Assembly: GCA_051294375.1 (NCBI GenBank)
Contig: CM119268.1
Location: 19,390,203 to 19,446,490 of the forward strand
Direction of reading: 5' to 3'
Source of the DNA: Paraspadella gotoi
Lineage: Eukaryota > Animalia > Chaetognatha
DNA length: 56,288 bases
Shown here: positions 1 to 56,288 of the stretch, piece after piece
Position numbering within the stretch: the first letter of the stretch is position 1
How the letters are laid out: each line of letters opens with the position of its first letter
The notes under the pieces: generated by a model
Database searches by the model: none
What the model saw: the letters and a program-made list of their open reading frames with translations, nothing else
What the model was told of the DNA's origin: nothing
Program-made: the position numbers and the translations under genes

Positions 1-488
1 TTTTTCTATTTTTTCACTTTATTCCCCGAAATGATTGTTTTCCTTTTTTTTCTTTTTATTATTTAATTTTTCTTTGTAATTTGATTATACTTCAATTTTT
101 TTAATATCCGTAAAAAATTATCTATCTAATATTTATATAATATAAATGTTCTCGATTCTTTTTTTTTTTAATTACTGATGTCTTCTTTTCAACACTATTC
201 TGAGTTTTCATCCGGGTAACCCATCGATATTGATCCGGATGCAAGATGGCTTGAATACATTATCTATCGGTTGAAACAATTTCATTAAAGCAAACTGGTT
301 CTTAATTTACAATTTGCTTTCATTAAACACTCTTCCAGTTTTTGTTGTTGTTTTTGTTGTTGTAAATGTCATGTGACCTCCAAAGCGATGAAAGGAAAGC
401 AAAAATTGAAGTAGATTCGAAGCGAAGAAGAAAAACTCGAATTCAAAATTCTCATTTTCTCTTGTCAAGACCAGACTCTCTGTCTCTG

Positions 489-576
<88 letters not shown>

Positions 577-689
577 AATTCTTCAACGTTTTCCTTATCC
601 CCCTCATCTTACAAAATTCCACGAATTTTCTTCCATTTCTTCTGTTTTGAATTTCGATGTTTACGTTTTTGTTTACATTTTGTCTCTCG

Positions 690-1020
690 AATCGCGACGT
701 CGAATTTTTTGTTTATTCATCGCCGCTCGATTTCCTTCTCGCGACGTGCGAGAGGAAGGCGCCGCCGCGTGGCGTGACGTGCGCCGGATTGGCGTCGCGG
801 AGCGCGGCGTGATACGGCGTGACTAGACGCGTCGCGTGAGAGGATGATGCCTAACGTAACGCCATCGGTTTGACGCCGTTTGGCGTGGTAGCAAGTAGCG
901 TATCGTTGCGTGAAATTCATTGGGGCGCTAATATCCTGGATTTGAAATTAGGTGTCGCGGGAGTTCTTTTATTTCTTATATAGAATAAGTCCGGGAGGCG
1001 GGACCGTGAGGTGAGGTTTG
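690..1020. promoter_or_regulatory. CpG-rich island, possible promoter or first exon
   Basis: Dense CG dinucleotides in AT-rich surroundings, GGGAGGCGGG, and a GAG|GTGAG donor-like site near 1010. Confidence 0.3.
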
Positions 1021-1328
1021 TGAATGACAGTGGCTAGAGTACAATTAGTTGACTCTAATTCATATGCGTCGCTTCACGTTAATTTTCACTTTTTAGTGAC
1101 ACCTTTTTTTCGCGCCACTAAAATCTTAAATAATGATTTAAGGTTTAGTTTTTTATTTAACTGTAAAGTAATACGTTAAATAGTAAACAACAGCCGGGAA
1201 AAACATTTCAAAAACAGTAAAGAAGAAAAGTTTAAAAAAAAAGGAAATTTCTCATTTTTGTTTTCCAAATGAAAAGAATTGGAAGGATTAGAGAAAAATC
1301 GAAAGAGAGAGCGCGCGAGAGAGATAGA

Positions 1329-1403
<75 letters not shown>

Positions 1404-1553
1404 GATATTCCGGGGGATTTTTTACGCAACAAATAACAATAAAAATCCTTATTTTCCTTTTAATTCCTTTTATTAAAGTGTGGCGAAATTGGAAATGTGT
1501 GTGTGTGGGAGAAAGAAATTGAAAGAGAAAAAAAGAGTAAAGAGAAGAAAAAG

Positions 1554-1632
<79 letters not shown>

Positions 1633-1788
1633 AAAAATAAGAGAGAAAAGAAAAGAGACAAAAAGAAAGGTAAAGAAAGGAAAGGAAAAGAATGTAGAAA
1701 AAAAAGAAAAGGGAAAGGGAAAGGTATCCCTAACGTGGTTTAAAAGGAGATTGTTTCTTGTTTGCCCCAAAGTGCAAGGGTGGCACCG

Positions 1789-2188
1789 TTACCATCGCGA
1801 CCAAAGAGAAGCGAATCCATCAGGCCAAAGCGACTGGGTAGTTTTTGGCGGGAAAGGAAGATCACGGGGCGAAAGTGATGAGGTCGCTGATGTGGTCTCG
1901 GATGTGGTCGCTGATGTGGTCGCTCGAGCTAAATAATGGGGCTGGGGAAAGGGCGATTGATGATGATGATGACGATGCGTTTCTGAGGGTTGAGTAACGG
2001 TCCACAGAGCAAAGACGCCGCCTATCGATGGGGTTGATAAAAGTGATGGGTTGCCTCTAGGTAATTGATGGACTTGACAGGAGAGAGTGATGGGGTCGAC
2101 GGCTTCACAGCAAATCTTGTCTCTCGTTGTCAACATCGGAGAGAGTTGAAGGACGGACGGAGTCTCGACCAAAACAACATTAAAGTTG
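1789..2188 (-). CDS. Candidate terminal exon, unknown low-complexity product
   Basis: Pyrimidine tract plus CAG acceptor and a 130-codon open frame to a stop. Strand and frame are ambiguous because + strand frames are also plausible. Confidence 0.25.
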
Positions 2189-3313
2189 CTGTTTGGGATG
2201 AAGTTGGTGATGGAAAGAAGGAGTGATGATGATGACGATGATGACGATGATGATGATGACGATGATGACGATGATGATGATGATGATTATGATGATAATG
2301 ATGATGACGTTGATGATGATGATACTCTGGCACAAGAGATAGAGAGAGAGAGAGATAGAAACAAAAATAATCGTAAATCACTCAATGATTCTTTTGTAGA
2401 TGGCCTAGGATGGTGCCATCCAACGTGATAACGGAATTGAAGTTGGCGCTGACGTTGGCGCTGTTTCGTGGCTGACTGATTGTTTATTGTTTATGTAAAA
2501 GCATTCATAAACCAACTTGCTTGGTTAAAGGAAGTAAAACCTTAATAAAATAATCAAAGCATATAGATATTCCATAGGCTAATCAGCATATGCAATATCT
2601 ATATGTAAAGCCACAAACAATAGAAAAAGTAATCAATTAATTAATCAATTAATTAACAAATAAAAGTAATATCCAATAACAATTGTAAATTAGTTGATGA
2701 GATGTTCCAGTTATTTATTTCCCAAATTATGCTTCTTTTAAGCAGATGGAATAAAGAAGGGAAATCAGCTGATCTAGTTTCTTGATAGTTCTTTTGTTTT
2801 ACGTAACACAAGGCTAACAAAAGGCTAACAAAAGGCTAACAAAATGTTTAACCATAAAAGGTTTCCAAGTAGATAACAGCATATGTTGCAGTGGCGACTC
2901 TGGCCGAGTCTCAGCTCAGTGGCTGGCGAATTTGGGGTTCAAGACCACAACCCCCCCAGACGAAAATACAGGTAACAGTATTAAGCAACGATTGGGCTCA
3001 TAACTTTAAGGTATTGAACTAAAGATTAAAAAAAATTATCTAATACTAAATTTGGCTGGCGAATCTGGGGTTCAAGCCCACACTTTCTTAATTAAATGAA
3101 TTTCATGGTTTTTAATCTTCGTTCACTTGTTTGTTAGTTTATTTTTTATAAAGTTTTTGCTTAAATTCTCTTTCATTTTCTTTATTGTTGTCGCTAAACA
3201 AAAAAAGGCAAGTTAAGTATTTTCTCTTTGACTTCTCAAATTACGACTAGAAACGAAAAATCAATATCGAGAAGAAAATGGAGACATAAATAGCGAGCGA
3301 ACAAGAATAGTTA

Positions 3314-3432
<119 letters not shown>

Positions 3433-3650
3433 TTCTGTATTCCTGTCGAAAAGTTGGGACTAATGGATCGACGGAAGACGACGACTAACGAAAACCACGC
3501 GGACGACGACGACTACGACGACGACGACGACGACTACGACCACTAAGACGAAAAGTCCGACTGACGAAATGGAGGCCCATTTTTTTCCTTTCATTCTTTC
3601 CCTCCCTCGTGAGTCGACAATGTTCGACGCGATTCCATTCATAGTTTTTT

Positions 3651-3909
3651 TAACAATCCTTGGAACTGGCGTCTTTTCAGTCTTCTACATCAACATAACA
3701 ATCCTTGGAACTGGCGTCTTTTGAGTCTTCTACATCAATATAACATTCCTTGTAACTGGCGTCTCTACAGCCTTCTACATCAACATAACAATCCTTGGAA
3801 CTGGCGTCTTTTTAGTCTTCTACATCAACATAACAATCCTTGAAACTGGCGTCTCTTCAGTCTTCTACATCAATATAACAATCCTTGGAACTGGCGTCTC
3901 TTCAGTCTT
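3651..3909. repeat. 45-bp tandem repeat, ~5.8 copies
   Basis: Unit TAACAATCCTTGGAACTGGCGTCTTTTCAGTCTTCTACATCAACA. Confidence 0.95.
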
Positions 3910-6066
3910 ACTGTTAGGGATCATTAAAGCAAAGTGATGTTGAAATTTATTATTATTACGATATAAAAACAAACAACTATTTCTGAGAGTTATCTTAAAG
4001 TTATCAAAAAGTTTTTATCGCAATTTTATTGAAAATTAGCAAATGATTTTTTTATCAGTTTATATCAACATTTTTAAAAGTTAACTAACCCAAACTAACC
4101 CAAACTAATCCGTACATCCGTCATACCCAATCGATATCATATCTACACAATCTCCCTCTGTCCATTTCTCTCTCTGTTCTCTCATCTCCCACATTTTCGT
4201 CTCGCTCTCTCGATCTTCCTCTCTCGAAAGTGTCATGTTCCCCTCTTTCCTATTTTATGGATTCCAATTCTTTTCCTTTCACGATTTTGTTTTCCTTTTA
4301 TTTCCTTTTTGTTTCTTTTCTTCTTTCTTTTTCTCCATTAATATTTTCCTTTAATTGTTTTTTCTCTCTTCATTTATCGCTTCTATATTTCTATACTTAT
4401 TTCCGTTAAATACTTTAAATTTGTTTTTTTTATTAGGATTATTCCAGAAATTGAATCTCAAGGCTTCGTTTTTAGAATCAAAAAACCAAAACAAAGTTCT
4501 TAATCTTTCTCCAAAAAAAAATCAATACTGATATTCATACAAATATTCATTTTCTTAATGTTAATTTGTTTTCTTTTTATTGTATTTCATTTTATCATAT
4601 AAAAAACTAACACTAAAACTTTTAATCTTCCACTTCTTCGGACACCCTCTCGTGTCCCTTTCAAATTCTAAGCCAAAAAAATTAGATGTCTCGGCGGTCT
4701 TCTCCTCCTCTTCCTCCTCCTCACTCTCCTCCCCATCCTCTTCCCCTCCCTTTCCTCCTCCTCCTCTCTTTCCTTCCCATCCTCTTCCTCCTCCTCACTC
4801 TCCTCCCCGTCCTCTTCCCCTACTTTTCCTCATCCTCCTCTCTTTCCTTCCCCTCCTCTACCCTCTTCTCTGCTTGTCGATGAAGAATCGAGTGAAAAAT
4901 GGGCGACGGAGAAAGATAACCGCGATTTCATTGACGCGATGGGAGAGGGGGGAAGAGATCGCGGGGAAAGACGAGGAGAGAGAGGGGAAGAGATAGGGGG
5001 AAAGATGAGGAAAGAGGGGAAGTAGATAAGGGGAAAGACGAGGAGAGAGGGGGAAAGAGATAGGGGGAAAGACGAGGAGAGAAAGGGGAAGAGATAGGGG
5101 AAGCGTGAGAGAGATCAGGGAGGGAGAGTAGGAGGAAAGACGAGGAGAGAGGGAGAAGAGATAGGGGAAAAGGGTGATGAGAGAGGGGGAAGAGATAAGG
5201 GGAAAGACAGGGAGAGAGGGGGAAGGATATGGGGGAAAGACGAGAAGAGAAAGGGAAGAGATAGGGGGAAAGATGAGGAGAAGAGGGGGGAGAGATATGG
5301 GGAAAGAGAGGAGAGAGGGGAAGAGAAAGGGGGAAAAGGTGAATGAGCAGGAGGAGGAAGAGATCGCTGGAAAGACGAGGAGAGAGGCGGTAAAGAGATA
5401 GGAGAAAAGACGAGGAGAGAGGGGAAAAGATAGGGAAAGAGTGATGAGAGAGGTGAAGAGGGATAGAGGGGAAAGACGAGGAGAGAGAGAGAAGATATAG
5501 GGGGAAAGACCAGGAGAGAGGGGGAAGAGATAGAGGGAAAGACGATAAGAAAGGGGAAAAGGGGAAAAATGATGAGAGAGAAAAATCAGAGGGGAAATTG
5601 AAATAGAGGAAAAAGATAGGGAGTATGAATAGGAAGAAGAAAAAATAGTTGATGTGAGAGGCCAGGACTCTCAGATGATTAAGAATAACTTCTGACAAAG
5701 ATAAGACTGAATTTTAGTTTTTATGTAGATTTATTTCCTTTTTTAGTCCCAGCACTGGTTTTACTTGGACAAAGCTCGGACAAAGATCCCGTCCCGAGCT
5801 CAGCCGCCCATCGCCATGAGGGACAATCAACTTTGAGCGCCTCTTGATCGGATCGGATTCAATGCGTCCCACTTTCCGGCGCCACGACGATTGTGCCGAA
5901 CCACGACCGTCACTCCCCAGTTCTCGGTCAGCTCAAGAAACTCTGATCCCGACCAACATCGTTGATGGCTATGATCCAGTTTGCTAACTTAAGGAAGCCT
6001 CAACATTACCACAAGCCGCAATATTACCATAACATTATCACAAGCCTCAACATTACCACGGTTTAC

Positions 6067-6234
6067 CCTGACAGTCACTGTCCAGTGTCATGACCAATTG
6101 ACCATCTTCTGTATACCTCAAGGAACTCGAATCCTCTGACTGGATTCTGCCAACTTTAGGTTCGCCCTCACCCTCATCATTTCCAGCGATCGTCGAGACC
6201 AAATTCTTTCCACCTGCTGAGTGGATTCTGAATT
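6067..6234 (-). CDS. Candidate internal exon of an unidentified gene (FRIHSAGGKNLVSTIAGNDEGEGEPKVGRIQSEDSSSLRYTEDGQLVMTLDSDCQ); a further exon probably lies at ~5767-5990
   Basis: TAG acceptor, GTAAAC donor, open frame with protein-like composition in a GC-elevated island. No family was recognised. Confidence 0.4.
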
Positions 6235-6638
6235 CTAGTACATGGAAAAAAACAAAGTGAAAGATTTTCAAATGTTTTTTTGCACAAACAAACTATTATC
6301 TTAGTTTTCAATAACTCGTCAATCCAGGATCTGCTGATGTAAATTTTAAAACGAACTTCTCCAATAGAAGAAAAACCGCGACCAATCGCCCAGTCTCAAC
6401 CTGATATCTCATCTCATCTCATCTCAAAAGAAAATCGAAATAAATCGTCATTTCACTCTTTTTTTTCATCCTCCATTGCTGGCGGTGCTTTGTCATCTCC
6501 TTTATTTTTTTCAAAAGTTGGAAGTCATTTCTTACTATTTCTTTCTCACTCTCTCTCTCTCTTTCACTTACTCGTTCTCACACTCTCACTCTCTCTGTCT
6601 CTCTTTCTCATCTTCTCTCACTCACTCACTCACACACT

Positions 6639-7621
6639 NNNNNNNNNNNNNNNNNNNNNNNNNNNNNNNNNNNNNNNNNNNNNNNNNNNNNNNNNNNNNN
6701 NNNNNNNNNNNNNNNNNNNNNNNNNNNNNNNNNNNNNNNNNNNNNNNNNNNNNNNNNNNNNNNNNNNNNNNNNNNNNNNNNNNNNNNNNNNNNNNNNNNN
6801 NNNNNNNNNNNNNNNNNNNNNNNNNNNNNNNNNNNNNNNNNNNNNNNNNNNNNNNNNNNNNNNNNNNNNNNNNNNNNNNNNNNNNNNNNNNNNNNNNNNN
6901 NNNNNNNNNNNNNNNNNNNNNNNNNNNNNNNNNNNNNNNNNNNNNNNNNNNNNNNNNNNNNNNNNNNNNNNNNNNNNNNNNNNNNNNNNNNNNNNNNNNN
7001 NNNNNNNNNNNNNNNNNNNNNNNNNNNNNNNNNNNNNNNNNNNNNNNNNNNNNNNNNNNNNNNNNNNNNNNNNNNNNNNNNNNNNNNNNNNNNNNNNNNN
7101 NNNNNNNNNNNNNNNNNNNNNNNNNNNNNNNNNNNNNNNNNNNNNNNNNNNNNNNNNNNNNNNNNNNNNNNNNNNNNNNNNNNNNNNNNNNNNNNNNNNN
7201 NNNNNNNNNNNNNNNNNNNNNNNNNNNNNNNNNNNNNNNNNNNNNNNNNNNNNNNNNNNNNNNNNNNNNNNNNNNNNNNNNNNNNNNNNNNNNNNNNNNN
7301 NNNNNNNNNNNNNNNNNNNNNNNNNNNNNNNNNNNNNNNNNNNNNNNNNNNNNNNNNNNNNNNNNNNNNNNNNNNNNNNNNNNNNNNNNNNNNNNNNNNN
7401 NNNNNNNNNNNNNNNNNNNNNNNNNNNNNNNNNNNNNNNNNNNNNNNNNNNNNNNNNNNNNNNNNNNNNNNNNNNNNNNNNNNNNNNNNNNNNNNNNNNN
7501 NNNNNNNNNNNNNNNNNNNNNNNNNNNNNNNNNNNNNNNNNNNNNNNNNNNNNNNNNNNNNNNNNNNNNNNNNNNNNNNNNNNNNNNNNNNNNNNNNNNN
7601 NNNNNNNNNNNNNNNNNNNNN
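6639..7621. other. Assembly gap (983 N); other gaps at 15851-15875, 16210-16389 and 46932-46956
   Basis: Runs of N. Confidence 1.
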
Positions 7622-7904
7622 CAAAGGCCGAAGGAAGGAGGCTATTAAGGGCAAAGGGTGGAGGATTAGGGCTGAGGGCAGAGGATGGGAAGGGCGGGGC
7701 GAAGAATTGGAGCGAAGCCTGGGAAGGACGGAGGACCGAACATAACAAAGCAGGGGAGGTGTTGGTATTAATTTGTTTTATTTGAACCAAAACGATTTAT
7801 TATAAAGGGGCAACTGAGGAAAATATTATGGAATGAGCAAATCAGAAATCCAAAAATCGATTTATCTTTAATCTATATTAGTTGCTCGGATTTTGGTCAA
7901 CTTT

Positions 7905-8025
7905 AGAATGGCTCATAGTGTATGGTTACAGGTGGGTTAGCGAGGCTGGTATGAAATTTTCTAGACTGTCCACCTTACTATGCTTCATTTAGTGTAGTGG
8001 TTACAGTGGTAGCGAGGCTGTTTTC

Positions 8026-8062
<37 letters not shown>

Positions 8063-8597
8063 CGATGAATTTGTCTGCTGATTCCAGCCTTACTATGGCT
8101 TCATAGTGTAGTGGTTACAGGTGGTAGCGAGGCTGCCTATGAAATTTTCTGCTTCCACCTTACTATGGCTTCATAGTGTAGTGGTTACAGGTGGTAGCGA
8201 GCTGTATGAAATTTCTGCTGTCCACCTTACTATGGCTTCATAGTGTAGTGGTTACAGGTGGGTAGCGAGGCTGTATGAAATTTTCTGCTGTCACCTTACT
8301 ATGGCTTCATAGTGTAGTGGTTACCAGGTGGTAGGCGAGGCTGTATGAAATTTTCTCTGGTCCACCTTACTATGGCTTCATAGTTGTATGTTACAGGTGG
8401 TAGCGAGGCTGAGAGAATTTTCTGCTGTCCACCTTACTATGGCTTCATAGTGTAGTTGGTTACCAGTGGGTAGCGAAGGCTGTATGGAAATTATTTTCTG
8501 CTGTCCACCTACTATTGGTTCATAGTGTAGTGGTTACAGGTGGGTAGCGAGGCTGTATTGAATTTTCTGCTGTCCACCGTTACTAGGGCTTCAGAGT
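7905..8597. repeat. ~69-bp satellite, ~10 noisy copies
   Basis: Unit CTTACTATGGCTTCATAGTGTAGTGGTTACAGGTGGTAGCGAGGCTGTATGAAATTTTCTGCTGTCCAC. Confidence 0.92.
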
Positions 8598-9390
8598 GCC
8601 CCCTTCAAGATCCCCCTTTCGCTCTTTCACTTCTTTTCTCGTTTCGGGTCGCGGCCTCCAAAAGATAAAACGAAAAAAGAAGAAGAAGAGAAGAAGAAGA
8701 AGAAGAAGAAGAAGAAGAAGAAGAGAAGAAGAAAATAGAAATATAAAGATTAAAGAGGAATGTCGGCCGTAGCCTCGTTTGGCTCATGAGTTGGACCCTT
8801 CCACCCCAAGAAGACGCCGTCTTTTTCGTTTTTTCCAATTTTTTCCGCGGGGGGTTTTTTCGTCGTCACATGAATCATCATGATCATCTTCTATTCGATC
8901 CATCAATCATCAAAAATCATAATCATCATCATCATCTTTAACATCATAATCTTCATCCATCATCATATCATCATCATCATCATCATCATAGATCATCATA
9001 TTCATCATATTCATCATTCATCATCATCATCATCTCGTCATCATGATCATCATCTTCAACTTTTTCATCATCATCCTCTTTCATCATCCTAATCATTATA
9101 ATCTCATCATTCATCATCATCATTAAATCATCATCATCTTCAACTTCTTCATCATTCATCATCATCACAATCATCATCTTCATCATTATAATCATTATCA
9201 TCATCGTCCTCATCTTCATTCTCATATCATTCATCAATTCGTCAACCCGATTCCTTAACGCATTTCTCATTCTTCTCCTTTTTACTGGAGTTGAATATCA
9301 CTCTACAAGATATTTACATATTGTGATAAGGCCCTAATGGGACTGAAGATGTACTTCTATAACTCTATAAGCCCACTCTTGCACCATGGA

Positions 9391-9465
9391 ACGGGTCCTG
9401 GCTTGGAACCAGCTTGGAGTTTTGCCACACCACAAGGCAGCTTACGGCCATCCTCACGCTTCCGC
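9391..9465 (-). ncRNA. Twister ribozyme (family A), noisy mirror copy of 21761-21839
   Basis: Reverse complement of the 21761 copy with small indels. It lies in the left arm of the large inverted duplication, so it may not be an independent locus. Confidence 0.5.
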
Positions 9466-12400
9466 AGGGCAGGTAAGCCGGGTTGGGGCTTGAAACCCGT
9501 ACCCTAGTGGTTTTAAGTCTGATGGCTTTACTCAATGAGCCACCGGGTGCACAACTGAAAGTTTGTAAAGCTTATAGACGGGGTAACCTACGCAATCCCT
9601 ACTACAAGCCCTTCCAAATACTGCGTCCAGTGGAGGGAGGGGAGCAATCTTCGGATGTCCCATGGTGGCCTGGAATCAGAAGGTTGGAATACGCTCGACA
9701 GATGGGCTCACCAGTAAGGCGTAGTGAAAATTACTAACAAAAATTCTTAAAATTAATTATGAAACCACATACCATCACGTGAACATTTAATTTGCTAAAA
9801 AAAATTAATTTTTTGTTTTTTAGTTTTCGCAGTAGGCTATATTTAATAGTATAATACTATCCTTATAGTATCGAAAATTTTCAAAATTAGGCTTTTCTTA
9901 ATTGATTGCCAATTTTGAATTCTTCGTCAAAAGTTGATAAAGAAAATATTAAATCAGTTTATTTATAATTCTTTTCATAAGTGGGTTAAAAATTAAAAAA
10001 ACTATATTAATATATAAAAAGTTAATTTTCAGCTTAAAATATAGGCTTTTTCTAATTTTTGACCCACCCTAATAAAGAATTTTTTTAATAAATTTAAAAA
10101 TTTTTTTTGGATTTCAAATTTTTTTAATAGATCTTTAAAAATTAGATAAAGCTTATTATTTACAACTTTTTACAATTTTTTTTTATTAGATAAAAATTTT
10201 TAAAAAGACTATAAATTCAGGCCCAATTGATGATGATGATTTTTAGCCGGATCTGCTCTACAGCAATTCTGGCTCTGATAATCACTTTGTCGTCCGTCGG
10301 ACCCGCCCCCAATCTTTCGGCATTCACTTATATCATTTCAGAACATCTAAGTTATGATAAATGTATACAAAAAAAATTTATTGTCGTCCATCTGTCTGTT
10401 TGTCTGTCCGTGCTGACTGTATGATGTCCAAGTCTGTCTGTCCGTCCGTCCCACCTACTTAGCAAAAAACACCAAGGTACTCATGAGTGAAATTGATTGA
10501 AATGACTTGGACTGAAATATTTGTGTATGAGAGAAAGTGTGTGATTGAGCAGGAAAGAAGATTCGTTGGAATCGTCCAAGTGCGAAAAAATTAAACAATT
10601 GGGAAAAAAACAAATAATCTAATTTCACATTTGGATTATGCTTTTTTTTATTTTTATATTAAATGCGTACAATTCAAGCTTATTTCTGGAATTAATTAAT
10701 AAAAATTAATATCGAGATTGTTGTGTAGTAAATTGGAGGCGGACAAAGTGAAATACGATTTTGACACGAATAAAAAAAATTAATATGAATAATATTAATT
10801 AATTGAATTTTCTGATGAGCTTCTTACCGCTAATGATCGTGGGCCAATCCGGCATTGTGGTGCTCAAACTTGGATTTAGGATTTTTTCTATTTTTAACCA
10901 ATTTATTGTCAAATTTTGACAAAATTGTAGTACTAACTGTTCATTTAACTTTTTCAAGCTCTATAGCGAATATGTTCTAAAAAATAAAACTTAAACTTTT
11001 TTTGTCATTTGTTATATATTAATAAATATTTAAAGGCTTCAGTGACAACACCAATGAACCAATTCAAAAAGTTTTGCATTTGAAAATCGATTTAGTAGTA
11101 GAAAGAAAAAAAAAAGATTGGAGACAATCTTAAAGTTATAAAGCGGTTTCAATTTTTGCCCGCCTGAATATACAGTTAGTATAAAAAATTAATAATCTTT
11201 AATTAATTTAAAATAATTAATAATAATAATTTAATAATTTAATAATTTTTCGTAGCACTCCAGTTGAAAGTCCCTTGTACCTGTAGTTCTACTTTTAATC
11301 AACAATTCTTCACCAATTTTACAAAAAACTTCTCTTCACTCTTTTGACGAATTAAAAAGTGTGAGAAGCGCTCCGCCACCCCGCCAGGTCCTCCGCAACG
11401 TTCTCCACCACAGTTTTCGACACGCCCCTTTCCAAAACCAAAGTCGCGCCCTCTGGCGTGCTTTTTCCGGTTCCGTCAGCGTTTAAAGGGGACGCGGATT
11501 ATGAATCATTCATTTCATCAACGGAAATCCCAGGCGTGGGGGACTGCGCCGCTGCGAGCAGATCGGAGGCAGCGCGGAAGCGGCGACTTGAGCAGGGAAG
11601 CATCGCGAGGAGGGAGGAGGAGTGGCCTTCATCGACGAAGAGAAGGGGGTTGGAATCAATGTGTAAGCTTTGAAGGTGTTTTGGCCGCCATTGGTGGCAT
11701 TTGACGTTGCCATTTTGCTGATTGGCTGAAGATCGATCGTAGAGATTGTCAGATACGAAAGACGAGTTGAATTAAATCACAGTTGTTTTCGGTCTCTCAG
11801 CGGAGCCGTCAGCTGGTGCCACGTGAGATGTGACGATTACGGCATCGCGATGATGACCTCGCGGCCAGAGTTTGGGGCGGCGGCAGCGGCCAGCAGCAGA
11901 GGCGACGGCGTGCGTTAAAAGAGGGTTTTTGGTCTGACTAAAAGGGGGAAGGAGATGAAGGCGAAGGAAATATGATTTTGAACGAAAAAGAAGGAGACTA
12001 GAAAGGGTGAGTGGCGCGAGAGTTATTTCGAGGTAAAATCGAGTGTGAAAGCTTGGTGGCTTGATCGAAATATTCAAAACGGGGATGAAAGAGAAATGTC
12101 AAAAAAGCATTACGTAGAGATAGATAAATAGATAGATAGATAAATAAAAATACAATTATTACAAACATTATCGGCACAGCCAGCGGCAAAACCCATTTTT
12201 AAAAATCTTCCGCTAAAACTTTATTAACCTTTAGTTTTCAAAATTGTGAAAGCAAAATTTCAGCTTCTGGGGAAATCAATGTCGTGAGGCGTTAAAAAAA
12301 TCTCACGGAATTCTGATTTCTCTATTTTCCGCATTCATTCTCCGGCCTCATCTTTCCACAAGGAACTTCCCCTCTAAAGGGAAATCCCATCTTGTCGATT

Positions 12401-14403
12401 TCCATCGAGGATCAGAGGAGCAATGAACAACTGACAAGGAATTCCATCAGAAAATGTCCTCTATCATCCTAGATGTTGACAAAAGAATCTTTATGTATAA
12501 AGAATTACTTGAAGAGGTTAGTTAGATTTTTATCATACTCCCCCAAAAAAAAAATCCCAATCAAACTCGGTAAATGTTCTTGGGCATACCTTTTCACCCC
12601 AGGGCTTCCTTTGATGTTTAACTTTTTACCAGAAACTGAATTTTTTTTGTTGTTTTCAACTGTGGACTTTATTGGATCATTGGTTCCCTTCTTTTTTTTT
12701 TTTGTGTTTCATGTCTGCAATCTATTTTTCCCGGGCAGGAGTCCCTGCAGGTGGCGAAAAATAAAGGAAAATCTCTGGCGGCAGCGGCAAAGAAATTAGC
12801 TTCCCTCGGTCACCGATTAAATGGAGGCGGGTGTAGGGGGAATGGACGAAATGACAAAAAGAATGCATTGTAAAATTAAAAATAAGGGAGGGCAGTGGGG
12901 AAACGGGCGTTTTGTATTTCTATCGTAGCGGGAAAATGACAATTTCATTCAAGGGGCCAAGCAATGCTGTCACTTAGAAAATAGATTTCCTGACATATTG
13001 CTTTACAATTCGCGAAAGGAGAGGAGTTAGCAATTAGCGTGAGCGCAAAAAAACTTCAGATCTATTGCGTGACTGTGCCACCTTACTGCCCCGAGTATGC
13101 AATTTTTTCAGCCGTCATCATTTCGGTTTATTTGTCAGTTATATCGGCATAATGAGTTAGTAAGCCAATTTCCTTCACTGCAATTCGCGTACTCGGCTAT
13201 AAGCCAACTTTCCGGCATGCTATCGGCGAGCGGCTCACCGGAAAACCACTCTCAGCGGGGATGCGGGCATTAATCACTATGGGGAGTCGGCGAGTCGTGG
13301 AACTTTATCTCTCTCAGATATTTCCGCTCTGATTTAAAGGGAAAACGGATTTCCACTCACGTTTTTTGGCGTCCCTTACCTATTATATGGGTTTATATGA
13401 TTCCAAGACTTTATTTTTTCACCTAGCAAAATAGGACGTCACTTCACAGTTCTAAGTGCTTAAAAAGCTTTTTATTCTTCTTGCAAAAGAATTTAGTAAA
13501 ACGAGCGAACGTTTTGCGATCACTTTTTTTGAACGCGGAAAAGTTTATTTGTAGAATTAAAAAAACGACGATATGACGTTAAAAGAGAAAGGAAGAGAAG
13601 ATAATAGGGAAAGGGGTAGTAATAAGAAAAGGGAGTAGAAAAAGAAAAGAGCTGACATTAAGGAGTATATAAAAAAAAGAAAATACCAAAAAAAGAAAAT
13701 AATATCTGAAGTAAAAAGACGAACACAAACAAGAAAAAACAGGGCTAACAGATTATTAAGTATTCGAGTGAGACGACATAAACTAAAAATGATAAAAAGC
13801 ATAGGTTTTATGATTGTAAGGAATGATTAAGAATAGCTAATGAAGAAAAAGGAAAGAAAGATCACACTAAAGTTATAAAACGCGTGATAGATACAGAAAA
13901 TAGAATACCAAATATAAAAAGAAGAATAAAGGAAAAAAAACTCGTTTTTTCGCGTCACCTTCGAAAATCTTTATCGGACTTTTCGAATGAATTATGGAGG
14001 ACGCAAGAGTCAAGAGTTCAACATTGACCCCTTTAGACCCAAGGCCGTTTCTCACCTCCTCACTCTTCCTTTCTCTAATAGTCACACGGTTCTCACCTAT
14101 TTCTCCTATCCTCATTACCTCATGTGTACTGGGACTCCTCGCCCTCTTTCTCGTCTTGCTCTCATCTCTCTCGCGCGGCCCCGCTCACTGCGTCTCTCTC
14201 TGCCCATTCTCCTCTCTCCTACCTCTCGACCTCTCTCTCCATGAACTGTCTCGTCTGTTCTCTCCCTTCTCTCAGTCTCTTCTTCTCGTATTCCGCCTTC
14301 TAATTACTCTCTCTCGTACCTCTACTCTACTCTCTCTCTCTCTCTCTCTCTCGGTTTCCTCTCTTCGCTCTTCTCTCTCCCTCTCTCTCCCTCTTCTTTC
14401 TGT

Positions 14404-14447
<44 letters not shown>

Positions 14448-14519
14448 TCTCTCTTCTCTCTCTCCCTACCCTCCTCTCCCTCGTTTTCTTTCTTTCTCTG
14501 CATCTCTCTCTCTCTCGCT

Positions 14520-14556
<37 letters not shown>

Positions 14557-14739
14557 GTCTCTCCCACGCCAGCGTAATCGCCGCCAAATATGGGGCAAGA
14601 GACACTGGTGCTTTGGCTCAGCTGCTGATTCAGGAATTGGAATCCATTCCGTCGTCGAGCGAGAATTCTGGTTGGTCAACACTCTCTTTCCCTTTTTTCT
14701 TAGTAGACTCTCGTCTCTCTCTCTCTCTCTTCTTCTCTG

Positions 14740-14772
<33 letters not shown>

Positions 14773-15734
14773 CTCTCTCTCCTCTCTCTCCTCCTCTTCC
14801 TCTCGTCTCTCTCTCTTCAATCCACGGCAATAAATCCACGACGGTCTGAACTGTCAGTCTATGACCGCAACAAACTCTGACCCTGCTAAGACTGAACCCT
14901 TTCTTTCTTCACCCTCATTCCCCTAACATCCCCAACCCTCTTAATGAACCTCAACCAGACCCATCCACCGCCTATTGACCCAATCAGAGCGTAACGATCG
15001 CAATCGTCTTGTTGTTGTGATCGTTCGTCGTCGTCGGTGTCGTCGTCGTCACTAGTTTGCCTTTTTCATTGTTGCATTCGTTGTTGTTGTTTTTTCTTCA
15101 TCAATTTTTTGCGGCCACTATTTAAGACGTCGAGGAGACTTTCCTTTCATTTCTTTCTTTTGTGTTTCTTTCTTCAACTCCTTACGCCACTTTCTCTCTA
15201 TTTTCTGCTCTCCTCTCTCTCCTCTCTCTCTCTTCGCTCTCTCTCTCTCTCTCTCTAATCTCTCTCTCCTCTCTCTCTCTCTCCTCTCTCTCTCTAATCA
15301 TCTCTCTCTTTCTTCTTTCACTTCTCTCATCATCTTTTTTTTTTAGCCTAAGTCCTAAATTACTCATTCACCACAAATGTTAAGACAGGTTGCCAGTAAT
15401 CATGACTAAACGGATTTTAGAACAGGAAATAAAAACAAATGAATACATTTTTTAACTCAAGAAAACTCTAAACGCCGCCCTAAAAAAGAACCAGGCAAAA
15501 TGATTTCGAGATTTTCGATGTCAGATATTTCTAGCGTGAGGGAAAACAATTTCACTGGATGAGTCGATGACGACGACGAACACGGACGACGACGTGAATA
15601 TGTGTCCACGCGCCGGATGTGTAGAAGAGTGGAAGACGTGAATCTGTCAAATCTTTAACGTCTGTGGGGTTGTGTGAAGAGAGACGAAAAAGAGAGAGAA
15701 GACGAGGAGACGGAGATGAGAGAGAGAGATGGAG

Positions 15735-15766
<32 letters not shown>

Positions 15767-16754
15767 TGAGAGAATGAAGAAGAGAGAGAAAAGAATAGAG
15801 GAGAAGAGATGAGGAGAGAAAAAAGAGAGAAGAAGAAGAGTGGAGAGTTTNNNNNNNNNNNNNNNNNNNNNNNNNCTCTCTCTCACACACACACAGAGTT
15901 AAAGATTGACAGATTCACGTTTCACTCTTCTACACATCCGGCGCGTGACACATATTCACGGTCGTCGTCGTTGTCGTCGTCGTCATCGACTCATCCAGTG
16001 AAATTGTTTTCCCTCACGTAAAATATCTTGACATCGAAATCTCGAAAATCATTCCTGGTTTTTTTTAGGGCGGGTTGAGTTTTCTTGAGTAAAAAATGTA
16101 TTCATTTGTTTTATTTCCTGTTCTAAAATCCGTTTAGTCAAATGATTACTGGCAACTGGTCAACATTTGTGGTGAATGAGTAATTTAGGGGACTTAGGCT
16201 AAAAAAAAANNNNNNNNNNNNNNNNNNNNNNNNNNNNNNNNNNNNNNNNNNNNNNNNNNNNNNNNNNNNNNNNNNNNNNNNNNNNNNNNNNNNNNNNNNN
16301 NNNNNNNNNNNNNNNNNNNNNNNNNNNNNNNNNNNNNNNNNNNNNNNNNNNNNNNNNNNNNNNNNNNNNNNNNNNNNNNNNNNNNNNNNGTCTTTCCTCG
16401 ACGTCTTAAAAAATTGGCCGCAAAAAAAATTGATGAGAAAAACAACAACAACGAATGCAACAATGAAAAAGCAAAACAGTGACGACGACGACAACGACGA
16501 CGACGACGATCACAACAACAAGACGATTTGCGACTCGACGCTCGATTGGGTCAAAGGCGGTGGATGGGTCCTGGGTTGAGGTCATTAAGAGGGTTGGGGA
16601 TGTTAGGGATGAGGGGTGAAGAAAGAAAGGGGTCAGTCTTGGCAGGGTCAGAAGGTTTGTTGCGGTCAAGACTGACAGTCACGACCGTCGCTGGATTTTT
16701 GCGTGGTGGATTTGAGAGAGAGAGAGAGAGGAAGAGGGAGAGAGCAGAGAGGAC

Positions 16755-16801
<47 letters not shown>

Positions 16802-16992
16802 GAGAGAGAGAGAGAGAGGATAGAGAGAGAGAGAGTTATAAAGAAAAGGGAAAGAGAGTGTTGACCACCAGAATCTCGCTCGACGACGGAATGGATTCCA
16901 ATTCCTGAATCCAGCAGCCATAAGCCAAGCACCATGTCTCTTGCCCATATTTGGCGGCGATTACGGCTGGCGAGGGAGAGAGCAGAGAGAGA

Positions 16993-17038
<46 letters not shown>

Positions 17039-17069
17039 TGAGAGAAAGGAAAAAGAAAGAAGAGAGAGG

Positions 17070-17117
<48 letters not shown>

Positions 17118-17166
17118 GAGAGAGAAGAGAAAAGAAAGAAGGGAGAGAGAGGGAGAGAGAGATGAG

Positions 17167-17209
<43 letters not shown>

Positions 17210-17238
17210 GCAGAGAGTAGAGAGAGGGAAAGAAGGGA

Positions 17239-17271
<33 letters not shown>

Positions 17272-20200
17272 GGAGAGAGAGGGACGAGAGATGAGAGAGA
17301 GAGAGAGCAGAGAGAGAGAGAGAGAGAGAGAGAAGAGGACGAGGAGTCCCGTAAAATGGAGGAAGAGGAAGGAGGAAAAGGGAGAAGAGGAGAAAGGAAG
17401 AGGAGGAGGTGAGAAAGGCCTTGGGGTCAAGGGTCAAATGTGACTCCTTGACTCTGCGTCTCATAATTCATCGAAAATCCGATAAAGATTTTCGAAGGTG
17501 ACGAAAAAAAACGAGTTTTTTTTTCCTTTTCTTCTTTTTTTTGGTATTTTTTTTATCAGCGTTTTAAACTTTAGTTTCTTCTTTCCCTTTTCTCTTTGCT
17601 TTCTTAAATTCTTACATCATAAACTGCTTTTTTATCATTTTTAGTTCTTTTACGAATATTCATTCTGTGCGCCTTTGTTTTTTTGGTTTTGTTTTGTTTT
17701 TTTGTATTTCTTTTTTTGTATTTCTTTTTTTTATAACTCCTTAATGTCAGTCCTTTTCTTTTTCTACTTCCCTTTTCTATTCTACCCCCTTTCCCTATTA
17801 CTCTTTCTCTTCCCCCTTTCTCTTTTCAACGTCATATCGTCGTTTTAATTCTACAAAAAAACTTTTCCCGCGTCAAAAAAAGTGACGCAAAACGTCCGCT
17901 CGTTTTACTAAAATTCTTTTGAAGAAGAAAAAAAAAGCTTTTAAGCTTAGAATGTGAAGTGACGTCTATTTTGAGGTGAAAAAAAAAGTCTTGGAATCAT
18001 AAAACCCATAAATAGGAAGGAACGCCAAAAACGTGGAAATCCGTTTTCCCTTTAAATCGAGCGGAAATATCTCGAGAGAGATAAAGTTCCACGACTCGCC
18101 GACTCCCCCAAGTGATAAATGCCGCATCCCCCGCTGAGAGTGGTTTTCCGGTGAGCGCTCGCCGATAGCATGGCCGGAAGTTGGCTTACTAGCCGAGTAC
18201 GCGAATTGCAGTGAAGGAAATTGGCTTACTAACTCATTATGCCGATATAACTGACAAATAAACCGAAATATGACGGCTGAAAAAATTGCATACTCGGGGC
18301 AGTAAGGTGCACAGTACACGCCAATAGATCTGAGTTTTTTGGCGCTCACGCTAATTGCTAATTCTACTTTCGCGAATTGTAAGCAATGTCAGGAATCTAT
18401 TTCTAAGCTGACAGCATTGCGGGCCCCTTGAATGAAATTGTCATTTTCCGCTAACTGATAGAATACAAAACGCCCGTTTCCCCACTGCCCTCCCTTATTT
18501 TTAATGTTTACAATCATTCCTTTTTGTCATTTCGTCACTTCCCCCTACATCCCGCCTCCATTTAATCGGTGACCCGCAGGGGAAGCTAATTTCTTTGCCG
18601 CTGCCCAGAGATTTTCCTTATTTTTCCACCTGCAGGGACTCCTGCCCGGGAAAAATAGATTGCAGGAGGAGCCCTGGGGTGAAAGAGTATGCCAAAGAAC
18701 CATTACGAGTTTGATGGGATTTTTTTTTTGGGGGGGAGTATGATAAAATCTAACTAACCTCTCAAGTATTCTTTATACATAAAGATTCTTTTGTCAACAT
18801 CCTTCGGATGATAGAGGACATTTCCTGATGGAATTCCTTGTCAGTTGTCATTGCCTCCTCTGATCCTCGATGGAAATCGACAAATGGGATTTCCCTTTAG
18901 AGGGGAAGTCCTTGTGGAAAAGATGAGGCGGAGAATGAATGCGGAAATAGAGAAATCAGAATTCCCGCTGAGATTTTTACGCCTCACGACATTTGATTCC
19001 CAGAAGCTGAAATTTATGCTTTACACAATTTTGAAAATAAAGGTTAATAAAGTTAGCGGAGATTTTAAAATGGGTTTGCCGCTGGGCTGTGCCGATATGT
19101 TTGTATAATTGTATTTTTATTTATCTATCTATCTATTTATCTATCTCTACGTATCCTTTTTTGACATTCTCTCTTTCAATCCCAGTTCTGAATATTTCGA
19201 TCAAGCACCCCAAGCTTTAATCGATTTTACCTCGAAATAACTCTCGCGCCACCTCACCCTTTCTAGTCTCCTTCCTTTTTCCGTTCAAAATCATATTTCT
19301 TCGCCTTCATCTCCTTTCCCCCTTTTAGATCAGACCAAAAACCTCTTTTTTAAACGCCGCCGTCGCCTCTGCTGCTGCCGCTGCCGCCGACCCCAACTCT
19401 GCCCGCGAGGTCATCATCGCCGATGCCGTAATCGTCACCAACTCCCTCACGTGCACCAGCGCGGCTCCGACTGAGAGACGAAAACAACTGTGATTTAATT
19501 CAACTCGTCTTTCGTATCTGACAATCTCTACGATCGATCTTCAAGCCATCAGCAAAATGCAACGTCAAATGCCACCAATGGCGGCCAAAACACCTTCAAA
19601 GCTTTACACATTGATTCCACCCCCTTCTCTTCCGTCGTGAAGGCCACCTCCTCCTCCTCCTCCGATGCTTCCCTGCTTCAGTCGCCGCTTCCGCCGCTGC
19701 CTCCGCTCTGTCGCAGCCGGCGCAGCCCCACGCCTGGGATTTCCGTGATGAAATGATGATTCATAAATCCGCGTCCCTTAAACGCTGACGGAACCGGAAA
19801 AAGACGCCAGAGGGCGCGACTTTGGTTTTGGAAAGGGGCGTGTCGAAAACTGTGGTGGAGAACGTTGCGGAGGACCTGGCGGGGTGGCGGAGCGCTTCTC
19901 AACCATTTTAATTCGTAAAAGAGTGAAGAGAAAGTTTTTTGTAAAATTGGTGAAGATTGTTGATTAAAAGTAGAACTACAGGTACAGGGACTTCCAACTG
20001 GAGTGATACGAAAAATTATTAAATTATTAAATTATTATTATTAAATTATTATTAAATTATTAAAGATTATTAAATTTTTTCATACTAATGTATATTCAGG
20101 CGGGCAAAAATTGAACACCTTTTATAACTTCTAGTTCTCTCAAATTTTTTTTTCTTTCTACTACTAAATCGATTTTCAATGCAACTTTTTGAATTAGTTC

Positions 20201-20377
20201 ATTGGGTTGTTGCACTGAAGCTTTTAAATATTTATTAATATATAACAAATGACAAAAAAAGTTTAAGTTTTATTTTTTAAGAACATATTCCTATAGAGCT
20301 TGAAAAGTTAAATGAAAGTTAGTACTACAATTTTGTCAAAATTTGACAATAAATTGGTTAAAAATAGAAAAAATCCT

Positions 20378-21004
20378 AAACAAGTTTGAGCAAACAATGC
20401 CGGATCTGCCCACGATCATTAGCGGTAAGAAGCTCATCAGAAAATTAATTAATTAATTATTTAATTCATATTAATTTTTTTTTATTCGTGTCAAAATCGT
20501 ATTTCACTTTGTCCCGCCTCTCAATTACTAAACAACAATCTCGATCACAAAATTAATTTATTAATTAATTAATTACAAATAAGCTTGAATTTACATTTAA
20601 TATAAAAATAAAAAAGCATAATCAAAATGTGAAATAGATTATTTGTTTTTTTCCATTTTTAATTTTTTCCACTTGGACGATTCCAACGAAACTTTATTTC
20701 CTGCTCAATCACACACTTTCCTACTCATACACAAAATTTCAGTCCAATCCATTCATCAAATTCACTCATGAGTACTTGGTGTTTTTTGCTAAGGTGGGAC
20801 GGACGGACAGACAGATGGACATACATACAGTCAGACGGACAGACAAACAGACAGATGGACGGACATAATTTTTTTGTATAATTTATCATAATTAGATGTT
20901 CTGACATGATATAAGTGAATGCCCGACAAGATTGGGGGCGGTCCGACGGACCGACAAAGTGAATTATAGAGCCAGAATCTGCTGTAAGCAGATCCGGCTA
21001 AAAA
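20378..21004 (-). mobile_element. HINE-like element (mirror copy at ~10240-10872 on the + strand)
   Basis: Same termini and (GGAC/AGAC)n tract. Confidence 0.7.
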
Positions 21005-21507
21005 TCATCATCATCATTGGCTGAATTTTATAGTTTTTTAAAATTTTTATTAATAAAACAAAAAACTTGTAAAAAGTTGTAATAATAAGCTTTATCTAAT
21101 TTTTAAAGAATCTATTAAAAAAATTTGAAAAATTCAAAAAAAATTTTAAACTTTATTAAAAAAATTCCTTTATTAGGTGGGTCAAAAATTAGAAAAAGCT
21201 ATATTTTAAGCTGAAAATTAACTTTTTATATATTAAATATAGTTTTTTTAATTTTTAACCCACTTAATGAAAGAAATTATAAAAATGATTTATATTTTCT
21301 TTTATCAACTTTTGACGAAGAATTCAAATCTGCAATCAAAATTAAGAAAAGCCTATTTTGAAAATTTTCGATACTATAAGGATAGTATTATATATAAATA
21401 TAGCCTACTGCGAAAATTAAAAAACAAAATTAATTTTTTTTACAAATTAATGTTCACTGATGGTATGTGGTTCATAATTAACTTTTAGAATTTTTGTATG
21501 TAATTTT

Positions 21508-21911
21508 CACTACGCCTTACTGGTGAGCCCATCATGTCGAGCGTATTCCAACCTTCTGATTCCAGGCCCATGGACATGCCGAAGATTGCTCCCCTCCCTC
21601 CACTGGACGCAGTATTTGGAGGGCTTGTAGTTAGGGATTGCGTAGGTTCACCCCGTCTATAAGCTTTACACTTTCAGTTGTGACCCGGTGGCTCATTGAG
21701 TAAAGCCATCAGCTTAAAACCACTAGGTACCGGGTTCAAGCCCAACCCGGTACCTGCCCTGCGGGAAGCGTGAGGATGGCCGTAAGCTGCCTTGGGGGTG
21801 TGGCAAACCCTCAAGCCTGGTTCCAAGCCCAGGACCCGTTCCATGGCTGCAAGAGTGGCTTATAGAAGTTATAGAAGTTACATCTTCAGCCCACTTAGGG
21901 CCTTATTCACA
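21508..21911 (+). mobile_element. Family A element, one monomer (mirror copy at ~9322-9725 on the minus strand)
   Basis: Colinear with the 406-bp unit. The tRNA-like head at ~21682-21753 (B box GGTTCAAGCCC) is followed by the twister. Confidence 0.8.
21761..21839 (+). ncRNA. Twister ribozyme, P5-type permutation (family A); predicted cleavage U21783|A21784
   Basis: GCGGG(P5) AA GCGU(P2') GA GGAU(T1') GGCC G UAA GCU(P2) GC(T2) CUUGGGGGU..ACCCUCAAG(P3) CCUGG UUCC AA GC CCAGG(P4/L4) A CCCGU(P5'). This matches the twister core UAA / GA / YYCC-AA-GC. Confidence 0.85.
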
Positions 21912-22252
21912 TATATGTCAATATCTTGTAAGAGTGATATCACTCCAGTAAAAAGGAGAGAATGAAGAAATGCGTTTAAGAATCGGGTTGACGAATGATG
22001 ATGATTATGATGATGAAGTTGAAGATGATCATGATGAGGATGATGATGATAATGATTATAATGATGAAGATGATGATTGTGATGATGATGATGATGAAGA
22101 AGTTGAAGATGATGATGATGTTAATGATGATGATAATGATGAAGATGATAATGATTAGGATGATGAAGAGGATGATGATGAAGTTGAAGATGATGATCAT
22201 GATGACGACGATGATGATGATGATGATTATGATGATGATGAATATGATGATT

Positions 22253-22287
<35 letters not shown>

Positions 22288-23620
22288 GATTATGATGTTA
22301 AAGATGATGATGATGATTATGATTTTGATGATGATGATGAATTAGAAGATGATCATGATGATCATGATGACGACGACGATGACGAGACGGCGTCTTCTTG
22401 GGGTGAAGGGTCCAACTCATGAGCCAAACGAGGCTGACGCCGACATTCCCCTCTTTATCTTTATATTCTATTTCTTCTTCTTCTTCTTCTTCTTCTTCTT
22501 CTTCTTCTTCTCTTCTTCTTCTTCTCTTCTTCTTCTTCTTCTTCTTCTTCTTCTTCTTCTTCTTCTTCGTTTTATCTTTTGGAGGCCGCGACCGAAACGA
22601 GAAAAGAGTGAAAGAGCGGAAAGGGGGATCTTGAGGGGGGGGGCTGAGATATGCCGTCGAAGGGGGCGGGGGATTGGAGGCAGAAAGACGATCGAGGAAA
22701 CGAAGGTTGATGATGGGAATGAAAAAGGTCTGATATGATTAGAGTGCAAGGTGTGATATGATTAGTGTGCAAGGTCTGATATGATTAGTTTGAATATTTT
22801 AACGTTAGCTATGGTTCGGGATCAAATCAATGCTTGAGTATTAAACCGCGGTTTTTCAAAAGGGTTTTTTTCGAGAGGCACGAAGTAAATGGGGGAACAA
22901 AATGTTCTCATCGATGTATACAAATACAATGACGATGAAAGTTAAATTGGTAAAGGTAAATCTGTCAAGATTAATATTATTATTATTTTTTTACTGGCTT
23001 AGAATTTTTGGTGAGTTTCATTAAAATGTATGTACTGGAACAACCTTGTAATGTTGGATTAAAAAAAAATGCTCATACGGATTCAATAACTGGATGTTAT
23101 TGATTTCGCCCTTTATAAATTAGAATCAAAACTTTGTCTGCTATAGTTAAGGGCGAGAATTCTAGATTTATAATTTTGGGAACCTAGTGAAATTTGAATA
23201 TTTTAATATTTCGGATTTTAAAAAAATTAAAAAGAAAAGCGTCGACATATCATGAAAAAAATATGATTTAGGGTAAAATTCAACTCTGAGCAAAAAAACT
23301 TAGGTTGTTTCTGGAGTATGTATAAATTCATTCGCTCTTTTTTTTTTCCTTTTTGTCTTAGTCAAGTTTTTTTTTCTTTCTTTAACCGCTAGGGTCGCAT
23401 CGTTTCTAGTCTCCTCCCCTCCAATGCCCCCCCCCACAAGAAAAAAAAGTCAGTAGCGCAAATTTGATGGATGGACGGACGAAGACGATGGAAGCAACAT
23501 CCATTTTTTCCACTTTTTTTCATTTTTTTCCTCTTCATGTGTTTTTCCTTTTCAGTTCTTTTTTTTTCTTTGCTTTTTTTTTCTCTCTCGTTTCCTTTAT
23601 TATTTCGTTCCATCTTTCAG

Positions 23621-23672
23621 CTTCGTTACTTTTCTTGTACAAGAAATTCTATGGGTCGTTTCACCGTGACAC
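23621..23672 (+). CDS. Candidate short exon, phase-compatible with a candidate terminal exon at ~24416-24530
   Basis: TTTCAG acceptor and GTGAGT donor. The joined frame reads SLLFLYKKFYGSFHRDT-IPTFTDSLTVFHFHWTRASHLHSIPKQMSSTYERLKS*. No homology was recognised. Confidence 0.3.
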
Positions 23673-25261
23673 GTGAGTGAGGATTGGACTTCGTGAGACG
23701 CGATTGCGATCCGTAGATTGGGATATCATCATGAAGCCAATTTCTAACTCTGATGGTTTCACGTTCACGTACATGTATATAGAAAAACAAACTAGCGAAA
23801 AAAAACAAACAAACAAACATTGAGCGTCCTCCTCAGCGTAGCTTCAGTCGCGGCGGCTGCCGCGGCTGTCGCGGCTGACTTACGAACTCGCGTCGTCGTT
23901 AACGAGTGATTAATGAAAAAAATCACGACCTCAATGTGGCCCTAATACGCCCCGAGTATGCGAGAACCCTTCCCTAAATGAAAACTCATAGTATGAATGT
24001 GACGATAAGGCAAAAGAGTGTGCGATAGTTCCTAGAATATGCAACAACACCACCTCAAATATGAAACAACCTCACCTCAAATGTGCACTTCTCGCATAAA
24101 AAAAATGTATATAACCGTCGCGAAATCTTGCGGCAAAAAAAATTGAATAAATAAATAAATAACGATGATGGGGAACAAATGGAGAGGGGAAAAGCAAGAG
24201 AGGGAATGAAGGGAAAAGAATAATAAGAAGGTTGAAGAAAATTAGGAATGGATTAAATGTGAGTTTTTAATAGATTGATATCGACAATTTCTCAAACACA
24301 AAATTAAAATTTAAAATCAATATTGTTGGATTAGAAAGAAAATAAAAGAATTAAAAATAAAAAAAATTTAAAAGGGTTTCTTCATCCTTGACATGATTCA
24401 CCCTTCGTCTCACAGAATCCCAACGTTCACTGATTCGTTGACCGTCTTTCACTTTCACTGGACGCGCGCCTCACATCTGCACTCGATTCCAAAGCAGATG
24501 TCATCGACGTACGAGAGGCTCAAGTCTTGAAGAAACAAGACTCTCTCTCTTTCTCTATTTCTTGTGATCCCCTCCAAATTGTTTCTCACATCTCACCCGC
24601 GAATTCAAGCGCGCTTTTCAGACGACTTATAATTTTAATTTTTGTTGATTTTAATTTTATTCCGTTTTTTGTTCGTTTAAAAATTTTTAGTCGGATCTGC
24701 TGATCAGCAGATTCCGAATCTGTAATCCACTTTGTCGGTCCGTCGGTCCCACCCCAAAAGTTAGTCGCTAAATAATTTTTATCATATCAGAACATCAAAT
24801 TATGATAAATTAAGCACAAAACACGATGACCGTCCGTCCATCTGTCTGTCTGTCCGACCGTCCAAAGTTACTCGTGATTTGATGGATGGATTGGAATGAA
24901 ATTTTGTGTGTGGGTAGGAAAGTGTGTGATTGAGGTGGATATCAAGTTTCGACGGAATCGTGCGAGTGGAAATGAGTTTAAATGGAAAAAACGAAAAAAT
25001 CTACTCCGTGTCCGTTCGCGAGTGACACCAAAAAAATCTTTACTATACGTTAAATATTTAATAAATATAATTCATAAGTATATCATTATTTGGAGAATTA
25101 CTGGACGTTTTTTACATATAAGTTTCATTTCGTGTTTAATTCATATTTATATTTTATTCACTATTATATATTTAAATTTTTTATCGAACATGTGGATAAG
25201 GCCCTAAGTGGGCAGAAGATGACTATCCATAACATCTATAACCCCCTCTAGCAGACATGGA

Positions 25262-25340
25262 ACGGGTCCTGGGCTTGGAACCAGGCTTGAGGGTTTGCCA
25301 TGTCCCCAAGGCGGCTTACGGCCGTCCTCACTCTTCCCAC
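25262..25340 (-). ncRNA. Twister ribozyme (family A, tandem copy 1); predicted cleavage 25318|25317
   Basis: The reverse complement reads GUGGGAAGAGU GA GGAC GGCC G UAA GCC GC CUUGGGG..CCCUCAAG CCUGG UUCC AA GC CCAGG A CCCGU. Confidence 0.85.
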
Positions 25341-25667
25341 AGGGTAGGTACCGGGTTGGGATTGAACCCGGTACCTAGTGGTCATGAGCTGATGGCTTTA
25401 CTTAATGAGCCACCGGGTCACAACTGAAAGAGTCATGCTTATAGGCGGGGGTGAACCTAGGCAATGCCCGACGACATGCCCCCAGATTGTAACCCACCCT
25501 GCACTGCTTCCAGTGGAGGGAGGGGAGCAATCTTCGTCACATCCATGGGCCTGGAATCAGAAGGTTGGAATACGTTCAACAGGATGGGCTCACCAGCGTG
25601 GATAAGGCGCTAAGTGGGCAGAAGATGACTATCTGTAACTTCTATAACCCCCTCTAGCTGACATGGA

Positions 25668-25746
25668 ACGGGTCCTGGGCTTGGAACCAGGCTTGAGGGT
25701 TTGCCATGACCCCCAGGCGGCCTACGGCCGTCCTCACACTTCCCGC
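25668..25746 (-). ncRNA. Twister ribozyme (family A, tandem copy 2; UAG instead of UAA at the cleavage loop)
   Basis: Same fold, 406 bp from copy 1. One core substitution may reduce activity. Confidence 0.75.
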
Positions 25747-28700
25747 AGGGGAGGTACCGGGTTGGGATTGAACCCGGTACCTAGTGGTCATGAGCTGATG
25801 GCTTTACTCAATGAGCCACCGGGTCACAACTGAAAGAGTCATGCTTATAAGCGGGGTGAACCTAGGCAATGCCCGACTACAAACACAATAAAATTGGCGA
25901 AAAAAGACCAAGTTTACATCACAAGATATCCCTATTAATGGCGTATCTGAATTATCGTAATGTTGAGTAATTTCTGAGTAATGATTTTTTATTTATTTTT
26001 TTAATTGTAAATGTTAAGTTTTCTTTATACAATTCGTTCAATTAGAAAAAAATGCTGTTCTGAACATGTTCCTGACTGTTTTAAATAATTATTTTATATC
26101 ATGAGTCCCAGATAATTTTTAATCTAATGGTGTCAATAAGTTTTAATAATTTTCTTTTTTTAAAAGATTGTTTTTTACTGAAGATGAATTTGGAGGACCA
26201 TTAAAGAAAGGTTTTTCATAAGTAAAAATCAAATTATTCTTATGAAATTTAAATATAATAAACGTCAAGTACCTTGCTACAGAATGAGGAAAGAAAATTT
26301 AAGAAATATTTATCCAATGAGAAATGGGACGCATTTTTTTGGTGTCACTCGCGAACGCCAAGTACTCATGAGTGGATGAGGCAATTGACTTGAAATTTTG
26401 TATGAGGGTAAGAAAGTGTGTGATTAAGCTGGAAATCAAGTTTCGATGGAATCGTTTGAGTGGAAATAAATTAAAATGGAAAAAAACATAAGTCACATTA
26501 ACTAAAATCTTTTTACTAATTTTAACCCATAATTACTCAAATTAATCATATGTTTTTGGATACATTGAGATGACATTTTGTGTGTGGGTCGAAAAGTGTG
26601 TGAAGAAGCTGGATATAAAGTTTTGAAGTTATTGGGCAAGTAGAAATGAGTTTAAATGGAAAAAAACATAAGTCACATTTATATAAATATTTTTACTAAT
26701 TATAACCAATAATTACCAAATTATTCATAATTGGATGGATAGATTGAGATAAAATTTTGTGTATGGGTAGGAAAGTGTGTGATAGAGCAGATGTAAAGTT
26801 CTGATGGAATCTAGGAGTGAAAATGAGTTTGCATGGAAAAAAAACAAAGTCAAGTTGACTTGAATTTTAATTATTTATGCTTACTCATGTTTTAAACAAT
26901 TAAATAATTAATTAAAGTAAAGAAATTATTAAATTTGAAAAATATATGTATGTTAAAAATGATTCAAATTAAAAAAATTATGCCAGTTGAAAAAAATTAT
27001 GCAAGTTAAATAATGATGTAAGATGAAAAAATTATTCAAGTTGAAAAAATGATCAATTGAAAAAAATTTGCGAGTTTAAAAAATGATGCCAGTTTAAAAA
27101 ATGCTGCAAAGTTTTTATATGTGTTTATGCCCGTATGTTCAAGTGGCTATATTATTCAAGTTGAATAAATGATGCCAGTTGAAAAAATTATACTCACTGA
27201 AAAAATGATTTAAGTTGAAAAAATGATGCAAGTGGAAAATGTGATGCAAGTTGAAAAAATAATAGCTAAAAAAATTATTTGTACTCTATTGGTAACTATT
27301 ATTAGCATAGTAACAGTTTAATTTAATCCATTGCAAGCGATTTACATATATTGGCGAAGCCATTGCACACTGCAGTGATTCAAATGGCCTCAATTTCCAG
27401 GAAAACCTCCTTTTTTTGGCAAAAACTAGTTTTTCTCGTATGCTGATTATCATAGATGACTTCTGAGGTTGTTTGAAACGTTTAAAATAATAAATAGTGA
27501 TTTGAAAAAATATGGAGAAAAAATTCATTTACCGACAAATTCGGTTTTTAAAGAAATCATATATGGTAGTTAAACGACTTGATTTATAATTTTGATATTA
27601 AATAGAAATTGACCCGACTTAATATTTTTTCTTTATTTATATTATATGTGGGAGAATGTATTAAAAAACATTGTTTGAGCACTTAGCTCTAACCTAATTT
27701 GTACCTTGTAGATTTCACTGGGCGAAGCCATTTCGCTCTCAAAAATAAGAATCAATCCAAATCACGAGATTTTAATAATAATAACTATAATCAGAGCAGA
27801 GCAACAAGAGTGAGCTACTGACAGAGAGAGCTATAGAGAGAGAGAGCTCAAACTCAAAGCTGTACAAAATAATAATTTCAATGATTAGAATTCATTTCAA
27901 AAAGTTACAAATATTTCATCATGTTACCTAATGTTTCCTTGGCAATCTCCTAAAAGTTTAAAGTTTACTTGCCATTTTATACTTCTTTAAAATTTAAATA
28001 GACCAATTAAAAACGACTTTCGACTTTTGAAAATACTACCAATAATTGGATCAGAAAAGTCACAGAATAGAGGACGAGTTTGAGAATTAAAGCTTGTAAC
28101 GTTATTGGTATTCTATATAAAACAGAATGTTAATTTCGAAAATTAATTAATTATTTATCAACTTTTAACATTATAAGTAAAAGGTGTATGTTTGCTAAAT
28201 ATAAAATCATTAATTTAATCTTTTTAAAAGCGCGCTAACAAATTAAGATCGGAAAATCGATCAAAGAAAAGAATCATACGTATGGTAATTTTTTAAGAAT
28301 ATCGAATCCTTTTTTATATTGTTTGTATGAAAAGCATGAAGAGCATATTTTTTTCTCTTCCACCCACGAGGGAGAAACAAACCTCTCAAAGACTCACCCG
28401 AAATAGAGATTTGCATATAAATTTAGAAAGAATATTTTTTTAAAACTGTTATCTTACATAAGACTTTGTACCATGACTATGGAAAGACCGAATATGTGTT
28501 TATGCCCGTATGTTCAAGTGGCTTAATCCGGATTACTGTGTATTGGTTATGATCAGTTAGGATCACAAATTGTTAAAAAAATATTATAATCTGATTAGCT
28601 GATTAACACTTAATTATCCGACATTGTTTGCTCAAACTTGTTTTTTCAATATTTAAATTTAAAAGACCTAGAAAATTCGGTTTTACGATTAACGTAATTC

Positions 28701-29675
28701 TAATCAATTAAAAGCTCTAACAGAGGCGTTTTTAGCACGAAAAATCGTGCGTCAATAAACTCAAATAGACCCGCCGAAATTAAGTTAAATATTTAGCTGT
28801 TAAAAAAATTAAAATAGGTTTCTGAACGAGCTGCGGAAAAAAAATGAAATTAAGTTGATTTTTTTTTTATCAACGCAATCGCTGAAATTAAATTCATCGT
28901 CGTCGTCGTCGTCTTAGTCGTCGTCATCGTCTTCGTCGTCGTCGTCACGCCCTTTAACCTTTCCCGCCAACGCGACATCGCGACGTCCACCTCATCAGCT
29001 CCATGACGACCAAATAAACAGCGTCGATGTTTTCTCCCCCTAGCGAACTTCGTTACGGATTTCAAAAGGTTTTAGTTTTCATCTTCCCAATTTTTTTTTA
29101 GTTTTCTCTCTTTTTTTTCTTTCGTCTTTCATTTTATTTAAAAAGTTTTTTTTTAAATTTCTATCTTCTGTTTGTTGTCCGTCCGCCGCTGGAGATTCGG
29201 ACCCGGAGTCGACGGGGTGAGGAAAGTGAGGTGAGTTTCTTTGAGACGAAGTGAATAGATTCGAGGTTGACGGAAAGTGAAACCAAGAAAATTAAGCGAT
29301 AAGAAATGAGGAAAAGAAAATGGGCCATATTTTCTAAAAGTGCACTTTTTTAGCGTAAATTCTGAATTAAATTAGGTTTTAGGTTTAAACTTTAGTTTTA
29401 AGGTTAAAGATTGGGATTAGGTTAGGGTAATGTTTGGGTTTACGGTTAAAAATTTAATTTAATATAAATTAAATATATTATGGTTAAACTTTAGATCAAA
29501 GATTAGGAACAGAAATGAGGCGATTTCGGAATATAGCGCCAGGAACTAGGAATTCCCCCATTTTACTTCTTTCAATATTTTTTCCGGTCACGATGTCTCC
29601 TATCTTCCAATTCATCCTTTCTTATTCTCTCTCCCTCGATATTACGTTTCATTTCTACCTTGTCCTTCTCTTCAT

Positions 29676-29985
29676 CCTTTCCTTAATCCCTTCCCCCCTT
29701 TCCTTAGTCCCTTCCTCCCTTTCCTTAATCCCTTCCCCCTTTCCTTAGCCCTTTCCCCCCTTTCCTTAATCCCTTACCTCTTCTCCTTAGACTCTTCCCC
29801 CATTTCTTTAATCCCTTCTACCTTTCCTTAATCCCTTCCCCTTTTCCTTAGCCCCTTCCCCCTTACCTTAATCCATTCCCACCTCTCCTTAGTCTCTTCC
29901 CCCTTTTCTTAATCCCTTCCCCCTTTCCTTAATCCCTTCCCCCTTTCCTTAGTCCTTCCCCCTTTTCCTTAATCCCTTTTCCCCT
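29676..29985. repeat. ~21-bp pyrimidine-rich minisatellite (TCCTTAATCCCTTCCCCCTTT)n
   Basis: Directly visible tandem array. Confidence 0.9.
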
Positions 29986-30185
29986 TTTTCTTCTTGTTTT
30001 TCCTGAGAGTTCTCGGAATTCCCTCAGGCTCGAAACCAAAATCGTCTTTTGTGTCTCGTTCAACGAAGGAAGAGAGAAAAAAAGGAGGGGGAAAAATAAG
30101 GGAAAAAAGGAAAAGAAAGGAAGAAGAGAGAGAATTCGGCCGTGAGACGAGGAAGAAAGTTTGACCCTCGGCTCGAAAGAAAGAC

Positions 30186-30244
<59 letters not shown>

Positions 30245-30504
30245 GGTGGAAGTAATCCATCTTTCCCCCCTCTCTCTCTCGTCTTCCCTTCTTCTCACTT
30301 CAAAACATAAACAAACTTCACCCGAGAAAACCGTTTTCACTAGCTCTCCATCGTTTTCACTCGCTCTCCATCGTCTTTTGGAGTGTAGAAAAGGAGAAAG
30401 AAAAAGAGGAGCAAAAAGAGGAAAACGATAGAGAGCGAGAAAGTCGGAAACACCCAGAGACGCCTTTCAAACTTTCCCCCTCGACCCAGCAACAAGAATC
30501 GGAA

Positions 30505-33500
30505 ATGCCTCGTTCGGCGTCGGTGGTTCGGATGTTGGCCTCTGCGCTGCAGGCGGCGCGGACTAACGCCGGCCGGACGACGCTGCCGATAGCGACAGTG
30601 ATTCCGGCGGCGGCGAAGACGGCGGCGTTGACGGGCGGATTGGGGTGGCTCGGTCTGCAGGTTCGGGAGGACTAGGGTGGGAATATGATAGGGGGAATTT
30701 GATGGGGGAAATTTGATGGAGGAATTTGATGGGCAATGGGATTATGACGGGGATTTCAAAAGGGGAAAGGGGATTTGACGCAAAAATTTAAGACTTTTGC
30801 AGGGGATTTTGACGCTGATAAATTGTTTTTCCTTGTTCCCCTTCCCAGGTTTACTCGAACTCCCCACGACGCTTTACGGTTTTGGCTCAATCGGAGTCAC
30901 CGAAGAAGAAGGATCCGAAGAAAGCAGATCCGCCAAACAGGTCAAAAGAAAAGCCAGGAATGAAGAAGGCCTCCAAGTTGGCGGCGGCGACGGCGACGGC
31001 GACGGCGACGGCGGGGGCAGGGGCGGCGACGGCGACGCCTTCGACTCCCGATGTGAAAATTGAGAAGGTTGAGACGAAAGATGCGTCGACGACGGCGTCG
31101 ACAGCAGTGTACACGACAGTGGAGGAATCATTCGGCTCACATCCTCCGACTGTCATGGAGCGGATGCTGTGCAATTGTGGTGAGGAAGCGAAGTTAAGGG
31201 TGGAAGCAGGAGGAAGTCGAGGTCGTTTTCTTCTTAATTAAGTCGTCGTTTTCGTCTCTCAGGATCAGAGGGTTTCCTTCAGTCTTTGATTTCATCGTTG
31301 TGATTTGTCGTTGCTTAGTTCGCTTCCGTTGTTTTTGGTCATTGTCGTCTGTCATTGTTGTCTGTCATCTGTTTATCTGTCTGTCGTCTGTCATTGTTTT
31401 CTGTCTGTTTGTCTGTCTATCTATCGTTTGTCATTGTCGTCAGTCATTGTCGGTAGTTGACAACTTGATTTCCTCTAGTAGGGACCAACTCCAGAGATAA
31501 TATAAAATTTCGACTATTAGCAAAATATTTTTAGTTGTCTTGACTAAATATTTAAGCAATCTTTTTCAAAAAAAATTTACATAATACGTCTTGATTAATA
31601 CATTAAATATTACTTGTCTCTTTTACATTATAAAGTTTTTTTAAATCTTACATTTTTTCGATGGATTCTGATAGAGCATAAAAAGTTAGACAAGAAATAT
31701 AATAACAGCTTTTAAAAATTCTTCTATGTGAAAATATAAAAAAAATTATAAAATCATCAAAAGATGATGATGATGATGATTTTTTACGGTTTTTCTTATT
31801 TTTGACTCACTTATCATGAAAATATTGAAAAAAGAATTATACTTTGTGTAGACAACTTTTTATGAGCTATCTGAATCTGGTCTTAAAATTTTAAAATTAT
31901 CCAAAAAAATGTTGGCCTTTCCTATTTATTAATTATTATTAAAAAATAATTATTTGGGTATAGAACCATATAAGAAAAGTTTTGTCCATTGAAACTATAC
32001 TTAAAATGTATAAATTTTCGTTTGAGCATGTAATCATTCTAAATTTTTGACTCACCCCGTTGAGTGAGGCTACCCCTACCTCTAGCTTTTTTTTGGGTCT
32101 TTTGACTGTCTTTTTTTTCCTTTGCCTCTGTCGTCAATGTCAATATTAACTGTCGTCAATATCAACTGTCGTCAATATCAAATGTCGTCAATATCAACTG
32201 TCGTCAATTTCAACGGTTGTCAATATTAACTGTCGTCAATATCAACTGTCATCAATATCAACTGTCGTCAATATCAACTGTCGTCAATATCAACTGTCGT
32301 CAATATCAACTGTCGTCAATATCAACTGTCGTCAATATTAACTGTCGTCAATATTAACTGCCGTCGACGTCAATATTAACTGCCGTTGACGTCAAAATTA
32401 ACTGTCGTCAATAATAACTGCTGTCAGTATCAACTTCATCCACAAACTTTACATCTCAATCCAGACAACCTATACATCCTCCTTCTCTAGGCATCCCCCT
32501 CTCGCCGCCGCCCGCCGACCGCTCGGGTCTCTATGGCGTCGAAGTCAACGGACTCGACGAGACGTTGGAGAGTCTCGTAATGGAGAACTGGAGCGCCAAC
32601 GCCGACCCGCAGAAGAAGGACGACAACAACGACGAGGAGGAAGAAGCGATGGACGAGGAGGAGGCGAAGAAGAGAGATCCAATGAGAAAACCGCTGACGG
32701 TGATCTTGGAGGATGCATTGAAGATGCATCACAGGTGAAGACTTGGAGATGAATCACGAGTGAGGAGATGCCTCTAAGATGAATGGCAATTGATGCCTTT
32801 GAGACGCATCGTTTTTTGTTACTCCATTTAAACATGGTCCCTTTCTCTTCCCGTGATGCCCTCTCTTTCCACTAAAGCATAGAAAAAAAAATAAAATCAA
32901 GGAGAATCAAATTTCAAAATTTAAATCATGAACCTGTGAACATTTTTAAATATTTTTTTTATTTGTCAATTTTCGCATAGTCTATATCTATACATAGAAC
33001 TCAACATAGAAAATGTCGAAAATTTAAATTTTTTTTTTTATTATTTTTGAAAGCAGATTCCTCAAGAACTATTAGAACTATTAGAAAATTATTTTATTAG
33101 ATGGGTCAAAATCCTGAAAAAACTATTATAATTGACCTATAATTAAATTTTAGTATGAAAATATTGGAATCTGTTTTTAAAACTAAGAAAAAACGTTTTT
33201 AAAATTTTGACATTTTCAATGGTGAGTATACTAATGCTAATGCGAAAATTGAGAATTTAAAAAACAATTGTTTTTATATATCAATTTTTTAGTACAAGAC
33301 TGAATTTTGATCGGCAACTTTAACTATGTAGAACAGAATTCTGATACTCGATCCCAAACATTTTTTCATAAGATTAATTTTTTTTTCCTAAAACGAACAA
33401 AAGGAATCCATAACTTTGAATTATTTTATAATTTCTTGGTAAAACAATATAATAAATTACATTAGCCAAAAATTTTTTTTGGATTATAGCAACGAATTTT

Positions 33501-33588
33501 ATTATTAAGCAGACATGTTTCCAACAGTAGTTCTGTTCTTCAGTGCATAAACATTTTTAAAATAATGAATTTGTTAGGTTCACAAATT

Positions 33589-33638
<50 letters not shown>

Positions 33639-36586
33639 AAAGCTTTCAACATAGATTTGAGGGAAATGTAAGTTAAATGGTTAGGACAGCTGAAGTTTGA
33701 CAGTTTGACAGTATGACCTAAGTGAAAGGAAATGAATGGTCAAATAGAGAAAATAACATATGCAGAGGTTATAAATTAAAAGTTTACGTTTCAACAATGA
33801 ATAACCAATTTAAATGAGAAATAAATGGCTAATGGGATAAACAAAAACAGAAACCTAACTTTATGCTATAATAAAAAAAAAGTTTTCTGCTAATTTAAAC
33901 CACCAAGGAAAAGAAAGGAATTCCAACAAATAAATTACATTAATATTGAGATATTATGAAAATATAACTATCTTGTGAAGCCTGTAAAAGTTAAATAAGT
34001 AAAAAATTCGCTTATTTTATTATTGAAAAATAACATCAAGTGAAGAAGTTGAACGTCTTCCGACTCCTTTCAGTAAATATCCCTGTTCTCTATAATGTTT
34101 ACTTTTTGCTGATGGAAAAGAAAGATAAATAATTAGACTGTGATAGGGTGAATAATATTTTGTTGAATTTTTTAATCATGCTTGTAAAATCAGACAAACA
34201 AATATTTAAGTGACAAAAAATTTACATTTTCTTTATCCAAAAAACTTTAAAGTTTTACTAGAGTACAATTTAGCCTTTTTTTCAGAATCGTTAAATAAAA
34301 TTTAATTTTTATTTATTCTTTTGGGTTTTAAAATTTTTTAAATTTTAGTTTTAAAATTCATTATAATTTTGACCTAGTTTGACACTCACCCTGTAAAGAT
34401 GTTTCAGCAAAAATAATTATAAAGTTGTATCTGATTATGGCTTCATTTTGGTACTATTACCATCCCTTTATCTTTGTTCCTTCAAAAGATATTAATAAAA
34501 ATCAGTTTTTACTTTTCTTTTAATTGGTTTAATATAAAAAAATTCTCAATAATAAAAAGAAAAATAAAACGAGCTCCATGGACACAAGGCTTTCAGAATC
34601 TCATAATTTGAAGTATCATTTATAATGCTAACATACCGTAATCCCATTTATAATTTTAAAAAAGTAAAATTTCCTTTTCATTTCTATAGTAAAAATGAGG
34701 TTTGAAAATCCTCCGGAGACGAGTAGTTCAGTTCCCCTGGCTTGTTTCAGAGTAAAATCTTTATCAAATGCCACATGAAAACATTAACGAGCTCTTGAGA
34801 TGCAAAGCTATCGGAATCGTGTGTTATTACAACTGTTTTCTACCGGAATTTCTTGCAGGCTCGTTTGTAAAGTTGGGAAGTCAGATTCGAACGGAAATCT
34901 CTATTAGAAAAATGTTTAATTTTTTTTAAGCAAGATTTTCGCCTAAACTATGCCTTACTATCCACTAGACCAGCCTCTAAAATCATAAACCAATAAGAAC
35001 GCTTCCCCTTTTCTCTCTTTAGAATGATGGTGGAGCAAGTCCCAGGAAAGTGCGAACCTTCGGATCAACTGGCCGAGCCTGATTTCCGCGGCTGGGTCGA
35101 CGAGGCTGACCGACTGTTTCGCGAGCGCCGCTACGAAGTGTTGAAGGAAAAACTGGATGCCGAATACGCAAGTGGGCGCTGGAGGAATAAATGGAGAGAT
35201 TGTGCTTGGAAAGAAATATTGTTCTAGGAGTGTCGAAGATGAAAAAAATTTTGTGAATTTTTTTTTGGTATCCTTCCGTTTTACACATCTTAACTTACCT
35301 TTCTTTTTTCCTCCCCCCCCAACAAAAAAAGAGACGAAAGGCAAGTACCCTAAGCGAGACCCACAACTTCTCTGGCGGATGGCGAGACTCTACTTTCTTC
35401 TCGGCAACGAAGTCGAGGTCAACACACTCAAGTCTTGGAAGGCGGCGCTTGTGTGAGTATTGGCTGAGTGGGAGGTGTAGAGGAAGGAAGGATGCGGTGT
35501 CATGTTGAGTAGCTCCTTCATGACGTCGAATGAAAATTCACGGAGAATATTTGAAAAGTTTATTACTTTTTACGGTACATGAAAATCCTGATAAACTAAT
35601 CGGGACTAGGAATGAATCAGTTTCAAAAACAGAAGCTGAAAATTGATCTTAACTTGCTCGATTAGAAATAAAGAACAATAACTTTACTTTATAAAGAGGG
35701 CAGAAATTAATTTTTAACCTTATGTTGTTTAGCTGCTCCGACAACACAAGCATCCTTCTCCCGATTACGTTATAAAAATATGTAATTGAATATAAATATC
35801 GAATACAAGAAATAATATAAAGGAAATAATAATTAAATCTAATACATAGTGATATATATGTAGTCGGGCATGGCAAAACTTTTACATTTTTTTAAAAATT
35901 TAATTTAATTTAGTCTAATATAGTAAAATAAATAATTGAACAGACAGTGATAATTGTTATGTGTTAGTGACAGAACCGTTCATGTAAGCAGTCCATGAGC
36001 TTCGGATCAGGCTGTAATACCGTGTTACAGGGGGTTAAGCGCTCCGTCCCTTTAACTCTTAACTCTTGACCACCCGGGCTATAACGCCGGGCTATAACGC
36101 CGGGCTATAACGCCGGGCTATAACGCCGGGCTATAACGCCGGGCTATAACGCCGGGCTATAACGCGGCTATATATAACGCCGGGCTATAAACGCCGGGCT
36201 ATAACGCGGGCTATAACGGCCGGGCTATAACGCCGGCTATAACCCGGCTATAGCGGGCTATAACGCCGGGCTATAAACGCAAGCCGGCTATAACGCCGGG
36301 CTATAACGCCGGGCTATAACAACGCCGGACGCTTGGGTTGGGAGGCGAATGACTTGCCTCCGGCACCAATGGCCGCTGATGAACGGTTGGTGGATTTTAG
36401 TCCACCATATAATCTTTCCAAAAAAGAATATTAAGTGTTGCGTGAAAAATGTCAAAAACTGCGATGGTAAAGCAGCAACAATGGATGTGGGTAGCATTGG
36501 TGTTATTACGTCAATGGCGACGGAAAAGAAAAACGGGAAAAGTTTTGTCTCGTAGTTTTTTCGACCTTTCGCCCCATTTTTTTCCC

Positions 36587-36658
<72 letters not shown>

Positions 36659-38692
36659 TCTCTCTCTCTCTCTCTTCGTCCGCTTCAAAGAAGACACGCA
36701 TTTTACCCTCGCAGGCCGTAAACAATGGTTGCCAGCCCGCGCGAAAAGTGGAAGACTTTATTTTATTTTTATTTTATTCTCTTTTTAGCTAGATATAATT
36801 TTGATATTTAATGTTTATTTATTATTAAAATTTCATATCATTATATAATTTTCTCTTTTCACTATAGAATTTCTACATTATTGATACCAAAATAATAACG
36901 TCATAAATTTATACTTTATACTCATGAATTTGATTTATACTTTTTATCCATCTTTCGATTTTTCCATATTTTATTATTTATTTTTTCCATATTCTCCCTC
37001 ATAATTTCCACATCTTTTCCACATCTTTTCCACATCTTCCTTCATCCCTTTCCGACCTTCCAGCTACGCGATGGATTCCTTGAAACAATTCGACGACAAA
37101 AGTCGCATCGACCGCAATAGAGACGTCTTCTACATCAACCACGCCTGCTGCTGGAAGTGCCATCTCTGGTTCGGAATCGTCTTGGCCAAGCTCGGTGGCA
37201 TGCAGGTATTTTCTTGCTATCTGTGTTTCAGGGTTTTTTTGTGCAAATAATCCGCTTGAAGATTGGAAAGAACGTTATGCATCTACCGCATCGTGTATGT
37301 TACTGAACGAGCTGACGGTATTTGCATACAGTAGATTAATGAACAATGAGCATGACAAATTCCTTCATTTTCAGGAAGACCAGGTAAAACGGATCAAAAT
37401 CGGCATCATGGCGAGACAACACATGGAACGAGCGGCGCAAATCAATCCGCTAGATCCGATTCCCAACTTTGCGTTGGCCAAGTGGCATTACGAATTCTGC
37501 AAGCTCACCGCGGGTCAGTTGCGACTCGAAAATGAGTAAGTTATACGAGGAGTGAAAAAGTAGTGAGCGCCATCTTAAATTTCTCAGGTCAAGGAAAAAT
37601 CGTGAGGGAATTGGGATATCAATATCCAATCACGAACATCGAAACTGCAATGAGATATTCGGAGGTGATTCAAACCGATTTCTTCAATCAATCAATCAAT
37701 CAATTAATCAATCAATCAATCATTTGAAACATAATCTATGGATGAACCGTTTCTTTTCACAGAAAGCCAATACCCTTTCGCCAAAACTCCTCGGTTCCTT
37801 GACGGGCAAATTTCCTCGCAATGTTTATTTGATGTGCGAGATATTTTACATCTTGGGCTACAAGGAAAAGGCCAAGTATCACCTCGAGAGCGTGAGTCGA
37901 GTATTTTATATTACAATCGTAGCTATCGTCGTCATCGTCGTCGTCGTCATCGTCATTATATTCCCAACGTTTAGAAAAGAAAACAACTTTGAGCAAACAA
38001 TGTCGGATCTGCCTACGATAATTAAGTGGTAATCAGCTAATCTTATGATAAAGCACGTCAATTCTTTCTGACTTTCAATTTTTGACAAACAAATAATAAC
38101 ATAACAAATCATGACATACTTTTTTATAAATTTAAGAAAAAATCTATAAATAATTGATCTATCAATGAACCAGTAGCTGCGCCTATAATAACTTGCATAA
38201 TTTGGTCAACTTGCATATTTTGGTTAACTTGCTTAATTTGGTCGACTGACATAATTTGGTCACCTTTCATAAATTGATCAACTGGCCTGATTTGGTCAAC
38301 TGACATAATTTAGTCACCTGGCATAATTTGGTCAACTAGCATAATTTGGTCAACTGGCATAATTTAATCAACTGGCATAATTTTTTCAACAGGCATAATT
38401 TTGTCAACTGGCATAATTTTGTCAACTGGCGTAATTTGGTCAACTGGCATAATTTAGTCAATTGGTATAGTTTAGTCAATTGGCACAATTTGGTCGACTG
38501 GCATAATTTTGTCAACTGGAAAAATTTGGACAACTGACTTAATTTTATCAACGGGCATTATTTTGTCAACTGGCATAATATAGTCAATTGACATAGTATG
38601 GTCAACTGGCATAATTTGGTCAATTGGCAAAATTTGTTCAACTGACATAATTTGGTCAACTGGAATAATTCTCTCATTCATACATTTTATCT

Positions 38693-38737
<45 letters not shown>

Positions 38738-41145
38738 TTAAAAAACAATTTCCAATGAATGTGATTTTTGTTTTTCCCTTGCCGCTCGCTTGATTCCACC
38801 AGAACTTTATGTCAAGCCCACACTTTCCAACCAACACACAATATTTCATCTCAATTAATCCATTTAATTGTGAATAATTTGAATAATTGTGAGTAAATAT
38901 AATTCGATAAATTCAAAAAATGTCACTTTTGTTTTTTCCATTTAAACTCAATTCCACTCGCATGATTCCTTCAAAACTTTATATCCAGCTCAATTACACA
39001 GTTTCTTAACCAGACACTAAATTTCAGCTATATCCATCCCTCCAATTATGATTAATTAGAGTTAATGTAGGTTAAAAGATTCAATTAAATGTAACTAATG
39101 TTTTTTCATTTAAACTCATTTCCACTCACATGATTCCATTGAAACTTTATATCCTGCTTAGTCACACAATTTTCCAACCTCACAAAATTTCATTCCAATC
39201 CATTCTTCTAATCACGAGTAATTGGAGTTTTTTGGAAAGGCGGGACGGACAGACAGACGGACGGACATCATTTTTTTTCATAATTTATCATAATTAGATG
39301 TTCTGACATGATTTGAGTGAGTGCCCGACAAGATTTAAGGGGGGGGACCGACGGACCGACAAAGTGGATTATAGAGTCGGGATCTACCTGTAAGCAGATC
39401 CGACTAAAAACCCCACGACGAAGATCCTCTAATCAGCGGCGTCGTTAGCGATTCGTCTTAAAGTTATTAAAGTTGTCTCTTTCTTCTTTTTTCTCCATCA
39501 ACTGAGAACATTCTTCTTCTCCTGCTTCTTCTTCTTCTTCTTCTTCTTCTTCTTCTTCTTCTTCTTCTTCTTCTTCTTCTTCTTCTTCTTCTACAGAGTT
39601 CGGACTTGAATCTTACCCCCTTAATTGATCCTTAATTAATTTTGTTTTACAAAATTGTTTTATTTTTTATATCAGAAGAATCGATAAGGATTTTTCTATC
39701 TTTTGGATTGTAATTAGTTTTGCTATATCGAAAAACATTAGTATGGGAAGCAACTGAAAACCATGAGTCATGTTTTCTCCGCACCCAAAAGCCAAATAGT
39801 TAAAAATCAACTACATATAAATATTTGCACTCCTGCAAAATTGGGTGGGTTTCCAAAACTTAGTGGGTTTCTTTATAGTGATATTGAGAAAGTATTGTTT
39901 ATGGATTTCTCAAAAAAAAGTATAATATCTAGCATAAGCCAAAATTGTATAACAAGTAATATCAATCAATTCGTACTTTAAAATTTTATATCTTAAAAAA
40001 ATTGAAGCTGCAGTATGCTGCAGTAACTTGAAATACCGTACAATTATCGGGATTAGGTCCCTGACATATAAACCATCGATCTATGTTATTTCTACGGCAT
40101 AATATACTATGTTACTAGTATAGAGTAAGATTGCCTTTAATATAATTTCTACGAATTTTGGCCTCAGGACATTATGCCCCATCTAATACAGTATCATCTA
40201 AATTCATTTGCATATTGCAGTATGGGGCGAATTAAATGTAACACTCAACAGTTGACCTTGCAAAAACAAGTTTGAGCAAACAATGTCGGATCTGCCTACA
40301 ATAATTAATTAATTAATTAATTAATTAATTAATTAATTAATTAATTAATTAATCGATAAATTAATTAATTAACTAATTTTAATATGTAATAGTTAATTTT
40401 AAATTTATATTTATGTTTACATTTTATCAAAACAAACAAATATCCTCTTGTAGTGGTAGTATTTCATACCCCACTACTCGTCCGGAGAATCAGCAGCCTA
40501 TGGCGCCGGAGGTAGCACGAGCTCCTCCCAACCCAAAGGACTCGGGTTCGCGCCCTGCTGATTCACACAAGTAAAAGCGGGACGGGGCGTCTAACCCACC
40601 TGTAGTGTCGGACTACAGCCCGATCCGAAGTTCGGACCTTGTGTGCAACGGACGGTAAACTGCTCGCGGCATCGTCTTCCACATTGGTGAGCCCACACGA
40701 ACACGCTGGCACGTTAATACACCTCTGCCCGCCATGTTAACACACCTCTGCCCTCGACCATCGTGTGTGAAGACGGGAGCAGGAATAGGCAGCCCCTCCT
40801 AAGAGTGCTCGGGCACAACGCGTGCATCATAGCCATCCACACTTGCGCGGTGTGTGATGCCTCGGGGGGGATGTGTAGTGGTAGTATTTCATACCCCACT
40901 ACTCGTCCAAGAATCAGCAGCACCTATGGCGCCGGAGGTAGCACGAGCTCCTCCCAACCCAAAAGGCTCGGTTCGCGCCCTGCTTATTCACCAAGTAAAA
41001 GCGGGATGGGGCGTCTAACCCACCTGTAATGTCGGACTACAGCTCGATCCAAAGTTCGGGACCTTGTGTGCAACGGACGGTAAACTGCTCGCGGGGCATC
41101 GTCTTCCACACTCTATTTTATTTTATGTCTCCTTCTCTTCTCTCA

Positions 41146-41183
<38 letters not shown>

Positions 41184-42715
41184 TTATGCAATTGCGACGA
41201 TCTTTATGCTTTTAAGATTTTTTTAACTTGCATCATTTTTTCACATTAATTAATTAATTAATTAATTAAAACATTTATTAGTAATCATTAATATTAAAGA
41301 TTCAATTAAATGTGACTTATTGTTTTTTCCATCTAAACTCATTTCCACTGGCACAATTCCGTCAAAACTTTATATAATTATTATATAATATAAATATTTT
41401 AAAAGCTTCAGTGCAATAACCCAATGAACTAATTCAAAAAGTTACATTGAAAATCGATTTAGTAAGTAGAAGGAAAAAAGAAATTTTTTGAGAGAACTAG
41501 AAGTTATAAAAAGTGTTCAATTTTGGCCCGCCTTACTAGATATATTGCAATGAAAATTGGTACAACCAATATAAAAATTATCCATTCATTTAATAAATAA
41601 GCTATCTTGCCCCTGACTTTGGACAGGCTTGGTGGTTTAAAGGCCTTCATCACTCTTACAAGATAATAATATAGCAGGTCCCTGCAAGCTTTTAAATCAA
41701 GACTCTCTCACAGTCTCGTTTATTCAATCCCAGAGTACCGTGGCTTCCCTATCAATGAAGTGGAAAATATTTCAAAGAATGTTTCAATTGTATTAAAAGA
41801 CCACTCCCTTAAGTATTAGATCGGGGAATACTTATTGTACTCCGCACTAGCATCAAAATACAAGGAGCTGAATTTTATGAAATTGGTACAACCAATATAT
41901 AAAAATTATCCATGTCATTTAATAAATAAGCTATCTTGCCCCTGACTTTTGGACAGGCCTTTGGTGGTTTTAAGGCCTCCATCACCTTACAAGATAATGA
42001 CATAGCAGGTCCTGCAAGCTTTCAATCAAGACTCTCTCACAGTCTCGTTTATTCAATCCCAGAGTACCTGGCTTCCCTATCAATGAAGTGGAAAATATTA
42101 CAAAGAATGTTTCAATTGTATGAAAAAACCACTCCCTTAAGTATTAGATCGGGGAATAATTATTGTACTCCGCACTAGCATCAAAATACAAGGAGCTGAA
42201 TTTTATGAAATTGGTACAAACCAATATAAAAATTATCCATTCATTTAATAAATAAGCTATCTTGCCCCTGACTTTGGACAGGCTTTGGTGGTTTAAGGCC
42301 TCCATCACTCTTACAAGATAATGACATAGCAGGTCCTGCAAGCTTTCCAATCAAGACTCTCTCACAGTCTCGTTTATTCAATCCCAGAGTACCTGGCTTC
42401 CCTATCAATGAAGTGGAAAAATATATCAAAAATGTTTCAATTGTAATGAAAAGACCACTCCCTTAAGTATTAGATGGGGAATACTTATTGTACTCCGCAC
42501 TAGCATCAAAATACAAGGAGATGAATTTTAATGAAATTGGTACAACCAATTATAAAATTATCCATTCATTTAATAAATAAGCTATCTGCATGTGATTAAA
42601 CAATGTTATCGGAATAATAATTTTATCAATTTTATGTATTTTGTAAGTATTTTAAGTATTTTTATTCAGAGTGAGTAAAATAACAACTTTTTTATTCGCT
42701 AATTTTTATCTCGGA

Positions 42716-42751
<36 letters not shown>

Positions 42752-42755
42752 TCTC

Positions 42756-42821
<66 letters not shown>

Positions 42822-44185
42822 CTCTCTCTCTCTTTGCAATTGCAACGATCCTTATGCTCATTTTTTTGCTAAAATAAGTAAGTAAAATAAGTAAAATAAG
42901 TAAAAAGATTCAAGTTAATGTAACTCATATTTTTTTCATTTAAACTCATTTCCACTCGTACGTTTCCACCGAAACTTTATATCAAGCATCGTTACACATT
43001 TTTCTACCCACACAAAAAAATTTGAACTCAATCTATCCATCCAATTATGATTAATTAGAGTACTTATTGGTTAAAATAAAGTAAAAATATTTTAGTAAAT
43101 GCGACTTATGTTTTTTTTCATTTCCACTCACACGATTCCGTCGAAACTTTATATCCAGCTTTATCACACACTTTCCTACCCACACACAAAATTTCATTCC
43201 AATCCAACCAGCCAATCACGAGTTATTGGAGCTTTTGTGCTAAGGTGGGACGGATGGACAGATTGATTGACTGATTAATTAATTATTGATTAATTAATTG
43301 ACTAATTGATTAATTAACTGATTAATTATTTGATTTATTAATACATCCTGTATATACATTTAATATAAAAGGAAAAATAATCATAATCAATTAGTGAAAC
43401 AGGTTTTTAGTTTTTTTCTATTTAAACTCATTTCCACTCAAAAGATTCCATCGATACTTGGTTTCCTGTTCAATCACACACTTTTCTACTCACATACAAA
43501 ATTCACAGGTCAATCGATAATTAAGTGGTAATAAGCTAACTTGGTCAACTTGCATAATTTTAATCAACTTGCATAATTTGGTCAACTGACATAATTTGGT
43601 CTACTGACATAATTTGGTCAACTGACATAATTTGGTCAACTGACATAATTTGGTCAACTTGAAGAGGCTGGTTTTACAGGGCGCCACACCCAGCGATGTC
43701 ACCTCGTGGCGAAAGCGAGACAGCATGTTCATGTAGTCCAGAGCTTTGAATCTTGCAGTAGGCCCATGCCTACAGGCGGGTTACCCGGTCCATCCCACTT
43801 TCTACTTGACAACCTCATGGCTCGAACCAGGGACGCACATTGGGATGGTGCATTAGTCCACTGAGCCACTGAGGCGCTGCGAAAGAAACAGCTTTAATCC
43901 ATCTGTGGTGATAGGACCACCAGACACTGACATAATTTGGTCAACTGACATAATTTGATCAATTAAGATAATTTGGTCAACCGGCATAATTTGGTCAACT
44001 GGCATAATTTTATCAACTGCCTAATTTGGACAACTGGCATAATTTGGTCAACAGGCATAATTTGATCAACTTGCAGAACTTGATCAACTTGCAGAATTTG
44101 GTCAACTGGCATAATTTGCTCAACTTTAAGAATTTGGTCAACTGGAATATTTTTGTCAATTGGCATAATTTGGTCAATCAATCAG

Positions 44186-44234
<49 letters not shown>

Positions 44235-45675
44235 TAATCAATCAATCAATCATAGAGAGATAGAGAGAGAGAAACTTTAAAAAATTCAAATAAATGTGTC
44301 TTTTGGTTTTCTAATTTGAACTCTTTTCCACTCCTACGATTCCATCAAAAAATTTATATCCAGCTTTATCACATACTTTCCTACCCACACACAAAATTCA
44401 ATTTCGATTTATCTATCCAATTTTAAATAAACATAATAATTATGAGTAAATTTAAGTAAAAATACTTCAAGTAAATATGACTTTTTGTTTTTTTCCATTT
44501 TAACTCATTTCCACTCGTACGATTCTATCGAAACTTTAATATCCAGCTCAATCACACACTTTCCTACCATCAATACAAAATTTCAAGTCAATTGCCCTAT
44601 CCACTCATGAGCAATTGGCGTTCAAATAGTGAAATATATTTTTTTGATTTTTCCATTTAAACCAATTTCCACTCGCACGATTCCCTCTAAACTTATATCC
44701 ATCTCAATCACACAGTTACCTACCCACACACAAAATTTCATACCAATCCATCCATCCAATCACGAGTAATTGGAGTTTTTTGCTAAGGTGGGACGGACGG
44801 ACGGACGGACGGACGGACGGACGGACGGACGGACGGACGGACGGACGGACGGACGGACGGACGGACGGACGGACGGACGGACAGACAGACAGACAGACAG
44901 ACGGACAGACGGACATCGTTTTTTTTTCATAATTAATCATAATTCGATGTTCTGACATGATATAAGTGTGTGCCCGACAATATTGAGGGGGCGGACCGAC
45001 GGACCGACAAGGTGAATTATAGAGTCGGGATCTGCTGATAAGCTGATAAAATTGAAGTTTGTGATCCAGCTTATGTCAGGTACTCATTTATGAAGTATAC
45101 CTTTCATAGGACCCTTCCAAAGATAAGTAGACGATATGAAAAAGTCTTTACATTCTGTGTATTCAATAATGGGCCGAGATTGATGTAATTCCGGTTACAA
45201 GTACTGTTGAGTAGACCTTGCCAAAAAATTTGAAGTTTGTGATCCAGCTTAGTAGAAGGTCTCAAAACGAACTTCATACATGCGCGGATGTTTTACAATA
45301 TTCCTTTTTTTTTTTAATTATGGGAAATGCTGCCAACTTTTCAAAAAATGCTGAAAAACTGAAAAATTAGGGCATTTCTTCAATATCTCGAGGGCATTAA
45401 GTATACTCAAGCGAAATCAGTTTTAATCATTAAAGCGTAAAAAACTGTACATGTTGGACACCTTACTTGATGAATTAAGTGCATTTTCTATTAAATGGTG
45501 ATTTTTTAATACTCGATGTCTTGTATTTTTCATCAAAAAATCTTATAAAAGGGTTATTTTTTAATATTTTTTAAAAAGCTTGCTTCATAAATTTAGGTAA
45601 CTCTTTATAAACAGAGAATTGGCTAATTATTGGTAGCAATATTTTTTTCAAATTCTTATCGGTTTATGAATTATG

Positions 45676-45751
<76 letters not shown>

Positions 45752-46083
45752 GTTTCCACTCTTCCTCCTCCTCCTCTTCCCTCCCCAAGCTCCTCTACCA
45801 ACTCGCTCCATTCTGCATCTCCATCGAGGACAAGCGAGCGGTGGAGCGAGGAAAGCTGCTCTACGCAAAGATCGTGACTCCGACCCAGCGGAATCCTAAC
45901 GACATCACCCCGCGCGCCGGAAAGGCTCGTCCGCATCCGCCCGAGTACCCGGATCATCACAACAACCTCTTCGAACCGATCGTCATGAAGGAGGACGACG
46001 ACGAAGGGGAAGGCGGAGATGTGGACGAGTCGGAAGCGTACCCGCCGCGGAGGGGGCGCAAGTACTGGAGGGGGGATGAGTAG
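30505..46083 (+). CDS. RMDN/RMD-1 (FAM82, regulator of microtubule dynamics) family TPR protein, 10 exons, ~607 aa: 30505-30660, 30849-31221, 32491-32734, 35023-35171, 35332-35452, 37064-37205, 37375-37513, 37588-37664, 37763-37891, 45790-46083
   Basis: All introns are GT-AG and the exon phases chain into one 1824-nt open frame from ATG to TAG. The translation has RMDN-type motifs in the expected order: VDEADRLF, DPQLLWRMAR, CHLWFGIVLAKLG, KRIKIGIMARQHMERAAQINPLDPIPNFALAKWHYEFCKL, NIETAMRYSEKANTLSP, RNVYLMCEIFYILGYKEKAKYHL, IEDKRAVERGKLL. The family was recognised from memory of RMDN1-3; orthology is not resolved. Exons 1-3 are supported by phase and composition only. Confidence 0.85.
32128..32435. 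repeat. 16-bp minisatellite (TGTCGTCAATATCAAC)n in RMDN intron 2
   Basis: Directly visible tandem array. Confidence 0.92.
33372..34946. mobile_element. Dispersed repeat, probably a DNA-transposon remnant; a diverged inverted copy lies at ~54177-55318
   Basis: 34700-34946 matches the reverse complement of 54177-54420, and the match continues to ~33930 and 33372-33445. This copy carries an extra ~480 bp. Confidence 0.7.
35985..36061 (-). ncRNA. Twister ribozyme, partly degenerate (family D); predicted cleavage 36037|36036
   Basis: The reverse complement reads AAGG GA CGGA GCGC U UAA CCCC CUGUAA-CACGGUA-UUACAG CCUGA UCCG AA GC UCAUGG A. T1 (CGGA:UCCG) is perfect, but the T2 purine appears lost. 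Confidence 0.7.
36073..36320. repeat. 13-bp minisatellite (CGCCGGGCTATAA)n, ~19 copies
   Basis: Directly visible tandem array. Confidence 0.95.
37978..39410 (-). mobile_element. HINE-like element (same family), in RMDN intron 9
   Basis: Starts AAACAACTTTGAGCAAACAATGTCGGATCTGCC and ends GGGATCTACCTGTAAGCAGATCCGACTAAAAA. Contains (GGAC/AGAC)n and the 18-bp satellite. Confidence 0.75.
38186..38668. repeat. 18-bp satellite (TTGGTCAACTGGCATAAT)n; also at ~43540-43659, ~43927-44180, and inverted/diverged at ~26975-27260
   Basis: Directly visible. It always lies inside HINE-like elements. Confidence 0.92.
40564..40645 (+). ncRNA. Twister ribozyme, P5-type (family B copy 1); predicted cleavage U40592|A40593
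   Basis: CACACAAG(P5) UAAAA GCGG(P2') GA CGGG(T1') GCGU C UAA CCC AC(T2) CUGUAGU-GUCGG-ACUACAG(P3) CCCGA UCCG AA GU UCGG(P4/L4) AC CUUGUGUG(P5'). T2 is AC:GU here versus GC:GC in families A and C. Confidence 0.88.
40989..41070 (+). ncRNA. Twister ribozyme (family B copy 2); predicted cleavage U41016|A41017
   Basis: Same fold. The T1 pseudoknot shows a compensatory change relative to copy 1 (CGGG:UCCG becomes UGGG:UCCA). Confidence 0.88.
41380..41535. repeat. Dispersed AT-rich repeat fragment shared with ~11010-11170 (+) and ~20090-20245 (-)
   Basis: GCTTCAGTGCAA..CCAATGAACTAATTCAAAAAG..GAAAATCGATTTAGTA..CAATTTTGGCCCGCC is present at all three sites. Confidence 0.7.
41550..42587. repeat. ~327-bp tandem repeat, 3.2 near-identical copies
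   Basis: ATGAAATTGGTACAACCAAT recurs at ~41550, 41877, 42205 and 42531. Confidence 0.95.
43660..43926 (-). mobile_element. Family C tRNA-head + twister element inserted into an 18-bp satellite array
   Basis: A box TGGCTCAGTGG and B box GGTTCGAGCC on the minus strand (~43812-43875). The satellite resumes in register on both sides, with ACT possibly duplicated. Confidence 0.75.
43726..43811 (-). ncRNA. Twister ribozyme, P5-type (family C); predicted cleavage 43783|43782
   Basis: The reverse complement reads UGUCAAGUAG AAA GUGG GA UGGA CCGG G UAA CCC GC CUGUAGGC-AUGG-GCCUACUG CAAGA UUCA AA GC UCUGG A CUACAUGAACA. T1 is UGGA:UUCA and T2 is GC:GC. Confidence 0.8.
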
Positions 46084-46290
46084 AGAAGGGGGAAAGAAGT
46101 GAGAGTGGCCAGCGGACGTTGAGGGATGAAAGACCGACGACGACGACGACGAGGACGAATGAGATGAGCGGTGAATGGAGTGGCGCGTGGCGCGGTGAGT
46201 GGCCGCAGGCCAAGAGAGCCGGAAGGGGGGAAAGCAAACGGATGAGAAAGTGAGAGCGAGACAATGGGCGGAAAGAAAAAAGTGCTAGAA

Positions 46291-46389
<99 letters not shown>

Positions 46390-46479
46390 AGGAACATAGA
46401 AAAAACGAGGCGGGAAAAAAAAGAAAAGATCATAATCGCGCCGCGCCATTGAAAAAGGGAAAGAGAGCGGATGGTGTTG

Positions 46480-46512
46480 AGAGAGAAAGAGAGAGAGAAG
46501 AGAGAGAGAGAG

Positions 46513-46562
<50 letters not shown>

Positions 46563-46783
46563 CAAAGAAGACGAGAGAAAGAAAGAGAGAAGAGAGAGAG
46601 AAGAGCAGAGAGAGCAGGAAAGGTCGGTAACTTAAATTTTTTCCTTCACAATATAAAGGCGGCAAAGATCAAAAGACATTATTGGATTTTTATTTCAATT
46701 CAAACCTAAAAATCTTTTTAGGAAAAAAATAATTCTGGACATTTAGATTTCCTATCTCCTCTCTCTCTCTCTCTCCTCTCTCT

Positions 46784-46837
<54 letters not shown>

Positions 46838-47050
46838 CCTCTGCTCTCCTCAATTTTTACTTCCTTCCCTTTTTCCCTTTCACTCACTCTCTCTTTTTTC
46901 TTCCTTACACTCTCTATCTTTTTCTTCTCCCNNNNNNNNNNNNNNNNNNNNNNNNNGAGTGAGGAAGAAAAAGAATAGAGAGTGTAAGGAAGAAAAAAGA
47001 GAGAGTGAGTGAAAGGGAAAAAGGGAAGGAAGTAAAAATTGAGGAGAGCA

Positions 47051-47139
<89 letters not shown>

Positions 47140-47324
47140 TAAATGTCCAGAATTATTTTTTTTCCTAAAAAGATTTTTAGGTTTGAATTGAAATAAAAAT
47201 CCAATAATGTCTTTTGATCTTTGCGCCTTTATTGTGAAGGAAAATTTAGTTACGACTTTCTCTCTCTCTGACTCTCTCTCTCTCTCTTTCTCTCTTTCTT
47301 CTCTCTGTCTGTTCTGACTGTCTT

Positions 47325-47400
<76 letters not shown>

Positions 47401-47410
47401 CTCTCTCTTC
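46480..47410. repeat. ~0.9-kb inverted duplication centred on a 25-N gap (46932-46956)
   Basis: 46622-46931 is the reverse complement of 46957-47258. The flanking GA and CT tracts also mirror. Confidence 0.9.
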
Positions 47411-49120
47411 TTGTTTCTCACGCGGACAACAACGCGACAACAAAACAAGAGATTCCCCCGCGGTTTCCTTTGATGTCCACCGCCTCCTCGTCCGAGGAAC
47501 TTCAGGTGCGGAAGAGGAGGGGGTGGTGCTGTTGTGCGCAGAGTGTGGTTTAGTGGGAGAGTGGAGGAAAGTGTAGTAAAGAGAAATAACTAAAATAAGG
47601 GTGTCGTAGTGAAATCGTTGTTGCAGGTTGAAAAATAGATGATTTTTGTTTTGTACAGACTTACGTTATGGTTGGAAATCAGAATTTTATCTCTAGAAAA
47701 ATTTGAAATTTGACTGAAGGTTTTTGCGATTGGGTTACTTAATGCAGATTCGGTTATACTTTATATTCATCATGGTCAATTAATTACGTATTAGCAACAC
47801 TAAGTCTAATTTTGAAGACAACAAATTTTAATAGATAATGAGTTGAGTGATCGGGGCTTTTAAGAATAATATTAATAAAATGTCAAAGCGATGAATACAA
47901 TGAGTAGTATGGTAATAATGTTTTCTACTTTGAAGAACCCCTGACGTTTACGAGCCTTTAATCGAAATTAAAATTTAAGAGGGAGAGTGAGAGGCGCGAC
48001 ATTTTTCACCGAAGATTTTAACGAAGGCAAGGAGAGATCACAACGGCGATGGACAACGGGCGCCCAAAACGTCAGCGGACAGCGACGTTGTCGACGACGA
48101 CGACGACGACGAAGACGAAGACAACGACGATTATTTTTTGGAACAGAATAGCAAAGACCGAAGAAGAAAAACTCGTGAATTATGCAAATCGTTTTAAGGT
48201 TTTTCTTTTTTTTTCCTCTGCATACATAGACAACGAAAGCGTCTACTTCCTGGATTATTCAAAAGAGAAACAGAGATACAGAAAAGTTGAGGGAAGAATA
48301 AGAGAAGAAATCAACGAGATAGAAGAGAGAGAGAAAAAAAAGGAAAAACAGAAAAAGAAAGAGAAGGAAGAAATGAAAAAAATATTCCTTCTGCTTGATA
48401 GGATAAAAAACGATGGAGGGAAAGGGGGGGAAAGGGAGGAAAGGGAGGAAAGGGAGAGAGAAGAGGAAAGAGAAAAAAGGGAGAAATGGGAGGAATGGGA
48501 GAAAGGAGAGGAAAGAGAGGAAAAGGGAGGAAAGCGAAGAATGAGAGAGAGAAGAGGAAAGGGAAAAAGGAGAGGAATGGGAGAGAGGAGAGGAAAGGCA
48601 GGAAAAGGTAGGAAAGGGAGGAAAAGGGAGGAAAGGGAGAGAGAAGAGGAAAGGGAGGAAAGGAATAAAAGGAAAAGAAAGGGAAGAAAAGGCGGGAAGG
48701 AAGAGATAAAAGGGAGGAAAGGGAGGAAAGGACTAGATGGAAAATGGTAAAAGAGATTTTTATAAAAAAATGAAAGGAAAATATGAATTTAGGAAGAGTG
48801 TGAGGGTAAATACATACTTAGCGATATTCATGGAAAAGAAAAGAAAAGAAAAGAAAAGAAAAGAAAAGAAAACGAAAGAAAACGAAAGAACAAAATGATT
48901 GGGAAAAATGAATGAATGAGACGAGTAAAGGTACAAAACAGGAGAAAAAAACGGAGAAAATAAGGAGATAAATTAAGATAAGGATTCGAAAGGAGAGAGA
49001 ATTATATTGAGAAAAAATAAGGGCAAAAAATGGGTAAGGCCTAAAAAAGGGTAAAGCCTTGAGGAGTTTAAAGCTGAGAGTACAGATTGGAGGAAAACGA
49101 AAAGAAGGGAAAAGAATCAC

Positions 49121-49325
49121 TTGGGGGTGAAAATGGCGATAAGAGAATCTCCACTGGAAATCGAGCGAGATTTGTGACAATAAAATCCAGATAATGCGCG
49201 GGCGGGCGTCGTTGATGGCGGTAATGCCAGCATCCTTAATGGCGACATTGCCAGTATCCTTGATGGCTACATTGCCAGCATCCTTTATGGCGATGCTGTC
49301 GGCGTCATTGTGGTGATGCAAAAAT
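49121..49325 (-). CDS. Candidate exon containing a 24-bp (AIKDAGNV-like) repeat
   Basis: TTTTCAG acceptor, GT donor, and only one open frame on the minus strand. Strand is not certain. Confidence 0.25.
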
Positions 49326-50183
49326 CTGAAAATTTCATTATTTACAAACAAATTCCGATTTAGATTTTACGCACGTGGAAGCTAAAACAGTGAACTTTCT
49401 CATGGTACTTGGTAGAATAAAGAAGGGAGATTATATTTTGCGAGAGAAAAAAAGAAGAGACAAGACAAGACAAGACAAGACAAGACAAGACAAGACAAGA
49501 CAAGACAAGACAAGACAAGACAAGACAAGACAAGACAAGACGAAAAAGATTAAAATGAAAACGAGAGAAAAGAAGAGAAGAGAAGAAAAGAGAAGAAAAG
49601 AAAAAAGAAGAGAAGATTAGAGAAGTGAAGAGAAGAGAAGAGAAGAGAAAAGAGAATAGAAAACAAGTTTCGGGGAAAAAAACAAAGAAAGTGACACCCG
49701 GAGAAAATTGGGCGCCGGCCGGTGATCTGGGCGCCGATCCGATCTGGTGGGCGGTGGGGGGAGGCAGAGTCACCGGCGACGGTTCCGAAGGCCCGACGCC
49801 GCCCCTCGTTTCCAGTGAGCAACGTCGGCAATGTGATAAACTCATCATGAATAATTCATGGCTTTTATTCACTCTTGGAGGAAAAGGGGTGAAAGAGAGA
49901 GATGGAGAGAGAGAAAAGAAAGAGAAGAGAGAGAGAGAAAAGAGAGTTCTCTCTTTTTTTAGATTAGGTGAATCTCTTTTTAAGACTGCTTATTTTTCTC
50001 CTTCTTATTTCAATTCTCCTTCTTATTTTCCAACTTGGTTCACTTATTCTCCCTCTTGTTCTTTCTCCTCCTTTTTTTCGTTCTTCTAATTTCCTCCATT
50101 TTATTTCTTTTGTTTTCAAAATTCGGCTCGAAATTCGTTTCGTTTTTAACTTTTTATGATTCACTTTCACGTTTACAATCAAA

Positions 50184-52169
50184 TATACCGTCAGAATAAA
50201 AGCATTCCCCCTAGCGGGTGGCGAGGGACGACACTTCAGAGGGTGGGCAAAAACCATATACCATGGTATGCTCCTAGGGGGGATAATTTATTTAGAGTTT
50301 ATAGGAGGCAACCTGGCAGATCCCCTTAAGGTGCAAAAAAATGCCTTCCCCAGGGGTTACCCCTAAGTATCATCACAGGAAACGGATTGATCGTGAAGCT
50401 TGTCTCGCTTGTCTCGTTTGGCTTTTCTGCCTTTTCTTCTCTCTCAACCAATCAGAGAGGTAGCTTCCCTCACGGAATCAACAGGAGAGAGATGAGAGAA
50501 GAAACAAGGCAGTCTTCAACTTACCCTCAAAAAACAAACATCATAATTCCCAAGTTCATGAACTATTTACTTTGTATTTTGAACCATCGTTTTAATCATC
50601 ATAATCTCCCTCAATTATTACTATCTCCGCGTTTATTTGTATAAAATAAAACTACTATAAATTATCCATAATAAACCACGCCTACTTCCTTCATTGGTAT
50701 GAAAAAATGTCTACCCGTTGGGGTGGTCTTCCTATTGTAGCAAAAAAGCCAGGCTTCTTTAATCATTTTTTTACCAATGATTTTCCTCCATTTTATTTAT
50801 TTTTTTTTTTTAAATCATATGAGCAATCTAGTATAAAAATGTATGTAAGGAATATATATAAAGTTTATTGCTAAATACTAATCATTTAATAAATAACCCA
50901 AAAAAAGAACAGTTTTTAAAACTGTATACTGCTAAACTGACCCAATAGCTGTTACATTAGGAAGTTACTGTTTGTAATACAAATTTATTAATTTTTAAAA
51001 ATAATTTTAAGCTATTTTAATTGCTTAAATAAAAAAATAAAAATTATTAGATTAATTATTAAATTAATGGGTAAATCTAGGTATCAGATTAACAAAAATA
51101 TTTTTTTTAAATTTCTTTATGAAATAATATTTTTATATAATGTTACTCTTAATAGAAAAAGTCTTATAAAATAATTTTATTTTAAATATATGAAATATAT
51201 ATGACGGTTGATGGTGATACGCACGCGGGAGTCTTGATCAATGCTACTGAAACTACGGAAAGCTAAGTCTATTTATATCTGAGAGAGAGGATCAGAAGCA
51301 AAAGTGATTTTGACAATTTAAGGGTACTTGCAAGCCGATTGGTTGATTCCGGTTTCGGCTCAGCCAATCAGTATTCGGCAATTCCATTCTGGCGGTGACT
51401 GCCCGATCCTCAAATTTTTTGATTCTGGTAAGATTTATCTGCGTTGCCAATAAAAATAAAAAAAAATAAAAAGAAAAAAAAAGAGAGAAGGAAAAGGAAT
51501 AAAGATCTGGTAAAAAATAAATTTTAAAAGCCTGGCTTTTTTGTCTAAAATTACCCTACCTGTTTTCTCTCCAGTCAGGGGGAAACTTTATTTTCTACCC
51601 CCTTGCAGAAAATTACTTTGTTTTCTATGCCAAGCGATTACGAACGTTTAATGAAGGAATTTCGCCCGTACGAACTATTTAACATAATTTTCGTAGAAGG
51701 AAAAAGTCTTTTTAGTATTTTAATGTTTATTTTTAGTATCATGATCCTTCAGAAACTCATAAAATCGAGTTTCTTCCGGGCGAAACAATTTCTATGAGTT
51801 TAAGCATTAAGTAAAACTGAAGTAACTCAGGAAATTTTGTCTGAAATTAAAACGGGTTAAAAATGCCCGCGAAAATATTGGGCCAAAAAACTGGCCAGGG
51901 AAAATTGGCCAAACGACCTCACGAGACCATTAAAGGGACATCACAAAACATCTTTGACACCCCTGTTCCCAAAAAGAATTAGTATTGGGAGCGCCCCTGT
52001 AAAGGTTAAAAATTTATTTACCAAAGCGTAGCCCCTTGGGGGCACCCCTAGGTATGTTGCATTAAAAGTACCCTTAAATGTTTAAAAATCGTTTCCCCCC
52101 GGGGTAGATTGCTCCAGGGGGCAGCCCCTTCTATTGACCCAAGGGAAAGCCTTTATGAGCGACGGTATA
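50184..52169. mobile_element. Putative ~2-kb non-autonomous TIR element
   Basis: Imperfect terminal inverted repeats TATACCGTCAGAATAAAAGCATTCCC / GGGAAAGCCTTTATGAGCGACGGTATA, compatible with a TA target duplication. No transposase ORF was seen. Confidence 0.45.
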
Positions 52170-52290
52170 TCTCTTTATAATCTTTCACACTTCTCAATCT
52201 CGACTTTCAATCTCTCCCGCAAAGCTGAACGAGAAAAAATCTGATAGATTTAAGACTAATCTTATTTTTTCTGATATTATACAATACTTT

Positions 52291-53123
52291 AACAAGTTTG
52301 AGCAAACAATGTCGGATCTGCCCACGATCATTATCGGTAATTAATTAATTAATTAATTAATTAATTAATTAATTAATTATTTAATTAATTAATAATTATT
52401 TTATTAATTATTTAATTAATTAATAATAAACTTATTCAAGTTAATTATTTAATTAATTATGCATTTATGCAATTAATTTTATCCAAAATGTTTGTTTTAA
52501 TTGATTAATTAACTGATTAAATAATTATTGATAATTAATTGATTAATTGATTAATTAACTAATTATTTATTTGATTAATTAATACATCTTGCATTTACAT
52601 TTAAATAAAAAGAAAAAGAAGCATAATCAATTAGTAAACAAGGTTTTTTGTTTTTTCCATTTAAACTCATTTCCACTCAAACGATTCCATCGAAACTTGA
52701 TTTCCAGTTTAATCACACACGTTTCTACCCAAATACAAAATTTCAAGTCAATCGCCCCATCCACTCCTGAGTAATTGGTGTTCAAATAGTGAAATATATT
52801 TTTTTATTTTTTCCATTTAAACTCATTTCCACTTGACGATTCCATCAAAAACTTCATATCCAGCTCAATTACACACTTTCCTACCCACACACAAAATTTC
52901 ATTCCAATCCACCCATCCAATCACGAGTAATTGGTGTTTTTTGCTAAGGTGGGACGGATGGACGGATGGACGGACGGACGCAGACATCGTTTTTTTTTGC
53001 ATAATTTATCATAATTCGATGTTCTGACATGATATAAGTGAATGCCCAACAAGTGGGCGGACCGACGGACCGACAAAGTGAATTATAGAGTCGGGATCTG
53101 CTGAAAGCAGATCCAACTAAAAA
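52291..53123 (-). mobile_element. HINE-like element, compact copy
   Basis: AACAAGTTTGAGCAAACAATGTCGGATCTGCC ... CGGGATCTGCTGAAAGCAGATCCAACTAAAAA. Confidence 0.78.
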
Positions 53124-53867
53124 TGAAAAAAAATTACACTGGACATCTGGAGGGATAGCTGGATAACTTGATTGCCCAAGATCCCTAAATAATAATCTTA
53201 ATGTTATTAAAACATATGTTGAAAGATAGGTCCATGATTTTGAATCTTTTACATGGATTTCAAATGGGAGTTAAATGAAATTATCAAATTATCTAATAAA
53301 ACGACTTCACATTTTTCACCCTGATGAAAAAAACACTGACTTTTTTATTTTTTAACTCCCAATAGTCCAGCTTGTTTATTTTCTTAGTTATGTTCACAAT
53401 GGCATGATTGTATTCTTTTAATATTTTTTTTTACCGTTTAATGTTTCACATAGTCACAACCAATCAATTGTTAAATTTAAAAAGTAATATATGCAAAATG
53501 TAGCATTTTTGTCTGCTCTTCAATGTGGTATAGATTTCATATTCGTTGAATACTTAGATGCTTATTTAATTTTCAGAATAATAAAGAGATGATTTTTTTA
53601 TAAAAAGTCATCTGATTTTTCTTTTTTTTAATTTAAAAAATTCATAGTTAATATAAAATTTAAAAAAAAATATTAAATGGGTGACATAAAATATTTTAAT
53701 TTTTATTCTTTAAAACTTGGTACAGGTTTTGTTTTTGTGCATTAAATAATAATATGACTAATGTTTTTTTAAATTTTTAATACCCTTTTTTTTAGATCTC
53801 AGTGGTATTTTGATATTTGAATTAACTTAAATTTTAGTTCATTTAAAGAGGAAAGGTCATTGGTGTA

Positions 53868-54172
53868 ATTGGTGTTTTTTGCTAAGGTGGGACGCAGGGA
53901 CGGACGGACGGACGGACGGACGGACGGACTAAAGAACGAACGAACGAACGAATGAACGAACGGACGGACCGACGGACGGACCAACGTCCCACCTTAGCAA
54001 AAAACACCAATTACTCGTGATTGGATGGATGGATTGGAATGAAATTTTTTGTGTGGGTAGGAAATTGTAAGATTGAGCTGCATATGAAGTTTTGATGGAA
54101 TCGTCCGAGTGGAAATGAGTTTGAATGGAAAAAACAAAAAACATATATTTCACTATTTGAACACATGAGTGG
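53868..54172. mobile_element. Head-to-head HINE-like fragments joined at the GGAC microsatellite (more fragments at ~55515-55845)
   Basis: TAATTGGTGTTTTTTGCTAAGGTGGGACG ... CGTCCCACCTTAGCAAAAAACACCAATTA forms an inverted pair. Confidence 0.65.
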
Positions 54173-55908
54173 AAGTAGGCGAAAATCTCGCTTAAAAAAA
54201 AATTCAACATTTTTCTAATAGAGATTTCTGTTCGAATCTGACTGCCTAACTTTACAAACGACATTGGGAGAAATTCCGGTAGAAAACAGTTGTAAAACGA
54301 TTCCGATAGCGTTGCATCTCAAGAGCTCGACTTTTTGTTCTTGTAGCATTTGATAAAGAATTTACTACCAAACAAGCCAGGGGAAATGAACTACTCATCT
54401 CCGGAGGATTTTCAAAACTCATTTTTATTATAGAAATGAAAGGGAAATTTCACTTTTTTAAAATTACAAACAGGATTACAGTATGTTAGCATTATAAATG
54501 GTACTTCAAAAGCCTCGTGTCCCGAGAGCTCGACTTTTTTTCCTTTTTAGTATTGACCATTTTTTTATATTAAACCATCCTGGTAAAGTGAATTGGTCCA
54601 GTTTTCATCACGAAATTTTTATTTAAAAAGAATTTAAAAGGAAGGTTGAGAAAAAAAACCTGATTTTTCCTAATATCTTTTGAAGGAACAAAGATAAAGG
54701 GATGGCAATAGTACCAAAATGAAGACATAATCATAGGGCACATACAAGATACAATTTTAGAATTATTTTTGCTGAAACCTCTTAACAGGGTGAGTGTCAA
54801 ACTAAGTCAAAATTAGAATTAATTTTAAAACTAATGACACCTCATTAAAATAAATAAAAATTAAATTCTTTTTAATGATTCTGAAATAAAAAAGGCTACA
54901 TTGTACTCTAGTAAAGCTTTAAAGTTTTTTAGATTAAGAAAATATAAGTTTTTTTTTCACTTAAATGCTTGTCTGATTTTACAAGCATGCTTACAAAATT
55001 ATAAAAAATGTTATTCACCCCATAGCCTAAGTATTTATCTTTCTTTTCCATCAACAAAAAGTAAACATTATTTTATGTTAGAGTACAGGGATGTTTACTG
55101 AAAGGAGCCGGAAAACGTTCAACTTCTTCAGTTTGATGTTATTTTTCAATAATAAAAAAGGCAAATTTTTTGATTATTTAACTCTCACAGGCTTCACAAG
55201 ACATAACACTTTCATAATATCACAATGTTAATGTAATTCATTTTATATTTTTACCCAGAAATTATAAAATAATAAAATTATAGATTCCTTTCGTTCGTTT
55301 AAGGAAAAAAAATTAACAAGCGGAATTATAAGTTTGAAAGAGGAAGTCAGAATCGGCGAGAATCTTAAAAGGCGAGAATGTTGAAAAAATGGAGATGAAA
55401 TTTGGTTGTTTTTCGTCGATTTCTTCTAAATCCATTACATTATTCCAGTCATTCTCTATCTAAAAATATAAAAATATTATGAAAATAGGTTTGGGATCGA
55501 CTTTCGGAATTTGGATCTAGTGGATGGGACGATTGACTTAAATTTTTTTATTTGGGTAGAAAAGTGTATGATTAAACTGGAAATAAAGTTCAATGGAATC
55601 GATTGAGTGGAAATGAGTTTAAAGGGAAAAAACAAAGGACCTGTTTCACTAATTGAATATGCTTCTTTTTCTTTTTATTTTAAATGTAAATGCAAGATGT
55701 CCAATAATTATTCAGATGTCCAATAATTATTCAGTTAGTTAATAATTAATAATTTATCATAATTAGATGTTCTAACATGATATAAGTGAATGCCCGACAA
55801 GATTGAGGGGGCGGAACGACGGACCGACAAAGTGAATTATAGAAAAATGCACGACGCTTAAATACAGTTTGGAATGAAGATTCACTATCATAGCAATTAT
55901 GATAATGA

Positions 55909-55947
<39 letters not shown>

Positions 55948-56141
55948 CCTCCACTTTTCAAGCGCCGCCTTTTTTTTACTCTGTCGATTCCATCCAAAGT
56001 GAGGAGAGACATTGTGAGACATTGTGTGGAACGAAACTCCATTCCAACTCGCCATTATGTGACTCACAAAAACCCATTGTCATCATTGCCCAAACTCTTC
56101 TTTCTTCAAAGAAGAGAAGAAAAGGAGAGATAGAGGAAGAG

Positions 56142-56223
<82 letters not shown>

Positions 56224-56288
56224 GAGAGAGACAGAGAGAAGAAAGAGAGAAGAGAGAGAGATACAAAGAAAGAGAAGGAGGAAAAGAA

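Follow-up and report, generated by a model that had tools for sequence, protein, structure and literature searches.

Miniature LTR elements in the window

The window, i.e. the whole stretch of 56,288 nucleotides that was analysed, contains two complete elements with TG...CA ends, each consisting of two LTRs around an internal part. The complete element of family A, A2 (25191..25881, minus strand, 691 bp), is composed of a 5' LTR (25881-25597), a predicted PBS (25595-25585), a PPT (25483-25477), and a 3' LTR (25476-25191), all on the minus strand, and TGTT is present on both sides. The family B element (40449..41110, plus strand, 662 bp) has its 5' LTR at 40449-40683, a predicted PBS at 40685-40695, a PPT at 40864-40871, and its 3' LTR at 40874-41110, all on the plus strand, with a CTCT target duplication. 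Identity between the two LTRs amounts to 270 of 284 ungapped columns in A2 and 223 of 231 in B. Both complete elements have exact 4-bp duplications of the target site (TSDs), the chance of a 4-mer match being 0.0065 for each. In a further copy of family A, A1 (21508..21911, plus strand), the leftover end of a 5' LTR is followed by a predicted PBS (21521-21531), the internal part, and the 3' LTR (21626-21911), all on the plus strand.

The 11-nt PBS, which starts with TGG, is identical in families A and B. It occurs exactly four times in the whole window, in A1, its mirror image, A2, and B, and every occurrence is located 1-2 nt past an LTR end. G-rich tracts, the PPTs, are found 0-2 nt upstream of the 3' LTR in A2 and B. 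The termini TGTAGT...TCCACA are also common to both families, but a blastn match between A and B was not obtained. The GC content of families A to D is 54-57%, and TTTT is absent from the sense strand (P about 0.08). Public contigs with mixed flanks terminate where the LTRs do, 31 of them before 25191 (X1) and 30 behind 40683 at the family B LTR (X4), and solo LTRs are numerous among public contigs. Several long public contigs match 40449-40683 alone and represent solo LTRs of family B. In a biofilm run (X10), 12 contigs of A-like sequence were present, which were not taken to indicate a habitat.

Of about 100 candidate reading frames, 76 were compared with Pfam, and neither reverse transcriptase nor integrase was detected in these. 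The original prediction was supported with respect to non-autonomous elements and to a retrozyme-like logic. The one B-internal reading frame that was scanned gave no Pfam match, and no helper element was found within the window.

A2 and B had originally been described as head-to-tail repeats, with metazoan non-LTR retrozymes and SM-alpha as models. In a tandem reading they would comprise 1.7 and 1.55 units, Penelope-like insertions are known to make partial tandems (PMC8557442), and family E, described below, is a true tandem. It is nevertheless very improbable that families A to D are non-LTR tandem retrozymes of the SINE or SM-alpha kind, or pseudo-LTR partial tandems of the Penelope type. 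The TG...CA ends, the 4-bp TSDs, the PBS shared by A and B, the PPT, and the fixed ends in public contigs all argue against it, and metazoan non-LTR retrozymes have no LTR, PBS, or PPT and a GC content below 50%. For A and B the tandem reading is largely refuted: A2 and B are LTR-internal-LTR elements and not SINE-like tandems.

Solo LTRs, mirror copy, and promoter boxes

Family C (43660..43926, minus strand, TG...CA ends) is, by its organization, a solo LTR sitting in an 18-bp minisatellite. A 4-bp AGTT duplication at its ends is imperfect and fits only if one T is dropped. Family D (35955..36409, minus strand) is probably a decayed solo LTR. Its ends are uncertain (TA...CA with a weak ATTA duplication), and a 13-bp minisatellite (36074-36320) replaces the B box. 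C and D are single copies, and D is without an intact T2 pseudoknot and B box. Families B, C, and D are mutually related (blastn E values from 5e-6 to 3e-3; forced global alignments between families were not taken as evidence of kinship). Therefore, A to D do not constitute four independent families, as had been assumed.

A copy of A1 in mirror orientation, previously noticed at 9322, is present at 9304..9744 (minus strand). It is part of a larger, indel-rich fold-back around N gaps, in which about 9.2-15.7 kb mirrors 15.9-22 kb. Relative to A1, the copy has 6 mismatches and 28 gap columns, and its flanks are mirrored as well. From this arrangement, it is probably an assembly fold-back rather than an independent insertion.

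In all six copies of families A to C, B-box motifs are located 45-50 nt upstream of the predicted cleavage site (B boxes at 21733 in A1, 40545 and 40970 in B, and 43828 in C), and A-box-like motifs lie another 40-52 nt upstream of the B box (near 43868 in C). The tRNA-like boxes of the original prediction are thus found at a fixed place, but they do not form a head, being located roughly in the middle of the LTR. The B box is lost in D and absent in E. ARAGORN predicted no tRNA genes at default settings, and Rfam did not call any tRNA; relaxing the ARAGORN threshold gave 3, 23, and 134 calls, which were mostly noise. In a loose scan for A plus B boxes, 15 matches were obtained in the whole window compared to 7-15 in four shuffles, which is not above chance. 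Pol III transcription of families A to D appears likely.

Twister cores in the LTRs

Twister-type cores in P5 order were confirmed at seven loci in families A to D. In family A, they are located in A1 (21768-21833, plus strand, predicted cut 21783|21784), in the 3' LTR of A2 (25268-25333, minus strand, predicted cut 25318|25317, palindrome CGGCCG), and in the 5' LTR of A2 (25674-25739, minus strand, predicted cut 25724|25723). The latter may be impaired, because L1 contains UAG in place of UAA. Family B harbors the cores B1 (40577-40636, predicted cut 40592|40593, palindrome GGCGUC) and B2 (41001-41060, predicted cut 41016|41017), both on the plus strand. The cores of C (43798-43738, predicted cut 43783|43782) and D (36052-35994) are on the minus strand; in D, one T2 base is missing and T2 is broken. 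The predicted cut-to-cut monomers measure 406 nt in A and 424 nt in B, the sizes proposed originally.

The cores show the features of a P5-order twister, i.e. stems P2 and P4, pseudoknots T1 and T2, and the conserved bases of L1 and L4. When the seven P5-permuted cores were aligned, 95.7% of the cells were paired and 11 of 20 pairs showed compensatory changes. All three T1 pairs are formed in all seven rows, two of them with compensatory changes, and T2 is GC:GC or AC:GU; the T1 and T2 exchanges listed in the original prediction were found. B1 and B2 differ in T1 by a compensatory pair. The covariation score, derived from seven rows of four related families (family E left out) with a structure drawn from the same rows, was 0.66 compared to 0.26 in shuffles, and none of 500 shuffles scored as high. 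With slid partners, 0.17 at most was reached. Two further measures of covariation were less extreme, being matched in 25 and 64 of 500 shuffles. A strict descriptor, written after the elements were known, detected six loci, compared to 0.07 on average when 30 block shuffles were scanned. Among the rows listed, the best-supported family A variants affect the P2 bulge, P3, and P5, with pairing kept or improved. Unconstrained folding of the cores mostly did not yield the twister fold.

The Rfam twister models, to which the original prediction had looked for confirmation, called no core of A to D even at E<=10. At the gathering score, no Rfam match at all was obtained in the window; hammerhead matches were also lacking. 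The type-P5 model RF02684 gave 25.8 and 23.4 bits in family E only, the gathering score being 37.6. Pattern scans for relatives were without success: all 24 candidates (0 and 20 in viral sequences, four in metagenomes) failed the P4 test and are chance matches, and no matches were found in prokaryote genomes.

With RF02684, the cores have in common the permutation, the GA and UAA of L1, the two pseudoknots, and the stems P2 and P4. They differ in that P1 is reduced to a single pair with a palindromic tetraloop, P2 consists of three pairs with a one-base bulge, and P3 is present in A to D. The shortened and bulged P2, the nearly missing P1, the sub-threshold Rfam scores, and several damaged copies could mean that the twister was captured by an otherwise ordinary Helenus TRIM and is carried along in an inactive state. 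This is very unlikely, since pseudoknots and catalytic positions are kept via compensatory changes across otherwise dissimilar LTRs, and natural twisters tolerate bulges. On the basis of the alignment, the folds in A to D are considered real, and cleavage at U|A is predicted with considerable confidence.

Family E and the palindromic P1

A model built from the seven cores of A to D detected an additional family, E (E=9e-6). It is an AT-rich (GC 0.35), 325-bp head-to-tail repeat with 3.2 copies (41554..42587, minus strand). Twisters without P3 are located at 42310-42267, 41987-41941 (indel-damaged), and 41655-41612, all on the minus strand, with the palindrome AGGCCU. Family E alone is a true head-to-tail repeat, with one twister per unit and without a tRNA head. 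An LTR reading was rejected, because A/B boxes, PBS, or TSD were not found. Its layout matches that of non-LTR retrozymes, which are low-GC tandems of 150-450 bp with one ribozyme per unit and no PBS, but the ribozyme of metazoan non-LTR retrozymes is a type I hammerhead. A tandem non-LTR retrozyme-like model for family E is plausible.

Throughout the five families, P1 consists of a single base pair, by which a tetraloop of palindromic sequence (GGCC, GCGU, CCGG, or GCGC) is closed. Neither this palindrome nor family E was part of the original prediction. Self-complementarity extends to the inner 4-mer in five of five families (background 0.12), and in four of these it comprises the full 6-mer (background 0.047); family C is without the outer palindrome pair. 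A P1 stem of at least two pairs was not found in cis, where one pair at most is possible, and 4-6 pairs are formed only in trans. Double-sided changes are present at all three P1 pairs, including the innermost one (CG:4, GC:3), which is impossible within a hairpin. In a nested-helix model ignoring pseudoknots, a swapped dimer was favoured by 10-16 kcal/mol; in unconstrained folding, the P1 swap was clear only for D and E.

A similar arrangement is known from dimer-acting hammerheads of amphibian retrozymes, which also have one pair and a palindromic tetraloop beside the cut; the axolotl hammerhead is cleaved far better as a dimer (PMC7229834). This parallel, together with the palindromic P1, suggests that two LTR twisters cut as a pair, which is considered slightly favoured. 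In twisters, P1 is dispensable, and P1 imperfections barely mattered in a large type-P1 screen (PMC5408937, PMC11662667). Monomers may therefore cut alone. A palindrome-joined dimeric twister was not found in the literature searched, and the palindromic P1 closed by one pair in five families is a new feature.

Relation to known elements

Since families A to D carry LTR hallmarks, Helenus TRIMs and plant LTR retrozymes are the proper comparisons. Helenus TRIMs (TRIMp3; Kojima 2024, PMC10886601) are likewise non-coding, smaller than 1 kb, and have two LTRs with tRNA-like A/B boxes, PBS, PPT, and solo LTRs. Several families occur per genome, and those of animals produce 4-bp TSDs. Judged by these traits, A to D fit non-coding miniature LTR retrotransposons, namely Helenus-type TRIMs plus a ribozyme. 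A ribozyme is not mentioned in the main text of PMC10886601, and neither a twister core, by motif look-up, nor the 11-nt PBS of A and B was found in the Helenus consensus file. On visual inspection of this file, a candidate unannotated hammerhead was noticed at the equivalent place in two Helenus LTRs from wasps. Half of the combination presumed to be novel is thus already in print, but an LTR element with a twister in place of the hammerhead was not found in print.

Plant LTR retrozymes (Cervera et al. 2016, PMC4918200) share a ribozyme in each LTR, PBS, PPT, 4-bp TSDs, solo LTRs, a GC content above 50%, and a cut-to-cut monomer without an R repeat. They differ in the ribozyme, a type III hammerhead, in the PBS, and in the monomer of about 700 nt instead of 406 or 424 nt; tRNA-type promoter boxes are a feature of A to C. 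With a twister, A to D are outside the published definition of LTR retrozymes, which requires a type III hammerhead, though they are predicted to be retrozyme-like in action.

Other systems are more distant. SM-alpha of Schistosoma (reviewed in PMC6765202) also combines a Pol III promoter with a ribozyme. SM-alpha and amphibian non-LTR retrozymes have the tandem layout in common with family E, but belong to another ribozyme class and have no LTR, PBS, or PPT. The T-variant twisters of Perere-3 (PMC8501958) are likewise tied to a retroelement and have a weak or variable P1. Yet they are of type P1, occupy the 5' terminus of a non-LTR element that is autonomous, and have P1 completed by the target site; LTR, promoter boxes, and palindrome are lacking, and PMC8501958 mentions neither a palindrome nor a dimer.

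Proposed life cycle and significance

As A to D fit Helenus TRIMs with an added ribozyme, they would act like plant LTR retrozymes. It appears reasonably probable that they move as twister-based LTR retrozymes by way of a paired cut, a circle, and a Gypsy-type helper. A Pol III transcript would extend from the 5' LTR through the 3' LTR, and the two LTR copies would swap halves through the palindromic P1 to form a dimeric twister, by which both LTRs are cut as a pair. The freed 406- or 424-nt RNA would be ligated into a circle, then reverse-transcribed and integrated by the helper. If both LTRs are cut at the same position, no terminal repeat would be left for strand transfer; the circle would supply the whole LTR. 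The circle would have only one twister, and since the P1 of this twister is weak, it would resist renewed cutting. Folding of the circular monomers is only mildly stable (z -2.3 and -1.8). Taken separately, a circular RNA intermediate is fairly probable, and a Gypsy-type helper is quite likely.

A Helenus-type TRIM with an active twister could also follow a linear cycle, in which the ribozyme takes over from a Pol III terminator and no circle is required. Often only the 3' LTR would be cut, and the RNA would retain about 100 nt of R repeat, from start site to cut, so that strand transfer could proceed in the ordinary way. In the part of the Helenus supplement that was covered, the B box is directly followed by a T run in most LTRs; at this place, the LTRs of A to D have the twister and no TTTT. 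Furthermore, P1-less twister cleavage is possible, and the cycle would be that of common LTR elements without any additional step. Against it, the same ribozyme is present in both LTRs, the palindrome predicts symmetric cutting by which R would be removed, and hammerhead elements of equal layout form circles (PMC4918200). The linear cycle is therefore regarded as unlikely.

In the literature consulted, LTR retrozymes are assigned to plants and non-LTR retrozymes to animals, and both kinds are based on hammerheads. Families A to D, residing in an animal host, would break both parts of this division. If the circular twister-based cycle is true, the twister would have a role within an LTR element of eukaryotes, and Helenus TRIMs would be connected with circular RNA generated by ribozymes. 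A palindrome-joined dimeric twister, if true, would be useful for RNA circles that do not re-cleave. Since Rfam misses the cores of A to D, similar cores may be common in invertebrate repeats. Only tentatively, a wider picture may be drawn: a non-plant genome would harbor several high-copy, Pol III-driven LTR retrozyme families with a dimeric twister and a circle that is not cut again, the same module would be used in family E, and, considering the wasp Helenus hammerheads, ribozyme-armed TRIMs would be recurrent outside plants.

Structure and setting of the elements

In the original prediction, families A and B were described as head-to-tail repeats. Instead, both show an LTR-internal-LTR arrangement with TG...CA ends, duplications of TGTT and CTCT, respectively, and the 11-mer TGGTGAGCCCA after the 5' LTR. 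The complete A element (A2, 25191-25881, minus strand) reads TGTT, 5' LTR (length 285, starting with TG), 1 nt, TGGTGAGCCCA, internal region, GGGGGCA, 3' LTR (TG...CA), TGTT, and the complete B element (40449-41110, plus strand) CTCT, 5' LTR (length 235, TG...CA), 1 nt, TGGTGAGCCCA, internal region, GGGGGGGA, 2 nt, TG...CA, CTCT. In the test for target-site duplications (TSD), a random 4-mer match has a probability of 0.0065. The LTRs are 95% (A2) and 97% (B) identical over ungapped columns. Terminal hexamers are common to A and B, yet blastn gives no match between them. Within the window, exact occurrences of TGGTGAGCCCA are restricted to A2, B, copy A1 (21508-21911, plus strand), from which most of the 5' LTR is lost, and the mirror of A1. 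The primer-binding sites (PBS) at 21521-21531, 25585-25595, and 40685-40695 start with TGG, and their last 8 nt (TGAGCCCA) are shared with the common PBS of fungal Helenus elements.

The window is eukaryotic DNA with a GC content of 37%, rich in microsatellites, and contains 1,213 N across four gaps. Its assembly is indel-rich with fold-backs, about 9.2-15.7 kb mirroring 15.9-22 kb. Large mirrors of this kind, centred on assembly gaps, were located at 46627-47253 and at 9245-21988 (N gaps at positions 15851 and 16210); they are probably long-read or scaffolding artefacts. The sequence at 9322, previously taken as a further A copy, lies inside a mirror and was not counted, because its flank is mirrored as well and its alignment to A1 shows 6 mismatches and 28 gap columns. 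The introns of a plus-strand gene at 32490-45975 (approximate ends; at least eight exon matches) house D, B, E, and C. By a weak Pfam match (RMD1-3, E 0.006) this could be a divergent RMD1-3 (RMDN-like) gene; the only relatives found in a protein search were four unnamed proteins. The gene family, along with the 4-bp TSDs, suggests an animal host.

Solo LTRs

Among 2,679,714 records of public DNA contigs from the same organism (run X1), 5,809 matched the A unit and 915 the B unit. Such contigs diverge from the reference where an LTR ends and continue into mixed flanks, the B LTR is all that some of the long ones match, and summed contig depth, which is not copy number, is about tenfold higher over the LTR than over the internal part. 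These three observations point to many solo LTRs in the genome. By its sequence, C (43660-43926, minus strand) is classified as a solo LTR, and D (35955-36409, minus strand) is probably a decayed one. At 35859-35871 (plus strand), about 90 nt past the end of D, 13 nt match the 5'-terminal sequence of the A LTR.

tRNA-like boxes

The predicted tRNA-like heads were retained in part. B-box motifs are found 45-50 nt before the cut in all six copies of A-C, but no tRNA was called in the window by ARAGORN or Rfam, and a loose box scan of the entire window gave a count not above chance. The case for promoter boxes in A-C is a positional one. On the sense strand, TTTT is absent from 1,298 nt (2.6 expected, P 0.08). 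At the expected B-box place of D, a 13-bp minisatellite of about 19 copies is expanded (36074-36320), the unit of which resembles T-arm/B-box sequence. Another tandem repeat, with about ten copies of 70 bp, is present at 7896-8598; its unit includes a stretch which we take to resemble a tRNA A-box region. In run X9, which may be RNA, depth over the tRNA-like part of B (40497-40568) was about tenfold that over the twister. One or two contigs carrying a G>T change account for most of the excess, which may represent a real tRNA or another family with the same head.

Twister cores

Rfam searches of the window at the database's own thresholds yielded no match. At E<=10, Twister-P5 matched only at 42267-42309 (25.8 bits) and 41612-41654 (23.4 bits), below the gathering score of 37.6 bits. 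Both sites fall in a family missing from the original prediction, E (41554-42587, minus strand), and none in A-D. A P5-order descriptor, tailored to the elements themselves, found six loci (A1, the two cores each of A2 and B, and a single E core), compared with 0.07 on average across 30 shuffles; C and D were detected only with relaxed P4 or T2 rules. When the same pattern was applied to public collections, 0 of 20 viral and 0 of 4 metagenome matches passed P4.

Twister-type cores in A-D, as originally proposed, were upheld by covariation and by a held-out model. Seven A-D cores could be aligned from sequence alone. Of the 139 cells that result when a structure of 20 pairs is laid over this alignment, 95.7% are paired, and 11 pairs show changes on both sides. 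The covariation score was 0.66 versus 0.26 in shuffles (0/500 as high) and at most 0.17 with slid partners, and two further measures were less extreme (25/500 and 64/500 shuffles), all from seven rows which are kin to one another and from which the structure was drawn. Recovery of E is the fairer test of the fold: a model built without E detected two E cores (E 8.8e-6 and 2.7e-4) and a damaged third (0.11), with 11 matches in all and none outside the elements.

Family E is a true tandem of a 325-bp unit (GC 0.35) with a P3-less palindromic twister. It contains T runs and no tRNA head, and searches for A/B boxes, PBS, and TSD in E found none. Within the window, E appears to come closest to a non-LTR retrozyme built on a twister. 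At 21914-21938, only 2 nt past the point where A1 ends on its 3' side, lies a 25-nt stretch from the 5' side of the E ribozyme (blastn E 3e-5).

Do the two cores cut as a pair?

The cores share a P2 of three pairs in which a single base bulges from the 3' strand; this base is C, A, or U in the window and, in family A, is among the positions that vary strongly between public contigs. The distance between the L1 GA and the cut-site U is exactly 9 nt in all eight cores parsed, comprising 3 nt of T1' and a P1 hexamer (CGGCCG or UGGCCG in A, GGCGUC in B, ACCGGG in C, AGCGCU in D, AGGCCU in E). In energy models, the hexamer forms at most one pair plus a tetraloop inside a single molecule (+4 to +6 kcal/mol), versus a helix of 4-6 bp between two copies (-6 to -11 kcal/mol). 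Self-complementarity extends over the inner 4-mer in five of five families and over the full hexamer in four, against backgrounds in these repeats of 0.12 and 0.047, respectively. The innermost P1 pair switches between GC and CG among cores, though no hairpin could form it. Within a transcript holding two LTRs, a half-swapped dimer is entirely nested and, counting P1 and P2 alone, 10-16 kcal/mol better than two monomers; in free folding the P1 swap is clear for D and E only.

An equal stem of one pair plus palindromic tetraloop occurs in the axolotl hammerhead, of which the dimer cleaves much better (PMC7229834, available part). Against paired cutting, a P1-less twister cuts almost normally (PMC5408937), and P1 defects had little effect in a screen of type-P1 twisters (PMC11662667), as far as the accessible parts of these papers go. 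On balance, we lean slightly towards the two LTR twisters cutting as a pair.

Relation to known systems and proposed cycle

A-D agree with Helenus on every feature tested against the available part of its description (PMC10886601). The main text of that paper does not mention twister, and "ribozyme" appears solely in a reference title. Twelve motif look-ups in the available consensus file gave two matches, both in internal regions and by eye lacking twister context; line breaks in the file could mask matches. In the same supplement, Helenus-2_SyJa-LTR and Helenus-2_SyUm-LTR from wasps contain, judged by eye, an apparently complete, unannotated type-III-like hammerhead directly after the B box. 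LTR retrozymes are still described as mainly plant and hammerhead-based in the accessible part of a 2026 preprint (10.64898/2026.07.22.740005); further literature, available in part, served for comparison (PMC7761336, PMC6765202, PMC8501958, PMC10085705, PMC8557442). Among the matches listed in open full-text literature, judged mostly by title or abstract, none describes a twister-bearing TRIM or LTR, or a natural dimeric twister. The novelty suggested for a twister in a Pol III-type element may stand to this extent, but the element itself corresponds to the known Helenus-type TRIM.

In the proposed cycle, Pol III would start in the 5' LTR and read through, and the twisters of both LTRs would cut, probably together, releasing an RNA that includes the PBS, the polypurine tract, and a single permuted LTR and lacks a terminal repeat (406 nt in A, 424 nt in B). 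Circularization of this RNA would fall to a host ligase, a step modelled on RtcB, which ligates hammerhead retrozyme RNA in vitro. The main rival is a linear RNA, the ribozyme acting in place of a terminator. The circular RNA would be primed at the PBS by a Gypsy-type helper and integrated with a 4-bp duplication. Animal Helenus elements and plant retrozymes are both linked to Gypsy through PBS and TSD in the available parts of their descriptions (PMC10886601, PMC4918200); no helper was found in the window by Pfam on 76 of about 100 candidate reading frames. The feature is real: a Helenus-type TRIM which probably works in the manner of an LTR retrozyme, with an unusual twister as its ribozyme.

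Follow-up and report, generated by a model that had tools for sequence, protein, structure and literature searches.

How does a twister-like ribozyme build its P1 helix when the P1 slot contains only a six-nucleotide, self-complementary linker? This question is raised by the window (the whole 56,288-nucleotide stretch of DNA that was analyzed), in which motif searches and alignment identify 11 twister-like copies in five families (A–E); a covariance model constructed from these 11 copies finds no additional copies in the window. A first-pass annotation had proposed that a palindromic 4-mer replaces P1 in every family and that P1 can form only between two ribozymes, for example, those in adjacent tandem units.

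The P1 slot contains a self-complementary hexamer

The four palindromic 4-mers in that annotation are located between the 3′ strand of T1 and the UAA triplet, as it had described:

21778 (plus strand), 25729, 25323 and 9449 (minus strand): GGCC, family A
40587 and 41011 (plus strand): GCGT, family B
43788 (minus strand): CCGG, family C
36042 (minus strand): GCGC, family D

Family E, which was absent from that list, has GGCC. The linker had been described as the 4-mer plus one base; this is off by one. The T1 pseudoknot of twister has three Watson–Crick pairs (PMC5408937), and in the Rfam Twister-P5 alignment P1 begins directly after the 3-nt T1 strand (with three P1 pairs and a 0-nt loop in family E), so the linker is a hexamer; a 4-bp T1 was rejected on the same grounds. 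The hexamers are CGGCCG or TGGCCG (A), GGCGTC (B, with two G.U pairs in the duplex), ACCGGG (C), AGCGCT (D), and AGGCCT (E). The claim that every family is self-complementary holds for the full hexamer in families A, B, D, and E but for only the central 4-mer in family C, in which the ends are A.G.

In four sequencing runs, ACCGGG is the majority form of family C (275, 44, 34, and 9 contigs), and the lone hexamer variant among the 23 listed for this family (2, 2, 2, and 1 contigs) changes the A.G ends to A–U. For family B (918, 781, 407, and 77 contigs, two of the runs being a single sample that is possibly the source of the window), no variant is located at 40581–40592 among the 40 of 67 variants listed.

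Over the five families, 14 of 15 possible pairs form, so the earlier argument that the palindromes exceed chance stands (P = 1e-5 with uniform letters, 3e-5 with pooled letters, and 1e-3 with shuffles of each hexamer's own letters). The cores of families B, C, and D are 65–66% alike, so the five families are not five independent events; if just three lineages are counted, P is 0.002–0.02. In a 12-row alignment (the 11 window copies and one metagenome locus, L012; vide infra), the three hexamer pairs all covary and 35 of 36 cells are paired, with related copies counting many times. The innermost two bases, which no hairpin could use, form a complementary pair in every family and also in L012. 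The palindrome fills the P1 slot exactly, with zero spare bases on either side, and the self-duplex energies of the hexamers (−6 to −11 kcal/mol) are in the top 0.2–3.4% of hexamers.

The motifs are a variant of the type-P5 twister

All five families have the type-P5 strand order, and the open P5, the conserved G–A, the UAA, and the U-NNN-AA loop are present; a pattern that was drawn from these motifs has 8 matches in comparison with 0.37 expected. In the 12-row alignment, 94.5% of the 128 cells in P2, T1, T2, and the hexamer are paired, and both sides change in 7 of 11 pairs, a value that is reached in none of 500 shuffles (related copies again count many times). T1 (3 bp; 97.2% of cells paired) and T2 (2 bp; 90%) both have changes on both sides; P2 has three pairs and a bulge in place of four pairs.

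No motif in the window reaches an Rfam gathering score (37.6 for the Twister-P5 family, RF02684): family E scores 25.8 and 23.4 bits, family A scores 17.0 bits, and family B has no twister match even at an E-value of 10. Family B contains a P3 that is absent from the Rfam P5 consensus. Thus, the motifs are classed as a twister variant and not as members of RF02684; the Rfam comparisons gave no hammerhead match. Among 31 phage hits of the A/E-type pattern, two pass all of the pairing tests, both with ordinary P1 hairpins (L130 and L132, phage type-P5 twisters with a short P2), and 29 fail; one of these two scores 40.5 bits, above the threshold. Because both phage loci pass and one of them exceeds the threshold, the three-pair P2 with a bulge is a natural twister subtype.

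With a control pattern for type-P5 twisters in phages and prokaryotes, 38 of 47 loci pass the T1 and P4 tests and nine fail; 36 of the 38, many of them near-identical, have P1 hairpins of 14–26 nt. The remaining two, both from phages, have a non-palindromic 6-nt linker that joins two type-P1 twisters in series; back-to-back type-P1 twisters with a 6-nt joint are located at L041:262-361 (also in L053, L082, and L088). A metagenome scan that was blind to the hexamer identified 14 loci, of which only L012 passes T1, T2, and P4 by eye (13 fail), and L012 is the sole one of the 14 with a perfect hexamer palindrome. This locus (L012:41-121, minus strand) is on a metagenome contig near a CT microsatellite and has the twister subtype of the window with an AT-rich hexamer palindrome. 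The other covariance-model matches on L001–L057 were rejected as a consequence of the search pattern. A viral scan with the B/C/D pattern gave 0 matches. With a fixed 6-nt linker, the viral scan gave 43 loci and no clear type-P5 twister; these include two tandem type-P1 twisters and three equally high-scoring loci with a wobble-only P4.

Families A and B are short LTR elements with a motif in each LTR

The two family-B motifs are located in the two LTRs of a single element:

40445–40448, plus strand: left copy of the 4-bp target-site duplication (TSD) CTCT, from comparison of the flanks
40449–41110, plus strand: complete family-B element, a Helenus-like, non-coding TRIM of 662 bp, from its TG...CA ends, flanks, and repeat match
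40449–40683, plus strand: 5′ LTR, 235 bp, in a form that is also dispersed as a solo LTR in the sequencing runs
40501–40555, plus strand: tRNA-type promoter-like region in the 5′ LTR, from box A-like to box B-like
40577–40635, plus strand: twister-like core 1, from a pairing scan and alignment, with P5 arms that reach about 40564–40650
40586–40591, plus strand: hexamer of core 1 in the P1 slot (central 4-mer 40587–40590), with a predicted cut between 40592 and 40593
40593–41016, plus strand: predicted 424-nt unit between both cut sites, a candidate circular RNA
40684–40873, plus strand: internal region, 190 bp
40685–40696, plus strand: PBS-like motif that starts with TGG, one base past the 5′ LTR
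40864–40871, plus strand: polypurine tract (PPT) preceding the 3′ LTR, from sequence
40874–41110, plus strand: 3′ LTR, 237 bp, which contains a promoter-like region at 40927–40980
41001–41059, plus strand: twister-like core 2, with its hexamer at 41010–41015 and a predicted cut at 41016/41017
41111–41114, plus strand: right copy of the TSD CTCT, from comparison of the flanks

The LTRs are identical in 224 of 240 alignment columns. In core 1, the type-P5 order is P2 3′ strand, G–A, T1 3′ strand, hexamer, UAA, P2 5′ strand, T2, P3, P4, and T1 5′ strand; relative to core 1, the T1 of core 2 has a compensatory change from C–G to U–A. Ten bases of the PBS-like motif are identical in families A and B, and its four matches in the window are all within A/B elements. 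The promoter-like region at 40501–40555 (fold z −4.7) is not a full tRNA in a tRNA search of the window. The box A–box B pattern, drawn from these elements, has six matches in the window in comparison with 0.04 expected; five of the six are in A/B LTRs, where the boxes are upstream of the twister-like motif. The sixth is at 2892–2946, which, like about 3050–3080, is a decayed tRNA-type promoter head with no twister behind it.

The sequencing-run evidence is from contigs only and has no bearing on expression or cut ends. Long contigs carry just 40449–40683 between unrelated flanks; loose contig ends occur at 40682–40683, and pieces that extend from 40449/50 to 40682/3 are embedded in longer contigs. 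The summed depth of the LTR core in these contigs, which is not a copy number, is roughly 10–40-fold that of the interior; this excess together with the LTR-only pieces is expected for many solo LTRs. A first reading of the family-B region as tandem SINE-like units was abandoned in view of the TG...CA ends, PBS-like motif, PPT, and TSD; a joint from 40873 to 40455 in the contigs was rejected as proof of a tandem array (it is the junction between the interior and the 3′ LTR).

Family A includes one complete element, also with one motif per LTR:

25191–25881, minus strand: complete family-A element with TSD TGTT; LTRs at 25881–25597 and 25476–25191, internal region of 120 bp, PBS-like motif at 25595, hexamers at 25730–25725 and 25324–25319, predicted 406-nt unit
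21520–21911, plus strand: family-A copy without most of its 5′ LTR; 3′ LTR at 21626–21911, hexamer at 21777–21782
9325–9714, minus strand: family-A copy with flanks 91% like those of the copy at 21520 (not independent); hexamer at 9450–9445

In the complete family-A element, the 5′ LTR ends with CG, the polypurine tract is shorter than in family B, and the hexamer of the upstream motif (25730–25725) is followed by UAG instead of UAA. Thus, both of the complete elements have a 4-bp TSD (CTCT in B, TGTT in A). Pfam detected no retroelement domains in 18 of the 64 open frames, and no helper was found. The first-pass annotation had named adjacent tandem units as an example of possible partners; in families A and B, the adjacent copies are instead the two LTRs of one TRIM, and a true tandem arrangement occurs only in family E.

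Several observations concern the context of the family-A copies and the window in general. The regions 9232–9840 and 21400–22000 are an inverted duplicate, 91% alike including the flanks with many small indels, that is, a segmental copy or an assembly artefact. At 21914–21938 and 9300–9325, the truncated A copy is followed at its 3′ end by a 25-nt family-E-like piece, whose match lies just upstream of the E twister core; this could reflect an insertion beside a remnant of family E or template switching. The N content of the window is 1213. An inverted repeat at 46791–47101 (155-nt arms, 1 nt between them, 92% complementary) is largely microsatellite, and inverted dispersed repeat pairs are located at 11343–11465 and 19798–19920 and at 34607–34820 and 54297–54510.

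The other three families

43660–43926, minus strand: family C, probable solo LTR (TG...CA ends, box A/B-like motifs, twister-like core); hexamer at 43789–43784
35962–36410, minus strand: family D, decayed probable solo LTR with an expansion of a 13-mer; 5′ end uncertain
about 36000–36050, minus strand: family-D twister-like core with damaged T2/P4; hexamer at 36043–36038
41554–42587, minus strand: family E, AT-rich tandem array of 3.2 units of 325 nt with a twister-like core in each unit; hexamers at 42301–42296 and 41978–41973, third copy damaged

From their sequences, families C and D are probably solo LTRs; the box A–box B pattern of family C was recognized by alignment. In family D, the stem-loop at the position of box B is expanded to about 19 copies of a 13-mer (36074–36320, minus strand), that is, a satellite born within an LTR promoter region. 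Family E, the sole true tandem array, has neither LTR hallmarks nor a PBS-like motif and contains four T4 runs. There are no T4 runs inside families A, B, or C (for family B, none on the sense strand of 40449–41110); the probability of this by chance is 0.42–0.58 per family, so it is weak as evidence.

Proposed pairing of the hexamers between two LTRs

The idea that P1 is paired in trans is supported by the complementarity of the innermost pair throughout the families, the covariation of all three pairs, and the hairpin P1 of ordinary type-P5 twisters. The stronger claim that P1 can form only between two ribozymes was overstated: four of the five families can form a monomeric 1-bp stem with a tetraloop. 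With moderate confidence, we propose that P1 is formed between the motifs by pairing of one LTR's hexamer with that of the other and that the predicted double cut would free a 424-nt unit that is likely circularized; that this pairing promotes cleavage seems to us somewhat probable as well.

Pol III transcription would likely start at the tRNA-type promoter in the 5′ LTR and include both motifs, as the lack of a T4 run before the flank weakly suggests. The self-complementary hexamer in LTR 1 would then pair with that in LTR 2 so that the strands are swapped: the downstream half of motif 1 would combine with the upstream half of motif 2, as would the upstream half of motif 1 with the downstream half of motif 2, and one 6-bp P1 would serve two active sites. 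Because transcription reaches motif 2 about 420 nt after motif 1, motif 1 would have to unfold before the swap. In a transcript with two LTRs, the pairing would be intramolecular, whereas solo-LTR transcripts or circles would have to pair with a second molecule; the cutting of complete elements would thus likely be favored. Two cuts would yield a unit of 424 nt in family B and of 406 nt in family A, in both cases without terminal redundancy; the freed unit of family B would likely circularize and be copied by a Gypsy-type reverse transcriptase, the type of helper suggested by the Helenus paper (PMC10886601).

In folding calculations from which pseudoknots are excluded, the swapped arrangement, which is nested, scores lower than two monomers by 5.8 kcal/mol in family B and by 11.8 kcal/mol in family A; in the same calculations, the two-LTR RNA folded without constraints is 18–34 kcal/mol below either ribozyme arrangement. 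In the predicted circles, the hexamer is largely sequestered in A (0.98–0.99 for five bases) and B (0.74) and less so in E, and this might be a second way of keeping a circle uncut; the folds of the circular units are mildly stable (z −0.9 to −3.2, from crude shuffles).

The published properties of P1 bear on how strict the requirement for a partner could be. Twisters that lack P1 cleave at nearly the wild-type rate (PMC5408937), and in the CHiTA screen of >2,600 natural candidates cleavage was unaffected by the length, stability, or flaws of P1 (PMC11662667); a 1-bp stem and a tetraloop may, therefore, suffice for a monomer to cut unaided, the palindrome may have a role in packaging or folding, and the earlier suggestion that cleavage is restricted to multimers is weakened. 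(The dimer in the rice twister crystal was described as an artefact; PMC5408937.) Strict dependence of cleavage on the dimer is a possibility that we entertain with some doubt. Equally tentative is our most far-reaching reading, that is, a class of twister LTR retrozymes with a tRNA-type promoter that are obligate strand-swapped dimers with a single shared palindromic P1; only complete elements would be cut and circularized; the solo LTRs, which are far more numerous, would remain uncut, as would host transcripts with a solo LTR and circles once they are made; and LTR elements, a tandem repeat, and Naiad would all have the same subtype.

Other explanations for the palindrome

Each twister might instead cut alone, with the 1-bp stem and tetraloop, and the palindrome might be kept for another RNA–RNA contact, for example, RNA dimerization for packaging in helper particles, similar to that at a retroviral dimer-initiation loop, or a kissing interaction that promotes template switching. 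We regard this explanation as unlikely but deserving of attention: a self-sufficient monomer agrees with the dispensability of P1 (PMC5408937, PMC11662667), the self-duplex energies of the hexamers are sufficient for a dimer signal, and families A–D are LTR-type elements; however, the palindrome coincides precisely with the P1 slot, without an extra base at either end, and it is present as well in the family-E array, which is not an LTR element, and in the tails of Naiad, neither of which relies on LTR particles.

Alternatively, the paired motifs might act mainly to make a 3′ end: if only the motif in the downstream LTR is cut efficiently, the product would be linear, with a terminal redundancy of about 105 nt, and would follow the ordinary LTR route, with no circle. 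In favor of this are the linear RNA of Cassandra, which has short repeats at its ends (PMC10886601), the presence of exactly two LTRs in each complete element, the UAG that replaces UAA in the upstream motif of the complete family-A element, and the lack in families A, B, and C of a T4 run to end a Pol III transcript. The last point is weak, given the probabilities above, and the UAG may be decay after insertion; moreover, LTR replication copies one LTR to both ends, so the two motifs would be identical at the outset, and two cuts would be expected of a symmetric dimer. We consider this explanation improbable.

That the motifs are inactive relics in LTRs, with palindromes that reflect common descent, a high G+C content, or effects at the level of DNA, would agree with the Rfam scores below threshold, the short P2, and the few independent lineages (P up to 0.02), but we judge it very improbable given that families only 50–66% alike have compensatory changes in T1, T2, P2, and the hexamer, and given the phage motif with the same short P2 that passes Rfam, the G.U pairs of A and B that are sensible only in RNA, and the few core variants among those listed for hundreds of contigs.

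Novelty and implications

In the literature searched (subscription papers were mostly outside it), we found no account of a TRIM that carries a twister or of a twister that is dimeric in nature; the accessible portions of PMC8501958, PMC10085705, PMC7761336, and bioRxiv 10.64898/2026.07.22.740005 describe neither. Within that literature, pairing of the LTR hexamers would join three known ideas (TRIMp3, the LTR retrozyme, and the palindrome-paired ribozyme) with a ribozyme class that has not been reported in that role. If the proposal is true, it would provide the first case in nature of twisters acting in pairs, by the trick of the dimeric hammerhead in an unrelated fold; an RNA-processing step for Helenus-type elements; and LTR retrozymes beyond hammerheads and, with an animal host as the 4-bp TSD suggests, beyond plants. 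The reason that nature retains P1, although it is dispensable in vitro, becomes a testable question, and a ribozyme that requires two copies per RNA would be a compact AND gate for RNA circularization tools.

Comparison with known systems

As judged from sequence features, the family-B element is built like a Helenus TRIM, and both it and family A fit the definition of animal Helenus (TRIMp3; Kojima 2024; PMC10886601), that is, a 4-bp TSD of the animal type, tRNA-type boxes in the LTRs, and a length of 311–1263 bp. The features shared with this definition are two LTRs with tRNA-type boxes, the PBS-like motif, the PPT, the 4-bp TSD, a length within the range, and many solo LTRs; the difference is the twister-like motif in each LTR of A and B. 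The Helenus paper contains no mention of twister, and motif searches of its consensus file, in which line breaks can hide matches, gave 14 places, none of which is a twister by eye.

The motifs resemble type-P5 twisters (RF02684, clan CL00120) in strand order, the G–A before a 3-nt T1, the UAA, two pseudoknots, P4, and the open P5. They differ in the 6-nt self-complementary linker (in cis, no more than a 1-bp stem with a tetraloop) in place of a 14–26-nt P1 hairpin, in the three-pair P2 with a bulge, in the P3 of families A–D, and in scores that are all below the gathering threshold.

Two other retroelements contain related motifs. Three published Naiad consensus tails (Naiad_Mphi, Naiad_Bpla, and the preceding record; supplement of PMC8557442, by eye) have the twister subtype of the window and palindromes in their linkers: they share the 3-nt P2 5′ strand, the AC/GU T2, and the P5 order, and the P4 arms of family E match those of two of the three tails. 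Their linkers differ (20–23 nt with two palindromes each), as does the host, an autonomous Penelope-like element; Naiads lack canonical hammerheads (PMC8557442), and that paper does not mention twister. The T-variant twisters of Schistosoma Perere-3 (PMC8501958) are likewise natural, have an altered P1, and are located in a retroelement; however, they are type-P1 and at the 5′ end of a non-LTR element, and the target site supplies the 5′ strand of P1. Neither dimer nor palindrome is mentioned in that paper.

Family E, with 3.2 units of 325 nt and no PBS or PPT, resembles non-LTR retrozymes (the tandem 150–450-bp class), but it matches Twister-P5 and not the type I hammerhead. A parallel to the hexamer is provided by the dimeric type I hammerheads of amphibian retrozymes and Penelope-like elements (PMC7229834; PMC6765202), in which one helix is also a single pair with a palindromic tetraloop and there are two copies per transcript; amphibian hammerheads with this 1-bp stem cut far better as dimers (PMC7229834). 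The ribozyme class is different, and the monomers of these hammerheads are limited by the weakness of helix III, whereas P1 of twister is reported to be dispensable.

Plant LTR retrozymes have a hammerhead in each LTR; the unit between the two LTR ribozymes is freed and circularized, and its missing terminal redundancy is solved by circularization and reverse transcription around the circle (PMC4918200; Cervera et al., 2016). The A and B elements share with them the lack of coding capacity, one ribozyme motif per LTR, a PBS-like motif, the PPT, the 4-bp TSD, and a predicted unit without terminal redundancy; they differ in having a twister-like motif instead of a type III hammerhead, a tRNA-type promoter in the LTR, and a predicted unit of 406–424 nt instead of about 700–780 nt (in the Jatropha example). 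By this analogy, an A/B element would work like an LTR retrozyme without being a member of that group.
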